From an uncultured Candidatus Saccharibacteria bacterium (GTDB lineage Bacteria; Patescibacteriota; Saccharimonadia; Saccharimonadales; UBA10212): a stretch of DNA of 64,000 nt. The first letter of the stretch is position 1; every line of letters begins with the position of its first letter. Below the pieces are notes generated by a model. That model did no database searches. It had not been told where the DNA came from and was given only the letters and a program-made list of their open reading frames with translations. The stretch lies in contig CAYWQH010000003.1 in the NCBI GenBank assembly GCA_964460855.1, positions 617 through 64,616 of the forward strand. Direction: 5' to 3'. Shown here one piece after another: positions 1-64,000 of the stretch. The translations under genes were made by a program, and so were the position numbers.

Positions 1-808
1 GCGGTTTGAGCTTGGCAAATGTTTCGTAAAAGCGTTTTTCGATTTTATCCGGCTCAGTAATTATGATATCGTCAACTTTTTGGTCACGTATTGCCACTAT
101 CCTATTCATTAGCGCGATGCGGTCGGGAAGCGTTTCAATATCGCTTTCGAATTGCACACCATTTGCGTTGCGCTGAAATTGCAGGTGAACACCTTCTCTC
201 AATTTCGCTTCTGTGGTTTCTGGGCTAAGAAGTATGGCGCGGGTAGCTTCTTGTTCATCCAATTGCAATCCAGCCGAACAGAAAACCGTAGCCGGGAAAC
301 CGCGAATAATGGTTTGCTCGGCACGGTTAGCGCCCTTTTTATCCTTGTTCGTATTACTAAACTTTAGGTCGCGCTGGTCGTGTGATAGCACAGGCCGCAG
401 TCTCTTTTGCAACTCGGGGTTAGGCTGTTCGTAGAAAATCAGAATCTTCCGTTCAAGCGATACTATTTTGGCACCAAGCTTTTTGTCTAACTTGCCTTCA
501 CTATAAAAGAATGATGTCGGACTAGCGCCGCTACGCTCAATCTTATCCTCCTCCGGGAAAAACTTCGCAATCTCAGTAGTCAAATAGGTCTTGCCCGAAG
601 AACTTGGTGCGTTAAAGCTCACGTTGAGTTGGCTATCATCCGTATATGCCGATAGCATGCAGAGGAAGGTTATTAACTTATTGTCGCGGTCGTATTTAAT
701 TGTATGCGTCAAAATGGCTTCTAAGTCGTTTAAGGTCATTTCATCCGGCGGGGTGACTAATTCGTTATTGCTGAGTGATAGCTCTGGTTCGTTCGTCTGG
801 TTGTCCAT
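1..808 (-). CDS. P-loop NTPase of unknown function, mobile-element-like (N-terminal 269 aa; gene runs off the left edge)
   Basis: Absent from the ORF track because it has no in-window stop. My reverse-strand translation from ATG 808 (AGGAGA 6 nt upstream) stays open to base 1: MDNQTNEPELSLSNNELV...FNAPSSSGKTYLTTEIAKFF (Walker A AxxxxGKT). Confidence 0.6.
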   Translation of the reverse strand, partial: MDNQTNEPELSLSNNELVTPPDEMTLNDLEAILTHTIKYDRDNKLITFLCMLSAYTDDSQLNVSFNAPSSSGKTYLTTEIAKFFPEEDKIERSGASPTSFFYSEGKLDKKLGAKIVSLERKILIFYEQPNPELQKRLRPVLSHDQRDLKFSNTNKDKKGANRAEQTIIRGFPATVFCSAGLQLDEQEATRAILLSPETTEAKLREGVHLQFQRNANGVQFESDIETLPDRIALMNRIVAIRDQKVDDIIITEPDKIEKRFYETFAKLKP

Positions 809-977
809 ATTCATTCTCCTCATTTATTGATAGTTCGCGGCGTCGCTGAGCCTTAACAATCACGAAGCGCATTATGGCCATGCCCGCTTCTTGCACCTGT
901 TCGTCCGTGAACTCCTGGCCGCACAAATCGTTTAGCAGCGGGCGCAGGCTTTTAATATGTTTTTCGCTAAGCTTCAT
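765..977 (-). CDS. hypothetical small protein (70 aa)
   Basis: ORF track. Its 3' end overlaps the start of the P-loop gene by 44 nt and it lies 5 nt downstream of the 81-aa gene, giving an operon-like packing. No motif recognised. Confidence 0.4.
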   Translation of the reverse strand: MKLSEKHIKSLRPLLNDLCGQEFTDEQVQEAGMAIMRFVIVKAQRRRELSINEENEYGQPDERTRAITQQ

Positions 978-982
978 AGTTC

Positions 983-1228
983 TTATCTCTCGGAGTAAAT
1001 CCGATTTTTGAGCGTCTTGGTTGCGTCAAAATATTCGCGTGCTTTAACAATCATCCTGTCATTCCAGTAATTCCTAATTTCTTCCTCTGTGTGGATGTTA
1101 TTTAAGAAAATAAAATGAACACGACCGTCGTCATCTTGTCGTGTACCTAAAAGTCTTATGCTTTGACACACTAACGCAGCAGCCAGACCTAAATCACTTA
1201 TTTCGACAGTATCTTTACTCATTTCCAT
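983..1228 (-). CDS. hypothetical small protein (81 aa), possibly DUF5659-like
   Basis: ORF track. The pattern LGLAAALVCQSIRLLG...GRVHFIFLN...EEIRNYWNDRMIVKAREYFDATKTLKNRIY resembles, from memory, small DUF5659 proteins of mobile elements. Not verified. Confidence 0.45.
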   Translation of the reverse strand: MEMSKDTVEISDLGLAAALVCQSIRLLGTRQDDDGRVHFIFLNNIHTEEEIRNYWNDRMIVKAREYFDATKTLKNRIYSER

Positions 1229-1254
1229 ACCCTTCTTTGCTTATGGCTGTAGTT

Positions 1255-1288
1255 TGCCAAACAAAAACGGAGCTGTTATTCAGCTCCG
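1255..1288 (-). terminator. intrinsic terminator after the 280-aa gene
   Basis: On the minus strand, CGGAGCTG-AATAA-CAGCTCCG (8-bp stem, plus coordinates 1268-1288) is followed by TTTTTGTTTGG. Confidence 0.55.
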
Positions 1289-1313
1289 ATGAGTTACGAT
1301 GGTTTGGTTGAAA

Positions 1314-2156
1314 TTACAGGGTGGCTTTTACAGCGTGTTGCGGTTTGGTACGGTTCGCATCCCGACCGGCAAGCAAGGCTATTTGCCTGGATGTTAGTTC
1401 GGCCGATTGCCTAAAACGCACTTTGGTTTTGGTGGTCTCAGGAAAGTATATAGGTTTGAGCGGTAGGAGCTCTTTGGTAAACCCACACTGCCTGACAAGC
1501 TCGGTCATGCCGTACTTGGCGTCTATCTTGATTTCAGTACGAATAATCGTGCCGGTCAGCGAAGTATCGGGGTGCTTTAAAAGGTAGTCTAGGAAGTGGT
1601 AAGGGTCATTGTCTACCCGTAGCGTACTAATCCAATATTTTGTGCCATCAGCTAATCGAGCGTACACATCGCCCTTATCGCCAGTCACAATGCTTACTTT
1701 CTGATTGGTTTCGTCGGCACCGAGGCTCGCAGGCCGCTCTACTTCTTGTTGCAACTGTTCGCCTACAATCTTGAATTCGGCATGCGGGATTTTCCTAGTC
1801 GTGCTTAAACCGGCGGCAATTTGTAATTTATCGAACCCAATATTAGCGATAATCTCTATTTCACGAGTTATAAAGTGCATGGCAAACACTAGCTCCCAGA
1901 AGTTCTGGACATCCACATCCATCTTACTGCCTCGAACAATCTGCCTTAAGCCGTACTCTGGGTGCTTTTTGCGCATCGCGGCCACCAATCTCTCGCGTTG
2001 CACCACAAATCTGGCTGGTCGGTCAACGGTGCCGGTGGTTAATTCGTCCTTCTGAAACTTCTCAAGGTAAGCCAATAGCTTTTTTGAAGGCACTTTCCGC
2101 CCAAGCGAGCGCCGCCCGGCTAAAAACACTTCTTCTTCCGACCAATACTTATCCAT
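1314..2156 (-). CDS. hypothetical protein (280 aa)
   Basis: Long ORF with its own terminator, divergent from hsdM. No motif recognised. Confidence 0.55.
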   Translation of the reverse strand: MDKYWSEEEVFLAGRRSLGRKVPSKKLLAYLEKFQKDELTTGTVDRPARFVVQRERLVAAMRKKHPEYGLRQIVRGSKMDVDVQNFWELVFAMHFITREIEIIANIGFDKLQIAAGLSTTRKIPHAEFKIVGEQLQQEVERPASLGADETNQKVSIVTGDKGDVYARLADGTKYWISTLRVDNDPYHFLDYLLKHPDTSLTGTIIRTEIKIDAKYGMTELVRQCGFTKELLPLKPIYFPETTKTKVRFRQSAELTSRQIALLAGRDANRTKPQHAVKATL

Positions 2157-2260
2157 CTACATTTCCATCTTCATAACACCATACATTTTCCGCTATAACA
2201 GATGTAACAGCAAGCACAAGCATTAAAACCGTTTCTAAAGGTGTTATCACGGTACTTTAC

Positions 2261-2269
2261 TGGTACAAT
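2261..2269 (+). promoter_or_regulatory. extended -10 promoter element (TGgTACAAT) upstream of hsdM
   Basis: A TGnTAnnAT element lies 52 nt upstream of ATG 2321 in the divergent intergenic region. Confidence 0.4.
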
Positions 2270-2320
2270 ATTTGTATACGCAAAGGGGTGGGAGCTAACT
2301 AGGTTTGCTTAATTATTACT

Positions 2321-4492
2321 ATGGATATGAAAAAAGAACAAGAACGAGCAAAGCTACACAGTACAATCTGGAAAATTGCTAATGACCTTCGCGGGTCGGT
2401 TGATGGCTGGGATTTTAAGCAGTATGTTCTCGGAATGTTACTCTACCGATTTATTTCGGAAAATCTAACTAACTACATTAATACGGAAGAATTACGCGAT
2501 GCAAAAACACCGCGTGATTTTAATTTTGCTAAGTTGAAAGATGATGAAGCGGAGTTTGGTCGCAGCGAAACTGTTAAAGACAAAGGGTTCTATATACTGC
2601 CAAGCGAGCTATTCGAGAATGTACGTAAGAATGCTAAGAATGATGAAAATCTAAACGAAACGCTGTCAGGAGTTTTCCGAAATATCGAGAACTCTGCTAA
2701 AGGTGCTGAAAGCGAAGATGACATAAAGGGTCTTTTTGATGACATTGACGTGAACAGTAACAAGCTAGGCTCAACCGTCGATAAGCGTAATAAGCAGCTA
2801 GTAAAACTACTAGATGCCGTAGGTGAACTACAGCTAGGTAGCTATAAGGATAATACTATCGATGCATTTGGTGATGCCTACGAGTTCCTTATGGGTATGT
2901 ATGCAAGCAATGCAGGAAAGTCGGGCGGTGAATACTATACGCCTCAAGAAGTGAGCGAACTACTTGCTCGGATTGCTGTTGTTGGCAAGACTGAGGTTAA
3001 TAAAGTTTACGACCCTGCCGCTGGCTCCGGTTCGTTGCTTTTGCAATTTGCCAAGATATTAGGCAAAGAAAATGTACGAAAAGGGTTCTATGGACAAGAA
3101 ATCAACATCAACACTTATAACCTTTGTCGTATCAACATGATTTTGCACGATATTAATTATGAGAAATTTAGTATTGCTCATGGTGACACACTTGTTGACC
3201 CAAGCCCAGAGCATTGGGATGAGGAACCATTCGAAGCAATAGTATCTAATCCGCCATATTCTATTAATTGGGCGGGAGATAGTGACCCAATACTGATAAA
3301 CGACCCTCGTTTCTCGCCAGCTGGCGTCCTAGCCCCAAAGAGTAAAGCTGACCTCGCGTTCACTATGCACATGCTTTCGTGGCTATCTACAACCGGAACC
3401 GCCGCAATCGTTGAGTTTCCGGCAGTACTAACTCGTGGCGGTGCCGAACAGAAAATTCGTAAATACTTGATAGATAACAACTTTATCGATGCTGTAATCC
3501 AATTACCGCTAGATTTATTCTTCGGTACAACTATTGGAACTTGTATCCTCGTGCTAAAGAAGAGCAAGAAAGACAACGCGGTACTCTTTATTGATGCAGC
3601 TGCTGAGTTTGTGCGTGGCGGAAATAAAAACAAACTGAGTACTGCGAATCGTGCCAAAATTCTAGAAACATACACAGACCGTAAGGATATTGAGCATTTC
3701 GCTAAGTTAATTCCAAGTAGTGAAATTCAGGAGAATAACTACAATATTGCGGTCAGCAGTTATGTCAAACAGGAAGATACACGCGAAGTGGTGGACATAG
3801 CTAAGTTGAATGCCGAAATCAACGAGATTGTTACCAAGCAGCAGGTGCTACGCAAAGCGATTGATGAAATCTCTGGTGATATAGAAGGCGAAAAATGGAG
3901 CGATATAAATAAGCTTATTAAAGAACATTGCCCTAATGGAGTGGAATACAAAGAACTAGGCGAAGTTTTAAATTATGAACAACCGGGTAAATATATAGTA
4001 AGTTCAACCATTTACCATAAAAGCTATACTACACCTGTGCTTACGGCAGGAAAGAACTTCATTCTGGGTTTTACAAACGAGACAAATGGCATATATAAAG
4101 CCAGCAAGGAATCACCAGTAATAATTTTCGATGATTTCACGACATCATTTCATTGGGTAGATTTTGACTTTAAAGTTAAGTCGTCGGCAATAAAAATTCT
4201 TCAACCGCAAGAGAATGAGGCGGTGGATTTTCGATATTTGTACTATGCAATGAAGTGTATTGAATATAAACCTACAGACCATTCACGTCACTGGATTTCA
4301 CAGTATTCGAAATTTAAAATCCCTGTACCACCAAAACCTATACGCAAAGCTATTGTTAATACATTAGATTCGCTAACGGAGATGAAAGAGGAAATAGAAG
4401 TATCCCTAGCAGCCGAGTTAAATGCAAGAAGAAAGCAGTACGAATCCTATCGAAAGGAACTGCTCACTTTCGAGGGGCTTGATAGTGAATAA
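2321..4492 (+). CDS. hsdM: Type I restriction-modification methyltransferase fused to a single-TRD (half) specificity subunit (HsdM-HsdS fusion)
   Basis: HsdM-like N terminus (LHSTIWKIANDLRG), motif I DPAAGSGSLL and motif IV NPPY (VSNPPYSINW). The C-terminal ~200 aa read as an HsdS TRD plus conserved helix (KELGEVLNYEQPGKYIV...IPVPPKPIRKAIVNTLDSL...RRKQYESYRKELLTF). Confidence 0.9.
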   Translation: MDMKKEQERAKLHSTIWKIANDLRGSVDGWDFKQYVLGMLLYRFISENLTNYINTEELRDAKTPRDFNFAKLKDDEAEFGRSETVKDKGFYILPSELFENVRKNAKNDENLNETLSGVFRNIENSAKGAESEDDIKGLFDDIDVNSNKLGSTVDKRNKQLVKLLDAVGELQLGSYKDNTIDAFGDAYEFLMGMYASNAGKSGGEYYTPQEVSELLARIAVVGKTEVNKVYDPAAGSGSLLLQFAKILGKENVRKGFYGQEININTYNLCRINMILHDINYEKFSIAHGDTLVDPSPEHWDEEPFEAIVSNPPYSINWAGDSDPILINDPRFSPAGVLAPKSKADLAFTMHMLSWLSTTGTAAIVEFPAVLTRGGAEQKIRKYLIDNNFIDAVIQLPLDLFFGTTIGTCILVLKKSKKDNAVLFIDAAAEFVRGGNKNKLSTANRAKILETYTDRKDIEHFAKLIPSSEIQENNYNIAVSSYVKQEDTREVVDIAKLNAEINEIVTKQQVLRKAIDEISGDIEGEKWSDINKLIKEHCPNGVEYKELGEVLNYEQPGKYIVSSTIYHKSYTTPVLTAGKNFILGFTNETNGIYKASKESPVIIFDDFTTSFHWVDFDFKVKSSAIKILQPQENEAVDFRYLYYAMKCIEYKPTDHSRHWISQYSKFKIPVPPKPIRKAIVNTLDSLTEMKEEIEVSLAAELNARRKQYESYRKELLTFEGLDSE

Positions 4493-7400
4493 ATACAGCA
4501 CGGTAGCCGAGAATCCACATAGTACGGTTGTAGCAGAATACACGCCCGCCGCTCGCCGCGCTAGCGACTATCAAAGTGAAGCTGAGCTTGAGCAAGCCCT
4601 AATTGACCAGCTTCAAAAACAAGCTTATGAATACCTTCGTATTGGCAGTGAAGCTGACCTTATTACTAATCTTCGTAAGCAGCTAGAGCAGTTGAACGAC
4701 TACAAGTTTACCGATACCGAATGGGAGAAGTTCTTCAATCAATATCTTGCCAACCCTAACGAGAGTATTCAAGAAAAAACCACCACCATCCAGGAAGATA
4801 GCGTTAAGAACCTGACACGTGATGATGGCACGGTAAAGAACATTAAGCTGATAGATAAAGCCAACATCCATAACAATAGTGTGCAAGTTATAAACCAATA
4901 TGAGATAGAAGGTGCACGCTCCAACCGCTACGACGTGACAGTACTGGTGAACGGCTTACCGCTGGTACATATTGAGCTTAAACGGCGCGGCGTATATATC
5001 AAAGAAGCTTTTAACCAAATAAACCGCTATCAGCGTGATAGCTTTTGGGCGGGTAGCGGTTTATTTGAGTTTGTTCAGCTGTTTGTTATTAGTAATGGCA
5101 CTTATACTAAGTATTACAGCAACACCACCCGCAACCAACACATCAAAGACGGCAGCAACATCAGTAAAAAAGGCAAAAAGACTAGTAATAGTTTCGAGTT
5201 TACAAGCTGGTGGGCAGATGCTCAAAACAGACCTATCACCGACTTAACCGACTTTGTTCAGACGTTCTTTGCCAAGCACTCCTTACTCAACATCATCACA
5301 AAGTATTGCGTGTTTACCAGCGACCGCCTGCTACTGGTTATGCGTCCATACCAGATTGTTGCCACAGAGCGTATCCTCAGTCGAATAGAAGTCAGCACAA
5401 ACTACAAAAAACTAGGCACAGTTGAAGCCGGAGGTTATGTTTGGCACACCACTGGGTCGGGCAAAACACTCACCAGCTTCAAGACCGCCCAACTAGCCAG
5501 CAAGCTAGATAGCGTTGATAAAGTGCTGTTCGTGGTAGACCGCAAAGACTTGGACTACCAGACCATGAAGGAATATGACAAGTTTGAGAAGGGTGCAGCC
5601 AACAGTAATACCTCAACAGCTAAGCTTAAGAAGCAGCTTGAAAACCCGAACGCACGGATTATTATCACTACAATCCAAAAGCTAGACAAGTTCATTAAAA
5701 AAAACGACGGGCACAGGATTTTTGATGGACACATCGTTTTGATTTTTGACGAGTGCCACCGCTCACAGTTCGGCGACATGCATCACTCCATTACTAAGAG
5801 CTTCAAGAACTATCATATTTTTGGTTTTACCGGCACGCCAATTTTTTCGGCTAATATATCCAGTAGCGGACGCGCTGACCTCAAAACAACAGAGCAAGCT
5901 TTCGGCGAAAAACTGCACACCTACACAATAGTTGACGCTATTACCGATAAAAACGTCCTGCCGTTCCGCATAGATTACATCAGCACCGTGCGCGAGGCCG
6001 AAGAAATAGATGACACGCAAGTGCGCAGCATAGACACCGAAGCAATACTGGGTGCGCCTGAGCGAATTAGCAAAGTAGTGCAGTACATTCGTGAACACTT
6101 TGACCAAAAAACCAAGCGCAATAGTAGCTATATGTTTACCGGTGCTTTACAGAACATTCACGAAGTTGCTACTGCCCGCGACCGGCATGCCATAGAGGAA
6201 ATCAAAAAACGCATTCGGCTCAGCGGCTTCAATTCCATATTTGCTGTCAGCTCCATTGAGGCAGCAAAAAAGTATTACGCCGAATTCAAACGCCAACAAG
6301 CCGAAGCCCCAGAAGCAACGCGGTTAAAGGTAGCGATTATTTACAGCTACGGGGTCAACGAAGATGAAGACCTGCTAGACGGGTTGGAGGACGAAAACTC
6401 AGAGGGCACCGAAGGGTTGGATACCGGCTCACGCGACTTCCTGGACAGCGCTATTAAAGACTACAATCAGATGTTCACTACAAACTACGATACTTCGTCT
6501 GATAACTTCCAAAATTACTATAAGGATGTGTCGCTGCGAATGAAAAATCGTGAGATTGACCTGCTTATAGTGGTTAACATGTTCCTGACCGGCTTCGACG
6601 CCACCACCCTCAACACGCTCTGGGTAGATAAGCGTCTACGCTCACACGGCTTACTGCAAGCCTTCTCACGCACAAACCGCATCCTTAACTCTGTCAAAAC
6701 ATTTGGCAATATCGTCAGTTTTCGCAATCTGGAAGACGCAACAAATGACGCACTTGCTTTGTTTGGCGACAAAGAAGCCGGTGGCATCGTGCTTCTTAAA
6801 TCATACGACGAGTACTACAAAGGCTACGACGATAACGGTAAGCACAACCGCGGCTATATGGAACTAGTAGCCGAACTAACTGAGCGGTTCCCGGTAGGGC
6901 AACAGATTATTGGCGAGCAGGAACAAAAGGATTTCATAAAGCTGTACGGCGGAATCCTGCGTGTTCGCAATATTCTGACCACGTTCGATGATTTTGAAGG
7001 AAATGAAATACTGTCTGCTCGTGACATCCAGGACTACCACAGCATGTATATAAATCTGTACAACGACTTCCGTAAAGGTACCGATGGCGACAAAGAAAAC
7101 GTCAACGATGATGTTGTATTTGAGATGGAGCTGATTAAGCAGGTAGAGATTAACATCGATTATATACTTGAACTTATACGCAAATACCATGCTGGTAATC
7201 AGGAAGACAAAGAGCTTCTGGTCGATATTAATAAAGCCATCGATTCTAGTGTCGAGCTACGTAATAAAAAAGAACTAATCGAACAGTTTATCGGCACGCT
7301 CAACGCTAACACATCAGTAGACACCGACTGGCGTAAATTCGTAGACACTAAAAAGGTCGAAGAACTTAATCGAATTATCGCCGATGAGGGTCTCGACCAC

Positions 7401-7604
7401 GATGAAACTTATAAATTCATAGACAATGCCTTCCGCGATGGCACGCTCCAATCTACCGGCACCGGCATTTCAAAAATCCTGCCGCCTGTTTCAAGGTTCT
7501 CAGTCGACAATTCAAGAGGCAAAAAGCGTGAAACTGTCCTAGATAAGCTGACAAACTTCTTTAATAAGTTTTTCGATATTTCTAGTAATCGGCTCGGTGA
7601 ATGA
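4485..7604 (+). CDS. hsdR: Type I restriction enzyme R subunit (HsdR)
   Basis: PD-(D/E)xK-like YDVTVLVNGLPLVHIELKR, helicase motif I TGSGKT and motif II DECHRS. Start chosen at GTG 4485 (GAGGGG 7 nt upstream; GTGAATAA overlaps the hsdM stop). The ORF track's ATG 4422 is an in-frame alternative. Confidence 0.9.
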   Translation: MNKYSTVAENPHSTVVAEYTPAARRASDYQSEAELEQALIDQLQKQAYEYLRIGSEADLITNLRKQLEQLNDYKFTDTEWEKFFNQYLANPNESIQEKTTTIQEDSVKNLTRDDGTVKNIKLIDKANIHNNSVQVINQYEIEGARSNRYDVTVLVNGLPLVHIELKRRGVYIKEAFNQINRYQRDSFWAGSGLFEFVQLFVISNGTYTKYYSNTTRNQHIKDGSNISKKGKKTSNSFEFTSWWADAQNRPITDLTDFVQTFFAKHSLLNIITKYCVFTSDRLLLVMRPYQIVATERILSRIEVSTNYKKLGTVEAGGYVWHTTGSGKTLTSFKTAQLASKLDSVDKVLFVVDRKDLDYQTMKEYDKFEKGAANSNTSTAKLKKQLENPNARIIITTIQKLDKFIKKNDGHRIFDGHIVLIFDECHRSQFGDMHHSITKSFKNYHIFGFTGTPIFSANISSSGRADLKTTEQAFGEKLHTYTIVDAITDKNVLPFRIDYISTVREAEEIDDTQVRSIDTEAILGAPERISKVVQYIREHFDQKTKRNSSYMFTGALQNIHEVATARDRHAIEEIKKRIRLSGFNSIFAVSSIEAAKKYYAEFKRQQAEAPEATRLKVAIIYSYGVNEDEDLLDGLEDENSEGTEGLDTGSRDFLDSAIKDYNQMFTTNYDTSSDNFQNYYKDVSLRMKNREIDLLIVVNMFLTGFDATTLNTLWVDKRLRSHGLLQAFSRTNRILNSVKTFGNIVSFRNLEDATNDALALFGDKEAGGIVLLKSYDEYYKGYDDNGKHNRGYMELVAELTERFPVGQQIIGEQEQKDFIKLYGGILRVRNILTTFDDFEGNEILSARDIQDYHSMYINLYNDFRKGTDGDKENVNDDVVFEMELIKQVEINIDYILELIRKYHAGNQEDKELLVDINKAIDSSVELRNKKELIEQFIGTLNANTSVDTDWRKFVDTKKVEELNRIIADEGLDHDETYKFIDNAFRDGTLQSTGTGISKILPPVSRFSVDNSRGKKRETVLDKLTNFFNKFFDISSNRLGE

Positions 7605-8356
7605 TTAAAGACGAATTGATATCAACGCTGACTCAAAGATTTACATTTGTATTTGAAGATGCCAAAACCTACATATATGTTCGTAAGGAAGGAATACAAG
7701 ATAGAGAGGGCTTGGGTGGCGGGAATTTTACCGTAGCCTACTCGTTATTCGCCCTGCTTAACCTGGCATCTAAAGTACATTATTACTTGCACAAGCCTCA
7801 AAAATTTTCGAACCTTGAATACCGAAGCAAAGTTAAAGATTTAAAAGATAAGGTACTAAGTGGGGATTTATCGTCTGATGAGAAGAAGATTTTAAAAAAT
7901 CAGCTGATGCTACCTAGAGACATGGAAACTAATGAAGTAAATGCTTTTATAGAATTTACACGCGAGCTTGAAGCTGAGGGTCTAACTATTCGCAAAGAAC
8001 ATGAATCGAGCCAAAGTGACTATGCAACTATTTGGTCAGGTTTTCGAAACATGCTTGCACACCTAGCTACAGTACAAAGCGGGAAAGGCGTGATGGCCTA
8101 TACTCTTGAAAAGCATTGGCCAGCAGCTGCGAGGAAATCAGTCCCAATTGATACGGTTTTAGAAATGATAAAAATAGAAAGTTCTAGTTTTCCACCATTT
8201 TTCTATGTCGATTCTAGACAAGGCTGGATAATGAACGTTGACGCTATGGTGGCACTGATTCCTGACATCCAAAATAAAACTATAGATTGCGTAAGTAATA
8301 GTGAACTGCCATATAGTGAACTAGAAAGACTCCTAAACTTTATACAGCCTTCCTAA
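7601..8356 (+). CDS. hypothetical protein with an HEPN-like Rx4H motif, translationally coupled to hsdR
   Basis: An ATGA start/stop overlap with hsdR. Motif WSGFRNMLAHLATV (R-N-x3-H) matches the HEPN RNase signature Rx4-6H with a polar residue after R. Motif-level evidence only. Confidence 0.6.
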   Translation: MIKDELISTLTQRFTFVFEDAKTYIYVRKEGIQDREGLGGGNFTVAYSLFALLNLASKVHYYLHKPQKFSNLEYRSKVKDLKDKVLSGDLSSDEKKILKNQLMLPRDMETNEVNAFIEFTRELEAEGLTIRKEHESSQSDYATIWSGFRNMLAHLATVQSGKGVMAYTLEKHWPAAARKSVPIDTVLEMIKIESSSFPPFFYVDSRQGWIMNVDAMVALIPDIQNKTIDCVSNSELPYSELERLLNFIQPS

Positions 8357-9257
8357 TTTCACTCCATTTGACCGCCCAGTTAAGTTTAGGGTTCGCGTCC
8401 ATTGCTTTAATTAATTCAAAAATATTTTCAAGGTCTACGGCCGTTTTTCGCCAATTTTCATTAGCATTGTGTGTCCTTAGCGCTTCGTGATTTATTTGAG
8501 CGTACGAATGAAGCTTGTCGATGTGTTGCTGTATTTGTTGTCTTTGTTTGTGTTTAGAGATATCTACGGTAAACAACTGTTCATGCGCATCTAAAAATGC
8601 TGTTGCAAGGAACATCATGAAATTAGTAACCATGCTTATTAGGTCGTCATCCTTTTCATAGGTTAGGGCTATAGCCTTTGGTTTCTCTTTATTGCCGAGC
8701 TCAATCATATCTCCCATAACATTAAACATATTCGAATGAGCAAATGCGGAAGTAATGTGATATGTTGTCCAATCAAGCTTTAATTCATCTCTCACTAGGC
8801 CGGTTGCATTAAATTTAGCACCTGTCTGCTCCTTAGCGGAGTATGCGTTGTATGGGCATTCTGGATGAATGGAAACGAAAATTATTCGTAAGAATGACTC
8901 GTAGACACTTCTCAGAATAGTGATTGAATCTTCATATGCACCATCAATTAGTAAGGTGTAGGCCGAATAAAATTGCTTCAGTGCTCGTGTGGATATAACA
9001 AATTGAAAGCCACGATTAATCGGCCATCCCTTTTTGTCGAGGTAGTTTATATTATGCGAGTACTCGACCATTGAGCAGAAAAACATCTCAAACTGGTTCA
9101 TAAATCTGCGGTACTCTTTTCCCATATATAACCTATGCTTCGTCTGATAGTTTTGAATATCTGTAAAAGCAGATACGTCGCTTCTACTTACCATTTCATC
9201 CAGCCTACGAATTAAGTCCTGGGACTCTTGTTTGGTTCTAGCTCTTGGGGCTTCCAT
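8340..9257 (-). CDS. hypothetical protein (305 aa from the first ATG; the ORF is open to a TTG at 9296)
   Basis: Long ORF convergent with the HEPN-like gene, with a 17-nt 3' overlap. First ATG at 9257 (MEAPRARTKQ...). TATACT lies exactly 7 nt upstream of that ATG. Confidence 0.6.
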   Translation of the reverse strand: MEAPRARTKQESQDLIRRLDEMVSRSDVSAFTDIQNYQTKHRLYMGKEYRRFMNQFEMFFCSMVEYSHNINYLDKKGWPINRGFQFVISTRALKQFYSAYTLLIDGAYEDSITILRSVYESFLRIIFVSIHPECPYNAYSAKEQTGAKFNATGLVRDELKLDWTTYHITSAFAHSNMFNVMGDMIELGNKEKPKAIALTYEKDDDLISMVTNFMMFLATAFLDAHEQLFTVDISKHKQRQQIQQHIDKLHSYAQINHEALRTHNANENWRKTAVDLENIFELIKAMDANPKLNWAVKWSEIRKAV

Positions 9258-9356
9258 AAGGCTAAGTATACCTACCGCTGGACAATAAATTAGCAAAAAT
9301 CAGAAAAAAATTTGGGCGGGACGTATAACAGGACGAGTGAGTGGCCGGTAGGGGTA

Positions 9357-9365
9357 CCCCCCCCC
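9357..9365 (+). repeat. C9 homopolymer tract in a GC-rich non-coding patch
   Basis: Read directly: ggggtaCCCCCCCCCgagg. Confidence 0.9.
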
Positions 9366-9491
9366 GAGGTTCTAACGCAGTACGGCCAATCCCTCTAAAC
9401 CCCACTTCAGCTCGCCCGCAACTATATAGGCAAGGCCATTAGGATACTTAAAGCACTACTATGTAAGGCTCCACCACCCCTGTTTCCAAGA

Positions 9492-9520
9492 TTGATTTAT
9501 GCAGTACTAAACTGTAGAAT
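9492..9520 (+). promoter_or_regulatory. near-consensus sigma70-type promoter (TTGATT-17 nt-TAGAAT)
   Basis: Hexamers at 9492-9497 and 9515-9520 with a 17-nt spacer. The first credible start codon is about 130 nt downstream. Confidence 0.5.
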
Positions 9521-9647
9521 AGCTATTAAGCAGGGTTCCTACTTTGTAGACAACGCTGCACCAAAAAAATATGCCCATCTTTGCGATGCGTGTATTTTTT
9601 TTGGCCTCACGGTAGGATTCGCCCCGACGAAGGGAACCTTCGGAGGT

Positions 9648-9680
9648 CATAAAGTGCCGGGGGCACTTTATGTTTTCCTT
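9648..9680 (+). terminator. perfect 11-bp hairpin plus T-run (terminator-like or start-codon-sequestering)
   Basis: CATAAAGTGCC-GGG-GGCACTTTATG followed by TTTTCCTT. The 5' arm contains GTG 9654, which lies 7 nt downstream of GGAGG 9642-9646. Confidence 0.4.
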
Positions 9681-9959
9681 GCTTGTCAGAGCGCGGAGGC
9701 TTTAGCCGAGCGCGAATCTATTAAGTGCGAATCCCAATGGCAAATATTCTTTGCTATAATTCGCCGCATGACAATCAGCCGTATACTAAAAGAAGCCGCT
9801 TACACAATAAGTTTAGTAATTAACCCTTGGTTTGTCGGTGATAATGATAACCCTCAAGATATTCCACTATGGGCTGCAGTAGCAATTTGCCTAATCTCAT
9901 TTATTTTTCTGGGCTTGCTATTAATCGCCGCAATTACTTATTTGAATCGTGTAATATAA
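9654..9959 (+). CDS. small membrane protein (101 aa from GTG 9654; 63 aa if ATG 9768 is used)
   Basis: C-terminal TM helix LWAAVAICLISFIFLGLLLIAAITYL. GGAGG lies 7 nt before GTG 9654. Alternative start ATG 9768 sits 7 nt after TATAAT (9755-9760). The TTG 9492 start in the ORF track coincides with the -35 box and is unlikely. Confidence 0.45.
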   Translation: MPGALYVFLACQSAEALAERESIKCESQWQIFFAIIRRMTISRILKEAAYTISLVINPWFVGDNDNPQDIPLWAAVAICLISFIFLGLLLIAAITYLNRVI

Positions 9960-9981
9960 CTAAAGTAAATATTGTTAACAT

Positions 9982-10359
9982 ATGCCCAAAAAAGATCCAA
10001 GAGTAGGTGAATATATAAGTAACTTACCGGCTTGGCAGCAAGATGTTTGCCATAAAGTTCGCGAGCTTATTCACGCTGCTGACGAACAAATACAGGAAAC
10101 AATTAAATTTACCAACCGCCCGTACTTTGTATTAAATGGCAACATCTGCGCTTTATTGGCAACTAAAGACCATGTTAATGTTTTTATTTACGACCCGGTG
10201 GCGCCGGATCCCCAAAATATTATCAACCAGGGCCACGGCAATAAAACTGCCCGGGCGATTCAGATTTATCAGAATAGCCAGCTAAACGAAGAGGCGATGC
10301 TCCAACTATTCAAAGACATTATCAAAAATAACCGCGCTGGCGGCTGGCGCCATATTTAA
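9982..10359 (+). CDS. DUF1801 (YdhG-like) domain protein
   Basis: 125 aa. The pattern ETIKFTNRPYFVLNGNICALLATKDHVNVFIY is typical of DUF1801 from memory. Confidence 0.65.
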   Translation: MPKKDPRVGEYISNLPAWQQDVCHKVRELIHAADEQIQETIKFTNRPYFVLNGNICALLATKDHVNVFIYDPVAPDPQNIINQGHGNKTARAIQIYQNSQLNEEAMLQLFKDIIKNNRAGGWRHI

Positions 10360-10973
10360 CCAGCGCGTTTTTTTAAATATTTAGGCATTTCATATCTGGA
10401 ATAGCTCCGGAACAATCCTCGCCCGTAAATAATCCGGCAGAGGCATTCGGCCTCCATTTTGGCGCCCCGCAGGGCATTACGCGGTTTAATTTCGTTCGGC
10501 AGTCCGCAAAAAGGGAAGATCGTATCGGTGTCCATTACCGACCAGCCATCGGTTAAAGGTATAACTTTCTTTAGCTGCAGCATCTTGGCGTAAGCCAAGC
10601 TATGCAAGTCTATTGAGCGGCGGTGCAGGCGGAGGGATAGGCCACACTGCTCGGCTTTGGCGTTAATGAAAGGCACGTCAAAGGCCGCAATATGCATGCC
10701 GCCAACGATTTTTTCGTTGCGGTTTTGTAGCCATTTATCGAAATCATAAAGCAATTGCTTGGTGCTGGCTTTGTCTTTGCTATGGGCTTCTTCGGGTGTA
10801 AAGCCATTAATCTCTAAAGCTTCGGCATCGATCTTTTCGCCCTGCCTAACGCGGCACTCGCCGTAAAATGTATCTTGAGGCCGGGCTAAATCAACCGCGC
10901 CAATTGCTAATAAACCGTTTTTCTCAGCTGAAAGGCCGGATGTCTCAATATCCAAAACTACCATTGCTAACAT
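10356..10973 (-). CDS. DEDD-family 3'-5' exonuclease (DnaQ/epsilon-like domain)
   Basis: Exo I motif VVLDIETSGL. Later IAAFDVPFI and HRRSIDLHSL are consistent with DEDDh exonucleases. Confidence 0.85.
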   Translation of the reverse strand: MLAMVVLDIETSGLSAEKNGLLAIGAVDLARPQDTFYGECRVRQGEKIDAEALEINGFTPEEAHSKDKASTKQLLYDFDKWLQNRNEKIVGGMHIAAFDVPFINAKAEQCGLSLRLHRRSIDLHSLAYAKMLQLKKVIPLTDGWSVMDTDTIFPFCGLPNEIKPRNALRGAKMEAECLCRIIYGRGLFRSYSRYEMPKYLKKRAG

Positions 10974-11039
10974 TATAATCGAGGCGGCGGCTTTAGGGTT
11001 ACCTTTCGGCGCTCTATCTGTTAAAATTAGCCCGTTAAT

Positions 11040-11114
11040 GCCGTTGTAGCTCAGTGGTAGAGCACCTCCATGGTAAGGAGGGGGTCACGAGTTCAAGTCT
11101 CGTCAACGGCTCCA
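11040..11114 (+). tRNA. tRNA-Thr (anticodon GGT), CCA encoded
   Basis: Cloverleaf folded by hand: GCCGTTG/CAACGGC acceptor, GCTC/GAGC D stem, CCTCC-ATGGTAA-GGAGG anticodon arm, ACGAG-TTCAAGT-CTCGT T arm, T-CCA. Confidence 0.95.
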
Positions 11115-11166
11115 GTACTAGCTTATCAGACCTACTACCAAAAATAGACTAATTGCCGCGGCCGCT

Positions 11167-11331
11167 ATGGTTTTTCTTAGCCTGGTTATCTTTGGTTTAA
11201 TGAACTTTGCCAGTGGATATGTATTAGGAATCGGAGTGATTGGCTGCTTTTTCGCGATTTGCTTCTTTTTTGCTGTCATTTTCGAAGGCAGTTTCGAAAA
11301 AGCGATAGACGATTTGATTTATTTTTTTTAA
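11167..11331 (+). CDS. possible small membrane protein (54 aa)
   Basis: Below the ORF-track cutoff; my own translation gives MVFLSLVIFGLMNFASGYVLGIGVIGCFFAICFFFAVIFEGSFEKAIDDLIYFF. Two hydrophobic segments, no clear RBS. Confidence 0.3.
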   Translation: MVFLSLVIFGLMNFASGYVLGIGVIGCFFAICFFFAVIFEGSFEKAIDDLIYFF

Positions 11332-11353
11332 ATACATATGTAATTATTAAATA

Positions 11354-11569
11354 ATGAAAAAGAACGAACCAAAGCGCTTATATAGAAGTAAGAAAGACCG
11401 AGTAATTGCCGGGGTATGCGGCGGGTTGGCGGAGTATTTTAGCGTTGACCCAGTCATTGTCAGGATATTGGCCGTTGCCAGTATATTCTTAAGCGGCGTC
11501 GGCTTGCTGGCCTACGTGATAGCTATATTTGTAGTGCCAGAAAGCCCCGACCAAGCAGATACAGCCTAA
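11354..11569 (+). CDS. PspC domain-containing membrane protein
   Basis: [32 protein letters not shown] is the classic PspC N-terminal domain, followed by a TM helix. Confidence 0.85.
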
Positions 11570-11575
11570 CTACTG

Positions 11576-11604
11576 TTGGCAAGTTAAGCTTAATCTGTTA
11601 GAAT
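11576..11604 (+). promoter_or_regulatory. promoter of rpmG (TTGGCA-17 nt-TAGAAT)
   Basis: Hexamers at 11576-11581 and 11599-11604, 22 nt upstream of ATG 11627. Confidence 0.55.
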
Positions 11605-11626
11605 ATGCGCAAAGGATCTATTAATT

Positions 11627-11833
11627 ATGGCTAAAAAAGGCGATAAGCGTAAATTGATTGGCTTGGTATGCGAGGCTTGCGGCCGGCGCCATTATTACAC
11701 GACCAAAAATACCATGAACACTCCAGACAAACTGGAAGTTCGCAAGTATTGCCCGACCAACCGGGTTTACTCTATTCATACCGAGACGCGCAAAAACTTA
11801 GGGCGCAACGAAGTTAAACCCCGCAAAAAATAA
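11627..11833 (+). CDS. rpmG: 50S ribosomal protein L33
   Basis: MAKKGDKRKLIGLVCEACGRRHYYTTKNTMNTPDKLEVRKYCPTNRVYSIHTE matches the L33 pattern. A ~14-aa basic C-terminal extension is present. Confidence 0.9.
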   Translation: MAKKGDKRKLIGLVCEACGRRHYYTTKNTMNTPDKLEVRKYCPTNRVYSIHTETRKNLGRNEVKPRKK

Positions 11834-11842
11834 ATAAAGCTT

Positions 11843-13780
11843 CTAATTACCTTGATGCATAAGTAACAAGGTATTAATAAATTCGGCGTGGCTCCATACC
11901 AGCGGCGTCACCCCCAGGGGTTGGCCGTTAACGGGGTCAAGTTGTTCAGAGAATAAATCGCTTGGCGTTTTGTGCTTTATTACCCAATCAATAATAGCGT
12001 TGGCTTTGTCCAGCTTGCCGCTTTTTACGTAATACTGCGCCATCCATAAAGTACATACATACCATGGGTTGCCTGGATAGTCATGGTGCTCCAAAAAATA
12101 TTGGTCGTTAACGTAGCGGGCCACGCCACCGGTTGGCGAACGGTCCATTAGTTTTTGCTCGGTAACTTCCATAGCCTGGCTCAGCGCGCCGCTGCCGGCC
12201 CGGCTGGAGTCATACATAAATACACCGAATGCGCTGCTTATATCCACTGTATTATCAAATTCCAAGTTGCCGTCTTCGCCGGTTAGGAGGCTTTTGCGGT
12301 AGCATTGCATCTCAGGATTAAACAGTAGTTTCATGCCTTCTTCGATCCGGGCAGCCGCCAGGCGCCATTTGGCGGACTCTACGCTGCGGCCGCAAACATT
12401 GGCCAGCCCGGCCGCCGTATTCAGCGCCGCTAAAGTAACGGCTGCGGTATATGTGTGGGTTGCAAATTTTTCTTCCCAAAGGTCGTAACTGGCATGGGGC
12501 AGGTTGGTGTCTTTATGTATAAAGCCGGCCATAAAATTGCCGGCCGGCCGGATAAATTTATTAAAGTTAGCTTTTATGTATTCCACGTCGTGTGATTTAT
12601 CGAGATATCTGCCGAGGGCATAAATTACGCTGGCGGTTTCGTCTTCTTGGATTGCCAGCTCCGGGTGGTGCTTGTGCACCAGCGGGTGCCAGGTGCTGCC
12701 GATAGACCGGTCTGGTTGGTATTTATGCATCATGTATCCGTCGCGGTGCATGGTATCGATACAAAAATTAAAAAAGTTCTTAGCTTCGTCAAAATATCCC
12801 AGCTCGATTAAAGGCAGAAGTGTTAGGGCGCCGTCGCGCGGCCAGACGTAGCTGTAATAATCGCGGCCGTAGTTATAAATGCTGCTGTCGCAGCTGGCTA
12901 TGATGCCGCCATGATCGTCAATATGGGCTTTGATAACCATTAAAGATTTCTTAAACAGCGGCAGGTACTTTTTATCAAGCTGGTGCATTTGGTTGGCCCC
13001 TGTACTTAGCCAATGCTGCCACCAATAACGCGCCCGGTTGAGCCGGTCGGCCACGCCATGCTCAAGCAATTCCTGGTGGGCGGCTTCGGCGTCGGTTTGC
13101 GAATTATGGGCGATAACCCAGTAAGACAAGGTGTTTTTTTGGCCTGCGGCCATATTAAGCTGGCAGCGCAGTACGGAATCTACGCTGCTATGTTCTACCA
13201 GGTTATTGCTAAGCTCGCCGTCTTCGGCATCTTTAAAAGTACCTTCCTTGTTTTCGATGCCGTAGTTGCCTACCGCGAACTGGTCGAAGTGCTCGCCCTT
13301 ATCGTTTTGGGCATAGATAAGTAAGCTGACCGGCCCTTTGTAGTCATAAATATAATTTTCTTTGGGCACGAACAGGGCAGTGTCTTCGCGGCCCGAATTA
13401 CTAATTTGGAAAACCTGGTGAAAAAACACCCGAATATCGCGTTGCTGGTCGCTTAAATTAGTTACTTCCACCTGGCGGCAAAAAGCATTAACTTCTATAT
13501 CTACGAAATCCTGGAAGTAGAGTTGAACTTTAAGCTCCGGGTGCTTAGCGGTAATATTGCTAATCAGCGCATCTTCCTCGAATGAAGCAGAAATTTCCCA
13601 CGAGCCGTCGTCCAGCCAGTGAAAGGCGCCGTCTACCCACACGCCGATTTTATGGTGCGAAATCCGGGCGTTGCACAGGTTCTCCATGCCTACGTAAGGA
13701 TAGTAAAAATCATTAACCAGGCCCTGTTCGTTAAGGCCTATAACCATCGAACCATTGCTGAGCATTACTGCCCGGCTCAT
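11843..13780 (-). CDS. glycoside hydrolase family 15 (glucoamylase-like)
   Basis: 645 aa. The N terminus MLSNGSMVIGLNEQGLVNDFYYPYVG and the catalytic-domain motif YVWPRDGAL are typical of prokaryotic GH15. Confidence 0.88.
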   Translation of the reverse strand: MSRAVMLSNGSMVIGLNEQGLVNDFYYPYVGMENLCNARISHHKIGVWVDGAFHWLDDGSWEISASFEEDALISNITAKHPELKVQLYFQDFVDIEVNAFCRQVEVTNLSDQQRDIRVFFHQVFQISNSGREDTALFVPKENYIYDYKGPVSLLIYAQNDKGEHFDQFAVGNYGIENKEGTFKDAEDGELSNNLVEHSSVDSVLRCQLNMAAGQKNTLSYWVIAHNSQTDAEAAHQELLEHGVADRLNRARYWWQHWLSTGANQMHQLDKKYLPLFKKSLMVIKAHIDDHGGIIASCDSSIYNYGRDYYSYVWPRDGALTLLPLIELGYFDEAKNFFNFCIDTMHRDGYMMHKYQPDRSIGSTWHPLVHKHHPELAIQEDETASVIYALGRYLDKSHDVEYIKANFNKFIRPAGNFMAGFIHKDTNLPHASYDLWEEKFATHTYTAAVTLAALNTAAGLANVCGRSVESAKWRLAAARIEEGMKLLFNPEMQCYRKSLLTGEDGNLEFDNTVDISSAFGVFMYDSSRAGSGALSQAMEVTEQKLMDRSPTGGVARYVNDQYFLEHHDYPGNPWYVCTLWMAQYYVKSGKLDKANAIIDWVIKHKTPSDLFSEQLDPVNGQPLGVTPLVWSHAEFINTLLLMHQGN

Positions 13781-13800
13781 GCTGCCACCCCCAAGTTCAT

Positions 13801-15015
13801 TTAAACCGCAAAGCCGCGTTCGGCCAGGCGGTACTTAATATCGTGGTAGGCGTTCATAAAGTTAATAAAGGCCTCGTATGGGGTGTCGTATGGGCTGAAA
13901 TAGGCGTGAACGTCGCCGTCGTTAAACCACTTGGTGCACATGTAATAAAAATGGTCGCTGGTTTGCAGCAGCCGCCAGTCGCGGATCAAGTCTGAATCCT
14001 CAGAGCGGATAATCATGTCGCTAATGCCATACAGTGCCGATATGGCTTGTTGCTGCATCGGATTACCCAGCCAGGCGGTAAGGTCGCGCTCAGTGTCCGC
14101 CCAGGTAACGGTGTAGGGCATATCTACCTGGTCGGCCGGTTGGAAAGTATCAGCCGCTTCCGAAACCGTCATAAACGAATTTTCGGGGTTGGCCAGCCAC
14201 TTTTCGGGCATATGGTGTAGAAAATCAAATATACCGGTGTCTTCCCACTGGTGTTCGCCGAACGTTTCGTAGTCCATAAACAGGTTAAAAACATCGGCTT
14301 TGCCGGACTCGTCCAGCCATTTGGTAAATTTATCGGCGGTAAGCGGCCACTCGCTCCAGCTGCGGTTGCTGAAACGGAAGGCGATATCGTCGCTAAGCTT
14401 GTAGTTTTTGAGCAGAAGCTTGATATTCTCGGTACCTACCGGCCGGTAAACAAAGTTAGGGCTGCGCCAGCCCAGTACCGGGTCCCAGCCTTCGGCTAAT
14501 ATCGCCTTGTAGCCTTTTCGCTCGGCCCATTGGGCCAGGTCGTTGTTATATGCCAGCTCGGTGTTGCGGAATGATGTGGGCTTTTGGCCAAAGAGCTGCT
14601 GGATTTTGTCTTCGTGCTGCCTAACTTGTTTGTCGAATTCTTCCAGGCTGTAAAAGAAAGCCAGGCTGTGGTGGTAAGTTTCGCCAACGATTTCTACGCG
14701 GCCGGTAGCCACTAGTTCCTGGAAACTCTTGAGCGCGGCGGGGGCCCATAATTCCATTTGTTCCAAAACAGTACCGGTAATAGATATGCTTACTTTAAAT
14801 TCCGGGTGTTTATTAAGTAGTTCGAGTAACTTTTGGTTGGCCGGCAAATAAGATTTGGTAGCAACTTTATGCATGACGCTTTCGTTATTGGCGTTATTGC
14901 CATATGCGGTGCCGCTAAAGTACTCGTGGTTGCTGCCAGTGTCAAAAATAGTGTAATGCCGGATACGGTACGGCTGGTGGACATGCAAGTAAAGGCAAAT
15001 AGCCCGGCGGCTCAT
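13801..15015 (-). CDS. glycoside hydrolase family 57 (alpha-amylase / alpha-glucan-acting)
   Basis: CLYLHVHQPYR at the N terminus, plus GETYHHSL and FRNTELAY, all GH57 hallmarks. Confidence 0.88.
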   Translation of the reverse strand: MSRRAICLYLHVHQPYRIRHYTIFDTGSNHEYFSGTAYGNNANNESVMHKVATKSYLPANQKLLELLNKHPEFKVSISITGTVLEQMELWAPAALKSFQELVATGRVEIVGETYHHSLAFFYSLEEFDKQVRQHEDKIQQLFGQKPTSFRNTELAYNNDLAQWAERKGYKAILAEGWDPVLGWRSPNFVYRPVGTENIKLLLKNYKLSDDIAFRFSNRSWSEWPLTADKFTKWLDESGKADVFNLFMDYETFGEHQWEDTGIFDFLHHMPEKWLANPENSFMTVSEAADTFQPADQVDMPYTVTWADTERDLTAWLGNPMQQQAISALYGISDMIIRSEDSDLIRDWRLLQTSDHFYYMCTKWFNDGDVHAYFSPYDTPYEAFINFMNAYHDIKYRLAERGFAV

Positions 15016-16217
15016 GCTGCTGCCTCCGCCATATGCTTGTTATACATGTTAAATAGCTTGTCGGCGGCGTCGTTCCACGACATTCTCATCAGTTCCTGCT
15101 GGCTATTAGCGTGCAGTTCGTCGCGCAAAACGTCGTTACTTACGACTGCCGAAATTTGGTTGGCCATTTCGTTGACGTCCCAGTAATCGACTTTAAGGCA
15201 ATTATTTAGCACTTCTGAGACGCCGGATTGCTTGCTTATTAAAACAGGCGTTCCGTAACCTACAGCCTCCAAAGGGGTTAAACCGAATGGCTCAGACACC
15301 GAGGGCATAACGAATAAGTCGGCTACAGAATAAGCGTCGCGCCAATTTTTGCCGCGCTGGAAGCCGGTAAAGAATACTTTGTCGGCCACGCCCAGCTCTG
15401 CCGATAGTTCAATAAGTTCGTAGTATTGTTCGCCGTTGCCGACAAATAAGAAAAATGTTTTGGGGTGGCTTTTCATAACTAAGCTGGCTGCCCGCACCAA
15501 GTTGGGCAGGCCTTTTTGGATGGTTAGGCGGCCAACATTGGCTACAACTCTCCAGCCTTTGGTTTTCATGTATTCCAGGTAGCGGTATACATTCTGGTCG
15601 TCTAGCTTGCCATATTCGGCCAGGTCAATGCTGTTATGCACCACATCGATTTTATCGGCCGGAATGCCGTATTCGTGTACGATAGCCCGTTTGGTGTGGC
15701 CGCTCACGGCTATAACCTTATCGGCCATCAACATAGCGGTATACTCAATTTCGCGCACTAGCGGGTTACCAAAGCCGCCGCCGGCCCGGTCGCGCTCAAT
15801 GGAGTGGATATGGACTATTAACGGGCGGTTTTTGCGCTGTTTGGCGCGGATAGCCGCCCTAAAAGTCAGCCAGTCGTGTGCATGGATAACATCAAACTCC
15901 ATGGCATCCACCATCGTGCCTACCGAATGTTCGTAAGCCAGTTGCTGGCCGTAGATATCTTTCCACTCTTCGCGGCCGTCGGAGTAGATGTACTTATAAC
16001 TGTCATAAGCAATGCCGCTTTTGAGAACTTCAACAACCCCTTGGGGGCTGGCGGCGATAACATTCATAAAAGGGGTGTCATGGGACGCTGAATAAGGCAG
16101 AATAAAATCTATATCTGCGCCTCGCTGGGATAATGCTTTGCACAACTGGTAACAGGCTACACCGAGCCCGCCACTATTATGCGGCGGCAACTCCCACCCA
16201 AGCATAAGAACCTTCAT
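15012..16217 (-). CDS. GT-B glycosyltransferase, glycogen-synthase-like (GT4/GT5)
   Basis: MKVLMLGWELPPHNSGGLGVACYQL (KxGGL-like) and a C-terminal FVMPSVSEPFGLTPLEA motif. The 4-nt overlap with the GH57 gene implies an operon. Confidence 0.85.
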   Translation of the reverse strand: MKVLMLGWELPPHNSGGLGVACYQLCKALSQRGADIDFILPYSASHDTPFMNVIAASPQGVVEVLKSGIAYDSYKYIYSDGREEWKDIYGQQLAYEHSVGTMVDAMEFDVIHAHDWLTFRAAIRAKQRKNRPLIVHIHSIERDRAGGGFGNPLVREIEYTAMLMADKVIAVSGHTKRAIVHEYGIPADKIDVVHNSIDLAEYGKLDDQNVYRYLEYMKTKGWRVVANVGRLTIQKGLPNLVRAASLVMKSHPKTFFLFVGNGEQYYELIELSAELGVADKVFFTGFQRGKNWRDAYSVADLFVMPSVSEPFGLTPLEAVGYGTPVLISKQSGVSEVLNNCLKVDYWDVNEMANQISAVVSNDVLRDELHANSQQELMRMSWNDAADKLFNMYNKHMAEAAA

Positions 16218-16260
16218 CCGTGGCTGTCTCTCTGTTTTGAACCTTATTTATCTTGATTGA

Positions 16261-16289
16261 ATTATAGGGTGAATTGCTTTTAAGCACAA
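16261..16289 (-). promoter_or_regulatory. promoter of the GT-GH57-GH15 operon (TTGTGC-17 nt-TATAAT on the minus strand)
   Basis: The reverse complement of 16284-16289 is TTGTGC and of 16261-16266 is TATAAT. It lies 44 nt upstream of ATG 16217. Confidence 0.5.
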
Positions 16290-16436
16290 CCGTTTTCCCC
16301 CTCAAGTTTTTTGTGTCGTAATACCTTAACAATTAGTTTACTATAAAGTGCTTATGGCACAACCTAGCAATTCGTCAAAAAGCTTGCATGATATGCTTAC
16401 TTATCCTATGGATGACACTAAAGGGTTTCTAGGGTA

Positions 16437-16478
16437 TGCTAATATCGTCTTTGTCCTTAGCGATAGGGAAAAGAGCAG
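16437..16478 (+). promoter_or_regulatory. tRNA-Trp promoter (TGcTAATAT) plus conserved 5' leader box TTGTCCT-TAGCGATAGGGAAAAGAGCAG
   Basis: Extended -10 at 16437-16445. The 21-mer at 16458-16478 is 20/21 identical to 55268-55288 upstream of tRNA-Gln. Confidence 0.5.
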
Positions 16479-16485
16479 CGCGCGA

Positions 16486-16561
16486 AGGGGAGTAGCTCAG
16501 TTGGTAGAGTGGCGGTCTCCAAAACCGTAGGTCGCAGGTTCAAGTCCTGTCTCCCCTGCCA
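16486..16561 (+). tRNA. tRNA-Trp (anticodon CCA), CCA encoded
   Basis: Hand fold: AGGGGAG/CTCCCCT acceptor, GCGGT-CTCCAAA-ACCGT anticodon arm, GCAGG-TTCAAGT-CCTGT T arm, G-CCA. Confidence 0.95.
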
Positions 16562-16685
16562 TTATAAAACGCTTTACTTTTTTAGCACTATGTGGTATTA
16601 TATAGTTTATCCATTGGGGTGGGACGACCACTTCCTGTGGTTGTTCTCTCTGTAAATCGTGCTCGTAACCGATAGAGGAGTTGAA

Positions 16686-16910
16686 GTGTTCAGGCTAGGA
16701 CATCTGGAAGATCTGGATAAGTACGTCATTCGTGACTGTACCTTTCCAGAAATGACGGATCTGCTGGCTGACCCGGGAACTGGAAGGAAGTACCCGTGGC
16801 TCTTCGACAGCAAAGAAGCCGCCGAAGAGTTCAAGCGCACACATTCCCCCGGTTTCGCCGCCAGGCTCATCACAATGCGCTATGGCGACTACCTGTCGCG
16901 CTGCGCGTGA
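16686..16910 (+). CDS. hypothetical small protein (74 aa from GTG)
   Basis: GAGGAG lies 5 nt upstream of GTG 16686 and TGgTATTAT (16593-16601) lies upstream. Four ORFs overlap here in different frames. This one has the only RBS and a globular-looking sequence (VFRLGHLEDLDKYVIRDCTFPEM...). Confidence 0.5.
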   Translation: MFRLGHLEDLDKYVIRDCTFPEMTDLLADPGTGRKYPWLFDSKEAAEEFKRTHSPGFAARLITMRYGDYLSRCA

Positions 16911-16953
16911 GCTCAGCTCGTCAGTCACTACAAAAGCACAACCGCAGAGAGCC

Positions 16954-17021
16954 GCCGGGAGGCGTAAAACAAACCTCCCGGCAGTTCCCAAGCCAACCAA
17001 TCCTGATTGGTTTAGGAACTG
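16954..17021. repeat. two adjacent inverted repeats downstream of the 74-aa ORF
   Basis: GCCGGGAGG-N11-CCTCCCGGC (16954-16982) is followed by the nested palindrome CAGTTCC..AACCAATC-CT-GATTGGTT..GGAACTG (16982-17021). No T-run follows either. Confidence 0.5.
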
Positions 17022-17153
17022 CTAATGTTTAATTATTGCAACGTTGTTAATAAGCAACGGCTAATTATATTTGCTGAGATTCAACTGAAGTAACCCCTGT
17101 AAAGTTGTGGACAACTGGCCGAAATGCTAGTGCTAGTATGCTACGACCATTAA

Positions 17154-17414
17154 ATGGAGGAACGCATATTGAAAAAACCTAAGAGGATTGCCAGCTTATC
17201 GGTGGTAACCCTAGCATCCGTGCTGGCCTTAAGCGGAGCCGTCTACGCCTGTAGCGGCCACGTTAGCGCCAGCGGAAACCGGCCGGGATGGGGGCATGGT
17301 GACAAAAACCACCATCACACCGGCCCGCCGGGACAATCCAATCACCCGGGCCACGGACATGGCCACCATGGCGATGACCAAGGCGGCGACGGTGATTCGG
17401 ATTCGGACGACTAG
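17154..17414 (+). CDS. secreted His/Gly/Asp-rich small protein (paralog 1)
   Basis: Signal peptide (KKPKRIASLSVVTLASVLALSGAVYA), then NRPGWGHGDKNHHHTGPPGQSNHPGHGHGHHGDDQGGDGDSDSDD. A TTG at 17169, 6 nt after GGAGGA, is a likely true start. TGcTAGTAT at 17131-17139. Confidence 0.7.
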   Translation: MEERILKKPKRIASLSVVTLASVLALSGAVYACSGHVSASGNRPGWGHGDKNHHHTGPPGQSNHPGHGHGHHGDDQGGDGDSDSDD

Positions 17415-17433
17415 TTAAAATCAGAAATTCCAG

Positions 17434-17463
17434 GGCCGGCTCCCAGCGAGCCGGCCTTTAATT
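17434..17463 (+). terminator. intrinsic terminator
   Basis: GGCCGGCTC-CCAGC-GAGCCGGCC followed by TTTAATT. Confidence 0.7.
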
Positions 17464-17552
17464 ATGTGTTGTTTTATCGTGCTTATGGCTTGACCTCAGC
17501 AATTTATAACCTGTAACATGGATCGGTAACTTTGAAAGGGGGTTACCTAAGA

Positions 17553-17750
17553 ATGAAGAGTAAGACTACAAAAATACTCGCAGCAATCGCTGTAGCTCTA
17601 GCTTCAGTCTTTGCTGCTGCAACAGTGGCTCACGCCGCCCAAACAGCAGATAGTACTGCAAAACCTGGCTGGGGACTTGGCGACAAAAACCATACCCATA
17701 CCGGGCCTCCAGGCCAATCCACACATCCGCCGCACGGACATCCGCACTAA
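17553..17750 (+). CDS. secreted His-rich small protein (paralog 2)
   Basis: ATG 17553 follows AAGGGGG. Signal peptide MKSKTTKILAAIAVALASVFAAATVAHA, then AKPGWGLGDKNHTHTGPPGQSTHPPHGHPH. Promoter TTGACC-18 nt-TAACAT at 17490-17519. Confidence 0.7.
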   Translation: MKSKTTKILAAIAVALASVFAAATVAHAAQTADSTAKPGWGLGDKNHTHTGPPGQSTHPPHGHPH

Positions 17751-17770
17751 TTCAGTCACTTGAAGTAATT

Positions 17771-17810
17771 AAATCTGCCCGTTTATTGAGAAACGGGCAG
17801 ATTTTATTTT
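17771..17810. terminator. bidirectional intrinsic terminator between convergent genes
   Basis: AAATCTGCCCGTTT-ATTGAG-AAACGGGCAGATTT (14-bp stem) is followed by TTATTTT. An A-run on the other side serves the minus strand. Confidence 0.75.
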
Positions 17811-18178
17811 ATGCCGTCAATACTGCTGCCGCGCCCCGTGTTCGTAAAAGCTCTGTGGGCAGGCGTAACTGGCAGGCGCTGCGAATTCGCTAAACTATGT
17901 TGCATTGCCGTTCGCCGGGTTAATTCGCGCTTGTGGGTACGTATGGACAGTACTATTACCGCCCGGGCCACGCGCTTATGGTATTTACGCTCGGCGGCTT
18001 CAGAAAGTACCATTGCAACACCGCTAATTAAGACGATAATTAACAAGTAATTCATATTAAAAAAGTTGCTTACAAAACCCTCGCGCCAGACCTCTGCCAA
18101 GGTAAGCAATAAATAAGTAACCAGAGTCGCCTGGAAAAACTCTTTGCTGGCAATGTTAATGGCGCTTCGTAACCGCAT
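17804..18178 (-). CDS. small membrane protein (124 aa)
   Basis: Two TM segments and a basic tail. It overlaps the upstream 110-aa membrane ORF by 23 nt in another frame. The pair could be one frameshifted gene, which I cannot decide by eye. Confidence 0.5.
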   Translation of the reverse strand: MRLRSAINIASKEFFQATLVTYLLLTLAEVWREGFVSNFFNMNYLLIIVLISGVAMVLSEAAERKYHKRVARAVIVLSIRTHKRELTRRTAMQHSLANSQRLPVTPAHRAFTNTGRGSSIDGIK

Positions 18179-18488
18179 GGTACCTGGCCTTATGCTTAGT
18201 TAATTTACCAGTCATAACTGCTATTCCCAAGCTGGTAATAATAATACTGGCAACTTCGAGGATTATAGATCCCAGCGCAATTTTAATGCCGGCTAAATTC
18301 AAATAAAAAGCCAGCAGGGGAACTGCCGCAACGGATAGGGCAAAGCTCAAACCCAGCCTCTCGATTATATCCACGCTGCTACGACCAAAAAATACAAAAG
18401 ACAGGCAAAAACCGGGCAAAAACAAAATGTATATTACGCCCGAAACCATTCTGATGACTTCAATAACGCTATGTATTATTTGATCCAC
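18156..18488 (-). CDS. small membrane protein, DUF1616-like N-terminal region
   Basis: YILFLPGFCLSFVFFGR..DIIERLGLSFALSVAAVPLLAFYLNL resembles, from memory, the N-terminal TM region of archaeal DUF1616 proteins. Confidence 0.55.
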   Translation of the reverse strand: MDQIIHSVIEVIRMVSGVIYILFLPGFCLSFVFFGRSSVDIIERLGLSFALSVAAVPLLAFYLNLAGIKIALGSIILEVASIIITSLGIAVMTGKLTKHKARYHAVTKRH

Positions 18489-19912
18489 CCTTTCTTATTT
18501 AAGGTCATGTCGATTTCTTTAATATCAACGGTCTGATTATTCTCTTTAAGACCGGGAATATTAATCATCCAGCTCAGTTTGCCCTTATTTATTATAGCGT
18601 CATGCAGGTCGAATTTTGGCTCGGCCTCAAGCCAATCGCCTTCTTTGCGGGGCGGCGTGTAATTGGTAATTACGTAATCCACTTTGGCCAAATCTTCGGC
18701 ATTGTTAACTTGTAAAACTTTGTAAGGCGAAGGTATAAAAAACTGGTCCGGCGAAAAAGCGAAATAGCCGGCGCCGTTAACAATCACATCGCTTTTTGGC
18801 AAAACAATATTCGTTAGCAGAGCGGATAGCGGAGTAGAATTATATACTTGGTTTTGCTTGGTTATAGCAATATTTTGGGTGCCAACCTGTACCGTTTGCA
18901 AAGCCTGGTGATATGTTTGTACGTTGACGCCATTTGAGTTAGTTACAAGCGAGTTGGCTTGGGTTTTTTGGACAATCCCCGGGTAGACGTCGTGGTTGGT
19001 AGCCGGGTAAACGGGCCCTTCAAAAACTATTTTATGTAAGTTAGTAGTAATGTTGGTAAGTACGCTATCGCCGGAACTTTCGACGACTATTTTATATACG
19101 CCGTTTTCAGGTAAGCCGGGGCCGGGATTTTGAATATCTACGCTTTGCGGATCGCCGGCCTGGTGGTCGTTACTATCATTACCATCGTCGTCAATCGACG
19201 CGTCAAAAACTTTATCTTGCTGCTTAAAAACACTTATTTTCATGACATCCGGGTCGGCATACCAGTTTAGGTCCTGTTTGGTAAAACTCATCTTAAATGG
19301 TTCGTTTTGCAGGTACACATATATAACCGATTGTCCTCGCATTGGAGTACTTATTATAGTGTTCTTATTAGCTGGCTGATAAGTGGGCAACGCTACGTTT
19401 GGCGACAAAATATCGGAGTTATCATAATTAAAAACTCCAATAGTCTTATTGCCGGGCGGGTTCTTAATAAAGTCATTTATAGTTTTATATGTTGCATATT
19501 TCTGATATAAATACGGACCGCCGCCAATTTTTTGCCAATTTAAGCCGTTTATTAATGGGGCGTCGATTATCTGCGAGTTATAGTGCCAGGTATTCTGGTC
19601 TTTATATCCCACCGAAATTTGCTCGTTATTCGGGTTCTTGAATTTCATTGTCGCGATAGAATTATCGTAACTAAAAGACATTTTGGAAGTGAAGTAAACC
19701 AGATCGTCATTCACCTTAGCCACCGTTCTGCCATCTTCAGGTATATAGTCCACCCGGTTAGCAGGTGATAACTTCGATATTTGGGCTAATTCTTCCGAAC
19801 TGATAGTCCTTTTTAAACTGACGGGCGTGGAATTAGCAACAATTACATATGCTAAAATTGTTCCGGCTGCCAGCCAGGCGAAAATTTTAGAAAATCGTTT
19901 TATCACCAACAT
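18476..19912 (-). CDS. membrane-anchored extracytoplasmic protein of unknown function (478 aa)
   Basis: N-terminal TM anchor (IFAWLAAGTILAYVIVA) and a large beta-rich-looking ectodomain. Embedded in the glycosylation operon with overlaps at both ends. Confidence 0.75.
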   Translation of the reverse strand: MLVIKRFSKIFAWLAAGTILAYVIVANSTPVSLKRTISSEELAQISKLSPANRVDYIPEDGRTVAKVNDDLVYFTSKMSFSYDNSIATMKFKNPNNEQISVGYKDQNTWHYNSQIIDAPLINGLNWQKIGGGPYLYQKYATYKTINDFIKNPPGNKTIGVFNYDNSDILSPNVALPTYQPANKNTIISTPMRGQSVIYVYLQNEPFKMSFTKQDLNWYADPDVMKISVFKQQDKVFDASIDDDGNDSNDHQAGDPQSVDIQNPGPGLPENGVYKIVVESSGDSVLTNITTNLHKIVFEGPVYPATNHDVYPGIVQKTQANSLVTNSNGVNVQTYHQALQTVQVGTQNIAITKQNQVYNSTPLSALLTNIVLPKSDVIVNGAGYFAFSPDQFFIPSPYKVLQVNNAEDLAKVDYVITNYTPPRKEGDWLEAEPKFDLHDAIINKGKLSWMINIPGLKENNQTVDIKEIDMTLNKKGWIK

Positions 19913-19915
19913 AGC

Positions 19916-21346
19916 TTAATACCTCACAAACGGCAGCCAGTCAGGCAGTAGTGTCTTAGCATGGCTAATATCGGCTGTCGTAATTTCTCTAGTAACTTTC
20001 AATACCAGGTAGTAAAGGGCGATTGCCGCGACGTAATATACCGGCAGCCAAAATATAGATAGATCAAGCCCTAAACTCATAACAATAATTAACAACCCGG
20101 CTAAACCAACCCGTATAATACTGGCAATTGGCAGGCTAAATTTAAATGTTACCGCCACAGCTATTAAAGAAAGTAAAGCGGCGGTCGAAGCGCCAAATGC
20201 GGATGCTATAGCAGCCCCATCGATACCGTGAAATTTTATTAGCGTCGAGCATAGAATTGCCGTAACTAAGATGCCGCATCCAGCAAATAGCGCTGAAAGC
20301 TTAGCCTTTCCAGCGCCATTTAATGCGCTGGCAAACAGGGCAAACACAGCTAGCATACTATAGGCTGCTAATAATATTACTAGCGCCGACCTAGCAGGCG
20401 CATAAGTGCCGGAATAAAGTAAATTTATGATTGGTCCGGCGGTTACTGCCAGCAAAAGTGCTATTGGCACAATAAGAAGCAGCAGGTACCTAAAAGCTTG
20501 CTCAATTGTCCGGCGGGCAGCGTGTAGTTGGCCGGTACTGGCTTTATGCGAAATATTCGGAAATAGTACCTGGCCTATTGCGCTCAATGCTAAGAAAGGA
20601 ATTATCGCGATGTTTTGGGCAGCCGTATAAAAACCGGCTTGTTCAGGCGTACTTAGCGCCCTAACAAAAAACAAATCAACCGAGAACTGTAGCGTTGATA
20701 CCACAGCAAATATCACTAATGGTATTGAAAATAAAAAAAGCCTCCTAGTAGAAAATTTAGTGCTACTTTCAGGTTTATGAAAGCCAAACAGCAAAGAAAT
20801 TAAGGGCGAAATTATAAAGCCTAAAATCGCCCCGTATAATTTAAATGCAAAAGACAAGGCAACTACTAGTACTGCTTTAGAAACAGAATAAATAGAGTTC
20901 ATTAATGCCTGGCGGCTAAATTTTTGCAATCCATTATAGTAGCCGCCAAACAAAGCAAACAACCCATAAAGCGGAAATACTAAAGCCGTCATAATTAAGT
21001 ACCCGGTAAAATTTGGATCATGAAAAACGCGGCTTAGCGGCCAAGCAGCTAGCATCATTAAAATCATTAAAACAAATGTCAAGCTCAGTTGAACTTTTAT
21101 GGAGCTAGCAAGTATAGAATCAGTATCGTTCTTCTTTTCAGCAATAAATTTAGATAACGCTTGCGGCACTCCAGAAACCTGCATAATATTTAATGCGGTC
21201 ATTAACGAAATTATGACGCCATAAGAGCCATATAAGACCGGGCCAAAATGGCGGCCAAGCGCTATATTTGTAAAGTAACCCGCAGCCATAAATATAATCT
21301 GCGACGTTGCCAAATAAAGCGTACCAGTTGCTAACTTGTCAGCCAT
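19916..21346 (-). CDS. polysaccharide/oligosaccharide flippase (MOP superfamily, Wzx-like)
   Basis: 476 aa with about 12-14 TM segments. The N terminus (LYLATSQIIFMAAGYFTNIALGRHFGPVLYGSYGVI) is typical of polysaccharide biosynthesis protein family flippases. Confidence 0.8.
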   Translation of the reverse strand: MADKLATGTLYLATSQIIFMAAGYFTNIALGRHFGPVLYGSYGVIISLMTALNIMQVSGVPQALSKFIAEKKNDTDSILASSIKVQLSLTFVLMILMMLAAWPLSRVFHDPNFTGYLIMTALVFPLYGLFALFGGYYNGLQKFSRQALMNSIYSVSKAVLVVALSFAFKLYGAILGFIISPLISLLFGFHKPESSTKFSTRRLFLFSIPLVIFAVVSTLQFSVDLFFVRALSTPEQAGFYTAAQNIAIIPFLALSAIGQVLFPNISHKASTGQLHAARRTIEQAFRYLLLLIVPIALLLAVTAGPIINLLYSGTYAPARSALVILLAAYSMLAVFALFASALNGAGKAKLSALFAGCGILVTAILCSTLIKFHGIDGAAIASAFGASTAALLSLIAVAVTFKFSLPIASIIRVGLAGLLIIVMSLGLDLSIFWLPVYYVAAIALYYLVLKVTREITTADISHAKTLLPDWLPFVRY

Positions 21347-22430
21347 TCGACAACTCCATTAATAAAGCCTCGTACCTTTTTGCGATCTTTAGCCATGAAT
21401 AATTAGCTACATAATTTTTTCCATTTTTTCCTAATTTAGAGGCAAGTTTTTTGTCCGTCTGTAACTTTTCAAGGTTATTAGCTAAATTAGTAGGGTTTAA
21501 AGGCTCAACTATTAACGCGCCGCCGCTTTCATTCAGAATTTCACCGAGGCCTCCTATGCTACTTCCAACTACTGGCTTAGCCAGCGCGAAGCTTTCTAAA
21601 GATGAAATTGAACTGGTTTCACTTCGAGACGGAAGCACCGTGGCAATAGAATTATTGATGTATTTATATTTGCTTTTCTTATCTAAATATCCCACATACT
21701 TTACATATTTATTAATACCTAAATCTCTTATATTTCTTTGTAATCTTTCTACTTCCGGCTTACTACCATCACCTGCAATTATCATTCTAAAATCTTTGTG
21801 CCTTCGAGACATTTGCGTTGCTGCCTCTGTTAGAATATCTAGTCCTTTGGCGTAAAAATCTATTCTACCTAAATATAGAAAGAATTTGCGACTATGAGAG
21901 TTAGGAAATAAGACTTCAACACCATTTTCTATGACTGCTATTTTGGAATTTTTAGCGAATTTGGAAATTGCATATTGCGAGTCTTTAGTGACGGTAATTA
22001 AATTCTTATATTTCGATAAACCGGATCTAAATGCTTTAACAGTAAATCTACCTACTAATCTGCGTTTGCCAATGTATTTTTCGTCCGGAATGAATTGAAC
22101 TGAGCCTACAGTATTCCTATGAAGTAATGGTAAAAATAGCGGGGTAGGTGCGCTAATATCTTCTACATAAATGTCTGCTTTCAATCTCAAAGCGTAAAAC
22201 CATGCCAAAAGCATAAAAGTAAGTCTGCTGGTTGAATAGTTTTTACCCCAGCCAATGTGCTTATACTTAACACCACCAATATCAGCAGGGGCATCTTTAT
22301 AATTGCCACACACAATGGTAATATCGTGCCGATTACCTAATATTTCATAAAGTGCCTGGGTTCTTTGAGCACCTCCACCAGACAGCCAAGGATTTTCTAA
22401 GCTATCATATATAAAATGCACTATTTTCAT
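21339..22430 (-). CDS. glycosyltransferase family 4 (GT-B)
   Basis: N-terminal WLSGGGAQR and C-terminal VLPSRSETSSISSLESFALAKPVVGS (EX7E-type region). Strongly AT-rich. Confidence 0.85.
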   Translation of the reverse strand: MKIVHFIYDSLENPWLSGGGAQRTQALYEILGNRHDITIVCGNYKDAPADIGGVKYKHIGWGKNYSTSRLTFMLLAWFYALRLKADIYVEDISAPTPLFLPLLHRNTVGSVQFIPDEKYIGKRRLVGRFTVKAFRSGLSKYKNLITVTKDSQYAISKFAKNSKIAVIENGVEVLFPNSHSRKFFLYLGRIDFYAKGLDILTEAATQMSRRHKDFRMIIAGDGSKPEVERLQRNIRDLGINKYVKYVGYLDKKSKYKYINNSIATVLPSRSETSSISSLESFALAKPVVGSSIGGLGEILNESGGALIVEPLNPTNLANNLEKLQTDKKLASKLGKNGKNYVANYSWLKIAKRYEALLMELSNG

Positions 22431-24166
22431 AATTTAACCTCGTACACGCTAAACGCGCCAAAGCTTTGAGTTTTAACAATTACAGAGGAGTTATTTAAAA
22501 GCTGATAAAAATCTGAGTCAATAGGAATTGAAGAGCCTTGCCAATTACTCTTATCATTAACCACTTCACGTTGCTTTTCAAAACTATAAATTTCTTGGTT
22601 CAAATAATTATTGGGAATTATTAAGTACTTAACTTTATACTCATTTAAATATTTAAGCGCGTTATATTTATCAACAAAAAATAATCGATAATCCCAAATA
22701 GTTGTCCGATTAAGATAGTAACTTGCCTCCGAATTTGCGGGTGTAAATAAAATAGATGATCCGTTTTGGTCGTCGCTTAAGTTTACTTTAGGCAGTTCAC
22801 TAATGCCTTGACCTGTTGGCGTCGTATTGTGAATGAAGCTACTTTTGTATCTATAGCTGTGCAATATTTCTGAAAATGCAGTTATAGATAGAATAATTAT
22901 TAACGAAGCAAATATTGAGTAGCGTACCGGCCATTTATTAGCAGAGTTTATTAATTCGCAAATAGTAAGACTGTAAAAAACTATAAATAGAATATTTAAA
23001 GTAAAGAAATATCTTATTTCCGTAACTTGAGTTAAGTAAATTGCAGTAAATAAGAATAACGGCAGAATTAAATAATGAAATTTGTTTTTTCTATGCTTCT
23101 TGAAGTATATTACAAGCCCGATCACTGACATCACTGTAAAGAGACCTGTAAAAACCCTTATGGTTGAATACCAATGAGGATTTGCAGAACCGCTTACTGG
23201 GTACGGATTAAAATACTGAAAAATTTCACCAGCATCGCCTTTTTTTATATTGTCTTGAATAAATAGGCGCCTATCTCTATCTGTTTGTCTTATTTTATTT
23301 TGCAGATATTCATTATTACTAGCGGCGTTAAGCTTAACTTCCTCATCAGATAGCTTTCTGTTCCACCACGGTTTTAAAATTTTACTGTCAATAATAGGAA
23401 ATCCAGGTGGGGCATATGCAAAACTACCTCTGCTGGATATTGAAAAGGCCATATATGGTAAATACAACGTAAAAATTAATATCGAAGTAGCTAATATTAA
23501 TTTCGCCCGTACTTTCATTAGAACTAAGAAAGCAATGAAAGACAAAACTATAAATAAAGACGTGATTTTAATATATAAGATCCCGCTGGCAAATACCGCG
23601 GCTAACCATAAATTAGGAGTAAATTTAGTATCTATGAACTTCTTTGCGTAATAAAAAGTGCACATACTAAGCAAGTACTGTAAGGGTTCCATAATTCTGT
23701 GGCTTACTAGCCAAATACTAAGCGGTAAGAAGGCTAAAATTAGTGCCGATAATAATGCAATTTGCGTGTTAAAAAAAGACTTAACTAATTTATAGAAAAA
23801 ATAAACTGCCGCTACTGTTGGCATAATATTTATTACTGATAAGCTAGCTCTAATACTAAAACCAAAATGGCTTAGATAAGAGCCTAAAATATAAAATAAA
23901 GGTGGATGCGTTAAATATGGTGAAAAACTAGTGGGGTGCATATCTAAGGCAACCCAGCCCACCGGCGAAAATGTAGGAAAAATGCCTGTTTCATTGATAC
24001 TTCTTATAATTGACGCGTGAAAGGCTGAATCCGAAAATAAAGGCATACCGAAGCTCGCTGCTACTTGAATAAATGTCGCTACGACAAGAATAATCAAAAG
24101 AATAAAATGCTCGTTCTTAAAAACGTTTAAAAAGTTTTTTTTACTTTTAGGCATTAATTTGACCAA
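22427..24166 (-). CDS. GT-C fold membrane glycosyltransferase (ArnT/PMT, GT39/83-like)
   Basis: 579 aa with about 11 TM segments in the N-terminal two thirds and a soluble C-terminal domain. Architecture-level call only. Strongly AT-rich. Confidence 0.7.
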   Translation of the reverse strand: MVKLMPKSKKNFLNVFKNEHFILLIILVVATFIQVAASFGMPLFSDSAFHASIIRSINETGIFPTFSPVGWVALDMHPTSFSPYLTHPPLFYILGSYLSHFGFSIRASLSVINIMPTVAAVYFFYKLVKSFFNTQIALLSALILAFLPLSIWLVSHRIMEPLQYLLSMCTFYYAKKFIDTKFTPNLWLAAVFASGILYIKITSLFIVLSFIAFLVLMKVRAKLILATSILIFTLYLPYMAFSISSRGSFAYAPPGFPIIDSKILKPWWNRKLSDEEVKLNAASNNEYLQNKIRQTDRDRRLFIQDNIKKGDAGEIFQYFNPYPVSGSANPHWYSTIRVFTGLFTVMSVIGLVIYFKKHRKNKFHYLILPLFLFTAIYLTQVTEIRYFFTLNILFIVFYSLTICELINSANKWPVRYSIFASLIIILSITAFSEILHSYRYKSSFIHNTTPTGQGISELPKVNLSDDQNGSSILFTPANSEASYYLNRTTIWDYRLFFVDKYNALKYLNEYKVKYLIIPNNYLNQEIYSFEKQREVVNDKSNWQGSSIPIDSDFYQLLNNSSVIVKTQSFGAFSVYEVKL

Positions 24167-25196
24167 AGCTTTTTATGTAACTCTGGCAAATATTTTCCCA
24201 AGCATATTGTTTTGAACTTTCTTTAATATTTTTCTTTTTTAAATTCAGACCTTTTTTCATAGCTATATTCGCCGATTTAATATTGCTTGGTATAAATAAA
24301 TAGCCGGTTTCTCCTTCAATAACTGCATCGCGGATGCCTTCGGTTGCCGCAGCGACTGTAGGGAGGCCGGCCGCTGCGGCTTCGATGGCGACTATGCCAA
24401 AGCCTTCCATGTCGCCTGGTACATTAATATTTGGCATTACAAACACATCCGAAGTGTTGTATAGAAGCTTTAAATCGTCATCTGAAATTTTTCCGAGCAA
24501 TTTAACTTGCTTGCCAAGGTTATTCCAGCGGATTGCTTGCTCTATAGGCTCTTTTTCCGGGCCGCTGCCTGCCACCAAATAAACATATTCATTTCCAAGC
24601 TTAGGCATTACGTTATCTACGAACCACTCAACACCCTTACGCTTAACTAGCCTGCCGACAGTAAATAATACGGTCTTATTTTGTAAATCCATGCCGCTGA
24701 ATTTTTCTAAATCGGCGCGCTTGACGTTTAACTTATAGTCCGCCGGATATATAGCGCAGGGAATAACCGAGCATTTATCGGCTGGTATTCCGCGCTGGAT
24801 GCATTGCTGCCTGGTAGCTTCGGATATGCAAATTACTTTGTCTAAGCGTTTAAGGCATTTTGGCACCAGCCATTGATAAAAAAAGCTTTTATAAGTTACG
24901 TCCAGGCCCATCACGTTAATGGTTACTTTTCGGCGTGTAATAATTTTTAGTGCTAAGCCAACAGGCGACAAAAGGCCGTCGCCGATATGTATATGGCTAA
25001 TTTTTCTAAAAGGAACGCTGAGTAGCGCCTGAATAAATGCTTTAGGAATAAAATAGGGAAGCCATTTTTGGCTGCCTCCCCACGAAATAATTCTAGTAGG
25101 AACTTGCTTAGAAAGTTCCTGGCTAAGTTCGTAACTGAATTTTTCCATGCCGCCGACAGCGGGAGGGTATTTGCGGGTGATATAAAGCAGCTTCAT
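24147..25196 (-). CDS. glycosyltransferase family 4 (GT-B)
   Basis: MKLLYITRKYPPAVGGMEKF at the N terminus and FVMPNINVPGDMEGFGIVAIEAAAAGLPTV (E-x7-E). Confidence 0.9.
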   Translation of the reverse strand: MKLLYITRKYPPAVGGMEKFSYELSQELSKQVPTRIISWGGSQKWLPYFIPKAFIQALLSVPFRKISHIHIGDGLLSPVGLALKIITRRKVTINVMGLDVTYKSFFYQWLVPKCLKRLDKVICISEATRQQCIQRGIPADKCSVIPCAIYPADYKLNVKRADLEKFSGMDLQNKTVLFTVGRLVKRKGVEWFVDNVMPKLGNEYVYLVAGSGPEKEPIEQAIRWNNLGKQVKLLGKISDDDLKLLYNTSDVFVMPNINVPGDMEGFGIVAIEAAAAGLPTVAAATEGIRDAVIEGETGYLFIPSNIKSANIAMKKGLNLKKKNIKESSKQYAWENICQSYIKSFGQINA

Positions 25197-25204
25197 ATTG
25201 CCGC

Positions 25205-26215
25205 CTAACTTTGATCTTTACTTACTGTGCCTTCGTATTCCAGGCGTTTTAAGCGGGAGAGAGTATCTTCAATCAGTTTTCGGTTAATAGATAGGAGATC
25301 GGCGACAATGCCGATAGTTATAAACATGATGCCCATAACTATGAACACCGCGCCAAAAAGCAAAGATTGCATGTGGCCCTGGATGGCGTCTTGCTGTGAT
25401 ATTACTAATACGGCGAAACGAATATAGGGCGCCAGGCCAATTAATAAACTGATAAGTCCAGTAGCCAGAAAAAGCTTAAATGGCTTATACATAGTGTAGC
25501 TGCGGACGATGGCTTTGCCGGATTGGCCCATGTGTTGGAAGATGTTTTTAAACAACCTGGATTCGCGGGTTTTAGGATTGGTTTTTACCGGAACGTGGGT
25601 GATGGCGATTTTTTTGCGGCCGGCGGCAATGATTGTTTCCATGGCGTAGCTGAAGTCGGTAACAATGTTGAGGTCCATGGCGGCTTTGCGCGAATAAGCT
25701 CGGAAGCCGCTGGGCGCATCCGGTAGATCGGTGCCGGAAGCCAAGTTTACCGCCCGGCTGCCAACCCGTTGCATAATTTTCTTAAAAACCGAGAAATGTT
25801 TGATCTTATTAGTCTGGCGGTCGGCAACGACAATGTCGTGGGTGCCATTAACTATCGGTTGGATAAGTTTAGGAATATCTTTTTGCGGGTATTGGTTGTC
25901 GCCGTCGGTATTAACGATAATGTCGGCGCCGCGCTTGAGCGACTCATGCAGTCCGGTGGCGAAGGTTGCCGCCAGGCCTTTGTTGTAGCCGTTTTTAATA
26001 ATATGGTTTACGCCGAGTTTTTTAGCGACTTTAACGGTGTTGTCTTTAGAGCCGTCGTCGATGATCATAGTTTCGACTCGGTCGATGCCAGGAATAAGCT
26101 TTGGTATAGAGTTAATTACCATAGGCAATGTAGCCTCTTCGTTATAGCAGGGCACTTGCACGATAAGTTTCAGGCTCAAAACATCCCCCATTAAAAAATG
26201 CCTGTCTATACGCAA
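25205..26215 (-). CDS. GT2 polyprenyl-phosphate glycosyltransferase (DPM1/GtrB/ArnC-like) with C-terminal TM helices
   Basis: VQVPCYNEEATL, IIDDGSKDNT, NTDGDNQY (DxD) and two C-terminal TM segments, as in GtrB. Confidence 0.85.
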   Translation of the reverse strand: MRIDRHFLMGDVLSLKLIVQVPCYNEEATLPMVINSIPKLIPGIDRVETMIIDDGSKDNTVKVAKKLGVNHIIKNGYNKGLAATFATGLHESLKRGADIIVNTDGDNQYPQKDIPKLIQPIVNGTHDIVVADRQTNKIKHFSVFKKIMQRVGSRAVNLASGTDLPDAPSGFRAYSRKAAMDLNIVTDFSYAMETIIAAGRKKIAITHVPVKTNPKTRESRLFKNIFQHMGQSGKAIVRSYTMYKPFKLFLATGLISLLIGLAPYIRFAVLVISQQDAIQGHMQSLLFGAVFIVMGIMFITIGIVADLLSINRKLIEDTLSRLKRLEYEGTVSKDQS

Positions 26216-26251
26216 TAGAAAGGCATAACCCTTATATTTTATAGGAACCGG

Positions 26252-27895
26252 CTACTGGTTGGCAACTAAACGCTTCAGCTCTGAGAGTTTTAATTCGTAT
26301 ATCGTGACGGGCATATTCTCGGAAACAATATGATCTGTTTGGATGTATTTTTGGCCTGTGTATAAAGTGGTTTTCTTATAATCTGGCAATTTTTGAGAAA
26401 TTAACTGGGAGAAGTGCGGAAAATAACTTTGCATTGGCATGTCATATATGACATTTACGGTGACGTTGTCGTATTGGCTGTCTATATATATGTACGGCGA
26501 ATTGTCATTTAGGCTATAGGTTGAATGGCCAGTGAAAAAATAATACGGTTCGGGCAGCGACGCTACTACCAGGCTGTTTTTTGCCAAATACTTCCGGCTC
26601 ATTTTGGCTGATACTTCCTCGTAGCCCGGCTTAAACCAAACGCCGTCGTCCCAATTATGTAAACCGTTGTATGAAATACCCACTTGCAAAATAATGCCCA
26701 AAAACAAAAGTGCCGGGATTAATTTTTGTACGTATCGGGAACGAATTAACTTAAGCCCCTCAGGAGACAGTATGAACGTTGCCCCGATAGCCGCCGGCAC
26801 GATTAAAAAAGGAAACAGGTGGGTAAAATACCTGAACATATCGGTATTAACCCTTAGGTAAATGGCGCTTAACATAAAAATCGCCAGCAGCGAAAACAGG
26901 GCAAAAGCCCGGTATTTTTTGCCGGCTAGCATCACTACATATCCGGCGGCGGCTAAAATGACCAGTATGAAATCGTTGGCCATAAAATCACGCCAACCCG
27001 GCTGGCGGGCCATATATATAAGTAAAATAAAAGTTAGGGTGGAGGCCAGTGCCACCACCAGTTTACGGGGCCATTTAAATGACGCGATCTTACCCTTAAT
27101 AATAAATACCGCGATTAAAGCTATTGCCGCCGCCACAATTACCGGCAGCTGCGATTTTAATTGGCTGGTTAAGTCTAGCGATTGCAGCGGAAGCGGATAA
27201 AAAATAAAGAAAATTGCCAAAGCAACAATAGCCGAGGCAAAAGTAATAACTATATGCTCCCAACTGGTTTTTTTAGACTGCAATATTAGCAACACAGGCA
27301 GTGCTAATACCAGGTACTCGTACCGGCACAAAACGCACAAACTAAACAGCAGGCCGGCGAGCACGAATGGGGCAATGTTTGCCGGGCTTTTGATGTTGGT
27401 AATTCTTATTACCAGGCCAAGCAAAAGCAAAACAACCAGCACGCCAAGCGTTTCGGTAAGAATAAAGCCGCCCCATACCACCAGCCCGAAGTTTATGGCT
27501 GCCAGCAAGCCGGCAATCACCGCGGTTTTGCGGCGTTTGGTGAGCTGCCAAACTAACCAACAAGAAGCCGGGATGGTTAGCAGCGAAGCGCCAAGGGCGA
27601 CTGCTTTGCCGGCGGTTTCGCCACTGGCACAGGTTGTTTTGGCAATATTAATAAGCGAGGCGTATAGCGGACGGGTCCAGGCAAAAGTTTGAGGGTAGCC
27701 CATGCCGTCCGGCCCCAGGCTGCCTACTGGGCTATTGTAATTGCGCAGATTATCGGCAACTACTAAGTTTTGGTAACTGTCGGGGTAGAATTTATAACTT
27801 GATATATTATGAAGCCTCAGTATTAGCCCCAAAACCAAGAAGGCCAGCAGCGCCAAGTAAAGTTTATAATCCCTCCAAATTTTGGCTAAAACCAT
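26252..27895 (-). CDS. GT-C fold membrane glycosyltransferase (ArnT/PMT-like)
   Basis: 547 aa, polytopic with a periplasm-side C-terminal domain, immediately upstream of the GtrB-like GT2. Architecture-level call. Confidence 0.7.
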   Translation of the reverse strand: MVLAKIWRDYKLYLALLAFLVLGLILRLHNISSYKFYPDSYQNLVVADNLRNYNSPVGSLGPDGMGYPQTFAWTRPLYASLINIAKTTCASGETAGKAVALGASLLTIPASCWLVWQLTKRRKTAVIAGLLAAINFGLVVWGGFILTETLGVLVVLLLLGLVIRITNIKSPANIAPFVLAGLLFSLCVLCRYEYLVLALPVLLILQSKKTSWEHIVITFASAIVALAIFFIFYPLPLQSLDLTSQLKSQLPVIVAAAIALIAVFIIKGKIASFKWPRKLVVALASTLTFILLIYMARQPGWRDFMANDFILVILAAAGYVVMLAGKKYRAFALFSLLAIFMLSAIYLRVNTDMFRYFTHLFPFLIVPAAIGATFILSPEGLKLIRSRYVQKLIPALLFLGIILQVGISYNGLHNWDDGVWFKPGYEEVSAKMSRKYLAKNSLVVASLPEPYYFFTGHSTYSLNDNSPYIYIDSQYDNVTVNVIYDMPMQSYFPHFSQLISQKLPDYKKTTLYTGQKYIQTDHIVSENMPVTIYELKLSELKRLVANQ

Positions 27896-27999
27896 ACAAC
27901 GATTTTAACAGTGTAATTTTTATGCTGTTTTATTGTATAAGATGCTTGCGGCCAAGTCGGGCTTAACACAAAATAAACCAATAAGTTCGTGGAGGGAAC

Positions 28000-29031
28000 A
28001 TGGCTTATAGCGCTGAGATTATTGCCGACTCAATTTCTCCGGATGATTACCGGCTTACAACTATGGAAGTTAATATTCCGAGAATTGTTTTAGCTGAGCT
28101 AAACACTCCTAGGCTATTTAGCCGCAACTCCGCAAGTTCGAGGGCAAAGCCTATTCCAGAACAACTGGAAAAAGTTGTAATTGATATGTTTATCCCAGAG
28201 GAATTCGGCCGCAACAAAAAAGGTATGAGCCCGGATTATGACAAACCTTTTTCGGATCAGGAAAAAGCGGCTGGCAGACAAATTTGGATAGAAGCGGGCC
28301 ATTTGGCCGTAGAAAAGTCATTGGAATTAAGCTTAGGCAAATATGCGATGAGAGAAGCATGTATCGCGGTGATCGGGGTCGAGTTATCTGATGTTACAGA
28401 ATTAGATAAGGCCGAAGCGCTACTTAAAGTTATCAGGTCCATGCCTAGAACCGTAGATCAAATTACTGAATTTGCTGAAAGAATTGGCGTTAGCGAATCA
28501 GAAATTTTAAATACACATAAACAATATTCCAACAGGCTGGTTGAGCCCTTTATGTGGCATACAGTAGTACTAAGCGCTACAGAATGGTCAAACTTTTACG
28601 CGCTGCGAATACACCCCGATGCCCAAACGGAGATATGTCGCGCGGCTGAAAGCATGCGTGATGCCCAAAATGAATCGAAGCCCAAGGAACTGGATTACAG
28701 CGAATGGCACTTACCATATATTTATGCCGATGAAGCCGCCCTGAGCATAGATGTGCTTAAAAAAATGTCTGCCAGCCGTTGCGCCGCTGTTAGTTACGAA
28801 CGGCAAAAAGTAGCAAAAGCAATAGAAGCTGAAGTTGATAGATATGAGCGGCTAATTTCGGGTGGACATATGTCCCCATTGGAGCACGTTGCGCGCCCAC
28901 TAGCGCCGGCAGAATTAGCTAAATCAGAATGGGACGCTAACTTCCGGGGCTGGCACCAGCTCCGTAAAGACATCCCTTACGAGGCTGACTACAGCCTTTA
29001 CCTGGCGAATGCCGGAGTCATGGATAAATAA
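28000..29031 (+). CDS. ThyX-like (Thy1 family) protein, divergent
   Basis: LAELNTPRLFSRNSASSRAKP aligns by eye with the ThyX (R/T)HRxxSxxxxSxR motif, and GHMSPLEHVARP with the ThyX HxSxxEH segment. The His of the (R/T)HR triplet is Pro here. Confidence 0.55.
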   Translation: MAYSAEIIADSISPDDYRLTTMEVNIPRIVLAELNTPRLFSRNSASSRAKPIPEQLEKVVIDMFIPEEFGRNKKGMSPDYDKPFSDQEKAAGRQIWIEAGHLAVEKSLELSLGKYAMREACIAVIGVELSDVTELDKAEALLKVIRSMPRTVDQITEFAERIGVSESEILNTHKQYSNRLVEPFMWHTVVLSATEWSNFYALRIHPDAQTEICRAAESMRDAQNESKPKELDYSEWHLPYIYADEAALSIDVLKKMSASRCAAVSYERQKVAKAIEAEVDRYERLISGGHMSPLEHVARPLAPAELAKSEWDANFRGWHQLRKDIPYEADYSLYLANAGVMDK

Positions 29032-29086
29032 ATGGGTGAGAAGCAAACTTTGAGCCAAGTCCACCGCTACACTCGGCTGTTACAGA

Positions 29087-29095
29087 TGTTATAAT
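29087..29095 (+). promoter_or_regulatory. extended -10 element (TGtTATAAT)
   Basis: Lies 24 nt upstream of GTG 29119. Confidence 0.4.
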
Positions 29096-29118
29096 AGCCG
29101 ACAGTAAAGGTACTCTTA

Positions 29119-29778
29119 GTGTCTAAAGTAGTTCTCCAAAAACCGGTATTAGTTGCTTTTTACGGATTTCCGGGTTCCGGTAAAAGTTTTGTGGCCCGCC
29201 AGCTGTCGGAAGCGCTAAACATTGTTGTAGTTAGCGCCGACCGTATCCGGTCTGAGTTGTTTGAGCAACCGCGCTACGATAAGGAAGAAAATTCTATTGT
29301 TATGCACCTGGTAAACTACATGACCGGCGAGTTTTTAAACGCCGGGGTGAGTGTGGCTTACGATACCAATTCCATGCGCGCCGCCCAGCGCCGCGAACTG
29401 CGCGAAATGGCCCGAAAGCACAAGGCCGGCTATATGTTAATTTGGCTGCAAATTGACCCCGACACGGCATTTGCGCGCACCCAAAAGCGCGACCGCCGCA
29501 CGTACGACGATAAATTTGCCGCCGCCCATACCGAAGAAACTTTCCATAGCTTTTTAAACTACATGCAAAACCCCAAAGACGAAGATTACCTGGTTATTAG
29601 CGGCAAACACACATTTAGCACCCAAAAGAACGCGATTATGAACCGGCTATACCAACTGGGAGTGTTAATGACCGATAACATCACCCAAGGCGTCGCCAAA
29701 CCGGGACTGGTTAATTTAGTGCCCAAGCCGCAAGCCGGCCGAGTAGATTTAAGCAGGCGGAATATAGTTATCCGTTAA
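29119..29778 (+). CDS. P-loop kinase (AAA_33 / zeta-toxin-like / polynucleotide-kinase-like fold)
   Basis: Walker A FYGFPGSGKSF, followed by SADRIRSELF and the Arg-rich lid AQRRELREM. Confidence 0.75.
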   Translation: MSKVVLQKPVLVAFYGFPGSGKSFVARQLSEALNIVVVSADRIRSELFEQPRYDKEENSIVMHLVNYMTGEFLNAGVSVAYDTNSMRAAQRRELREMARKHKAGYMLIWLQIDPDTAFARTQKRDRRTYDDKFAAAHTEETFHSFLNYMQNPKDEDYLVISGKHTFSTQKNAIMNRLYQLGVLMTDNITQGVAKPGLVNLVPKPQAGRVDLSRRNIVIR

Positions 29779-29781
29779 AAA

Positions 29782-30483
29782 ATGGCCCAGCGTAAAGTTC
29801 TTATAGACGGACTTGGCCAGGTAATACTAGCCAAGCGCCGCGGTTCTAAACACATCAGGCTAAGCGTTAATGCCCGCGGCGACGTGCGGATTAATGTGCC
29901 ATACTGGCTGCCGTACGAAGCCGGAATACAGTTTGCTTTGAGCCGCCGCGAATGGCTTGATAATCAGCGCCGGCAGCAACCCAAGCTACAAATTAACCAT
30001 GGTTCCCGAATTGGCAAAGCCCACCAGTTGGAATTTGTTGAATCAAAAGCATTACGCAGCACAATTAAAAACAACGTAATCCGCGTAGGTTTACCCACGG
30101 CCAGCCACCACCTGGATTTAGACGTCCAAAAAGCCGCCATGCGGGCCAGCGAAAAAGCCTTAAAAATAGAGGCCGAAAAACTGCTGCCGCAGCGCTTAAA
30201 AACTTTAGCCTTGGCGCACGACCTGCATTATTCTTCGGTAAAAATTAAAAAAATGCACAGCCGCTGGGGCAGTTGCAGCAATAAGGCCGAAATCACTCTA
30301 AGCTACTATCTTATCCAGTTACCGTGGCATTTGATTGATTATGTGATTATGCACGAGCTGTCGCACACCGTTTATCTGGACCACCAGCCAAAGTTCTGGC
30401 AAACCCTGGAAAGATTTTTGCCAAACGTTAAACAACTAAGAAAAGAAATAAAAAATTACCGGCCGGTAATCATGCCTGCCTAA
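29782..30483 (+). CDS. YgjP-like / M48-family zinc metallohydrolase (DUF45)
   Basis: SRWGSCSNKAEITLSYYLIQLP and IMHELSHTVYLDHQPKFW (HExxH). Confidence 0.8.
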   Translation: MAQRKVLIDGLGQVILAKRRGSKHIRLSVNARGDVRINVPYWLPYEAGIQFALSRREWLDNQRRQQPKLQINHGSRIGKAHQLEFVESKALRSTIKNNVIRVGLPTASHHLDLDVQKAAMRASEKALKIEAEKLLPQRLKTLALAHDLHYSSVKIKKMHSRWGSCSNKAEITLSYYLIQLPWHLIDYVIMHELSHTVYLDHQPKFWQTLERFLPNVKQLRKEIKNYRPVIMPA

Positions 30484-30513
30484 TTCATGCCGCTTATGGC
30501 ATAATGCTTAATC

Positions 30514-31638
30514 ATGGAACCGCAATCCAGTATTCCGGCTGTCCAGCCCCGGCAGGGCAGCGACCTTGACCACCAGCGTTTAGTGGCACTGCTTAACAGC
30601 ATGGCCGACGGCGTGATTGCCACCGACGAAAATGCCAAAATCGTGTTGAGCAACGGCGCGGCGCTAAACATACTCGATGTTAACGATACGCTGACCAATA
30701 AAAATTTGGCCGAAGTTTTTAAACTAACGGATAAGATGGGGCATAACGTCAATTTCCAGGACGTGGTTTTGAATGCTAAAACCGCCTACGTCACCCGCGA
30801 CTGGAAAATTACCCTAAGTGACGGCAGCGACGTAAACCTATATGTAAGTATCGCCCCGGTACACCTCGGTTTTGGTATTGGCGGCCAGCAAGGCTGGGTA
30901 ATACTGCTGCGCGATATCACCCGCGAAAAATCATTAGAAGAAGAGCGCGAAGAGTTTATTAGCGTGGTCAGCCACGAACTGCGCACGCCTATCGCCATAT
31001 CTGAGGGTTACGTCAGCAACACGCTGATGTTTGCCGAGCGCAACCCCAGCACCGACCCCAAACTTATCAAGATGCTAAACGATACCCACGACCAGGTAGT
31101 GTTTTTAGCTAATATGATTAATGACTTATCGACCTTGTCGCGCGCCGAGCGCGGCAAGTTGGAAATTACCGTCGAATCGATTAACGTTCATGACTTATTA
31201 AACTCACTAGTAAAAGATTACGAGCCATCGGCCAGCCGCAAGAACCTTACGATAAACGCCCAGCCGGACGAAAACCTGGAAATTTTGCAAAGCTGTACAC
31301 TTTACGTGCGCGAAATACTTCAAAACTTTATAACCAATGCCATTAAATATACCGAGCAGGGCGGGGTAACAATTAGCGCCCATAACCACGAAGGCGGCGT
31401 AATGTTCGAAGTAACCGACACCGGCATCGGCATAAGCAAGCCCGACCAGGAAAAAGTTTTTGATAAATTCTTTAGAAGCGAAGACTTCCGGACACGCAAA
31501 AACAACGGCACCGGCCTGGGCCTTTACGTAACCATGAAGCTAGCCCGCATGCTGCACGCCGAAATCGAGCTTCAAAGCGAACTCAACCGCGGCAGCACAT
31601 TCCGGATTTTTATACCCAATATGGAACTTACCCAGTAG
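30514..31638 (+). CDS. cytoplasmic sensor histidine kinase (PAS-HisKA-HATPase_c), orphan
   Basis: H-box SVVSHELRTPI, N-box NFITNAIKYT, G-boxes DTGIGI and GTGLGL. No TM segment and no adjacent response regulator. Confidence 0.9.
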   Translation: MEPQSSIPAVQPRQGSDLDHQRLVALLNSMADGVIATDENAKIVLSNGAALNILDVNDTLTNKNLAEVFKLTDKMGHNVNFQDVVLNAKTAYVTRDWKITLSDGSDVNLYVSIAPVHLGFGIGGQQGWVILLRDITREKSLEEEREEFISVVSHELRTPIAISEGYVSNTLMFAERNPSTDPKLIKMLNDTHDQVVFLANMINDLSTLSRAERGKLEITVESINVHDLLNSLVKDYEPSASRKNLTINAQPDENLEILQSCTLYVREILQNFITNAIKYTEQGGVTISAHNHEGGVMFEVTDTGIGISKPDQEKVFDKFFRSEDFRTRKNNGTGLGLYVTMKLARMLHAEIELQSELNRGSTFRIFIPNMELTQ

Positions 31639-33196
31639 ATTTTAGCTTTTTAGCAGCCGGCTTGGCGGATAGGGGCGGCAAACTGGGGAATACCTGCATG
31701 ATCGGCAGGCAAATGTTGCGGCCCTTCCAGTTAACTTCGGAAAATTCATATTTAAACATCGAAATATTTTGCAGAATTATTTCACTTAAAACTACACTTG
31801 GAAAACTGATTATTGCCAGCGGCCAGGTCCGGTTATTAGTGGCAAATGTTATAAACAAATGGCCGGCGGTAAATAGGATAGCAGCCACGGCGGCCATTAC
31901 TGTCCACCAGTCGGCATTAAGCCAGATTAAGCCCGGCAGAAGGGCGGCAAACGGGGCAACGAGCACCAGAAGTTCCAACAGGCTTACCAGCATGACGCTT
32001 TCCGGGCGGCGGTGCACCGTAGGGTAGCGGGCGCGGATAGCCGTGCCGATTTGGTCTTTGGTTGGCTTAACCGTGTAAATTTTTAGGCTTGCGGAAGTGC
32101 GCAGCATTTTATAATTATTAGTTTCGGCCAGCCGCCGGGCAAAAACGGCTTCGGGCAATATGTTACGCGACAAAGCTTTAAAGCCGCCGAGCTGCTTATA
32201 GGCCGCGGCCGTAATAAACCAGCATGTGCTCAGCACGGGCGGATGGCTTTTAATTTTATCGGGGATAGCCAGCTCCAGCCAATATCTCATCGGCTGTATT
32301 AAAACTCCCAGCCAGCTATGGCCGGTGCGCCGCGGCATAACAGAAACCATATCGGCGCCCGACTTGTGCATTAAATCGATTATGGAACTTAGGGCGTGCC
32401 CGTCGAGCCTAACGTCAGCGCCGATAAACCCGTAAACCGAACCGTTGGATTCGCTAACCAAGCGGTCGTAAGCCTGGTTTTTGGCAAGCCAGCTATCTTT
32501 GGGCTCTTTGCCTTGGATAAAGCGCACACCGTCGTGGGCAAAAGCTTTAATTGCCTGAGGGGTTTTATCTTGGCTGCAATCGTCTAATACGATAACTTCC
32601 AGCTTTTGGTAGTCGCTTTTGATGGCTGCCTGGATACATTCGGTAACTTCAGCCGTTTCGTTACGGGCAGGGATTAGCAGGCTGATGGCTGGCAGTTTAG
32701 CGGTCCGCTGCCCGGCGGATTTAGCGTTAGCCGGGTTTGGCGTCATTGCCAGCAGCTGCCGGACAATAATTACCAAAGTTGCCAACGAGGTTAGTGCCGA
32801 TACGGCCATAACTATTAATAAGGCAGTGCCCAGGCCGGCAATATTCCATTTTTCGTGAACCAGCCACCAGCCGCCATATAAAACCAGCTGGCTGGCCAGC
32901 AAAATTAACGAGCTGCGGCGCACAACGGATTGCAGTTCTTGCTCACCGCGCCTACACTCGACCAACCTCAAAACATTTATCATTCGGTAAAAAGTAACGA
33001 TTACCGCTAAAAATCCAGCTGCGGATGGCATATGTACGGCCAAAGCGGCGGCGCCAAACATTGAGGTGATGCCGGATATACCGCCACAAACCGTCCGCCA
33101 ATTGCCCGGTTTGGATAAAATAGCCAGCAGCTCAAAAGCCAAACCTATGGCTAACATAATCAGGCTGACTACCAGCGGATCCGGCAACGTTATCAT
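31628..33196 (-). CDS. membrane-embedded GT2 glycosyltransferase
   Basis: N-terminal TM bundle, the GT2 core LLIPARNETAEV...VIVLDDCSQDKT, and C-terminal TM helices. Confidence 0.8.
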   Translation of the reverse strand: MITLPDPLVVSLIMLAIGLAFELLAILSKPGNWRTVCGGISGITSMFGAAALAVHMPSAAGFLAVIVTFYRMINVLRLVECRRGEQELQSVVRRSSLILLASQLVLYGGWWLVHEKWNIAGLGTALLIVMAVSALTSLATLVIIVRQLLAMTPNPANAKSAGQRTAKLPAISLLIPARNETAEVTECIQAAIKSDYQKLEVIVLDDCSQDKTPQAIKAFAHDGVRFIQGKEPKDSWLAKNQAYDRLVSESNGSVYGFIGADVRLDGHALSSIIDLMHKSGADMVSVMPRRTGHSWLGVLIQPMRYWLELAIPDKIKSHPPVLSTCWFITAAAYKQLGGFKALSRNILPEAVFARRLAETNNYKMLRTSASLKIYTVKPTKDQIGTAIRARYPTVHRRPESVMLVSLLELLVLVAPFAALLPGLIWLNADWWTVMAAVAAILFTAGHLFITFATNNRTWPLAIISFPSVVLSEIILQNISMFKYEFSEVNWKGRNICLPIMQVFPSLPPLSAKPAAKKLKSTG

Positions 33197-33230
33197 TTAA
33201 AACCAATATAGCATAAGCGACGGCCAGCAA

Positions 33231-33259
33231 TTGACATAAGTCTGATAGCCATATAGTAT
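33231..33259 (+). promoter_or_regulatory. consensus promoter of secE-nusG (TTGACA-17 nt-TAGTAT)
   Basis: Hexamers at 33231-33236 and 33254-33259. Confidence 0.6.
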
Positions 33260-33269
33260 TGACAGCAAT

Positions 33270-33298
33270 GGCCTACAGATATTGTAGGCTTTTTATTT
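33270..33298 (+). terminator. promoter-proximal terminator-like hairpin in the secE leader
   Basis: GCCTACA-GATAT-TGTAGGC followed by TTTTTATTT. It begins about 5 nt after the predicted TSS and ends 18 nt before ATG 33316. Confidence 0.45.
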
Positions 33299-33315
33299 GG
33301 AGACAATAACGGAGT

Positions 33316-33732
33316 ATGTCTGACGACAAACCAGCCAGGCGGCCGCGGATCCGCAAGCCGGCGCCAACCATGCGCGAGCAAGCAGAGCAGGCCCGCAATA
33401 AAGCCGAAGCCGACGCCCAGCCTAAAAAAGTCCGCGCTACAGCCAGCAAGGTAACCAAACCGGTAAAATCTGGTTTTAGGTGGCTTGGCAAAGAGTATTA
33501 TTTGCCGATGCCGGAAAATAAAGCCGGGCGGGTTCTAAATAAGCGCCGCCGGTTTATCCCGCGCTACTTCCGCGAATCGTGGGCAGAGGTTAGGCTGGTA
33601 ACCTGGCCGAGCCGCCGCGAAAGCTGGCGCTTAACCGGCGCCGTATTCGTATTCGCGATAATTTTTGGACTAGCCGTGGCTGTAGTAGACAAAGGGTTAG
33701 ACGCGGCCTTTAAGCATTTAATTTTGAAATAA
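33316..33732 (+). CDS. secE: preprotein translocase subunit SecE with a long basic N-terminal extension
   Basis: C-terminal ESWAEVRLVTWPSRRESWRLTGAVFVFAIIFGLAVAVVDKGL is the SecE core. It is preceded by about 80 aa rich in K/R/A/P. Confidence 0.85.
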   Translation: MSDDKPARRPRIRKPAPTMREQAEQARNKAEADAQPKKVRATASKVTKPVKSGFRWLGKEYYLPMPENKAGRVLNKRRRFIPRYFRESWAEVRLVTWPSRRESWRLTGAVFVFAIIFGLAVAVVDKGLDAAFKHLILK

Positions 33733-33748
33733 GGAGCAGATAACAATA

Positions 33749-34291
33749 ATGAGTAAGCGGTACGATTCGACCAAACAATGGTATGCCATCCATACCTATA
33801 GCGGTTATGAAGAAAAAGTGGCCGAGAGTATCCGCCAGCGCGCTGATTCTTTGGATATGAAAGATAAAATCTTTCAGGTTTTAGTGCCTAAAGAAAAAAT
33901 GATTGAAATTAAAAACGGCAAGCGTAAAGTCGTAGAAAAGCGGATCTTCCAGGGTTATGTCTTAGTACAAATGAAAATGAGCGAAGACGCCTGGTACATC
34001 GTGCGCAATACGCCAAACGTTACAGGCTTTGTGGGTACCGGTACCGAGCCAACACCGGTTGCTACCGACGAAATGGAAAAAATCATGAAGCGAATGGGCC
34101 GCGAAGAACCCAAGCACAAGATCGATTACCGCGTGGGCGAAGTGGTTAACATTATCGATGGCCCGTTCAAGGGCTTCGACGGCGCCATCAACGAAATTGA
34201 CGAGCAAAAAGGCAAGCTAAAAGTTTTGGTTAACATGTTCGGCCGCGAAACTCCAGTTGAGCTGGACAGCCTTCAAGTAAAAAGAGTATAA
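33749..34291 (+). CDS. nusG: transcription termination/antitermination factor NusG
   Basis: WYAIHTYSGYEEKV (NGN domain) and C-terminal KOW GEVVNIIDGPFKGFDGAINEID. AAGGAG RBS. Confidence 0.95.
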   Translation: MSKRYDSTKQWYAIHTYSGYEEKVAESIRQRADSLDMKDKIFQVLVPKEKMIEIKNGKRKVVEKRIFQGYVLVQMKMSEDAWYIVRNTPNVTGFVGTGTEPTPVATDEMEKIMKRMGREEPKHKIDYRVGEVVNIIDGPFKGFDGAINEIDEQKGKLKVLVNMFGRETPVELDSLQVKRV

Positions 34292-34341
34292 ATCATACTT
34301 AGCCGGGTGGTAATTCATTAATACCTTAGGAGATTAAGTTT

Positions 34342-34836
34342 ATGGAATTGCCAAAATTTTTAGAAAAACTTAAAGGAAACAAACCAAGGGTTTACTCCGA
34401 GGAGGAGATTTTAGCCGCAAACCAAAATTTACAGGCAGGCGATGAAATAGTAGTTATTGATGTCTTGGCTAACCCGACCGCTACTAACCTACTGGATGAA
34501 GCTGAGATTCGCTATCTTATAGATTATGCAGATTTTAAGCCCGCACGAGACTCATTGGGCAGAATAGCCACTTTAGGTGCCGGGCATGAGTCAGGCGTTA
34601 TTATGGAATTTGACCCGACAGTACAAAGAGTTATTCCTTTGCCGCCTAATTACCACGAATTTGATCCTTATATTTTCTCCAAGGCATTGGATAAGAAAAA
34701 CGTTGCGGTAATCGAATCTCCTGAAGCTATAGTTTGGCCTCCGGAAGGTAATGATAGAGAAATATGGGAAAACTATGCGGCAAGGTTAGATAAAGCATTG
34801 GAGGAGCGCCGCCGAAAAGGCATTCAGCGTCCCTAA
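34342..34836 (+). CDS. hypothetical protein (164 aa) inserted between nusG and rplK
   Basis: AGGAG lies 8 nt upstream of ATG. No motif recognised. Confidence 0.7.
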   Translation: MELPKFLEKLKGNKPRVYSEEEILAANQNLQAGDEIVVIDVLANPTATNLLDEAEIRYLIDYADFKPARDSLGRIATLGAGHESGVIMEFDPTVQRVIPLPPNYHEFDPYIFSKALDKKNVAVIESPEAIVWPPEGNDREIWENYAARLDKALEERRRKGIQRP

Positions 34837-34846
34837 TGATAACGGC

Positions 34847-34881
34847 GGCGCGGGGGAGGAGAATTCACTCGACCCCGCGCC
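34847..34881. other. 9-bp GC hairpin between convergent genes
   Basis: GGCGCGGGG-N17-CCCCGCGCC. No T-run on either side. Confidence 0.6.
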
Positions 34882-34892
34882 AGGAACCCGAA

Positions 34893-35042
34893 CTAGTGCG
34901 TGACGTATGGGCTGTGCGGATGGAAGTGGACGCTGAAGTCGTCCGCACCGAAACCCACGCTGAAGTGGAAGCTCGTGGCACAGAGCGCCACGATGATGAT
35001 CACGAAGACGACGAGCGCGATCACCAAGGGGGGAGCGTTCAT
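34893..35042 (-). CDS. 49-aa hydrophobic peptide (type I toxin-like), GC3-rich
   Basis: Below the ORF-track cutoff; my translation gives MNAPPLVIALVVFVIIIVALCATSFHFSVGFGADDFSVHFHPHSPYVTH. AAAGGTG lies 5 nt upstream. It has its own TTGCCT-17-TATAAA promoter. Hand count: 90/150 G+C, and 44 of 50 codons end in G/C. Confidence 0.5.
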   Translation of the reverse strand: MNAPPLVIALVVFVIIIVALCATSFHFSVGFGADDFSVHFHPHSPYVTH

Positions 35043-35074
35043 CTCACACCTTTCCTAAGTAGTCGGACTTTACT

Positions 35075-35103
35075 TTTATACGCCGAAAATGCTGGCAAGG
35101 CAA
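35075..35103 (-). promoter_or_regulatory. promoter of the 49-aa ORF (TTGCCT-17 nt-TATAAA on the minus strand)
   Basis: The reverse complement of 35098-35103 is TTGCCT and of 35075-35080 is TATAAA. The predicted 5' UTR is about 26 nt. Confidence 0.5.
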
Positions 35104-35177
35104 CTGCTTACGTTTAGTAGACAAACAGATGTAAATGATGTAAAATACCGCGGTTATACGCAAACAGTAGGAGCAAT

Positions 35178-35615
35178 ATGGCAGACGGAAAGCCTGTAAA
35201 GGCGAATTTGAAAATGCGCATCCGCGGCGGACAAGCCAGCGCGGCGCCGCCGGTTGGAAGTACTTTGGGCCAGCACGGTGTAAATATGATGGATTTTATA
35301 AATCCGTTTAACGAACAAACCAAAGACCGCATGGGCCAGAACCTGACGGTGCATATTACTATTTATGACGACCGCACCATGAGTTGGCGGGTGGTTGGCG
35401 CGCCAACCGACGATTTAATTCGGGCCAAATTGGGAATTGATAAAGGATCCGGGCGGCCCAACAGCGAAAAAATCAGCAAAAAGCTCAGCGATAATGCTTT
35501 AACCGAAATCGCCGAAGCCAAAGCATCGGATATGAACACCGAAGATATCGACGCCGTTAAAAAAATGGTTGCCGGCACCGCCCGCAGCATGGGCGTCGAA
35601 GTCGAGGCCAAATAA
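35178..35615 (+). CDS. rplK: 50S ribosomal protein L11
   Basis: GGQASAAPPVGSTLGQHGVNMMDFINPFNEQT and the C-terminal GTARSMG are classic L11. Confidence 0.95.
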   Translation: MADGKPVKANLKMRIRGGQASAAPPVGSTLGQHGVNMMDFINPFNEQTKDRMGQNLTVHITIYDDRTMSWRVVGAPTDDLIRAKLGIDKGSGRPNSEKISKKLSDNALTEIAEAKASDMNTEDIDAVKKMVAGTARSMGVEVEAK

Positions 35616-35677
35616 TTAGAGAATAATTAATGCAGTGGGAGGCTTAAAAAGCCGCACGCACCACCAAGGAGAAAACC

Positions 35678-36673
35678 ATGGCAGAAGCCAAAAAGACCGT
35701 TACTAAAAAAGCGGCAACCAAGAAAACCACAAAAGCCGCCGAAAAGCCGGTAAAAGAAGAAATTAAATTAACCGACGCTCCGGTAGAAGCCGTAGCGGCC
35801 GAACTGGTAGTTAAAGACGTTGAGCCAAAACCGCTGGCCAAAGCCGGCAAAAGAAGCCCGAAAGCGGTTGCCGAAGCCGAAGCAAAAGAAGAAAAAGAAA
35901 CCCGCAAAGTTACTGCAAAAGCCGCAGAAACCGGAGACAAGCAGCCAGCCAAGCCGGCCGCCAAGCCGGCCCGCAGCCGCCTGGAACGGGCAGGCAAAAA
36001 ACTGCGCCAAGCTGCCGAACAAGTTGATAAATCCAAAGAATATGCGCTAAGCGAAGCCCTGGGCCTGGCCGTTAAGATCAGCAGCACCAAATTTGATTCG
36101 ACGGTTGAGCTGCACATCAATTTGGGCGTCGACCCCAAACAAGCCGACCAAAACATACGCGATAACCTGGTTTTGCCAGCTGGCTCCGGCAAAGCTGTTA
36201 GGGTTGCTGTATTTGCCGACGCCGCCGAAGCCGCGGCCGCTAAAAAAGCCGGGGCCGACATTGCGGGGGCTGATGAATTTTTGCAACAACTTGATAAAGA
36301 AAACTTCAATTTTGATATTTTAATCGCCACGCCGGCTGTTATGCCTAAGCTAGGTAAGTACGCCCGGCTGCTTGGCCCCAAGGGTTTAATGCCAAACCCC
36401 AAAAGCGGTACGGTTACGACCGATGTAAGTAAGGCAGTTAGTGAAGCCAAGGCCGGCCGCGTAGAGTACCGCGTAGACAGCGCCGGCATAGTACATGTTG
36501 GCATTGGCAAAGCCAGTTTCGGCGCCGACAAACTGGCCCAAAACGCCAACGCCGTATTTACCAGCATCCGGTCCGCCAAGCCGGCCAGCTTAAAAGGCAC
36601 CTACTTCCGCTCGGCCTTCGTTACCACTACTATGGGCCCCAGCATCAAACTGTCGATAGCTGACTTGGCATAA
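35678..36673 (+). CDS. rplA: 50S ribosomal protein L1 with a ~105-aa Lys/Ala/Pro-rich N-terminal extension
   Basis: The L1 core runs from about aa 107 (KEYALSEALGLAVKIS...LMPNPKSGTVT...). AAGGAG lies 6 nt before ATG 35678, which supports the extended start. Confidence 0.95.
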   Translation: MAEAKKTVTKKAATKKTTKAAEKPVKEEIKLTDAPVEAVAAELVVKDVEPKPLAKAGKRSPKAVAEAEAKEEKETRKVTAKAAETGDKQPAKPAAKPARSRLERAGKKLRQAAEQVDKSKEYALSEALGLAVKISSTKFDSTVELHINLGVDPKQADQNIRDNLVLPAGSGKAVRVAVFADAAEAAAAKKAGADIAGADEFLQQLDKENFNFDILIATPAVMPKLGKYARLLGPKGLMPNPKSGTVTTDVSKAVSEAKAGRVEYRVDSAGIVHVGIGKASFGADKLAQNANAVFTSIRSAKPASLKGTYFRSAFVTTTMGPSIKLSIADLA

Positions 36674-36745
36674 AAAATAACTCTAATGCTTGCAACCCCT
36701 ATAAACAAGGGCGTAAACTACTAATTAGTTAATTTTTTGGAAGAT

Positions 36746-38725
36746 ATGGCAAATAACGGCCTATTGTTAGCTATTGAGGGCATCGACGGTTCTGGCCGCG
36801 AAGCCCAAATTAAACTTCTCGCCGAACGGCTTAAAGCTTCGGGGCGGGCGGTTACGGTTGTCGATTTTCCGCAAACCGAATCGCCGTCCAGTTACTTTAT
36901 TAAAGAACTCGAGGCCGATGCCTACTTGGGCTTTCCGCCGAACCCATACCGCGGCGCGATATTCTACGCGCTGGATTACTTCCAGGCCGAAACCGGAATC
37001 AAATCGGCGCTGGCAAAAGGTCACGTTGTAATAGTCAGCCGCCAGTTATCTTACGCAATTGCCAAACAAGCTAATTTTTTTAAAGAAAGCGAGCACCGCC
37101 GGGCATTTTACTTATGGGTCGAGAACCTGGCATACCAGCTTTTTAGCCTCAACCGGCCGAACAAAACTTTCGTGCTTGATATTGATCCCAAGGCTGCCGC
37201 CCGGCTAAGCGGCCAGGCCAAGCGCTCCAAATATTTGGAAGCCGAAGCCCTGGTTTATAAAGAGTTGGCCGGGCTATTCACTAAAGATTACTTGCCAATC
37301 GGCAACGATAAAGAACATAAAGCCCAGAGCATAGTAGCGATTAATAATGAAATCTGGCAAGCTATCGAAGCTGAGTTGCCTCCGGCTAAAAACAGGCGGT
37401 CGGCCAAGGTAATTAACCTGAGTGATGTAGGCAGCGACCGGCTATATGATTTTGACGACAACGGCAGGATGGAACTTACCAGCCGCGGCCAAAAAGTACT
37501 GGAAAAACTGGTAGCTAACAGCCAATCAGACGTGTGGCTGCTTAAACCGGGCGCGTTTGACCGTATTGGAGCCAACCAAGACTTAAAGGTCCAGTTTTTA
37601 GATTATACCCAGGCGGAAACGCCGCTAAAAGTGAATGCGGCAAACCTAAAATTTATTATCGATAACATTTCGCTGCTCGGATTAACGCAATTGGTAGTTT
37701 TAAAGGGAGGCTTGCCGACAGCCAGGTTGCAAACCGTGGTTAAGCCGGATATTACTTATTACGAGCCGGAAATGCGCAAAAAAGACCTGCCTCAAAAGTA
37801 CCGCGAAAGCCAAAATAATTTACGCTCGGCTTACAATTTAAGCCGCCAAAAAATAGGCGAGGGCGACCACTCCAGTCCGATCTTGCAGCCGCTGGCAGTC
37901 TTGGGACAAGCCAGCCTGGAAATTTCGAAGGCCGATTTTAGGCGGCTATATAGCATGCTGGCCAGCAACCAGCTTACTGAACTGCGCAAACTAGCTGCCA
38001 GCTTAAACGACAACGCCCAAATGCTGCTTGGCAAAAACTGGCTCGGCAATACTGCCGATAAGAAAAAACCCGACGGCCAAAAATTGGCGGCGTTACTGCA
38101 AACTATGACAAACGATAAATTGGGCGACGGCGCCGACTTGTTAACTTATCTTGGCAGTAATATCCGCAATGAATTCGACCTTGTAGACAGCATCGTTTTT
38201 AACTACGTGGAGCAGCCGGGATACAGCCTGGCCGACGTGACCGGCGAGTGGAGTTATGACCAACAAGCTATTGTGCTAGAAAATTTTATGGCAACGGCTA
38301 AAAGCCGCGGCTCGGACCCAATACTCCAAACCGTTATCTACGAGTTTGAACTATTGATAAACTGCAAAGATATTTTGGACATTCAGCAAGAGTGGCCGGC
38401 AGCGGTTATACAAACCCAGCAATTTTCTCCCCGTTGGGGTTACCTATATCCGGACCAGGTAGAAGCCGCCGGCATGGGCGACTTATATGATAAAGCATTT
38501 GATTTAAGCTTAAGTTTATATAGCCAAATGCAAGACGAAAAGATCGGGGCTTCGGCCCAATATGCCGTATTGGCTGGCCACCGGCAGCTTACCCGCGTTA
38601 GTTTGAGCGCCAATGACTTACTGCTGGAAATTAGCGATAAACAGTCTTGTGCCTATAAATTGAAAACGATGCTGGTCGAGGAAATCAGCCAGCACCATCC
38701 GTTAATCGGATCATTTTTAGGCTGA
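36746..38725 (+). CDS. Tmk-like domain fused to two ThyX-like repeats, all with degenerate catalytic motifs
   Basis: N terminus LLLAIEGIDGSGREAQ (Tmk P-loop with K->R and S/T->E) and FPQTESPSSYFIKELE. The C-terminal 430 aa show two by-eye ThyX-pattern repeats (IYEFELLIN...QEW...QTQQFSPRWGY...AQYAVLAGHRQLTRVSLSANDLLLEISDKQ). Start taken at ATG 36746; the ORF-track start is TTG 36737. Confidence 0.75.
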   Translation: MANNGLLLAIEGIDGSGREAQIKLLAERLKASGRAVTVVDFPQTESPSSYFIKELEADAYLGFPPNPYRGAIFYALDYFQAETGIKSALAKGHVVIVSRQLSYAIAKQANFFKESEHRRAFYLWVENLAYQLFSLNRPNKTFVLDIDPKAAARLSGQAKRSKYLEAEALVYKELAGLFTKDYLPIGNDKEHKAQSIVAINNEIWQAIEAELPPAKNRRSAKVINLSDVGSDRLYDFDDNGRMELTSRGQKVLEKLVANSQSDVWLLKPGAFDRIGANQDLKVQFLDYTQAETPLKVNAANLKFIIDNISLLGLTQLVVLKGGLPTARLQTVVKPDITYYEPEMRKKDLPQKYRESQNNLRSAYNLSRQKIGEGDHSSPILQPLAVLGQASLEISKADFRRLYSMLASNQLTELRKLAASLNDNAQMLLGKNWLGNTADKKKPDGQKLAALLQTMTNDKLGDGADLLTYLGSNIRNEFDLVDSIVFNYVEQPGYSLADVTGEWSYDQQAIVLENFMATAKSRGSDPILQTVIYEFELLINCKDILDIQQEWPAAVIQTQQFSPRWGYLYPDQVEAAGMGDLYDKAFDLSLSLYSQMQDEKIGASAQYAVLAGHRQLTRVSLSANDLLLEISDKQSCAYKLKTMLVEEISQHHPLIGSFLG

Positions 38726-39715
38726 ACCTGGCAGACTTTTGGATAAAGTATCGATAAACTCGTCCGGGTCATTGAACCATTGTTCACTAGGGAAAGAGCC
38801 AAATACTAAAATGTTCTTGCCGAAAGCTTTGGCCTTCTTCTTGCTTTTATCCAGGTACTGGATTATGTCTGGCATATTTGGCGAAAGCTGGCTTGGGCTG
38901 AACCAGACTAAGGCGATGGAAGCAGTATATTGAAGCAAATCCTCGCCTTCTTTCCACTGGACATAGGTATTGCTTATCTCTTGCCTCAAATTTTCGTAAT
39001 ACTGGATTATATCGCTTAAGGTTGAAGGCCGGACATCAACCAGCAATTCTAACATTTCGTCTCCGCCAAACCTGTAAAAGCGGTCGATGCTGCGGGTATG
39101 GCCGGCTGACAACAGCTTCGCGGTGGTAACCAATGCCGCGTCGCCAGCCAACCAATCTATATCGTCGTTTATGCTCTTAAAATTATCATGGTCTATAAAC
39201 GCGATTAAACTACCCGATTCTTCCGGCAGCTCCAAAGATGAAGCTACCACTTCGCCTTGTTCTTTTTTTATCTGGTCAAAGACTCGCCCGAATTCCTGTT
39301 GCCTATCTATATTAAACCGTTGGGTAGTAGCAAAAATCAGCTTTAGTTCTTCTTCTAAAGTAGCCCTGATTCTTAAGCCGGTCATTGCATCCACGCCGGC
39401 TTTCTTTATAAATTTTCTGATTCCGTCGATTAGCATGACTTTTTCTACTCTAATGGCTTGAACGGCGTAGTTGAGGCGATCCCTAATTCGCTGGCGTTCT
39501 TCTTCGGTGCAGCTATCGTTTAGTTTGGCAATTTCTTGGTCTACAGCTTCAAATTCACCTTCAACGATAGCGCTATAAACCGCCACTTGTTCGTCCGGCG
39601 GTTCGGCCGAAAACGCGGCGACAAGTGAGTTTTGCCGCTCATCTTCGGTTAATTCATCAGGGCTCTTGATGTGATCAGTATTTAATGATGGTTCTCTAAA
39701 TTCCATCGCTTCCAA
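38717..39715 (-). CDS. GGDEF-domain diguanylate cyclase with I-site
   Basis: DAMTGLRIR, FIDHDNFKSINDD and RSID-RFYRF-GGDEM (RxxD five residues before a GGDEF-type motif). The N-terminal ~160 aa are unassigned. Confidence 0.85.
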   Translation of the reverse strand: MEAMEFREPSLNTDHIKSPDELTEDERQNSLVAAFSAEPPDEQVAVYSAIVEGEFEAVDQEIAKLNDSCTEEERQRIRDRLNYAVQAIRVEKVMLIDGIRKFIKKAGVDAMTGLRIRATLEEELKLIFATTQRFNIDRQQEFGRVFDQIKKEQGEVVASSLELPEESGSLIAFIDHDNFKSINDDIDWLAGDAALVTTAKLLSAGHTRSIDRFYRFGGDEMLELLVDVRPSTLSDIIQYYENLRQEISNTYVQWKEGEDLLQYTASIALVWFSPSQLSPNMPDIIQYLDKSKKKAKAFGKNILVFGSFPSEQWFNDPDEFIDTLSKSLPGSA

Positions 39716-39789
39716 AAACTATTAAGTTAATACCCGACCATTCGTGTATTAAATTGTCGCCGAGATCAGTATAGGTGTCAATGCTCATA

Positions 39790-39818
39790 TTGCTTAAGGG
39801 GCCTAATTCTGCTATAGT
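39790..39818 (+). promoter_or_regulatory. promoter of rplJ-rplL (TTGCTT-17 nt-TATAGT)
   Basis: Hexamers at 39790-39795 and 39813-39818. Confidence 0.6.
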
Positions 39819-39826
39819 AATAACAG

Positions 39827-39930
39827 ATACCAAAGACCGTAGCTGGGCAACCTTAATTCGCTACCGAGGTAAAAACAATCGAACCGAGAGTTTTTATGAT
39901 GATCTTTGGTAGCCGCCAAAGATTTTTTTA
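39827..39930 (+). promoter_or_regulatory. rplJ leader attenuator (L10-leader-like): mutually exclusive antiterminator and terminator helices
   Basis: TACCAAAGA (39828-39836) pairs perfectly with TCTTTGGTA (39903-39911). The overlapping ATCTTTGG (39902-39909) pairs with CCAAAGAT (39916-39923) and is followed by T7 (39924-39930). Confidence 0.6.
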
Positions 39931-39993
39931 TTTGTGAGGTCGAGCTAAAAATCTGGAGGCGAAAGGTAAATCGTAAACCATGAAGGGAATAAT

Positions 39994-40524
39994 ATGGCCC
40001 TTAGTAAAGAAAAGAAATCCGAAGTTATAAAAGAAGTCGCCCAGCTGCTGGCTGACTCTAAATTAACGGTTATTGCCAAATACGAAGGCACATCCGTTAA
40101 ATCGATGCAGCAGCTCCGCAAAAGCGGCAAAGAAAACGGCACGGTGGTACGGGTAGTTAAAAACCGGCTAGTAAAGCAAGCCCTCCAGGCTAATGACAGC
40201 TTAAAAGACATCGACACCAGCGGTTTAAGCGGGCAGTTACTGTACGCTTTTAACGACAGCGACGAAGTCGCGCCGGCCCAAACCCTAGCCCTGTTCGCTA
40301 AAACCGAGCCGCAAGTTACTTTTGTAGGCGCGATTAACAGCGACGGGCAGTTATTGGCCGCCGAGGATGTTAAAGCCTTGGCCAGCTTGCCTAGCAAAGA
40401 CCAACTTCGGGCCCAGCTGGTCGGCACTATAGCCGCCCCGCTAAGTGGATTCATAAATGTAATGACGGGTAATGTCCGGGGGGTACTAAACGTGCTTAAC
40501 GCCCGGGCTGAACAATTAGGATAA
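39994..40524 (+). CDS. rplJ: 50S ribosomal protein L10
   Basis: MALSKEKKSEVIKEVAQLLADSKLTVIAKYEGTSVKSMQQLR is typical L10. Position upstream of rplL. Confidence 0.95.
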   Translation: MALSKEKKSEVIKEVAQLLADSKLTVIAKYEGTSVKSMQQLRKSGKENGTVVRVVKNRLVKQALQANDSLKDIDTSGLSGQLLYAFNDSDEVAPAQTLALFAKTEPQVTFVGAINSDGQLLAAEDVKALASLPSKDQLRAQLVGTIAAPLSGFINVMTGNVRGVLNVLNARAEQLG

Positions 40525-40536
40525 AAGGAGATAATA

Positions 40537-40947
40537 ATGGCAGACGCAGAAAAAACCGTAGAAGTTCCAAAAGAATTTTCCGGCTTAGTAAAAGAGCTCG
40601 ACAAAATGTCGGCATTGGATATTAGCAAATTCGTCCAGTTCTTAGAAGAGTACTGGGGAGTAAGCGCAGCCGCGCCGGCAGTAGCCGTAGCAGCTGCCCC
40701 GGGCGGCGGCGACGCGGCCCCGGCAGAAGAAGCTAAAAGCGAATACGACGTGGTACTTAAAGACGCCGGCGCCCAAAAGGTAGCCGTCATTAAAGCCGTT
40801 AAGGATATCACCGGTTTAGGCCTGGGCGAAGCTAAAGCTATCGTCGACAGCGCGCCGAAACCTGTATTGGAAAAAGCCAAAAAAGAAGACGCCGAAAACG
40901 CCAAGAAAGCTTTGGAAGAAGCCGGCGCGACAGTCGAGCTGGCTTAA
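40537..40947 (+). CDS. rplL: 50S ribosomal protein L7/L12
   Basis: Ala/Pro hinge and the C-terminal domain [32 protein letters not shown]...EAGATVEL. Confidence 0.95.
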
Positions 40948-41069
40948 TAGCCAAATTGGCAATTGTCCACAGTTTACCAGCAGTCTTTGACTTAACTTGT
41001 AAACTATGTTACGTTTAGATTAAGGTGTACCTAAACAAACATTGAGAGGTGTTTCGGAGTATTTAGTCT

Positions 41070-41582
41070 ATGGCTGATGTACCAGAGAAGCAAATCAAGC
41101 GTTTAAGACAACTGATTCAAGACGCTGAAACAAACTTATCGGCAGCTAAAGAGTTGCTGATAAGTTTGGTCGGCGACGACCCGGTTGTCATGGATAAAGT
41201 TAAAGAAGAGTCACTCGGTAAAATTATCGAGGGTGTTTTTGATGGCCAAAATATGGTGGGCAGCGACGGTAAAATTTATCCGGTGCCGGCCAACTATGCC
41301 AGCAAGTCCAAATTAGTGCAGGGCGACATATTGAAGCTTACTATTGCCGACGACGGCGCCTTTATGTATAAACAAATCGGGCCGATCCCGCGCAAGCAAA
41401 TCGTGGGCGTACTGACCCAAAAAGATGGCCATTACTTCGTAGAAGTTAACGAAAAGCAGTACCGCGTACTGCTGGCCAGTGTAACTTACTTTAAAGCCAA
41501 ACCCGGCGACCAAGTTAGTGTGAATATTCCCGAAGATTCTAGCGTCGAGGCCGAGTGGGCCGCGCTCGAAGCCGCGCTTTAA
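41070..41582 (+). CDS. hypothetical protein (170 aa)
   Basis: ORF with an N-terminal helical region and a beta-rich C-terminal half. It sits where rpoB would normally follow rplL. No motif recognised. Confidence 0.7.
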   Translation: MADVPEKQIKRLRQLIQDAETNLSAAKELLISLVGDDPVVMDKVKEESLGKIIEGVFDGQNMVGSDGKIYPVPANYASKSKLVQGDILKLTIADDGAFMYKQIGPIPRKQIVGVLTQKDGHYFVEVNEKQYRVLLASVTYFKAKPGDQVSVNIPEDSSVEAEWAALEAAL

Positions 41583-41686
41583 TTATCCTCATCATCCACA
41601 ACTAAGCGCGTTAGCGTTGTAGTTTTGATTTTGGAACAGCACAAGCCAATTACTTATACTTATATATAGAAAGTATTGGAGTAGTT

Positions 41687-43174
41687 GTGGCGCAGGCACT
41701 GTACCGGAAATACCGGTCGCGCTCTTTCGCTGACGTTATCGGCCAGGAGCACGTAACCAAAACGCTGGATAAAGCCGTAAAAACCGGCAAAATTAGCCAT
41801 GCCTACCTATTGTCCGGCCCGCGCGGGGTGGGCAAAACCAGTGTTGCCCGCATACTGGCCCACGAAGTTAACGGTTTAGCATACGAAAACGACGCCTACC
41901 ATATAGATATAATTGAAATCGACGCCGCCAGTAACCGCCGCATTGACGAAATCCGCGACCTGCGCGAAAAAGTGCATATCGCCCCGACTAGCGCGAAATA
42001 TAAGGTCTATATAATCGATGAGGTCCATATGCTTACCCGCGAAGCATTCAACGCCCTGCTTAAAACGCTGGAAGAGCCGCCGGAGCATTGCATCTTTATA
42101 TTAGCTACTACCGAGCCCCATAAATTACCCGAAACCATCATCAGCCGCACCCAGCGGCACAACTTTAAGCCGGTCAGCCCAGATGCGGTGGCCGGCCACT
42201 TAGCCAATATCGCCAATACCGAAAAAATCAGCATTGATGCCGGCGCGCTGCAGCTGCTGGCTGCCCACGGCGAAGGCAGTTTCCGCGATAGTATCAGCAT
42301 GCTCGACCAACTAGCCGGCAGCGGCAAAAAAATAACTGCCGCGATGGTAAGCGACATGCTGGGCATGGCGCCGCAAACCGCGGTAGAACAATGCCTTAAA
42401 TTCGTTTTTGGCGGCAGTCTAGCCGAATTAGCCGCGCAGCTAAAACTATTCCACGAAACCGGAATTAACTCTTCTATTCTAGCCAAACAAATGGCCGAGC
42501 ATTTGCGCAATTTGCTGCACCAGGGTAAAGCCAGCCCCGAAACTATCGCATTGCATAAGAATTTATTAGAGGTCAGTGCCAGCCCAAACCCGGAGGAGCT
42601 ACTGGAAATAATTTTATTTAGCGCGGCCCAGCAAAACACCCCCGGGCAGGAAACCACGGCAGTGACCGAACCGGCAGCAGAAAATTTGATTGCCGCCGAA
42701 ATAAAACCGGCCGAAACCGCCCAAATTACAGAAACGGTAACTGCCCGCCTCGAGCCTGCAGCTTTTCCGGAGTTGGCAGCTGAAACGAACGCGGCCGGGC
42801 AAGCGGAGTTTACGCTAGATAACTGGTCGGACGTGTTGCGCGAAGTAAAAAAATCGGCCGCGTCATTATATACGGCGCTGCGCCTGGCCGTACCGGCCAT
42901 CGAAAACAACAAATTAATTTTGTCTTTCCAATTCGGGCTGCACCAAAAGAAGGTTGACCAGTTAAAACATAAGCAGTTAATTAAAAAGGTCGTGGCTGAG
43001 CTGGGCTTTAAACCGCCAAATATAGAATGCATCGTCGACAAATCGATTGGCACGTTTATCGCCCCCAGCGAAAACGCCGAACCGGTCGCCGAACAACTGG
43101 ATAGCCCGGACACCAGTGAAACCGCCAACTCGATAAGCAATATATTTGGCACCGTGGAAGTGTTAGAATCTTGA
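41687..43174 (+). CDS. dnaX: DNA polymerase III subunit gamma/tau
   Basis: LYRKYRSRSFADVIGQEHV, GPRGVGKTS and IIDEVHML...SRTQ. GTG start 5 nt after GGAG. Confidence 0.95.
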   Translation: MAQALYRKYRSRSFADVIGQEHVTKTLDKAVKTGKISHAYLLSGPRGVGKTSVARILAHEVNGLAYENDAYHIDIIEIDAASNRRIDEIRDLREKVHIAPTSAKYKVYIIDEVHMLTREAFNALLKTLEEPPEHCIFILATTEPHKLPETIISRTQRHNFKPVSPDAVAGHLANIANTEKISIDAGALQLLAAHGEGSFRDSISMLDQLAGSGKKITAAMVSDMLGMAPQTAVEQCLKFVFGGSLAELAAQLKLFHETGINSSILAKQMAEHLRNLLHQGKASPETIALHKNLLEVSASPNPEELLEIILFSAAQQNTPGQETTAVTEPAAENLIAAEIKPAETAQITETVTARLEPAAFPELAAETNAAGQAEFTLDNWSDVLREVKKSAASLYTALRLAVPAIENNKLILSFQFGLHQKKVDQLKHKQLIKKVVAELGFKPPNIECIVDKSIGTFIAPSENAEPVAEQLDSPDTSETANSISNIFGTVEVLES

Positions 43175-43181
43175 GTACGCT

Positions 43182-44561
43182 ATGAACGACGAGGGTATAG
43201 TTTTAAACAGCGCGCGGATACCGCCGCAAAACATCGAAGCCGAAGCAAGCCTGCTGGGCTGTTTGATGATTGACCCAGACGCCTATATTCAGGTTGGAGA
43301 CGTAATCCGGCCCGAAGATTTTTATGACGAGCGGCACCAAAAAATATTCGAATCAATCGTTAGTTTGCACGAAAAACACAGCCCAGTTGACGTGCTGACA
43401 TTAAGCGAGCAGCTTAAAAATACCGGGTACCTGGATGTTGTCGGCGGCGCCAGTTATTTAACTGAACTGACTAATTTCGTGCCTACGGCATCACACGCGC
43501 CGCAGTACGCCGAAATTATCGCCACTAAAGCCATTCGCCGGCGCCTAATAAAGGCTACGCAGATTATCGCCAATATCGGCTTTGACGAGCAAAAAAGCCT
43601 GCAGGAACTAATCGAAGAAGCCGAATCGCGGTTATTCGAAGTCAGCCAACGGCACGTCCGCCAGGACGTAGCCAGCCTGGAATCAATCCTGGCCGACAGT
43701 TTTGACCGCTTAGACGATTTACACAATAACAAAGGCGGCATCCGGGGCATTCCTACCGGGCTGAAAGACCTCGATAAAATTCTGGCTGGCTTGCAGCGAT
43801 CGGATTTGTTCGTGCTGGCGGCCCGGCCATCGATGGGTAAAACCGCCTTGATGCTAAACATCGCCCGCAACGTGGCTACCAAAGCCAAGCAGGGAGCAGT
43901 ACTGGTATTCAGCCTGGAGATGGGTAAGGAGCAGTTAGTGGACCGCATGCTGGCCGGCGAAGCCGGGGTTGATGCCTGGAAGCTGCGCACCGGCGACGGG
44001 CTAAAAGACGAAGATTTCGAAAAACTTAGCGCCGCCATGGGCGTGCTGGCAGAAGCCCCGATTTTTATAGATGATACGTCCGGCATTACGGTAAGCGACA
44101 TGCGCACTAAATCCCGGCGGCTGCACCACCAGGACCCGCTGGCGCTAATAATCGTTGACTACTTGCAGCTGATGAGCGGCGGCACCCGCTTTGCCAGCAG
44201 CGCCAATAGGGTACAGGAAATTTCCGAAATCAGCCGCGGCTTAAAAATACTGGCCCGCGAGCTTAACGTACCGGTTATGGCGCTAAGCCAGTTGAGCCGT
44301 TCGGTAGAAAGCCGCAGCCCGCAAATCCCCCAGCTGGCCGACCTGCGCGAATCGGGCTCCATCGAACAAGACGCCGATGTAGTGGCTTTTATTTACCGCG
44401 AAGATTATTACAACCCCGAAACTGACCGCAAAAACATCACCGACGTATTTATTAAAAAACACCGTAACGGTCCGACCGGCAACGTCGAGCTGTACTTCGA
44501 CCGCGAACGCCAGCGAATCCATAATTTGGACCGAAAACACGCTACGCCGTTTGACGGTTAA
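43182..44561 (+). CDS. dnaB: replicative DNA helicase DnaB
   Basis: PPQNIEAEASLLGCLM, Walker A ARPSMGKTA, IIVDYLQLM and ALSQLSR. Confidence 0.95.
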   Translation: MNDEGIVLNSARIPPQNIEAEASLLGCLMIDPDAYIQVGDVIRPEDFYDERHQKIFESIVSLHEKHSPVDVLTLSEQLKNTGYLDVVGGASYLTELTNFVPTASHAPQYAEIIATKAIRRRLIKATQIIANIGFDEQKSLQELIEEAESRLFEVSQRHVRQDVASLESILADSFDRLDDLHNNKGGIRGIPTGLKDLDKILAGLQRSDLFVLAARPSMGKTALMLNIARNVATKAKQGAVLVFSLEMGKEQLVDRMLAGEAGVDAWKLRTGDGLKDEDFEKLSAAMGVLAEAPIFIDDTSGITVSDMRTKSRRLHHQDPLALIIVDYLQLMSGGTRFASSANRVQEISEISRGLKILARELNVPVMALSQLSRSVESRSPQIPQLADLRESGSIEQDADVVAFIYREDYYNPETDRKNITDVFIKKHRNGPTGNVELYFDRERQRIHNLDRKHATPFDG

Positions 44562-44581
44562 TTGTTATACTTAAACCAGTT

Positions 44582-45778
44582 ATGCTTGGCGGGTCGGCTG
44601 TCTTTTACTTTATGAAAATGCATTGGCGGGTAATTACCGCCGGGTTGGCGATATTATTGATACTGCTTACGGTACTTGGATGGCATATCGGCGATATAAC
44701 ACCGGGCATGAGCCCCAGCGAAATCCACGCCCGCGACCAAAGCCGCACCATCAGCCAAATCGTAAACAACCCGCTATACGCGCCGCACAAACTAATCCAG
44801 TATGCCGCCCACAAAACCGGCCACCATGGCCCGCAGGCGATGCGCCTGGCATCACTACTGTTCGCGATGCTTGCCGTATGTACTTTCTTTATAACTTTGC
44901 GGTGGTGGTTTGGCACTTTACTGGCGGCGCTTGGCACTATTTTATTTGCCACTTCACCGTGGTTTATTATCGCGGCCCACAGCGCTACGCCTAACGTGCT
45001 TTTGCTAATGCCGGTTACGGTGTTCGCCTGTTTCTTATGGCTGGAGCAGACCACAAAATACCAGGACATAGCAACTGTAGCTCTAACGGTTGCCGCGGCC
45101 GTCGGCCTCTATACCCCTGGTGTATTTTGGATAATGATTATCGGCGCGGCCGTGTGCTGGCCGACAATCCGTAAATTAACCGGCGAAACCAGTAAGTGGG
45201 TGCCCCAGGCCTGCATTATATTATTCGTTTTACTAATTACACCTTTGCTTTTCTCGATAGTAAAAGATTTTGATTTACTAAAACAACTCTTGTTCATACC
45301 CACTATTAGCGGCCGCAGCCTGTCAGAAATCGGCCAGGATATCGGTTGGGCGGGGCTGACCATTGTATGGCATAGCCGCGAAAACCTGGCTAACTCTTTG
45401 GGCACCCAGCCCATGCTTAACGCGGCGAGCGTGGTTTTTGGCCTGGTGGGTCTGGGATGGCTGGCCGCCCAATACCGCCGGCGCCGGTCTTACTTTTTAC
45501 TGTTCGCGATTATCGCCGGCTTGATATTGATCGGCATGCTGCGGGATTTTACGCTGCTGCTTATTTTGCTGCCAATCATATACATATTGGTAACTTCCGG
45601 CCTGGCTTATTTGTACCAGGAATGGTTTAAGACTTTTCCGCGCAATCCGTTTGCCCGAATACTAGCCTATAGCCTGATTTGCCTGGTAGTTTTGCTAAGT
45701 GCCGTGTACGGCATGCGCTACAGCCTGGTTGCCTGGCCGCGCTCGGCCGAAACCAAAGAAGTTTACATGTTACAATAA
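44582..45778 (+). CDS. polytopic membrane protein (possible small GT-C-like glycosyltransferase)
   Basis: About 10 TM segments. The start is uncertain (ATG 44582, 44612 or 44618). Function assigned only by architecture. Confidence 0.65.
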   Translation: MLGGSAVFYFMKMHWRVITAGLAILLILLTVLGWHIGDITPGMSPSEIHARDQSRTISQIVNNPLYAPHKLIQYAAHKTGHHGPQAMRLASLLFAMLAVCTFFITLRWWFGTLLAALGTILFATSPWFIIAAHSATPNVLLLMPVTVFACFLWLEQTTKYQDIATVALTVAAAVGLYTPGVFWIMIIGAAVCWPTIRKLTGETSKWVPQACIILFVLLITPLLFSIVKDFDLLKQLLFIPTISGRSLSEIGQDIGWAGLTIVWHSRENLANSLGTQPMLNAASVVFGLVGLGWLAAQYRRRRSYFLLFAIIAGLILIGMLRDFTLLLILLPIIYILVTSGLAYLYQEWFKTFPRNPFARILAYSLICLVVLLSAVYGMRYSLVAWPRSAETKEVYMLQ

Positions 45779-45799
45779 AGGCAATTACCAGGAGTTATT

Positions 45800-46093
45800 A
45801 TGAATAAATTTGACCAGGCTAAATTGTTAATGAAAGCCCGCAAACTGCAAAAAGAATTGCAAAAAGAAATCATAACGTCGGAAGCAGGTGACGGCGCCGT
45901 AAAAGTCGAGATCAACGGCGAGCAAAAAATTAAAAGAATCCATATCGACCCGGAAATGGTCGACCTGGAAGATATCGGCCAGCTGGAGCGCTGGGTAGAA
46001 GAAGCGGTTAAAGAAGCCATAGGCGCCAGCCAAAAACTGGCCGCCGAAAAAATGCAGCCCATGATGGGTGCGCTGAGCGGCCTCGGCTTATAA
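45800..46093 (+). CDS. ybaB: YbaB/EbfC nucleoid-associated protein
   Basis: LMKARKLQKELQKE...GDGAVKVEINGEQKIKRIHIDPEMV is the YbaB pattern. AGGAG RBS. Confidence 0.9.
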   Translation: MNKFDQAKLLMKARKLQKELQKEIITSEAGDGAVKVEINGEQKIKRIHIDPEMVDLEDIGQLERWVEEAVKEAIGASQKLAAEKMQPMMGALSGLGL

Positions 46094-46100
46094 ATCGGAT

Positions 46101-46709
46101 ATGCCCGTACTGCCAAAAGCGCTGGAAGAAGCCGTAGAAGCGCTAACCAAATTACCGGGAGTAGGGCAGCGTACCGCCGAACGTTACGCTTATTATTTGC
46201 TGCGCACCGACCCGCAAACCAGCCAGCGCCTGGCTAACAGTTTATCCGGCTTGCATGCCGGAGTAGGATATTGCCAAAAAACTTACGCGCTTGTTGATGC
46301 CGGGCAAAAACTCAGCCCTCTATATACTGACGAGCGACGAAACAAGAAAGTAGTAGCTGTAGTGGCTGACCCCTTCGACATTGTGGCGATCGAAAAAACT
46401 AATACTTTCAAAGGCACTTACCATGTGCTGGGCGGCTTAATTTCGCCAATTGATAATATCGGGCCTCAGCAGCTACATATCGCCCCGCTGATTAAACGGG
46501 TAAAAGACGACAAGGTTAAAGAAGTTATTTTAGCCACCAATGCCAGCGTTGAGGGCGAAACTACCGCATTGTATTTGCAGCAGCAACTGGCCGGCAGCAA
46601 AGTTAAACTAACCAGGCTGGCCCGCGGGCTGCCAATTGGGGTGGACCTGGAATATGCCGACCAAATTACGTTGTCGCGGGCGTTTGAGGGCCGCCAGGTG
46701 CTAGAATAA
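46101..46709 (+). CDS. recR: recombination protein RecR (zinc-finger cysteines lost)
   Basis: ALTKLPGVGQRTAERYAYYLL (HhH) and the Toprim region VVADPFDIVAIEKT...ATNASVEGETTA. Only one Cys (GYCQKTY) remains where the CxxC..CxxC finger is expected. Confidence 0.93.
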   Translation: MPVLPKALEEAVEALTKLPGVGQRTAERYAYYLLRTDPQTSQRLANSLSGLHAGVGYCQKTYALVDAGQKLSPLYTDERRNKKVVAVVADPFDIVAIEKTNTFKGTYHVLGGLISPIDNIGPQQLHIAPLIKRVKDDKVKEVILATNASVEGETTALYLQQQLAGSKVKLTRLARGLPIGVDLEYADQITLSRAFEGRQVLE

Positions 46710-46714
46710 TTGTC

Positions 46715-47746
46715 ATGGAAACTTCTTATCCTGAAGCTAACCAAATAGCCGAATTGATAAACGGCGCCCAGGACATCCTGATAGTCCAGGCCGACAACCC
46801 GGACGGCGACAGTGTGGCTAGTGCTTTGGCACTGGAAGAAATTTTAGGCGACATGGGCAAAACGCCGCATCTTTATTGCGGAGTAGACATTCCGGTACAT
46901 TTGCATTATTTGTCTGGCTGGAGCCGGGTTAGCAAAACCCTGCCGCCTAAATTTGACATGAGCATTATCGTTGATACCAGCAGCGACACGTTGCTGGAAC
47001 TGCTGGAAATCAGCGGCCAAAAAATGTGGCTTAAAAACAAGCCCTGCGTTATTTTAGACCACCACCCAGTACCCAACAGCATTATGTTCGCAACCGTCGT
47101 CTGCAACCACCCGGCCGTCGCCTGCGGCGAGCTAATTTATGAGCTAGGAAAGCAGCTGGGCTGGCGGATGAATAACCAGTGCGAAAATTATTTGGCGACC
47201 GCAATCTTAAGCGACAGCTTGGGATTGATGAGCGAAGGCACAACGCCGCGCAGCATCCATATTATCGCCGAACTAGTTGAAAACGGGGTGGTACTGGCCG
47301 AATTGGAAGCCGCCCGCCGCGAAACCATGCGCCGCAGCCCCGAACTGGTGGATTACAAAGGCAGGCTGCTGCAGAGGGTGGAATATTACGCCGACAACCG
47401 CGTAGCGGTAATTTCGATACCGTGGGATGAAATTGAAGCCTATAGCCAGAGCTACAACCCGTCGATGTTGGTTCTTGATGACATGCGCTTAACGGAAGGT
47501 ACCGAGGTAGCCATAGCATTTAAGATTTATCCCGACGGCAAGATAACAGGTAAAATCCGCTGCAATTTTGGCAGCGATATAGCCAACCAATTGGCCGAAA
47601 GCTTCGGCGGCGGCGGCCATGCCTATGCCAGCGGCTTTAAAATCCAAGATGCCACTCCCTATGACGAGCTTAAAGCCCGGGTAATTGCCCGGGCCGCCGA
47701 ACTGCTCGACCAAAAAAAGGAAGCCAAGCTGCATGAAACTGTTTAA
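46715..47746 (+). CDS. DHH/DHHA1 phosphoesterase (NrnA-like nanoRNase/pAp phosphatase)
   Basis: NPDGDSVASALAL, IVDTS, ILDHH and GGGGHAYASGF. Confidence 0.85.
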   Translation: METSYPEANQIAELINGAQDILIVQADNPDGDSVASALALEEILGDMGKTPHLYCGVDIPVHLHYLSGWSRVSKTLPPKFDMSIIVDTSSDTLLELLEISGQKMWLKNKPCVILDHHPVPNSIMFATVVCNHPAVACGELIYELGKQLGWRMNNQCENYLATAILSDSLGLMSEGTTPRSIHIIAELVENGVVLAELEAARRETMRRSPELVDYKGRLLQRVEYYADNRVAVISIPWDEIEAYSQSYNPSMLVLDDMRLTEGTEVAIAFKIYPDGKITGKIRCNFGSDIANQLAESFGGGGHAYASGFKIQDATPYDELKARVIARAAELLDQKKEAKLHETV

Positions 47747-49136
47747 TACTGCCGGTAGGCAGTTGGAAAACTTTGACATCCAACCCGACCAGCCAGTTAG
47801 TTTATATACCTGCGGCCCGACCGTTTATGACCAGCCTCATATTGGCAACTGGGTAGCTTATATCCGCTGGGACACTTTGGTGCGGACACTTCAGCTAGCC
47901 GGCTTCCAGGTTAACTGGGTGATGAACATCACCGACGTAGGCCATTTGGTAAGCGACGCCGACGAGGGTGAAGATAAAATGGAAAAAGGCGCCCGCCGCG
48001 AAGGCTTATCGGCCTGGGATATTGCCGATCGCTACATTAAATCTTTCGAAGAGGGCTACCAACAGCTGCATTTGCTCAACCCCAAACATTTAGCGCGGGC
48101 CACGGAATTTATTAACCAGCAAATAGAGCTGGTAAAGCGGCTTGAGGAAAAGGGGTTTACTTACCAAATTGACGACGGCGTATATTTTGATACCGGTAAA
48201 TTTCCGCACTATGCCGACTTTGCCAAGCTGGACTTGCAGGGCGAAAAAGCCGGCGCGCGGGTTATAACCAACCCCCAAAAACGCCAGCCGGCCGATTTTG
48301 CCCTCTGGAAGCTAAGCCCGCCGGACAAACAGCGCGATATGGAATGGGACAGCCCCTGGGGTAAAGGTTTTCCGGGTTGGCATATAGAGTGCAGCGCCAT
48401 TGCCATGGATTTGTTGGGCGAAACCATCGACATCCATACCGGCGGAGTCGACCATATCCCGGTCCACCATACCAATGAAATCGCCCAGAGCGCGGCGGCC
48501 ACCGGCAAGCAATTCGTGAAATATTGGCTGCACAACAACCACATGCTGGTAGACGGCCAAAAAATCAGCAAATCATTGGGCAATGGCTTTAGTCTAAAAG
48601 ACTTACAGGACAAAGGTTATGAGCCATTGGTTTTTAAATTATTCGTTTTGCAAAGCCACTACCGCACCCAATCTAATTTTTCGTGGGCTAACCTGGAAGC
48701 TGCCGCCAACCGGCTGCATACTTTTAGGTCGCTGGCCGAAATGCGTTTCCAACTGGCTGATTCCGGCGATAGCGATCATAAAATAGACGAATTCCAGGCC
48801 GCCATCACCGGACAATTAAGCGACGACCTTAATACCCCCGAAGCCCTAGCCACCGTCAGCCGGGCGGCTGGCGATATAGAAAGCGGCCTTGATGTAAGCG
48901 CCGGTAAATTAACAGGCTTTGTACAGTTTTTAGATAGGGCGCTTGGCTTGGAGCTGGAAGCCGCCACATCAGATATAGAAGACGGCCAAAAAAACCTTAT
49001 AAAAGAGCGCTGGCAAGCCCGCCAGAACCAGCAATGGCCGGCGGCTGACGAAGCCCGTCACCAATTGGAAAGCCAAGGCATTTGGCTGCGCGACGGCAGC
49101 CATAAAACTTACTGGACCAGGCAGCCGGTTAAATAA
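47733..49136 (+). CDS. cysS: cysteine--tRNA ligase
   Basis: MKLFNTAGRQ..., HIGN, the WHIECS region, and KISKSLGN (KMSKS). Start taken at ATG 47733; the ORF-track upstream extension overlaps the previous gene. Confidence 0.95.
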   Translation: MKLFNTAGRQLENFDIQPDQPVSLYTCGPTVYDQPHIGNWVAYIRWDTLVRTLQLAGFQVNWVMNITDVGHLVSDADEGEDKMEKGARREGLSAWDIADRYIKSFEEGYQQLHLLNPKHLARATEFINQQIELVKRLEEKGFTYQIDDGVYFDTGKFPHYADFAKLDLQGEKAGARVITNPQKRQPADFALWKLSPPDKQRDMEWDSPWGKGFPGWHIECSAIAMDLLGETIDIHTGGVDHIPVHHTNEIAQSAAATGKQFVKYWLHNNHMLVDGQKISKSLGNGFSLKDLQDKGYEPLVFKLFVLQSHYRTQSNFSWANLEAAANRLHTFRSLAEMRFQLADSGDSDHKIDEFQAAITGQLSDDLNTPEALATVSRAAGDIESGLDVSAGKLTGFVQFLDRALGLELEAATSDIEDGQKNLIKERWQARQNQQWPAADEARHQLESQGIWLRDGSHKTYWTRQPVK

Positions 49137-50216
49137 TCAGGCGGTTTCGGCGGCGGTTTTAGGCCGGCGCTGGTCGAGGTAATCCGCAAGCAGGATTTTG
49201 ATACAGCCGGCAACTGGTATGGCTATCAGGGCGCCGATAAAACCGGCAAAGCCAATGCCTAAAATAGCGGCAATAAACACTAACAGCGGCGACAATTCGT
49301 TTTGGCGGCTTTGGATGTAGGGCTGCAAGGTAGCGTTTTCGATTTGGAAATAAATTATAAAGTAAGCCAGCATAATCAATGCCAGGGTAGGTGAGGCGAA
49401 TAAGCACATTAATATAACAACCGAAGCAGCCAAAGGGTTGCCGATCATCGGGATAATCCCGAACACCGCGACAATACTGGCCAGGGCGACGGCGTTAATA
49501 GAAACGCCCAGCAAAGTACTGGAAATCAGCAGCGCTACCAAGGCGAACGTACCGGCGCAAATAGCCAGCAATAATTGGCCGTTTACAAAGCCGGTAACCA
49601 TTTTATACATCTTGCGGGCCAATTGCTTATCGTGTTCCCGGCGCTTTGCCGGCATTACTGCCCAAAAGTGGTCAATTAATACGGGGCCTTCTACCAGCAT
49701 CATAAAAGTCATAACTACTACGGCGATTATTGATACTATGGTTTCGCCGATGCGCTTGCCGGTACTTAGCACCGGCCCGCGGATATCTTTGAATTTTTCG
49801 CTGAAGTCATTGGCGGAAGATTGCAGCTGCTCGTCAATTTTTAGCCGGTCCGCCAGGCGGGCTACACTGTTATCGCTGGTTTTAAAGTTTTGAACCGTTT
49901 CCGGTACGCTTTGGACGAATTCGCGGGCCTGCTGGAAGATTGGCGGACCGGTCAGACTAAAGAAAGCAATTATCACTACCAAAATTGATATATAGGCTAC
50001 GGCCGTAGCCCGGGCCCGGCTATCGATTTTAAGGTGCCTGGTAATCCAGCTGACGGCCGGGTTCAGCGCCAGCGCAAAAAAGAAACTCATAAAAATCAGG
50101 GTCAGCGGGCGGATAATGCTGCTAAAAAAGTTAAACAGCAGCAAAGCCACAATAATAATAAAAATGACCCGCACAATTGTACGGTTAGAAATATTTACCG
50201 TAACCGATCTGTTCAT
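49137..50216 (-). CDS. AI-2E family transporter (PerM/YhhT-like)
   Basis: 359 aa with about 8 TM segments and family-typical topology and length. Sequence-pattern recall only. Confidence 0.75.
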   Translation of the reverse strand: MNRSVTVNISNRTIVRVIFIIIVALLLFNFFSSIIRPLTLIFMSFFFALALNPAVSWITRHLKIDSRARATAVAYISILVVIIAFFSLTGPPIFQQAREFVQSVPETVQNFKTSDNSVARLADRLKIDEQLQSSANDFSEKFKDIRGPVLSTGKRIGETIVSIIAVVVMTFMMLVEGPVLIDHFWAVMPAKRREHDKQLARKMYKMVTGFVNGQLLLAICAGTFALVALLISSTLLGVSINAVALASIVAVFGIIPMIGNPLAASVVILMCLFASPTLALIMLAYFIIYFQIENATLQPYIQSRQNELSPLLVFIAAILGIGFAGFIGALIAIPVAGCIKILLADYLDQRRPKTAAETA

Positions 50217-50236
50217 TAGTAGTATTATGCTATGGC

Positions 50237-51370
50237 TTAGCGCCTTTTGGCAACTGAACTCAAATATGCTTGTTCAATTTGCTGGCCGACAACCGGAACG
50301 TCGTACTGTTTTACGGCCTCCTTTAACCACCTCGTAACCTCTTGATGCTCGGGGCTGTCAGCTAGAAAATATTTTATTTTTTCGGCGAATTTTAAGGTGT
50401 CGAGGGGGTCGAATAGCAGCTCTGGGCGATCGCCCAAAACCGAAGCGTAGCCGGGGTTGTTGCCGCCCAGGACAATACGGCTACCAGCTGCCATGGCTTC
50501 GATTAGAACTATGCCGAAACTTTCGCCGCCGGTTGACGGGTAGCAGGCAATATCGGCGCTGGCCAGTAGCGGGGCTTTGTCGGCCTCGTCGATAAAACCC
50601 AGGAATTTAACATTTTCGCTCAGGCCCATTTTGGCGACTTCTGATTCCAACTTTTGACGCATCGGGCCGCCGCCGGCAATCAACAGTTCGGTATGGGGCA
50701 TACTGGCATGCACTAAACGGAAGGCTTTAATTAAATGTTGGCAGCCTTTCCGCTCTACCAGCCGGCCTAAAAATACAATGCGCTGGGCACCGGGTGCTTT
50801 GGGCCACTTCAGTTTATTTTCGAAGTGATAAAAAGGGCTGAGGTCCAGGGTATTTGGCGATACGTCGGTATTAATGCCAAAAGCCCGCGCTGCAAAAACT
50901 TTAGCCGGCTGGCTGACGCTAAAAAATTGGTCGAAACGCCGGAGGCTCCGGCCATATACCACTTTAAGCAGCCGGCAGCCCCAAAATTGGATCTTGCCCA
51001 CGGGCATAATATGGAATGTGCCGATAACCGCCGACTTTTCAGAAGCTTGGTTTATAATTTTTTGGGCTAAAAAAGGGGAGTACGGAGTTTGTACATGAAA
51101 AACGTCGAAATTTTCATTGGCTAATAGGCCATTTATCCGTCCGCGGCTGGCCGGCAGTGGCATAACGACCCGGTTGCCATTGAACTTAACTTTTATTGTG
51201 CGGCTTAAACTATGCACCGGCCCGCCGGCCCATTCTTTTAACTTGGCCTGGCTGGTCAAATAATGCACGTTATGCCCTTGGCCCGACAACCAGGCGCCTA
51301 ATGACTTAACATACTGCTGGACGCCATCATTGCTATCCAGTGTGGTATCAATGACCAACGCTATTTTCAT
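50237..51370 (-). CDS. glycosyltransferase family 4 (GT-B)
   Basis: MKIALVIDTTLDSNDGVQQYV and YPSTGGESFGIVLIEAMAAGSRIV (E-x7-E). Confidence 0.85.
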   Translation of the reverse strand: MKIALVIDTTLDSNDGVQQYVKSLGAWLSGQGHNVHYLTSQAKLKEWAGGPVHSLSRTIKVKFNGNRVVMPLPASRGRINGLLANENFDVFHVQTPYSPFLAQKIINQASEKSAVIGTFHIMPVGKIQFWGCRLLKVVYGRSLRRFDQFFSVSQPAKVFAARAFGINTDVSPNTLDLSPFYHFENKLKWPKAPGAQRIVFLGRLVERKGCQHLIKAFRLVHASMPHTELLIAGGGPMRQKLESEVAKMGLSENVKFLGFIDEADKAPLLASADIACYPSTGGESFGIVLIEAMAAGSRIVLGGNNPGYASVLGDRPELLFDPLDTLKFAEKIKYFLADSPEHQEVTRWLKEAVKQYDVPVVGQQIEQAYLSSVAKRR

Positions 51371-52512
51371 GTTGTAAGCTGTTTGACGTTGGGATAAGTT
51401 TTAATAGCTGACTCGTATAGCTTTTCGTATTGGTCGACGATGTTCTTATAATCGAATTGTTTAACGTAATCTCTAGACCATTTAAGCCACAGCTGGGCCA
51501 TTTCGCGGTCGTATAGCATAAGATCGAGGCGGCGGGCAAAATCGTTGGCGTCCAAAGGGTTAACCAGCGACAACGCGCCGCGCTCATGCAAAACGCTTTC
51601 GTAGCCGGGGTTATCACCGGCAATTACCGGAGTGCCGGCAGCCATAGCTTCGAGTAAGACGATACCGAAGCTTTCACCGTAGCGGGAAGGCGCGCAAAAC
51701 ACGTCGGCGTTTTGCAGTAGTTTGATTTTATCTTTTTCGCTTAAAAAGCCGCGGAATTCGACGCGGGGAATTTCGTATTCTTCGACGTGGTCTTCCAGCC
51801 GCCGTCGTTCGGGGCCGTCGCCGCCAATTACCAGCTTTACGTCGTCGCGGGCGGCTGCCAGGACCTGGAAAGCATCCAACAAATAGCGCACGCCTTTGCG
51901 CTTTTCGAGCCGGCCGACAAACAGTATGGTTTTATGCGAGTGCTCGGTTTTAACGGTTTTAGCCGGGCTGAATTTGGCAATATTAACCCCGTTAGGGATA
52001 ATGGGCACCGATTCGTCAAGCAGCGCTTCTACCAGCTCGGCCGCCGAAGGCGACACGGCGCTGAAACCGTGCAAGTATTTAATAACCGATCGGCCATAGG
52101 GTATTAGTGAGCGGATAATTGTTTTAGTTGTAAACTGGTCGGGAATTTTGGCATGGAACGTTCCGACATTAACGCACTGCGACCGGCTGAGTAGCTGCCA
52201 GCCAAGCATCGGTACCCAAGGTTCGTGAAAATGCAGCAAATCGAACTTTTCGGCCGCTAAAAATTTATCGATAACTTCGGTATCGACGGCTGCGGCCAAT
52301 TGGCCCTGGGTACTGAATAACCGGTTAAAGCTGCGGGCGCCTCCAATACAAATCATATCCTGCGGTAAACTACCCTTAAATCCTCGCGGGCGAGGCGTAA
52401 TAACGCGCACCTCGTGGCCCCGGCGCCGCAGCTCGTCGTACATCGCCATGACGCACTCCGGCACACCGCCTCCGCGGAACATGTTATACGGGCAAACAAG
52501 GCCGATTTTCAT
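51367..52512 (-). CDS. glycosyltransferase family 4 (GT-B)
   Basis: MKIGLVCPYNMFRGGGVPE and CAPSRYGESFGIVLLEAMAAGTPVI. A 4-nt overlap with its downstream paralog. Confidence 0.85.
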   Translation of the reverse strand: MKIGLVCPYNMFRGGGVPECVMAMYDELRRRGHEVRVITPRPRGFKGSLPQDMICIGGARSFNRLFSTQGQLAAAVDTEVIDKFLAAEKFDLLHFHEPWVPMLGWQLLSRSQCVNVGTFHAKIPDQFTTKTIIRSLIPYGRSVIKYLHGFSAVSPSAAELVEALLDESVPIIPNGVNIAKFSPAKTVKTEHSHKTILFVGRLEKRKGVRYLLDAFQVLAAARDDVKLVIGGDGPERRRLEDHVEEYEIPRVEFRGFLSEKDKIKLLQNADVFCAPSRYGESFGIVLLEAMAAGTPVIAGDNPGYESVLHERGALSLVNPLDANDFARRLDLMLYDREMAQLWLKWSRDYVKQFDYKNIVDQYEKLYESAIKTYPNVKQLTT

Positions 52513-52534
52513 AATTACTAGTATTGTACCAAGA

Positions 52535-53464
52535 TTAGGCTTTTTTACGGAGTAGCTGTCGGATTTCGCGGGGCACGTAAGGCGCGGCTTCTTTGGCGGT
52601 GGCGACCACCGAGGGGGCGTGGGCCGGCATTTTAGTCTTAACGAGGGTGAAGTCGCTAAAAATAGTCCGCATGTGCTCTTCGACTCGGATGTTATTAAAA
52701 TATAAATCGTTATCTATTGAAATATGGTAAACCGGAAGATCTACCCTTTGGCCGCTCAAGTCCAGTACGAACATCGAATGGCCGGTTTGCATATAAGTGC
52801 GCAGGTCGTTGCTTCGCCATAAAATAATTTCGAAGGCGATACGCTTTTTACGTTCTGCGGCATCGGCGTCAGCTAATTTAACATGGCGGCCTTCAACCAG
52901 ACGGTAAGCGCCCTTAATAAACACCGGCTGCAAAGCCACATTTTTAATGAAAGCCGAGGTCAGCCGGTAAGAAAACAGCTTTGTGCCGCCCCGCATCATC
53001 CAGTAATAGCGGCGCTTTACGCCGAAATCATCTTTATGGGCAAATCCGACCACACTAATTAAATAATCGACTTTTTTGGCCAGTTCGGGGTAACGCTGCA
53101 GCATGCGGGTAACGACTACAAAACCGTAGCTCATGCCCATGACGGTAAAACGGCGGTTGCGGTAACGCAGTTTGCAAAAAGCTGCCAGGTAATCGGCCAT
53201 TGCGTCGAGAGTTGGCTTTTCACCGAATTTATAAAAACTGTCCATGCCGCCAAAGCCGGGCAAATCCGGCATAGTAACCGTTCCGTATTTCTTTAGGTCT
53301 TCGGCCAGGCCGTACATGCGCTCTAAACTGGAGTGCGCCCCGTAAATTAACAGAATTTGGCGGCGCCGGCGGGGATTCCGAATTATCAGCATGCGGCCCT
53401 GCAGGCCGTTCATGTTCAATGGAAAGATATACTGGCTATGGTCGCTAGCTTGGTTGCTTGGCAT
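52535..53464 (-). CDS. alpha/beta hydrolase
   Basis: LLIYGAHSSLERM and the nucleophile-elbow-like VMGMSYG. Confidence 0.65.
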   Translation of the reverse strand: MPSNQASDHSQYIFPLNMNGLQGRMLIIRNPRRRRQILLIYGAHSSLERMYGLAEDLKKYGTVTMPDLPGFGGMDSFYKFGEKPTLDAMADYLAAFCKLRYRNRRFTVMGMSYGFVVVTRMLQRYPELAKKVDYLISVVGFAHKDDFGVKRRYYWMMRGGTKLFSYRLTSAFIKNVALQPVFIKGAYRLVEGRHVKLADADAAERKKRIAFEIILWRSNDLRTYMQTGHSMFVLDLSGQRVDLPVYHISIDNDLYFNNIRVEEHMRTIFSDFTLVKTKMPAHAPSVVATAKEAAPYVPREIRQLLRKKA

Positions 53465-53474
53465 ATGAGCAAGA

Positions 53475-54236
53475 ATGTACGGTAAAATACAAACAATGGC
53501 AAGAAAGAAAAACTTTATGAGCTACAAACTATTTTTTTGCGTGGCATTAGTCGTTATGGCGCTCGTTGGCATTAAAGTTTATAACGCCAACCACGAAGGC
53601 GGATTGTCGGTTGCTAAAAATGGCCCTAAGAACATGGGCAAAGTAGGGACGCTGTCGACGACCGACCCCGCCAGCGCGTGGGTGATAGTAAATAAAAAAC
53701 ACACCATATCCCCCAGTTACGCCCCGAAAAGCTTAGTGAACCCCAATATTCCTCTCCGGTTGGCAGCTGACCAGGATGAAATGAAAGTTGATAGCCGGAT
53801 GTCGGCGGCACTGGAGAGTTTGGTGGCCGCCGCCAACCAACAAGGGCTGCATTTACGCCTGGAAAGTGGTTACCGCTCGTATGACGCCCAAAGCCAGCTG
53901 TATAACTATTACTTATCCACTTTGGGCCAGGCCGAAACCGAGCGAAGCAGCGCCAAACCCGGCACCAGCGAGCACCAAACCGGACTGGCGGCCGACTTAG
54001 GCAGGACTGATGGGGAATGTGCCGTCCAAACTTGCTTTGCTGATACTAACGAAGGCAAATGGCTGGGCCAACACGCCGCCGATTATGGTTTTATCATACG
54101 TTATCCCAATGGGAAGGAATCTGTTACCGGTTATGAATACGAACCTTGGCATGTTAGGTTCGTGGGCACCGATTTGGCAAAAAAATTATCGGCCAGCCGC
54201 CAAACAATGGAAGAATATTTTAAAGTTTCCGGCTAG
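53475..54236 (+). CDS. VanY-type M15 D-alanyl-D-alanine carboxypeptidase
   Basis: SGYRSYDAQ, SEHQTGLAADL and YEPWHVRF, with an N-terminal TM anchor. An alternative start at ATG 53496 is possible. Confidence 0.85.
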   Translation: MYGKIQTMARKKNFMSYKLFFCVALVVMALVGIKVYNANHEGGLSVAKNGPKNMGKVGTLSTTDPASAWVIVNKKHTISPSYAPKSLVNPNIPLRLAADQDEMKVDSRMSAALESLVAAANQQGLHLRLESGYRSYDAQSQLYNYYLSTLGQAETERSSAKPGTSEHQTGLAADLGRTDGECAVQTCFADTNEGKWLGQHAADYGFIIRYPNGKESVTGYEYEPWHVRFVGTDLAKKLSASRQTMEEYFKVSG

Positions 54237-55177
54237 TTGTGCTGGTGGACAGCTTCGGCGCCAACCCAAACAAACTCCCAAGGTTCGGGCTCGGGGCCCT
54301 GCAATGCCGCGCCTTTAGGGTAGCTGGGGATCCAGCCGGCACTTTTGGCGGATTCGTAATTGTTATTTTGGATCCAGTTGTCGCAGATACTGCCAGCGAA
54401 AGCCACAAACCGGCCGCCCGGATAACAGGCTAAATCCACGGTATAGCCGGTGTGGTGCCGCGAATAGCCGGGCGGGGCGGTTACATCAAGCGTGGCATTA
54501 ACGGCGCCATCCTGGTTGCCAGCGGCAATGGCCTCGATGTTGCCTCCATGGCCGGCTAACCGCTCCATAAATAAATGGCGCTGGTAGTCAATCGACCGGT
54601 AGGCCGACAGTAACTCCAGTGGGATGTTTTGGTTTTTAGCGGCGGCTTTAAGTTGGCGCCACGACTGCAAAGCCAGTGGCTGCAATAAATCGTCGCTTTG
54701 CAAATTAAGTTCGCCGGTTTTTACTATTGGCTCTACTGGCACGGATCGCAATGTGAATCCACGGTCTTTTGCCAGCTGGAAAATCCGGGCGTCTGCCGCC
54801 GAATTGCCGCTTATAACCGGTTCGGTTGTCAACGGTTCGGTATTGGGATAAGTCGGTACCACCTGGTCGTATAGTTGCTTAAACTGATCCGGGGTAAAAG
54901 TCTTTAGCGCGCCTAACGTAATTGGCGCGGTGGCAGTCGATTTTGAAACTTTTTTGCCGGAAGAAACGGGGTTTTTTAGGGCTATATGGCTATCGATGGA
55001 CGGCCGGTTCAAAAAGTAATAACAAACTCCGGCGGCAACTAAAAGCAAAACGACAAAGCCGATGAAGTTCTTGGACGGCCGTTTGCCGGCGTGCATTACT
55101 TTTTCGGTGTGATGCCCTACAGAATGCCGTTTTTTGGTTTTTTTAACCTTAACGGCGTGGTGGTTAACAACTCGCAT
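54233..55177 (-). CDS. VanY-type M15 D-alanyl-D-alanine carboxypeptidase (paralog)
   Basis: SAYRSIDYQ, SRHHTGYTVDL and EPWEFVWVG, with a TM anchor. The 3' ends of the two paralogs overlap by 4 nt. Confidence 0.85.
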   Translation of the reverse strand: MRVVNHHAVKVKKTKKRHSVGHHTEKVMHAGKRPSKNFIGFVVLLLVAAGVCYYFLNRPSIDSHIALKNPVSSGKKVSKSTATAPITLGALKTFTPDQFKQLYDQVVPTYPNTEPLTTEPVISGNSAADARIFQLAKDRGFTLRSVPVEPIVKTGELNLQSDDLLQPLALQSWRQLKAAAKNQNIPLELLSAYRSIDYQRHLFMERLAGHGGNIEAIAAGNQDGAVNATLDVTAPPGYSRHHTGYTVDLACYPGGRFVAFAGSICDNWIQNNNYESAKSAGWIPSYPKGAALQGPEPEPWEFVWVGAEAVHQHN

Positions 55178-55242
55178 ATGCTTAGGCTAAATTATATCCC
55201 AGTTCTGGAAAAACCAACCTAATTTTGCTACGCTTAACACGC

Positions 55243-55288
55243 TGTTATATCTGTTCATTGTTCTAAATAGCGACAGGGAAAAGAGCAG
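55243..55288 (+). promoter_or_regulatory. tRNA-Gln promoter (TGtTATATC) plus conserved 5' leader box TTGTTCT-AAA-TAGCGACAGGGAAAAGAGCAG
   Basis: Extended -10 at 55243-55251. The 21-mer at 55268-55288 is 20/21 identical to 16458-16478. Confidence 0.5.
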
Positions 55289-55366
55289 GAGCGGTCCGCC
55301 CCCGGCGGATTCGGATTTATTCCGAAAGCTCCGATGAGAAAAACCGTAGGTTTGTCTCATCATCAA

Positions 55367-55441
55367 TGGGGAGTGGCCAAGTGGTAAGGCACCAGGTTTT
55401 GGTCCTGGCATTCAGGGGTTCGAATCCCTTCTCCCCAGCCA
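55367..55441 (+). tRNA. tRNA-Gln (anticodon TTG), CCA encoded
   Basis: Hand fold: TGGGGAG/CTCCCCA acceptor, CCAGG-TTTTGGT-CCTGG anticodon arm, AGGGG-TTCGAAT-CCCTT T arm, G-CCA. Confidence 0.95.
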
Positions 55442-55442
55442 C

Positions 55443-55476
55443 AAAAAACGTCTTCTTATATAGAAGACTTTTTTTA
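55443..55476. terminator. bidirectional intrinsic terminator
   Basis: AAAAAAC-GTCTTCT-TATAT-AGAAGAC-TTTTTTT, between tRNA-Gln (+) and the HD-CYTH gene (-). Confidence 0.7.
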
Positions 55477-56706
55477 TAGTTGCTTAGCGCCCAGGTTGAG
55501 CGGCTCCCGCGGGAGCCCATGTGCCAAGTTTTGATTTTTATAGCGGCGGTCTTTGCTAACGTCGCGCCCGAACCATGCCGGCGGATCGAACGTCGAAGCT
55601 TTTACTTCGGCGTCTTCCTGGCGCCCCTCAAATTCTACTTCTGCGGTCATAAGACCGGTTAGGTGGCCTTCGTATATATCTAGCTCTATTGTGTGTTTTC
55701 CATATGGAATCTTATAACGGGTCTTTTCTACTCTCATACCCGTCGTCTGGGCCCATAATACTTCAAACATATCTTTTGGCAGCTTAATGGTTTGCTCCGA
55801 TCTCTGGACCGTGCCGGCGGACTTAACCGTCAGCTCAAACCGTTCATTATCAAAACTTCTAATCCGGGTTTCCGCGCCATCGCTGCTAACTACTACATAG
55901 CCTTGGCGCAGTACTACGCGCGGGATGTTATCCAGGTCAATATCGTCCGGCAGTTCTTCAACAAGGAATTTGCGCTCGGTTTCTATAGGGCCCCTCTGGG
56001 TTTCTTTTACTTTTAATTTCTCTTCGGGATTAACTTTATACTTATTTTCAAAATCAACTGCCAACACAGCATGGGCGGCCACCAAATCTGGAAAATCGCG
56101 GCCAAAAACTTCTTGTATCCGCGCGAAAAGCTGGGAATGCGCCGCCTCCAGGCCCGCTAAGTCTGATACGCCGTAATCTTCGCGCATCACCCGCAGGCCG
56201 TCTCCAACAATGTTCACTGCTAGCGGCAGCAATTTATCTACGATTCGAACGCAAATGGATTCTTTACTTAATTGCTGTTCATATTCTTCGAAGTCTTCGG
56301 CCGCTGTGTCAGAAATAGCAGATAGCATCTCAAGGACTATTGGCTTTGCTTCCTGCTCGCGGCGCTCTTTTTCTGCCAACTCTGAATCATTCAAGTCAAA
56401 TGTCGCTACGTCGCCAACTACAATTTCTTTAATGTCATGAACTATAGATAATCTTCTGACTTTATCTACGTCTAAATCAGGATAAAATCGCTCAGCAATA
56501 GCTGGAGCCGCAATGGCCAGGCTAAAAGTATGTTCTACGTCATTTTCGCGCCGGCTATCGGCAAGCCTTGGTATTCGATCGATGTTAGAAAATTTATCTG
56601 TTAGCTGACTGGCTGCCATAACAATATTGCCAATTTCTCGTGCCGCATCATACCTCTCCCTAACATGTACTTCGCCCGGAAATCTGTCGCTATAAATATC
56701 GCTCAT
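55474..56706 (-). CDS. HD-domain phosphohydrolase (YfbR-like) fused to a CYTH domain
   Basis: The N-terminal half has ENDVEHTFSLAI...IVHDIKEIVVGD (HD motif). The C-terminal half starts with IETERKFLV (the CYTH ExExK signature). Confidence 0.8.
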   Translation of the reverse strand: MSDIYSDRFPGEVHVRERYDAAREIGNIVMAASQLTDKFSNIDRIPRLADSRRENDVEHTFSLAIAAPAIAERFYPDLDVDKVRRLSIVHDIKEIVVGDVATFDLNDSELAEKERREQEAKPIVLEMLSAISDTAAEDFEEYEQQLSKESICVRIVDKLLPLAVNIVGDGLRVMREDYGVSDLAGLEAAHSQLFARIQEVFGRDFPDLVAAHAVLAVDFENKYKVNPEEKLKVKETQRGPIETERKFLVEELPDDIDLDNIPRVVLRQGYVVVSSDGAETRIRSFDNERFELTVKSAGTVQRSEQTIKLPKDMFEVLWAQTTGMRVEKTRYKIPYGKHTIELDIYEGHLTGLMTAEVEFEGRQEDAEVKASTFDPPAWFGRDVSKDRRYKNQNLAHGLPREPLNLGAKQL

Positions 56707-56789
56707 TAGGCGTCTCCCTCGCTCTTCATTATTAAATAATAACCCCGCAAATTTTTATTCACAAACATAAAAACAATGATTGTCAAAAC

Positions 56790-56835
56790 CACTTCATTTG
56801 CCGTCAGCAAAGTGAAGTGTAAAGTTTATTTTTTG
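56790..56835 (+). other. 12-bp bulged hairpin plus T-rich tract in a divergent intergenic region
   Basis: CACTTCATTTGC-CGTCA-GCAAAGTGAAGTG, then TAAAGTTTATTTTTTG, ending 14 nt before ATG 56849. Confidence 0.3.
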
Positions 56836-56848
56836 TTATCATTAGCCC

Positions 56849-57709
56849 ATGAGCGAAGTAGTGGCAGTAGTACCGACTTATAACGCGGCTGAATTAGTAA
56901 CCGAGCGTGTGAGACAGTTAAAAAAGAGTTCTTTCGCTGCCATAGTTGTTTGTGATGATAAATCTGAAGACGATACAATTGATAGGCTTGCAGCCGCATT
57001 TGGTGATTCTATAAATGTGATGGCCGGACATACTAATGTAGGTCCAGGTAACAACCGTAATCGAGTTTTACAGCACGCTGTATTGAGCGGCAGCGAATAT
57101 ATATTTTTTCTGGATGCTGATTGCGAAGTAACATATGAGCCGGACCTGGCGGAGTTAGTCACTGCAAGCTTTACCCAACCCGATATTGGGGTTATTGGCT
57201 TTAGCATTAGCAATAAAGACGGCTCATTAATGAATTGGAATTATGGCGAGCTCATGCACCCAACTCATGAGGCCGCTGACCATCGACTAGAAGAAATGCT
57301 GCATGACGGCCGGATTACTTTTGAGCAATTTATAGCGGGTGCTCCAAACCGGGCGAAATCGTTTCGATTGCTGCCTGAATTAGAGCCGCAAGAAGTCGGC
57401 TGGGTAGCCGAGGGCTGTTTCGCCGTAAGAACCGACTTATTCAAGAAGATTGGCGGATTTGCCACAATGATGAATTACCACGAAACCCACGATTTTAACG
57501 CACGCATACAGGAAAACGGACATAAAACTTTATTCAACCCAACTAAGGTGGCCAGGCATTTGGGGCATGATACGCGCATGCACCGGCGCATCGAAGACGA
57601 AAGGGCCGGCCGGCTATATTATTACCAAACCCATTGGGGAATGAGCGAGGAAGTTTTCGCGCGCTTGTTTGACGAAAATTCTCAGCAGCAGGACGAAACA
57701 CAGAGTTAG
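56849..57709 (+). CDS. glycosyltransferase family 2
   Basis: VAVVPTYNAAELV, VVCDDKSEDDT and FFLDADC (DxD). Confidence 0.85.
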   Translation: MSEVVAVVPTYNAAELVTERVRQLKKSSFAAIVVCDDKSEDDTIDRLAAAFGDSINVMAGHTNVGPGNNRNRVLQHAVLSGSEYIFFLDADCEVTYEPDLAELVTASFTQPDIGVIGFSISNKDGSLMNWNYGELMHPTHEAADHRLEEMLHDGRITFEQFIAGAPNRAKSFRLLPELEPQEVGWVAEGCFAVRTDLFKKIGGFATMMNYHETHDFNARIQENGHKTLFNPTKVARHLGHDTRMHRRIEDERAGRLYYYQTHWGMSEEVFARLFDENSQQQDETQS

Positions 57710-57724
57710 CTCGAACCGATTTAA

Positions 57725-57754
57725 TTGCTTCAGTTCATATTGATTATGTATACT
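57725..57754 (+). promoter_or_regulatory. promoter (TTGCTT-18 nt-TATACT)
   Basis: Hexamers at 57725-57730 and 57749-57754, upstream of the 922-aa gene. Confidence 0.45.
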
Positions 57755-57827
57755 TATCCCAAGAACCAAAGAGGGTAAAAGTTATCCAAAAAATAACCAA
57801 AATTATGGTTTTTTCGGGTCAATTCGC

Positions 57828-60596
57828 ATGACCCGTTTACCTATCCCCGGTAGTGACGACGGCACTTGGGGTGATATTTTAAACACCTTTTTAGGTGTAG
57901 CCCACAATGCCGACGGGTCATTAAAGTCCAGCGCTATTTCAGCGACAGGCGCTTACGTAAAACCGGCCGGGGGCATACCAAGTACCGATTTAACCGCCGC
58001 CGTCCAAACAGTGCTGGCTAATGCTTATGTTAAGCCGGGTACCGGCATACCGAGTACGGATTTCGCGGCGTCGGTACAAACGATTCTTGCAAATGCCTAT
58101 CTAAAACCAGGCACCGGTATACCTAGCAGTGATCTGGCCGCGGCCGTCCAAACGGTTCTGGCTAACGCCTACGTTAAACCAGGGAGCGGCATACCGAGCG
58201 GCGACTTGTCAGCTGCCGTTCAGTCAGCTTTAACCCAAGCTGCCAGCGCTTACGTAGAACCAGTCGGCGGGATTCCCAGTTCGGACATGACCGTGTCGGT
58301 GCAAAACGCCTTGGCCCAGGCGGCTAGCGCTTATGTAAAACCAGGCACCGGCATACCGAGCTCTGATCTGGATTCGGCCACCCAAACGGCCTTATCGTCT
58401 GCCAGCAGCGCAGTCCAGATAGGCGGCGATATTGGCGGGACATCTGCTGCGCCGAAAGTAAAAAGCCGGGTAGCTACGGTTACAGTAGCCCCTAGCGGCA
58501 CGACAGCCGACTTTAATACTACCGGCACAAATGACCAAACGGTTATTAATACCGCTATTGCTTCTTTGCCGGCCAGCGGTGGACGGGTAGTTTTGCGGGC
58601 CGGTACTTACACTATCACCACAGCAGTAACCCTCAATAAAACCGGCGTGACCCTACAGGGTGAGGGTGTTAGCACGCTTATTAAAAACGCCGCGTCGGCT
58701 AATGATAATTTGATAACAATTTCGCAAGATGACTGTACTGTTTGCGATTTAAAACTCGACGGCAACAAAACCAACATGACAACCGACCACCACGGAATCG
58801 CCATTAACAGCTGCGCCCGGGCTAAAATTTTGCGCGTATTTATTACTGATACCGTCCATCACGGCATCCAAACGCCAAGTTCCACCGATTTATTAATCCA
58901 GGATTGCTACATTCAAAATCCCGGCAAAGCATCGAACCCGACCGCCGACGGTGTGGGCATCATCGTCGGGTCGAATGCCACTAACTGCAAAATCAGCAAT
59001 TGCACAGTATTTAATACCGGCTACCACGGCATGCAGGTTTACCACGGCACCCAAAAAGTTTTTATCGAAAACTGCCACGTCGATACCGTCGGCCAAACCG
59101 AAACTAGCGGTAACGGCAACGGGCTGGAAATCCACCCTAATTGCCAAGACGTACATGTTACCAATTGTTATTTCACTACCAGCAGTACCAGCGGGCAGGG
59201 CATTAATATGAGCTCTGACGTAATAAACGGCCAGACTTTTGGCGTGATGATCGAAAACTGTACCGTTGAAAACTTTAATAACATCGGTATACGTAACGAC
59301 GGCGCCAGTGACGTAACTATCCGCGGCTGCAATATCCGAAATAACGGTACAACCGGCAGCGCGTCGCTCGATTTTGGGATTCGCATAAATGACGGCGGCG
59401 GCTGGACATCCAAAGGTATCGTAATAAGCGGCAATAACATCTACGACAACCAGGGTTCGCCCACGCAGGGCCGGCCGATAGGGCTATATGCTTCGTCCAC
59501 TAACGTAACTATCACAGGCAATAATTTTTATAACCATGCTACTTCTAATTTACTGTTTATTGATGCCGCTTTTACCGGGCAATACACGGCCAATGGTAAC
59601 TACAACTCGTCAACAGCCGATTTAATCGTACCGGGTACCGGCAATACCAGTATCGGAATGGGACGGTCGGCTTTGAACGCCGGCAATACCCTTACGCTTA
59701 ATGCCGGAGGCGCCCAAACCGGCGTTGCCGACCAGGCCGGCGGCGATTTAAAACTTTCGTCCGGTACTTCAACCGGCAACAATCGGTCCAAAATTCAATT
59801 CTTGCTGCCGATCAGCGGTGTAGCCGGAACGGCCGACAATGCCCCTGCCGCCAGGGCAGTATTATTTGCACCAGCAAATTCAGGCGCGATACTTAGCATA
59901 ACCAATACAAGTGGGTCGACAACCGGATTAAGCCAAACCACAAACGCCTTGGCATTGGGCGGAACTTCGGCTGCCGCCATACAACAGTACCGCAACACTA
60001 ACAGCAATACGGCCGGAACAAATCTTACCGTGCAATCCGGCGGCGCGACGTCGTTGGCCACAGATAAGAATGCCGGAGACCTTATACTTACGCCGGGCAT
60101 TTCTACCGGTACCGGCACCGGACGCATAATTCTGCAAACGCCAACGCCGGCGGTCAGTACTGGCACGGCAGATAATGCCTTCGCTAACCGTATGATAATT
60201 ACTAATACCGGCATAGACGTAACCAGCTTAAAAATAACCAGCCTGGCAACTCCTATAAACCCGGCAGATGCCGCTACTAAAGCATATGTCGACGGCGCAA
60301 TAGCCGGACCGGCCAGGTTAGACGTAGCGGCTATAAACACCGATACAGCTTTAACTGCTTCAAATGACCTGGCTATAGTGGACGCATCAGGCGGAGCCGT
60401 AAATATAACTTTGCCGACGCCCACAGGTAATACTGGCAAGGTTATATATATTAAAAAAACCGATTCCAGCACCAATACCGTGAATGTTAAGCAAAACGCC
60501 GCCGAAACCATAGATGGCACGGCAAACCGGGTGCTTAACAGCCAATGGGATACTTTGGCGGTAGTAACAGACGGCACTAATTGGTTCATAATTTAG
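57828..60596 (+). CDS. tail-fibre/tailspike-like protein with a right-handed beta-helix (depolymerase-like) core
   Basis: N terminus MTRLPIPGSDDGTWGDILNTFLGVAHNADGSLK, six AYVKPGxGIPSxDL..VQ..L repeats, the beta-helix region SGGRVVLRAGTYTIT...GVTLQGEG... with NC/NN-capped coils, and C-terminal DAATKAYVDG...ETIDG...DGTNWFII. No signal peptide. Confidence 0.85.
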   Translation: MTRLPIPGSDDGTWGDILNTFLGVAHNADGSLKSSAISATGAYVKPAGGIPSTDLTAAVQTVLANAYVKPGTGIPSTDFAASVQTILANAYLKPGTGIPSSDLAAAVQTVLANAYVKPGSGIPSGDLSAAVQSALTQAASAYVEPVGGIPSSDMTVSVQNALAQAASAYVKPGTGIPSSDLDSATQTALSSASSAVQIGGDIGGTSAAPKVKSRVATVTVAPSGTTADFNTTGTNDQTVINTAIASLPASGGRVVLRAGTYTITTAVTLNKTGVTLQGEGVSTLIKNAASANDNLITISQDDCTVCDLKLDGNKTNMTTDHHGIAINSCARAKILRVFITDTVHHGIQTPSSTDLLIQDCYIQNPGKASNPTADGVGIIVGSNATNCKISNCTVFNTGYHGMQVYHGTQKVFIENCHVDTVGQTETSGNGNGLEIHPNCQDVHVTNCYFTTSSTSGQGINMSSDVINGQTFGVMIENCTVENFNNIGIRNDGASDVTIRGCNIRNNGTTGSASLDFGIRINDGGGWTSKGIVISGNNIYDNQGSPTQGRPIGLYASSTNVTITGNNFYNHATSNLLFIDAAFTGQYTANGNYNSSTADLIVPGTGNTSIGMGRSALNAGNTLTLNAGGAQTGVADQAGGDLKLSSGTSTGNNRSKIQFLLPISGVAGTADNAPAARAVLFAPANSGAILSITNTSGSTTGLSQTTNALALGGTSAAAIQQYRNTNSNTAGTNLTVQSGGATSLATDKNAGDLILTPGISTGTGTGRIILQTPTPAVSTGTADNAFANRMIITNTGIDVTSLKITSLATPINPADAATKAYVDGAIAGPARLDVAAINTDTALTASNDLAIVDASGGAVNITLPTPTGNTGKVIYIKKTDSSTNTVNVKQNAAETIDGTANRVLNSQWDTLAVVTDGTNWFII
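57951..58409 (+). repeat. six in-frame tandem repeats (3 x 72 nt, then 3 x 81 nt) inside the tail-fibre-like gene
   Basis: Each unit starts GC(T/C)TA(C/T)(G/C)T(A/T)(A/G)AACC... and encodes AYVKPGTGIPS(T/S)DL.AAVQ..LA.A. Confidence 0.85.
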
Positions 60597-60603
60597 GAGA
60601 AAT

Positions 60604-61113
60604 ATGAGTTCAGAACGCGGCATAACCAGATTTATAAAACCCCACCATTGGAGCATTCCAAGCACTTCAGCCACTTATGTGGCCGGCACCGTATATTTGC
60701 AAATGGTAGAAGTGCTGTTTGATTGTTATGTAGACGCTGTGACTATTACAAACGCAGCAACGATTTCCGGCAACTTGATAGTAGGGCTTTACGGGCCGGT
60801 AGCATTTACTACTGACACGCCAGCCGGAGCCCCTGTAGTGGTGCAGTCGGTATCTACCGCCCATGCCGGCGCCAGTACCGGCCAAATAATTACTTTTACC
60901 GAAACTTTTTTGACCAAAGGCAAGTACTATATAGCGTTTGAACTCGACAATGCCACCGCCACAGTATTCCGCCAGTTAAATATTTTAGATGTGGCTGGCT
61001 GGTCGGCAACATACGTTCGCGCCGGCGGATATGGCGCTTTAACCGATCCGTGTCCGGCTGTAACAACTACTGGCAGCAATATGCCAGGCGTGGTGCTGCG
61101 CGTTTCCCGCTAA
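60604..61113 (+). CDS. hypothetical beta-rich protein (169 aa) coupled to the tail-fibre-like gene
   Basis: Starts 7 nt after the upstream stop, with a GGAGA RBS. No motif recognised. Confidence 0.7.
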   Translation: MSSERGITRFIKPHHWSIPSTSATYVAGTVYLQMVEVLFDCYVDAVTITNAATISGNLIVGLYGPVAFTTDTPAGAPVVVQSVSTAHAGASTGQIITFTETFLTKGKYYIAFELDNATATVFRQLNILDVAGWSATYVRAGGYGALTDPCPAVTTTGSNMPGVVLRVSR

Positions 61114-61172
61114 AAATCTAGCATGCTAAAATTTATGGGACATATTTAACTAGCTGGGGTATAGCGCTTCTG

Positions 61173-61886
61173 ATGAAAAAAATCCTATCGTTATCTTTTA
61201 TACTTGCGACAATCTTAGCCTTATCTTTCAACAGGGTTTCGGCGAGTAGTTTTTATAAGGACGGTTCTACCGGTGACGATGTGGGATACCCGAACTGCTC
61301 CGCAAGAATATCCCCGGTTAGCTTTGGAATAGTTGGCGTCAATAACGGGGTCGTTTATGGACATAACAGCTGCTTAGCCGCCCAGTCTAAGAATTTCAGC
61401 GATTTAAGCTTATATATAAATACCGGGCTTAACGCCAGTGCCAGCTCCAGCTATTATGCCCAAGCCCAAATTGGATGTAACGGAGATGTTAATTGCGCCG
61501 CTTACAGTTATGGATTCAACGCAGCTAAAGACGCGGTTGCCTACTCAAAAAGCCAAGGCGTTTCCAGCGCCAAGTGGTGGCTGGACGTAGAAACAGCCAA
61601 TACCTGGAACAGCGACGCGCTGCAAAACCAAAAAAGCCTGCAAGGCGCGTATGACGCTCTGGCCGCGAATGGTGCTGCATTGGTAGGAGTTTATAGCACC
61701 ACCGCCCAGTGGCAGGGTATAACCGGCAGCTGGCAAAACAACTGGGCCAGTTGGGGTGCTACCACCTGGACTACGGCCAACCAGGCTAAAACATATTGCA
61801 CCGGCCACCAGTTTACCGGCGGGCCCAGCTTGCTGATGCAATATAAAAGCAAGCAAAGCAAAATCGACCAAGACGTCGCCTGCTAA
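61173..61886 (+). CDS. secreted glycoside-hydrolase-like protein (GH25 / Rv2525c-like fold?)
   Basis: Signal peptide MKKILSLSFILATILALSFNRVSA. FGIVGVNNG, LYINTG, WWLDVE and VGVYSTTAQW resemble, from memory, DUF1906/GH25-like TIM-barrel proteins. Confidence 0.55.
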   Translation: MKKILSLSFILATILALSFNRVSASSFYKDGSTGDDVGYPNCSARISPVSFGIVGVNNGVVYGHNSCLAAQSKNFSDLSLYINTGLNASASSSYYAQAQIGCNGDVNCAAYSYGFNAAKDAVAYSKSQGVSSAKWWLDVETANTWNSDALQNQKSLQGAYDALAANGAALVGVYSTTAQWQGITGSWQNNWASWGATTWTTANQAKTYCTGHQFTGGPSLLMQYKSKQSKIDQDVAC

Positions 61887-61889
61887 AAA

Positions 61890-62402
61890 ATGAAAGTCTT
61901 TATTTCTGCCAGTTCCGGCGTAGGGAAATCGGCGGTAATAAGCGAACTGTCCGACAGAGGCTATACGGCATACGACGCTGACGACCGGACCTTAGAACTT
62001 ACAAGGTTAGAAGACCGGAAAACAGGTGAGCCAGTTGACTGGCCAAAAGGCTGGGTAGATTGGAGCAAGTATTCGTGGAATGCCAACGAAAACCGGCTAA
62101 AAGAATTGTTGGATAGCGATGAAACAGTGTTTATCGCTGGTATTTTAGGCAACCAAGAGGGTCTTTACCATTATTTCGATAAACTTATAGCTTTAGCGAT
62201 AGACCCCGACGAACATCTACGCCGTTTAAGGGAAAGGCCCAAGCGTGAATTTGGAGATGATGAAAAAAATAACCAGGACCGGCTAGACAAATACCAAATG
62301 CATATGGGAAAATTTGCTGCTTCCGGGTTTGTCATAATAGAAAATTCAGGCCCTATATCGCAAACAGCCGACCAAATAGAACAAGCTATTAATACTAAAT
62401 AA
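61890..62402 (+). CDS. P-loop kinase, tandem paralog 1
   Basis: MKVFISASSGVGKSAVISELSDRGYTAYDADD (Walker A), with a later LRRLRERPKREFG lid. Confidence 0.8.
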   Translation: MKVFISASSGVGKSAVISELSDRGYTAYDADDRTLELTRLEDRKTGEPVDWPKGWVDWSKYSWNANENRLKELLDSDETVFIAGILGNQEGLYHYFDKLIALAIDPDEHLRRLRERPKREFGDDEKNNQDRLDKYQMHMGKFAASGFVIIENSGPISQTADQIEQAINTK

Positions 62403-62425
62403 ATTAGTTTTGCTATGATTGGCTA

Positions 62426-62950
62426 ATGGCTTTTATTTATATAACTGGAGCTCCGGGCGTTGGCAAATCTACGATCGAAAGAGAATTAAAGTCTCGAGGT
62501 TTAGAAGTATACGACTTGGACCATCCTGAATTAGGCGGCGCGCATAACAAGTCAACCGGCGAAAGAGTTAATATTCCGCCGGCCGAAGACCGAAAACCAG
62601 AATGGTTTGACGAACACGAGTGGCGCATAAACATCGATAAGATTAAGCGGCTTAAGCATAAAGCAGAGAATGAAGATATTTTCGTTTGTGGCGTAGCGCC
62701 TGACGACGAAAATATTTTGTCGATTTTCGATGAAATTTTTTATCTAAAATTAGATGAGAACGCTCTTAAAAATAGAGTAGCCAACCGAACCGATAATGAT
62801 TTCGGCCAAAATTCCGATGAACTCAGAACTATTTTGGAAAGAAACAATAAACTCAACAATCGATATTCTGAGCTAAACGCATATGTAGTCGACGCTAGCC
62901 TAACCCCGGAAGAAATCGCCGGCATAATAATTAAGCAAATGAAAGACTGA
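62426..62950 (+). CDS. P-loop kinase, tandem paralog 2
   Basis: MAFIYITGAPGVGKSTIERELKSRGLEVYDLD, then LKNRVANRTDNDFGQ. Confidence 0.8.
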   Translation: MAFIYITGAPGVGKSTIERELKSRGLEVYDLDHPELGGAHNKSTGERVNIPPAEDRKPEWFDEHEWRINIDKIKRLKHKAENEDIFVCGVAPDDENILSIFDEIFYLKLDENALKNRVANRTDNDFGQNSDELRTILERNNKLNNRYSELNAYVVDASLTPEEIAGIIIKQMKD

Positions 62951-62953
62951 TAA

Positions 62954-63487
62954 ATGGCGCTTATTTTCATAACCGGACTGGCTGGCTCGGGCAAATCTTA
63001 TCTCACTCTCGCACTTAGGGAGAAAGGTTATGAAGCATACGATACTGACGACGACGGTTTGGCACGCTGGCAACACAACGAAACCAGAATTATCCATCCG
63101 AAGTCTTCGGTAAAAGCGTATATGCGTACTCAGAAGTTTATTTCTGAACACAGCTGGAATGTACCGCGTGAGTATGTTGAGGAGCTGGCAGTAAAAGCAA
63201 AGGACAAACCGGTTTTTTTATTAGGCGTAATGGACAATGAAGAAGATCTAGGTGAGTTATTCGCTAAAAAATTCGCGCTTATCATAGATGAAAAAACACT
63301 TACTCATCGACTTAAAGCCAGAACAAATAACGATTGGGGCAAGCAACCGCACGAGTTGGAAAAAACCCTTACCGGCGCCAAAGCCGCTATTGAACGTTGG
63401 CAGTCCCTTGGATACACCGAAATTGAAGCCGCCCAATCGGCAGATCGGGTAATGGCGCAAATTATTGAAGCTGCTGAAGCGGCTTAA
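62954..63487 (+). CDS. P-loop kinase, tandem paralog 3
   Basis: MALIFITGLAGSGKSYLTLALREKGYEAYDTDDDG, then LTHRLKARTNNDWGK. Confidence 0.8.
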   Translation: MALIFITGLAGSGKSYLTLALREKGYEAYDTDDDGLARWQHNETRIIHPKSSVKAYMRTQKFISEHSWNVPREYVEELAVKAKDKPVFLLGVMDNEEDLGELFAKKFALIIDEKTLTHRLKARTNNDWGKQPHELEKTLTGAKAAIERWQSLGYTEIEAAQSADRVMAQIIEAAEAA

Positions 63488-63497
63488 GCGTTTTTAA

Positions 63498-63797
63498 TTA
63501 GTAAGTGCGGCGGAAACTGCGGCCGCCTTCGCTGTTGGGGCGCCGTTCTTCTTTGGGGCGGGCCTGGTTTACAACAATTGATCGTCCGCCGATTTCTTTG
63601 CCGTCCATCGCCTTAATGGCGTTTTGGGCTTCTTTTAAATCATCCATTTCTACAAAACCGAAGCCTTTTGATTGGCCGCTGAACTTGTCTTTTATAACAG
63701 ATGCGCTAACTACTTTGCCGAATTCGGCGAATAGCTGCTCAAGATCCTGGTCGTTGGTGCTGTAAGGCAGCCCGCCTACATATAATTTCATTGCCAT
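63498..63797 (-). CDS. RRM-type RNA-binding protein
   Basis: RNP-2 KLYVGGL and RNP-1 KGFGFVEM, with a Gly/Arg-rich tail. Confidence 0.9.
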   Translation of the reverse strand: MAMKLYVGGLPYSTNDQDLEQLFAEFGKVVSASVIKDKFSGQSKGFGFVEMDDLKEAQNAIKAMDGKEIGGRSIVVNQARPKEERRPNSEGGRSFRRTY

Positions 63798-63915
63798 AAT
63801 TTAGTCCTTCTTTCTAAGTTAATTCGCTTGCGCTAATATTGCTGCCCGCGAAGATTTTTAGCTGAACGACTAATAATGCAACGGAGAAGGGAATAATAAC
63901 CACTTGCTTGCTTAT

Positions 63916-63924
63916 ATTATAACA
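63916..63924 (-). promoter_or_regulatory. extended -10 element (TGtTATAAT on the minus strand) for the RRM gene
   Basis: The reverse complement of 63916-63924. It implies a ~110-120-nt 5' UTR. Confidence 0.4.
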
Positions 63925-64000
63925 TTTATAGGATATCTAAGGTGATTCATTAGGGTTATTGCCCCTTACAGGCGTATACTTATATACAGATGTATAGATT

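What the first reader, a model, noticed from the sequence alone, without database searches (positions are those of the whole stretch)
2321..4492. HsdM fused in-frame to a half-size (single-TRD) HsdS; no separate specificity gene
The 723-aa product has a complete N6-adenine methyltransferase core (DPAAGSGSLL, NPPY). It then continues for about 200 aa into one HsdS-type target recognition domain plus the conserved coiled-coil segment (IPVPPKPIRKAIVNTLDSL...RRKQYESYRKELLTF). Its stop overlaps the GTG of hsdR (GTGAATAA), so no hsdS ORF lies between M and R. Canonical Type I S subunits carry two TRDs. A single TRD tethered to M predicts a symmetric (M-S)2 core and a rotationally symmetric bipartite target. 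Truncated half-S subunits are known to dimerise experimentally, but a natural M-half-S fusion operating with a separate motor subunit is unusual.
Basis: partly seen in the sequence, partly recalled or inferred. Interest (0 to 1): 0.55.

Follow-up and report, generated by a model that had tools for sequence, protein, structure and literature searches.

The report
Fused M–half-S Type I restriction system
A Saccharibacteria genome carries a two-gene Type I restriction system whose methylase is fused to half a specificity subunit; this is a real, conserved natural version of a design so far described only as an engineered construct, but it works by already understood rules.

Summary
ORF 2321-4492 (723 aa) is an EcoR124-type (Type IC) HsdM joined in frame to exactly one half of an HsdS: N-terminal conserved segment, one TRD and one long helix. 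hsdR (GTG 4485) overlaps its stop. No other Type IC hsdS-like ORF exists in the 64-kb window.

The fusion is real. Compared with the canonical neighbour L004, one extra G turns the hsdM/hsdS ATGA overlap into a Trp codon. A 92%-identical gene in another genome (L087) keeps that junction, with dN/dS of 0.08 (M), 0.13 (half-S) and 0.03 (hsdR).

It is not unique. There are 13 fused proteins among the 120 nearest HsdMs, 3 of 80 GTDB loci, and at least 12 clusters at 35-56% identity. Eleven sequenced or gene-called loci place it beside an EcoR124-type hsdR. Fusions to the N-half and to the C-half of S both occur, so the fusion arose more than once.

The TRD is about 60% identical to EcoR124I TRD1 (GAA). 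That fragment homodimerises to read GAAN7TTC, and an engineered M-half-S fusion restricts with HsdR. The likely mechanism is an (M-half-S)2 core plus HsdR on a palindrome near GAA-N8-TTC.

Verdict: a new natural variant of a known kind, of moderate interest.

The parts
2321..4492 (+). hsdM-half-hsdS fusion gene (723 aa). An alternative start two codons downstream gives the 721-aa form P0001.
   Evidence: ORF. Domains. Matches PDB 7bst_D (EcoR124 HsdM, E 6e-175) and 7bst_A (EcoR124 HsdS residues 16-197, E 3.7e-51).
2354..3787 (+). HsdM core: HsdM_N (aa 12-166) and N6_Mtase (aa 179-489), with motif I DPAAGSGSLL and motif IV NPPY.
   Evidence: for the domains; for the motifs in the translation.
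3797..3886 (+). C-terminal helix of HsdM (aa 493-522).
   Evidence: Predicted helix with pLDDT 82-90 in an otherwise poor AF2 model. Aligns to the end of unfused HsdMs.
3896..3898 (+). Fusion codon TGG (Trp526). The canonical 'AAATGAGC' (hsdM stop overlapping the hsdS ATG) reads 'AAATGGAGC' here, so one extra G removes the frameshift.
   Evidence: Comparison with L004. The same junction is conserved in L087, with synonymous changes on both sides.
3899..3943 (+). N-terminal conserved segment of HsdS (SDINKLIKEHCPNGV), now an internal linker.
   Evidence: Aligns to the start of L004 HsdS, MSRIDRLIRKLCPNGV. Conserved in N-half fused relatives.
3932..4315 (+). The single target recognition domain (about aa 538-665), a homologue of EcoR124I TRD1.
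   Evidence: 58-61% identity to EcoR124 HsdS residues 16-140. Non-homologous to the TRD of the syntenic locus L006, so it behaves as a swappable cassette.
4334..4468 (+). The single long dimerisation helix (aa 672-716). It is of the central-conserved-region (CCR) type and the long (32-residue) length class.
   Evidence: AF2 helix with pLDDT 81-86. Scores 86.4 bits on the CCR profile against 73.0 on the C-terminal-helix profile. It is 4 residues longer than the EcoR124I CCR (alignment).
4485..7604 (+). hsdR (1039 aa from GTG 4485). It is EcoR124-type, with intact nuclease (RYD...IELK) and helicase (TGSGKT, DECH, QAFSRTNR) motifs.
   Evidence: Pfam HSDR_N, SWI2_SNF2/ResIII, T1R_D3-like and EcoR124_C. 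TIGR00348. PADLOC REase_I at 1181 bits. dN/dS 0.026 against L087. Motifs are visible in the translation.

Best explanation
This is a functional two-gene Type IC restriction-modification system on a mobile island of a Saccharibacteria (CPR) genome.

Proposed mechanism (inferred):
- The 723-aa protein supplies both methylase and specificity. Each chain carries one HsdM and one half-HsdS (one TRD plus one coiled-coil helix).
- Two chains pair through antiparallel zippering of their terminal helices. This rebuilds the usual M2S1-like core with exact 1:1 stoichiometry.
- The core reads a rotationally symmetric bipartite site and methylates one adenine in each half-site.
- HsdR binds to this core and gives ATP-driven translocation and cleavage at unmethylated sites.

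Predicted target (inferred): the TRD is a homologue of EcoR124I TRD1, which reads GAA. The helix belongs to the long, three-TAEL-equivalent class. The predicted site is therefore GAA-N8-TTC, with N7 possible.

Origin:
- Shown: a 1-nt insertion merged the overlapping hsdM stop and hsdS start.
- Inferred: TRD2 and the second helix were lost, probably by recombination between the two helix-coding repeats.
For: Architecture.

Type IC identity: M matches 7bst_D at E 6e-175. The TRD and helix match 7bst_A residues 16-197 at E 3.7e-51. R carries EcoR124_C.

The gene is real and under selection:
- An identical ORF occurs in a Logan assembly.
- The 92%-identical L087 gene, from another genome, keeps the EGEK-W-SD junction.
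- dN/dS is 0.08 for M, 0.13 for the half-S and 0.03 for hsdR, at dS 0.3-1.0.
- The former hsdS ATG now opens a 5-codon dead-end frame, so the S part can only be made as a fusion (sequence).

Recurrence next to hsdR: L001-L003, L006, L008, L044, L087, L088, L090, L091 and the P0006 locus.

The TRD is diversifying on a conserved scaffold: at least 6 TRD classes occur, and the helix has 4-residue length classes.

Experimental precedent in the literature:
- EcoR124I S(1-215) recognises GAA and dimerises to read GAAN7TTC (PMC2877798, PMC3320862).
- EcoDXXI deltaC, with three TAEL repeats, reads TCAN8TGA (PMC3874165).
- An engineered M-half-S fusion dimerises, methylates ACCN5GGT and restricts with HsdR (PMC6158711).
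Against: - No methylome, expression or biochemical data exist for this locus.
- The dimer could not be modelled, and the AF2 monomer was poor (pLDDT 58).
- The TRD is only about 60% identical to EcoR124I TRD1, so the half-site may differ from GAA.
- Spacer length is inferred by analogy. In the engineered S. aureus half-S the spacing changed unexpectedly (PMC6158711).
- Only 64 kb of the genome was examined for additional S genes.
- GAA-Nk-TTC counts in the window show no informative bias.
Confidence: 0.75

Rival explanations
1. The fused protein does not homodimerise. It pairs with a different half-S, a second M-half-S or a full HsdS encoded elsewhere in the genome, and so reads an asymmetric target.
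For: Co-expressed N- and C-terminal half-S fragments of EcoDXXI regenerate wild-type asymmetric specificity (PMC3874165 section 26). Lactococcal truncated S subunits work alongside resident systems (PMC12418389). Only 64 kb of the genome was inspected.
Against: No second Type IC S-like segment exists in six frames of the window. None was seen within the flanks held for the fused loci whose called genes were listed. The system travels as a self-contained M-half-S plus R module between different island backbones.
Confidence: 0.1
2. The protein acts as a monomer on a short asymmetric half-site, in the manner of Type ISP or Type IIG enzymes. HsdR is recruited to a single M-TRD unit.
For: Type ISP enzymes (LlaGI) use one M and one TRD per chain and read continuous asymmetric sites (PMC3874165).
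Against: The 45-residue terminal helix is conserved across all fused relatives, and it is the CCR dimerisation helix of Type IC HsdS. A 3-bp half-site such as GAA would be far too frequent for a working RM system. R is a separate, canonical HsdR.
Confidence: 0.05
3. The fusion is an assembly or sequencing indel, or a recently inactivated and decaying Type I locus.
For: In the window the fusion depends on a single extra G (TGA to TGGA) at 3896-3898. TRD2 is missing.
Against: L087 (92% identity, a different assembly) has the same junction with flanking synonymous substitutions. dN/dS is 0.08-0.13 for the fused gene and 0.03 for hsdR. Catalytic motifs are intact. Many independent fused relatives have different junctions.
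Confidence: 0.03
4. The fused protein works only as a methyltransferase, in an epigenetic or orphan-like role. The adjacent HsdR does not assemble productively with a tethered half-S core.
For: An unfused engineered half-S (M1/2S) modified but did not restrict in vivo (PMC6158711).
Against: In the same study the fused M1/2Sfus did restrict with HsdR. Here hsdR overlaps the fused gene translationally and is the most strongly constrained gene of the module (dN/dS 0.026). M-half-S and hsdR are adjacent in lineages only 37-44% identical.
Confidence: 0.05

Closest known systems
Engineered HsdM-half-HsdS fusion 'M1/2Sfus' of S. aureus CC398-1 (Bower et al. 2018, PMC6158711), and the 'Type IMS' class proposed by Roberts et al. 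2012 (PMC3510504)
   Same: Same domain order: HsdM, then the N-terminal S segment, TRD1 and the central helix. Both have a separate HsdR. As in the EcoKI construct, the fusion arises by removing the frameshift between overlapping hsdM and hsdS. The expected behaviour is a dimeric core, a palindromic target and restriction with HsdR.
   Different: Those are laboratory constructs. This one is natural, is conserved under purifying selection, recurs in many lineages and exchanges its TRD by recombination. Its activity is untested.
EcoR124I-NT / HsdS(delta50) and EcoDXXI deltaC truncated Type IC specificity subunits (PMC2877798, PMC3320862, PMC3874165)
   Same: Same Type IC family. The same half of S (TRD1 plus CCR) is retained, and the TRD is homologous to EcoR124I TRD1 (E 3.7e-51). 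The homodimer reads GAAN7TTC for EcoR124I and TCAN8TGA for EcoDXXI.
   Different: There the half-S is a separate polypeptide and a laboratory mutant. Here it is covalently tethered to HsdM, and its helix is 4 residues longer than in EcoR124I.
NgoAV and lactococcal truncated S subunits (natural Type I systems with a single functional TRD)
   Same: Natural Type I systems that work with one TRD and read palindromic bipartite targets.
   Different: Their S remains a separate gene, and in NgoAV it is a fragmented remnant. There is no fusion to M.
Homodimeric M~S gamma-methyltransferases of Type II systems (M.XmnI, M.DrdI, M.XcmI) and 'Type 1 1/2' 2M+2S enzymes (M.AhdI, M.BsaBI, M.PshAI) (PMC3874165 sections 34-35)
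   Same: They combine a gamma-class methylase with a single Type I-like TRD and a coiled-coil motif. They act as symmetric dimers on interrupted palindromes. XmnI also reads GAA-N4-TTC.
   Different: Their nuclease partner is a Type IIP enzyme rather than an ATP-dependent HsdR motor. Their methylase is not an HsdM with an HsdM_N domain of the EcoR124 family.
Type ISP enzymes (LlaGI, LlaBIII)
   Same: One methylase and one TRD per chain, combined with an ATP-dependent motor nuclease.
   Different: Type ISP enzymes fuse R, M and S into one polypeptide and read asymmetric continuous sites as monomers. Here R is separate, and a dimerisation helix is present.

Membership tests
Type IC restriction-modification systems (EcoR124 family) | HsdM homologous to EcoR124 HsdM (HsdM_N plus N6_Mtase, gamma-class motifs) | tested here: met
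   7bst_D at E 6e-175. TIGR00497 at 749 bits. Pfam domains.
Type IC restriction-modification systems (EcoR124 family) | HsdR with an EcoR124-type C-terminal domain, a PD-(D/E)xK nuclease and an SF2 motor | tested here: met
   EcoR124_C at E 8e-70, plus HSDR_N, SWI2_SNF2 and T1R_D3-like. Motifs are visible in the translation.
Type IC restriction-modification systems (EcoR124 family) | A separate HsdS subunit with two TRDs, a central conserved helix and a C-terminal conserved helix | tested here: not met
   There is one TRD and one helix, fused to M. No other hsdS is present in the window.
Type IC restriction-modification systems (EcoR124 family) | Subunit complementation, antibody cross-reactivity or DNA hybridisation within the family | not testable with these tools
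   These are experimental criteria (PMC3510504 introduction).
'Type IMS' (Roberts et al. 2012: HsdM fused to HsdS with one or two TRDs, plus a separate HsdR) | HsdM and HsdS in one polypeptide | tested here: met
   Single ORF. The junction is conserved in L087.
'Type IMS' (Roberts et al. 2012: HsdM fused to HsdS with one or two TRDs, plus a separate HsdR) | A separate HsdR gene that provides restriction | tested here: met
   hsdR at 4485-7604 overlaps the stop of the fused gene. Only its presence was tested; its activity was not.
'Type IMS' (Roberts et al. 2012: HsdM fused to HsdS with one or two TRDs, plus a separate HsdR) | Restriction and modification activity of the fusion | not testable with these tools
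   Requires expression, an efficiency-of-plating assay and methylome sequencing.
Homodimeric half-S Type I cores (EcoR124I-NT, EcoDXXI deltaC, NgoAV) | A single TRD followed by one coiled-coil (CCR-type) helix | tested here: met
   The S profile matches positions 8-198 only. The helix scores 86.4 bits on the CCR profile against 73.0 on the C-terminal profile. AF2 predicts a helix at 672-716.
Homodimeric half-S Type I cores (EcoR124I-NT, EcoDXXI deltaC, NgoAV) | Dimerisation and a palindromic bipartite methylation target | not testable with these tools
   No multimer prediction or methylome was available. Motif counts were uninformative.
Type ISP (LlaGI-like) | Nuclease, motor, methylase and TRD in one polypeptide | tested here: not met
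   R is a separate 1039-aa ORF.
Type IIG/IIB (MmeI, BcgI, AloI) | An endonuclease domain fused to the methylase, with no ATP motor | tested here: not met
   The 723-aa protein has no nuclease domain. An HsdR motor is present.
Homodimeric M~S gamma-MTases and 'Type 1 1/2' systems of Type II RM | The partner nuclease is a Type IIP endonuclease | tested here: not met
   The adjacent partner is HsdR. No Type II REase domain was found in the neighbours scanned.

The most novel reading that the evidence does not exclude
Two-gene 'M-half-S plus HsdR' systems are an uncharacterised natural class of Type I enzymes, the natural form of 'Type IMS'. The class has arisen repeatedly by at least two routes: frameshift removal plus loss of TRD2, and deletion joining M directly to TRD2. 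It persists under selection on mobile defence islands from CPR bacteria to Clostridia. In this layout a single TRD cassette sits between the M C-terminus and the helix. One recombination event can therefore reset both half-sites of a palindromic target at once, while subunit stoichiometry stays fixed at 1:1.
Probability: 0.55. Interest if true: 0.5.

Novelty: new variant of a known kind. Interest (0 to 1): 0.4.

Why it matters
- It shows that an architecture built in the laboratory to model how restriction systems evolve (Type I towards IIG/IIB/ISP) already exists in nature. It is under purifying selection and has arisen repeatedly.
- It gives a minimal two-gene Type I system with a predictable palindromic target, which could be used as a compact, re-targetable methylase or restriction module.
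- Annotation pipelines label these proteins simply as 'subunit M'. Such loci therefore look as if they lack a specificity gene and may be mis-scored as incomplete.
- The biology is an extension of well understood rules rather than a new principle.

Tried and rejected
- AF2 monomer from the 17-sequence alignment A1: mean pLDDT 58 and pTM 0.36, too poor for a fold search.
- Junction-centred protein search, aa 400-723: it returned mostly stand-alone two-TRD HsdS proteins of the same TRD class. It did not size the fused family.
- Counts of GAA-Nk-TTC (k = 3-11) in the window against Markov-1 simulations: no spacer stands out (|z| <= 2.4), so this is uninformative.
- Promoter and terminator scan of 1900-9700: counts are at chance level.
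- Plasmid tblastn: only EcoR124-like loci with separate S and M genes were listed, and no fused plasmid example.
- The look-up of encoding contigs for P0001: not on record, so the left flank of the island could not be extended.
- Literature searches: no paper was found describing a natural M-half-S fusion with a separate HsdR, and 'hsdMS' in papers denotes the gene pair. REBASE could not be queried.
- I first thought the terminal helix was the C-terminal helix of S, from its length and from DNA homology to L004. Profile scoring favours the CCR type, with the 3' end shared.
Full report
**1. Observation**

The window has a single 723-aa ORF at 2321..4492 (+). Its domain content is consistent across four sources:
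- Pfam finds HsdM_N (12-166), N6_Mtase (179-489) and exactly one Methylase_S stretch (538-701).
- NCBIfam's hsdM equivalog covers residues 8-511.
- PADLOC finds MTase_I (10-496) plus a Specificity_I model matched only over positions 2-193 of 388, which is half of a two-TRD subunit.
- A profile I built from 116 stand-alone Type IC HsdS proteins matches the ORF only over its N-terminal half, positions 8-198 of 402. It matches nothing else in six frames of the 64-kb window.

The quoted motifs (DPAAGSGSLL, NPPY, the terminal helix) are present.

The next gene is an HsdR with HSDR_N, SWI2_SNF2/ResIII, T1R_D3-like and EcoR124_C domains. Its GTG at 4485 overlaps the TAA of the fused gene. Homologues start at the same place: L004 reads MNKYSMVAENP, and L087 has the identical GTGAATAAATACAGC. 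This favours GTG 4485 over the upstream in-frame ATG at 4422.

**2. Family placement**

- The M part matches EcoR124 HsdM (PDB 7bst_D, E 6e-175).
- The C-terminal 223 aa match residues 16-197 of the EcoR124 specificity subunit (7bst_A, E 3.7e-51). That region is TRD1 plus the central conserved helix. There is also a weaker second match of the helix alone to the C-terminal helix.
- TRD identity to EcoR124I TRD1 is 58-61%.
- The system is therefore Type IC in all three functions, but it lacks the second TRD and the second helix.

**3. Is the fusion real?**

The nearest unfused relative (L004; M part 87% identical) lies in the same kind of island, with a DUF5659 gene, a large serine recombinase and a DUF5677 gene. 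It has the canonical hsdM (524 aa), hsdS (396 aa, two TRDs) and hsdR.

At the M/S boundary L004 reads GGCAATAAATGAGCAGG. There the hsdM TGA overlaps the hsdS ATG (…GNK* / MSR…). The window reads GGCGAAAAATGGAGCGAT (…GEK-W-SD…). One extra G converts the overlap into an in-frame Trp codon at 3896-3898. The old ATG now opens a 5-codon dead-end frame (sequence), so the S part can only be made as a fusion.

Evidence that this is not an error:
- An identical ORF occurs in a Logan assembly (P0121).
- A 92%-identical gene in a different NCBI assembly keeps the same junction, with synonymous differences on both sides of it. This is L087, GCA_040383985.1.
- Nei-Gojobori dN/dS between the window and L087 is 0.082 for M (dS 0.64), 0.132 for the half-S (dS 0.31) and 0.026 for hsdR (dS 0.96).

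An artefact or a decaying pseudogene is therefore excluded for practical purposes.

**4. How common is it?**

- Among the 120 best hits to the whole protein, 13 are 708-742 aa long and carry PF01420. The rest are 520-552-aa HsdMs.
- Among the 80 GTDB-representative loci kept from the scan, 3 are fused: L008 (Congzhengia), L044 (Lachnospiraceae) and L055 (Oscillospiraceae). The other 77 have a 1.1-1.3 kb or longer gap holding a separate hsdS.
- In an exhaustive search of 1.84 billion 50%-identity representatives, about 28 of the best 150 are at least 640 aa long. At least 12 of these combine HsdM with a single half-S, at 35-56% identity to the query.
- Other long HsdMs carry different C-terminal domains: TIR, FRG or AlbA_2.

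Contexts of fused genes:
- M-half-S is followed directly by an EcoR124-type hsdR in the P0006 locus, L001-L003 (12 contigs from ENA, Logan and JGI), L006, L008, L044, L087, L088 and L091.
- L090 has the reverse order, hsdR then M-half-S.
- L089 is a 5-kb contig with no hsdR on it.

The architecture is thus a minority form, but it is widespread.

**5. Independent origins and modularity**

- The fused part is the N-half of S (TRD1 plus a CCR-type helix) in the window, L001, L008, L044 and P0002-P0006. It is the C-half (TRD2 plus the C-terminal helix) in L006/P0007, P0119 and L055. These two forms cannot derive from one event.
- In the M part the window protein is closer to unfused HsdMs (88%) than to any other fused one (85%).
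- Junction sequences differ among members.
- Across the fused family the M core, the linker and the helix are conserved, while the TRD falls into at least 6 unrelated classes.
- Against the syntenic locus L006 the homology is mosaic. It is 87% up to nt 3753, absent over 3753-4410 (linker and TRD), 75% from inside the helix through hsdR, and 97% over the two downstream genes. The TRD is being exchanged as a cassette.
- The helix occurs in 28- and 32-residue classes in fused proteins. The central helix of 86 canonical S subunits shows the same split (57 against 20), whereas their C-terminal helix is almost always 32. This mirrors the TAEL-repeat variation known to set spacer length in Type IC enzymes (PMC3874165).

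**6. Mechanism (inferred from established results)**

- EcoR124I S(1-215), which is TRD1 plus the CCR, recognises GAA and homodimerises to read GAAN7TTC. It forms an active methylase and nuclease (PMC2877798, PMC3320862).
- EcoDXXI deltaC, with three TAEL repeats, reads TCAN8TGA. NgoAV is a natural Type IC enzyme with a truncated S and a palindromic site (PMC3874165 section 26).
- Removing the hsdM/hsdS frameshift in EcoKI gives an active fusion, named 'Type IMS' (PMC3510504).
- An engineered HsdM-half-HsdS fusion of an S. aureus system dimerises, methylates ACCN5GGT and restricts with HsdR (PMC6158711).

By analogy, the window protein should form an (M-half-S)2 core with built-in 1:1 stoichiometry. 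That core should recruit HsdR and act on a palindrome. Its helix is 4 residues longer than the EcoR124I CCR, so I predict GAA-N8-TTC, with N7 possible. The half-site and the spacer are predictions only.

**7. Comparison with known systems, and novelty**

Characterised natural relatives are:
- homodimeric M~S gamma-methylases of Type II systems (M.XmnI, M.DrdI, M.XcmI);
- 'Type 1 1/2' 2M+2S enzymes such as M.AhdI, which partner with Type IIP nucleases (PMC3874165 sections 34-35);
- Type ISP enzymes, which fuse R as well.

I found no paper describing a natural M-half-S fusion with a separate HsdR. NCBI names one member (MCC7304316.1) simply 'subunit M'. REBASE could not be checked. I rate this as a new natural variant of a known kind. 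A Type I specialist would find it satisfying rather than surprising.

**8. Context**

DnaB in the window is identical to a protein on the same 125,579-bp NCBI contig. Its named relatives (75-78% identity) are Candidatus Saccharibacteria/Saccharimonadales. The RM module sits on a mosaic island. In related loci that island carries a large serine recombinase. The recombinase itself lies beyond the left edge of the window.

Noticed in passing
window 7601-8356 (+) and 8340-9296 (-): A 251-aa ORF with no Pfam, NCBIfam or PADLOC hit overlaps the hsdR stop (ATGA). It converges with a DUF5677 gene. The same pair follows hsdR in L006 at 97% DNA identity, although hsdR itself is only 75% identical. The pair may be a separately exchanged accessory module of unknown function.
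   Followed up: partly
window 1-2156 (-), compared with L004, L006 and L087: Upstream of the RM genes lies a conserved island backbone: a 280-aa ORF, DUF5659 (983-1228) and a 70-aa ORF. In related loci this backbone continues into a 450-525-aa protein and a large serine recombinase. The window starts inside the island, so the recombinase and the left attachment site are not visible.
   Followed up: partly
P0283, P0368 and P0346; L005 7588-8574: Some HsdM relatives are fused at the C-terminus to other domains: TIR_2 (P0283), FRG (P0368) and SLFN/AlbA_2 (P0346). In L005 a separate AlbA_2 gene sits between hsdM and hsdS. Several others (729-876 aa) have 200-350-aa extensions with no Pfam match.
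   Followed up: no
window 2321-7604 against L087 9095-14379: Synonymous divergence differs threefold along the module: dS is 0.31 in the half-S, 0.64 in M and 0.96 in hsdR. This suggests recombination within the operon, not a single shared history.
   Followed up: no
P0131-P0135; P0369 and P0396: Some stand-alone two-TRD HsdS proteins appear to carry the same TRD class (EcoR124I TRD1-like) in both positions. For P0369 and P0396, both halves hit the N-half of the profile. This would give a palindromic target from a full-length S, as reported for BstXI.
   Followed up: partly
L091 1619-5896; L001 13031-15707; P0006 locus: Other fused M-half-S plus R modules sit in defence islands. L091 has two GmrSD (Type IV) genes. 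L001 has a Type II methylase with a BanI/DpnII-like nuclease and an RVT_3 gene. The P0006 locus has a caspase-like Peptidase_C14 gene and a ThsB-like TIR gene.
   Followed up: no
window 4422-4484: An in-frame ATG 63 nt upstream of the GTG start would extend HsdR by 21 aa and overlap the fused gene by 71 nt. Homologues begin at the GTG/ATG position, and a GAGGGG Shine-Dalgarno-like motif lies 8 nt upstream of GTG 4485.
   Followed up: yes
window 39812-39939, 11040-11114, 16486-16561 and 55367-55441: Ordinary features elsewhere in the window: a ribosomal protein L10 leader and tRNA-Thr(GGT), tRNA-Trp(CCA) and tRNA-Gln(TTG). Also present are dnaX (41687-43174), dnaB (43182-44561) and cysS (47685-49136).
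   Followed up: no

Follow-up and report, generated by a model that had tools for sequence, protein, structure and literature searches.

A lineage-specific insert at the variable nusG-rplK junction of a Saccharibacteria genome, with a candidate minus-strand membrane peptide

The window analyzed here is a 64,000-nucleotide stretch of DNA from an uncultured Candidatus Saccharibacteria bacterium. Within it, as the layout was read from the sequence, nusG and rplK are separated by 886 bp. The genes and features at this junction are as follows.

33316-33732, plus strand: secE
33749-34291, plus strand: nusG, the last conserved gene of the secE-nusG unit
34263-34292, plus strand: promoter-like TGGACA-18-TATAAA spanning the nusG stop (a consensus match only, 10 of 12)
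34342-34836, plus strand: orf164, a 164-aa orphan, with AGGAG 9 nt upstream
34806-34851, plus strand: alternative 9-bp stem GCGCCGCCG / CGGCGGCGC, an inverted repeat whose right arm shares bases with the main hairpin's left arm
34834-34842, plus strand: triple in-frame stop TAA TGA TAA ending orf164, read from the sequence
34836-35117, plus strand: orf93, an acidic ORF of 93 aa, rich in His and Arg, that was called in Logan contigs and in the NCBI record
34847-34881: main hairpin, stem-loop GGCGCGGGG / CCCCGCGCC, with 9 of 9 G-C pairs and a 17-nt loop, in the interval between the orf164 and pep49 stops
34893-35042, minus strand: pep49, an ORF of 49 aa; its product would have one very hydrophobic helix (residues ~5-25), with 6 His and 2 Asp in the C-terminal tail
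35056-35047, minus strand: Shine-Dalgarno (SD)-like AGGAAAGGTG, 4 nt upstream of the pep49 ATG, read from the sequence
35103-35075, minus strand: promoter-like TTGCCT-17-TATAAA (9 of 12 match; below the threshold of the promoter-finding program)
35118-35146, plus strand: native rplK promoter TAGACA-17-TAAAAT, homologous to TAGACAACAGRGGT...TAnAAT of relatives
35153-35177, plus strand: rplK leader in a short form, GGTTATACGCAAACAGTAGGAGCAAT, matching GTTACGCAC...AGGAG in relatives L014 and L016
35178-35615, plus strand: rplK (ribosomal protein L11)
35678-36673, plus strand: rplA

The nusG product matched the Pfam NusG family (4.5e-30) plus KOW and was 88-97% identical to its counterparts in 80 Saccharimonadales relatives; the rplK product matched the Pfam N-terminal and C-terminal domains of L11. 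The secE-nusG unit, orf164, rplK, and rplA all lie on the plus strand, and the neighboring genes have GC3 values of 0.37-0.60. Sequence conservation resumes at approximately 35118, where native DNA restarts with the rplK promoter and leader, the latter lacking the GCUUC-loop hairpin found in most relatives. Because rplK has its own conserved promoter, secE-nusG | rplKA is a boundary between two transcription units. The entire 886 bp was identical in contigs from two separate sequencing runs, and the possibility of an assembly chimera or other artefact was ruled out on that basis.

The sequence-only reading had taken nusG-rplK adjacency as near-universal in bacteria, and had pictured DNA invading a locus that the cell could not afford to lose. 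Neither part held for this clade when the spacer was compared across it. Among 70 Saccharimonadales relatives the gap ranged from 0 to 3343 bp (0-9 bp in 11, 67-212 bp in 17, and 220-3343 bp in 42). The ORFs in these gaps were mostly unrelated orphans with almost no homology among them; most lay on the nusG strand, and in many relatives the gap held two or three ORFs in a row on one strand. In L003, the closest relative (NusG 97%), rplK begins 9 nt past nusG, and a search for an "empty-site" relative closer than NusG 97% found none. We conclude that the nusG-rplK junction is a permissive, variable inter-operon boundary in Saccharimonadales. Since it is dispensable DNA in this clade, the argument that the insert cannot be lost does not apply, and position at this junction gives no special protection against loss. 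The insert is lineage-specific: orf164, pep49, and orf93 were absent from all 80 relatives, including by phmmer against 6854 six-frame ORFs.

The first ORF of the insert, orf164, is present as originally described, with its AGGAG ribosome-binding site. A native codon model favored it over intergenic sequence by 18 nats, with all other frames strongly negative, and it is probably a real, translated gene. Its composition and codon usage are unlike those of native genes: it is rich in T-ending codons, its GC3 is 0.37 vs. 0.51 for native genes, and the share of C-ending codons among the two-fold NNY codons is 0.32, vs. 0.56 in native genes and 0.92 (22 of 24) in pep49. The consensus match across the nusG stop could possibly serve as its own promoter. 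Searches for homologues returned only self-hits from 5.8 billion proteins (word-indexed) and 1.84 billion representatives (exhaustive phmmer), and a single-sequence AlphaFold model (pLDDT 35) was useless.

The 9-bp GC hairpin was found exactly as proposed. It lies 10 nt past the orf164 stop and 11 nt past the pep49 stop, and is one of only seven hairpins of its class in the window. Four of the seven are intergenic, and those four have T-rich tails. The tails of the main hairpin are AGGAACCCGAAC on the plus strand and GCCGTTATCATT on the minus strand, with no U-tract on either, and the terminator-finding program does not list it; of the features of an intrinsic terminator it thus has the G+C-rich stem-loop at a gene 3' end and lacks the U-tract. 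U-less ("I-shaped") stem-loop terminators have been described in Actinobacteria, and the hairpin resembles them in its G+C-only stem right after a stop with no U-tract following. It differs in that the intergenic comparables in this window are all T-tailed, and such activity in Saccharibacteria is putative. Lying between convergent stops, the stem-loop might terminate or stabilize the transcripts of both orf164 and pep49. The alternative stem GCGCCGCCG / CGGCGGCGC is possibly due to chance.

The minus-strand ORF yields exactly the peptide quoted in the sequence-only reading. The N-terminal sequences of pep49 and orf93 are MNAPPLVIALVV... and MITAARGRR..., respectively. The maximum 19-residue Kyte-Doolittle value of pep49 is 3.14, and it has neither Lys nor Arg, an uncommon trait in membrane peptides. 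The reported composition was reproduced (60.0% G+C, with 44 of 50 codons ending in G or C), a codon bias with a binomial P of 1.4e-5 at that G+C content; GC1/2/3 are 0.56/0.36/0.88, against a native GC3 of 0.51. The phase-specific G+C of this 150-nt stretch, 0.90, is the maximum in the window (next best 0.82; 99.9th percentile 0.80).

The TTGCCT-17-TATAAA promoter and the AAAGGTG-type ribosome-binding site claimed for this ORF are both present when read directly on the minus strand. Promoter-like sites of this quality have a background of 0.68 per kb per strand, and the SD-type motif criterion one of 4.8%, so that these signals are modest, not compelling. The putative 5' UTR of pep49 would be short (~25 nt). 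Folding of the minus-strand RNA gave a z of -2.6 against shuffles (-1.6 for the plus strand), and in the predicted mRNA fold the SD and start region pair with the 3' end of the ORF.

The search for relatives of the peptide and of the 164-aa protein produced only self-hits in protein and metagenome collections. For pep49, orf164, and orf93 these were the only matches among 5.8 billion proteins (word-indexed); tblastn-confirmed scans of JGI metagenome and viral contigs gave no relatives of the ORFs; plasmids and phages searched by DNA and by protein contained no homologue; and Pfam, NCBIfam, PHROG, PADLOC, and PDB had no match (E <= 1-10 for family searches). A degenerate DNA pattern for GADDFSVHFH had one chance match only, within what reads by eye, and we presume to be, a GGDEF-EAL-type diguanylate cyclase/phosphodiesterase; searches by word or by pattern have little power for a hydrophobic peptide of 49 aa. 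Other candidates were also considered. An empty Rfam scan of 33000-37000 (E <= 10) ruled out a known structured RNA. A repeat or mobile element was rejected, there being no second copy of the insert in the 64-kb window or at the relatives' loci; the 12-nt direct repeats on either side of the G+C-rich module (34810 and 35081, 11 of 12) are no better than expected by chance in this region.

The 49 codons of pep49 are, triplet for triplet, the exact reverse complements of codons of orf93. Because the two ORFs share triplet boundaries on opposite strands, the GC3 of pep49 (0.88) is simply the GC1 of orf93 (0.88). On the plus strand these triplets have a GC3 of 0.54-0.58, which is native-like and similar to that of nusG, rplK, and rplA. 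The mirror frame is open because the partner strand lacks TTA, CTA, and TCA codons. It is unlikely, though the leading rival reading, that orf93 is the real gene, encoding an acidic, His/Arg-rich, probably disordered orphan whose translation is coupled to that of orf164 (its ATG starts within the orf164 stop in a TAATG overlap) and co-transcribed with secE-nusG-orf164, pep49 being the mirror ORF. The "foreign" GC3 would then be G-rich first positions (Val, Asp, Glu, Ala, and Gly codons) read backwards. The exact coincidence of codon boundaries and the native-like GC3 fit this alternative, as does the native codon score of the orf93 core (+0.29 per codon, equal to rplK, with pep49 at ~0), and the per-codon likelihood of orf93 lies within 0.8 sd of native genes. 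Moreover, gene callers chose orf93, and consecutive same-strand ORFs, as noted above, are common in the relatives' gaps. The missing SD of orf93 is not disqualifying, as many genes in this genome have none, and an SD is a weak discriminator: at the longest-ORF start, one is present in only 14 of this window's 55 long ORFs.

Several observations stand against orf93. Its first positions are 62% G and 2% T, beyond all 956 native windows and the genuine genes of relatives, and its core has no Lys, Asn, or Ile. The periodicity is limited to approximately 34880-35045, with edges that match the ATG and stop of pep49 and not the ends of orf93 (G at phase 0 in 31 of 50 triplets of the core vs. 5 of 18 and 7 of 25 in the flanks), and the flanks of 19 and 25 codons score ~0. 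Codons 4-16 of orf93 would contain the 9-bp all-GC hairpin, the three in-frame stops of orf164 occupy the supposed coupling site, and the C-terminal 25 codons would cross an AT-rich spacer up to the -35 box of rplK. On the minus-strand reading, the first codon position is unremarkable (G 17, A 11, C 11, T 9) and the third (C 31, G 11, T 5, A 1) has the pattern of high-GC genes.

These opposing signals were calibrated with two codon models. Under a high-GC codon model pep49 was ahead by 16.5 nats, and by native codon score orf93 was ahead by 13.5 nats. The joint statistic, the log likelihood of pep49 under the high-GC model minus that of orf93 under the native model, was +10.3 nats. Real native genes gave -42 +/- 15, with a maximum of -8.3 among 956 windows, and ORFs of relatives gave a mean of -36 +/- 13. 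A value of at least +10.3 was reached in 3 of 3968 of the relatives' windows, all in one ORF (L029 3599-4528, minus strand), which lies opposite secE-nusG genes and which we therefore regard as a mis-picked antisense ORF. High-GC genes gave +27.7 +/- 7.1, of which the observed value is the 3rd percentile; only 4.6% of the antisense frames of high-GC genes are as native-looking as the orf93 core. Native genes that are G+C-rich at one codon position do exist (up to GC1 0.80 and GC3 0.78 in 50-codon windows). The joint statistic, the boundaries of the periodicity, and the position of the hairpin all fall on the pep49 side. The third frame, a plus-strand 52-aa ORF at 34900-35058, has the same wobble phase and was rejected: its GC1 is below its GC2, it has 13% Lys, and its high-GC model score is below that of pep49.

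We therefore favor a minus-strand peptide of high-GC origin over the other readings, and hold this view tentatively, at somewhat less than an even chance for the explanation as a whole. On this account the ~820 bases from the nusG stop to the rplK promoter (34292-35117) would be lineage-specific filler DNA, a mosaic of two non-native pieces. Piece one would be orf164, on the operon strand. Piece two would be a G+C-rich module of ~205 bp (34840-35045), recently captured from high-GC DNA, for which the actinobacterial hosts of Saccharibacteria are a plausible source. The module would carry a complete minus-strand ORF encoding a single-pass membrane peptide of 49 aa, with a U-less GC stem-loop of its own downstream; pep49 would be convergent with orf164 and divergent from the rplK promoter, with its weak promoter-like and SD-like sites in the 73-bp spacer. 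The peptide would be ordinary, probably near-neutral small membrane protein cargo and not an addiction module, and orf93 would be its mirror image. Observed directly are the layout, the base composition, the lack of homologues, the junction variability, and the conservation of the rplK promoter; we infer the coding strand from composition alone, and expression, membrane insertion, and foreign origin go with it. The proposal of a high-GC donor, although the better-fitting model, was not supported as it stood: it depends on the choice of the minus strand, and no donor was found. Of the marks of horizontal acquisition, the locus has atypical composition (pep49 on the minus strand, and orf164) and a patchy distribution, and lacks a donor or homologue.

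A further alternative, which we judge improbable, is that neither small ORF is expressed and that the core is a decaying foreign coding fragment, such as the part of a larger high-GC gene that encoded a terminal transmembrane segment, stranded at a permissive site between operons; the hairpin would then merely end the secE-nusG-orf164 transcript. A relic of this kind would account for the single copy and the absence of homologues anywhere, for promoter and SD matches that are individually chance-like, and for relatives' junctions full of apparently throw-away orphan sequence. The only DNA matches were weak (E 0.07-0.9), mostly under annotated membrane-protein genes (CPBP protease, SctV, and MFS transporter) of genera that are G+C-rich, among them Rhizobium, Natrialba, and Ensifer. 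A decaying fragment is harder to reconcile with a periodic segment whose limits fall within a few bases of an ATG and a stop and which contains neither a frameshift nor an internal stop, with a composition that has not drifted toward the native one (GC3 0.88), and with SD-like and promoter-like sites at the right distances.

The sequence-only reading had gone further and proposed that pep49 is a type I toxin restrained by antisense read-through from nusG or orf164, the pair being stabilized by its placement in an essential gene cluster. We consider this very improbable. The ORF is indeed small and very hydrophobic, assuming that the minus strand codes, and it is convergent with the upstream transcription unit. 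The predicted pairing of the SD and start region with the 3' end (z -2.6) also fits, long-range 5'-3' pairing being known in hok-type mRNAs. Like the ORFs of Hok/Sok, Fst/RNAII, TisB/IstR-1, and TxpA/RatA, pep49 has fewer than 60 aa and one hydrophobic helix, is intergenic, and is placed where antisense transcription is geometrically possible. However, there is no plus-strand promoter-like site between 34300 and 35117 for an antisense RNA, and the strong hairpin lies between orf164 and pep49, so that only read-through past it could be antisense. Such read-through is unneeded because rplK has its own conserved promoter, whose transcript would start ~85 nt from the putative pep49 start in the opposite direction. 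No toxin or defence family was matched in Pfam, NCBIfam, PHROG, or PADLOC, and the ORF is single-copy in the 64 kb, absent from all 80 relatives, and located at a junction that is dispensable in the clade. Unlike the known systems, pep49 has no recognizable antisense RNA gene or promoter, and no family membership, repeat copies, or conservation; its putative 5' UTR is short (~25 nt), it has no positively charged residues, and any toxicity would be putative. Among the papers searched, none mentioned both type I toxin-antitoxin and Patescibacteria. That pep49 is a membrane-active peptide gene captured from a high-GC actinobacterial host and silenced by convergent secE-nusG-orf164 transcription is scarcely credible; if true, the Candidate Phyla Radiation would have its first type I-like toxin module, and the gene would directly record gene flow from host to epibiont.

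The preferred explanation, a captured minus-strand peptide gene, invites comparison with two other classes. Like bacterial small membrane proteins such as AcrZ, KdpF, MgtS, and CydX, pep49 has fewer than 50 aa, a single predicted transmembrane helix, and the form of a stand-alone mini-gene; it differs in having no homology to them, no functional partner gene nearby, an unusual His/Asp-rich tail, and no Lys or Arg. The insert as a whole resembles lineage-specific orphan (ORFan) genes in variable inter-operon spacers, being short, atypical in codon usage, and without close-relative copies or detectable homologues, at a site where relatives carry other unrelated ORFs. It differs from them in its site, the secE-nusG | rplKA boundary, where most bacteria have a compact arrangement, and in that one of its two pieces is G+C-rich vs. 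the usual A+T-rich composition of orphans. On its own, the case adds two orphan ORFs to those already known from metagenome-assembled genomes. Across the Saccharimonadales, the boundary itself serves as a nursery, or a graveyard, for orphan genes, and it is a convenient natural site for the study of their gain and loss.

If the minus-strand reading is true, the public annotation is on the wrong strand and this genome holds a small piece of high-GC DNA, which would fit uptake of host DNA by an epibiont. As in other mirror ("shadow") ORFs, triplet boundaries are common to pep49 and orf93, codon positions 1 and 3 face each other, and a hydrophobic stretch encoded on one strand is matched by an acidic stretch on the opposite one; here, in reverse of the usual case, composition and boundaries would point to the annotated longer ORF as the shadow. 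The comparison also shows that a "foreign GC3" may be an artefact of the choice of strand, since GC3 on one strand is GC1 on the other, and how that choice can be calibrated empirically. Hydrophobicity was uninformative as to strand: in 401 native genes, windows matching pep49 in hydrophobicity were about as rare as windows matching orf93 in hydrophilicity.

The insert between nusG and rplK is lineage-specific, compositionally mosaic orphan DNA in an inter-operon spacer that varies across the clade; the G+C-rich part probably represents a mini-gene, captured from high-GC DNA, that encodes a small membrane peptide. Both kinds of element, orphan cargo and a small hydrophobic ORF, are known ones. 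The source of the window is a member of Saccharimonadales (Saccharibacteria, Candidate Phyla Radiation). NusG identity was 88–97% across 80 genomes that each represent a species, almost all of them labeled Saccharibacteria or Saccharimonadales. The locus is arranged as follows.

Features of the nusG–rplK locus
33316–33732, plus: secE
33749–34291, plus: nusG
34292–35117: variable insert
34342–34836, plus: orf164, 164 aa, with AGGAG 9 nt upstream
34836–35117, plus: orf93, 93 aa
about 34840–35045: G+C-rich stretch between orf164 and rplK
34847–34881: stem-loop with an all-GC 9-bp stem
34893–35042, minus: pep49, 49 aa
35118–35177, plus: rplK promoter and leader
35178–35615, plus: rplK
35678–36673, plus: rplA

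The sequence-only reading of this junction was accurate as an observation and right only in part as an interpretation. The 886-bp gap, the orf164 ribosome-binding site and the GC hairpin that it reported were all found, and the minus-strand ORF encodes exactly the peptide it quoted. The composition of pep49 was also as described (60% G+C; 44 of 50 codons ending in G or C; GC1/2/3 of 0.56/0.36/0.88), and both TTGCCT-17-TATAAA and AGGAAAGGTG are present upstream. An assembly chimera was ruled out, because contigs from two separate sequencing runs contained the same 886 bp, base for base.

The near-universal adjacency of nusG and rplK assumed in that reading did not hold in this clade. Among 70 relatives with both genes on the fetched locus, the gap varied from 0 to 3343 bp, being 0–9 bp in 11, 67–212 bp in 17, and 220–3343 bp in 42; in a few further relatives, such as L076, no rplK lay within 4 kb. 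Most of the inserted ORFs shared the strand of nusG, commonly in tandem sets of two or three; almost all were mutually unrelated, mostly singletons. The only recurrent cargo was a sigma-70 factor (L010, L012, L013, and L062), two pairs of related ORFs, and one loose group that by eye looks like small Gly/Ala-rich two-helix membrane proteins. The cargo also included a DUF6829 protein (L021), and most of the larger junction ORFs of relatives had no match in Pfam. The junction is a clade-wide hotspot. The insert separates two transcription units; likewise, in Escherichia coli secE-nusG and rplKAJL are separate units. The argument that the peptide occupied an indispensable locus fails, because the insert sits in a variable spacer between these units. 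Its deletion would restore what is seen in many relatives; in L003, the closest of them, rplK begins 9 nt after the nusG stop.

Approximately 12 small proteins with Gly/Ala-rich hydrophobic stretches start 2–17 nt past the nusG stop (for example in L024, L055, L007, L081, L039, and L053). At L076 1171–4489, at least four minus-strand ORFs, none of which matched Pfam, come after nusG in place of rplK. One encodes a 144-aa membrane-like protein with a GC3 of 0.78 in a genome of 50% G+C, and its plus-strand mirror (91 aa, rich in Val, Asp, Arg, and Gly) is closely orf93-like.

In relatives with a gap, a conserved promoter, TAGACAACAGRGGT ... TAnAAT, precedes rplK, and the leader begins GTTACGCAC. 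Given that both are present in the window at 35118–35177, native DNA resumes at about 35118. Most relatives (within L005–L082; e.g., L053, L038, L073, and L058) have this promoter and a structured leader in the 25–110 nt upstream of rplK, the leader having the order 5'-GUUACGCAC, a CUACU-AAAA-GGUAG hairpin, a second hairpin, UUCGAAAGGAG, and the start codon. In 5 of the 21 sequences, the first hairpin had A-U pairs exchanged for U-A; the stem of the second was wholly different between genomes, and its loop always contained GCUUC(N)A. Rfam gave no match at the gathering threshold in 17 loci. The leader is a candidate for autoregulation by a ribosomal protein (L1 or L11); the window, like L014 and L016, has only its short form, which lacks the GCUUC hairpin.

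The first ORF of the insert, orf164, is most likely a real gene. Its 164 codons are open in DNA of 43% G+C behind a good ribosome-binding site. Under a native codon model, with 48 long ORFs from the window as its training set, it scored +18 nats versus intergenic DNA, with the other five frames at −55 to −125, and its sense-versus-antisense score was within typical native-gene values. Its synonymous usage is non-native, with a GC3 of 0.37 versus 0.51 and a C-ending share of NNY codons of 0.32 versus 0.56 for native genes. Neither a word-indexed search across 5.8 billion proteins nor exhaustive phmmer against 1.84 billion cluster representatives found a homologue; there was no family or PDB match, and single-sequence AlphaFold yielded no confident model. 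To judge from these searches, orf164 is a true orphan. It ends in a triple in-frame stop, TAA TGA TAA (34834–34842).

The codon periodicity of the 150 nt of pep49 was the most extreme of the 64 kb, with a phase G+C of 0.90 and the next best stretch at 0.82 (binomial P 1.4e-5). The 49 codons of pep49 are triplet-for-triplet reverse complements of orf93 codons: the value of 0.88 is GC3 when the minus strand is read and GC1 when the plus strand is read, and the transmembrane run PPLVIALVVFVIIIVAL of pep49 mirrors the acidic run ERHDDDHEDDERDHQGG of orf93. Gene callers annotate orf93, not pep49; its start overlaps the orf164 stop (TAATG), and it runs as far as the rplK promoter's −35 box.

We tentatively read this module as a minus-strand gene, foreign and high-GC in origin, that encodes a small membrane peptide; on this reading the G+C-rich part has been annotated publicly on the wrong strand. 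The edges of the periodic signal fall no more than a few bases from the start and stop codons of pep49 (phase-0 G was 31/50 in the core and 5/18 and 7/25 in the orf93 flanks), and these edges, the hairpin site, the triple stop, the upstream motifs, and the first-position composition favor the minus strand. The stem-loop, one of seven of its class in 64 kb, is placed exactly between the orf164 and pep49 stops, where convergent genes would share one. Upstream, each at the right distance, are an SD-type motif (background 4.8%) and a site resembling a promoter (background 0.68 per kb per strand), and pep49 has an ordinary first-position composition (G > A = C > T). However, the stem-loop has no T-run on either side, the four comparable intergenic hairpins of the window all have T-rich tails, and pep49 contains no Lys or Arg.

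That plus-strand orf93 is the real ORF we consider unlikely. Its triplets have a native-like GC3 (0.54–0.58), its native coding score of +0.29 per codon equals that of rplK (the pep49 reading scored about 0), and the junction context favors ORFs on the nusG strand. Nevertheless, its first positions are not ordinary (62% G, 2% T), 48 of its residues include no Lys, Asn, or Ile, its flanks (19 + 25 codons) have no periodic signal and a coding score of about 0, and the stem-loop would fall in its codons 4–16. With a high-GC codon table from 21 genes of one high-GC mycobacteriophage (GC3 0.87), pep49 was favored by 16.5 nats. A joint statistic, LL(antisense|high-GC) minus LL(sense|native) in 48-codon windows, was +10.3 for the module. 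The window's real genes (956 windows) had a mean of −42 (sd 15) and a maximum of −8.3. Long ORFs of relatives (3968 windows; mean −36, sd 13) reached +10.3 in three windows, all from one minus-strand ORF (L029 3599–4528); given its position opposite the secE-nusG genes, we regard this as an antisense ORF picked in error. For the mirror statistic in real high-GC genes (mean +27.7, sd 7.1) the observed value was the 3rd percentile, and among the antisense frames of high-GC genes just 4.6% looked as native as orf93. By this calibration the pep49 and orf93 readings each lie in the tail of their own model, with the native-gene reading much further out.

A second perfect 9-bp GC stem (34806–34814 with 34843–34851) competes with the main hairpin and encloses the orf164 triple stop. 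This geometry resembles a translation-sensitive alternative pairing, which may have arisen by chance. Elsewhere, a GC-rich hairpin of 8 bp flanked on each side by a T-run (10333–10367), between convergent ORFs (9982–10359, plus; 10356–10973, minus), has the form of a textbook bidirectional terminator and would show how native terminators look here.

The foreign, high-GC origin put forward in the sequence-only reading is favored by composition if the minus strand codes, but no homologue of pep49 was found in any search run; these searches are weak for a 49-aa hydrophobic peptide because they need exact short words or 8-residue patterns. DNA matches were at chance level only (E 0.07–0.9), mostly beneath annotated membrane-protein genes of Rhizobium, Natrialba, Ensifer, and such, which are G+C-rich genera. 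Given that Actinobacteria are the hosts of Saccharibacteria, which take up DNA, it is reasonable to infer that the module was captured from a host. That it is an unexpressed relic of foreign coding DNA seems slightly less probable than a real orf93.

Nothing supports a toxin–antitoxin system at the junction, and the proposed type I pair of pep49 with antisense read-through is very improbable. Of the features that define type I systems, only the first, a small hydrophobic ORF, was seen, and it exists only if the minus strand codes; the predicted single-sequence fold of the minus-strand mRNA, pairing the start region with the ORF 3' end (z −2.6), is suggestive. However, no plus-strand promoter-like site able to give antisense RNA occurs in 34300–35117, the rplK promoter is directed away from pep49 without overlapping its putative 25-nt 5' UTR, and orf164 read-through must first get past the hairpin. 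Moreover, pep49 is single copy in a single lineage, no insert ORF matched a toxin or defense family, and no paper in the literature searched combined "type I toxin-antitoxin" with "Patescibacteria".

In the window, an SD-type motif (GGAG, GAGG, or AGGA) precedes the longest-ORF start of just 14 among 55 long ORFs. In several, a TATAAT-like box lies within about 10–20 nt of the ATG, which suggests that the genome has many leaderless or SD-less genes (example starts: 31628–33196, 49137–50216, 51367–52512, and 54233–55177, all minus); by contrast, the secE-nusG-rplKA cluster has strong AGGAG sites. The rplA product (331 aa) has its L1 domain only at residues 133–321, the N-terminus being extended by about 130 aa rich in Lys, Ala, and Glu. 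The secE product is also extended, with about 80 aa of basic character ahead of the SecE domain (residues 83–135). Downstream of rplA, a 662-aa ORF (36737–38725) takes the place of rplJ-rplL, and by eye its N-terminus (LLLAIEGIDGSGREAQ...) resembles a thymidylate-kinase P-loop.
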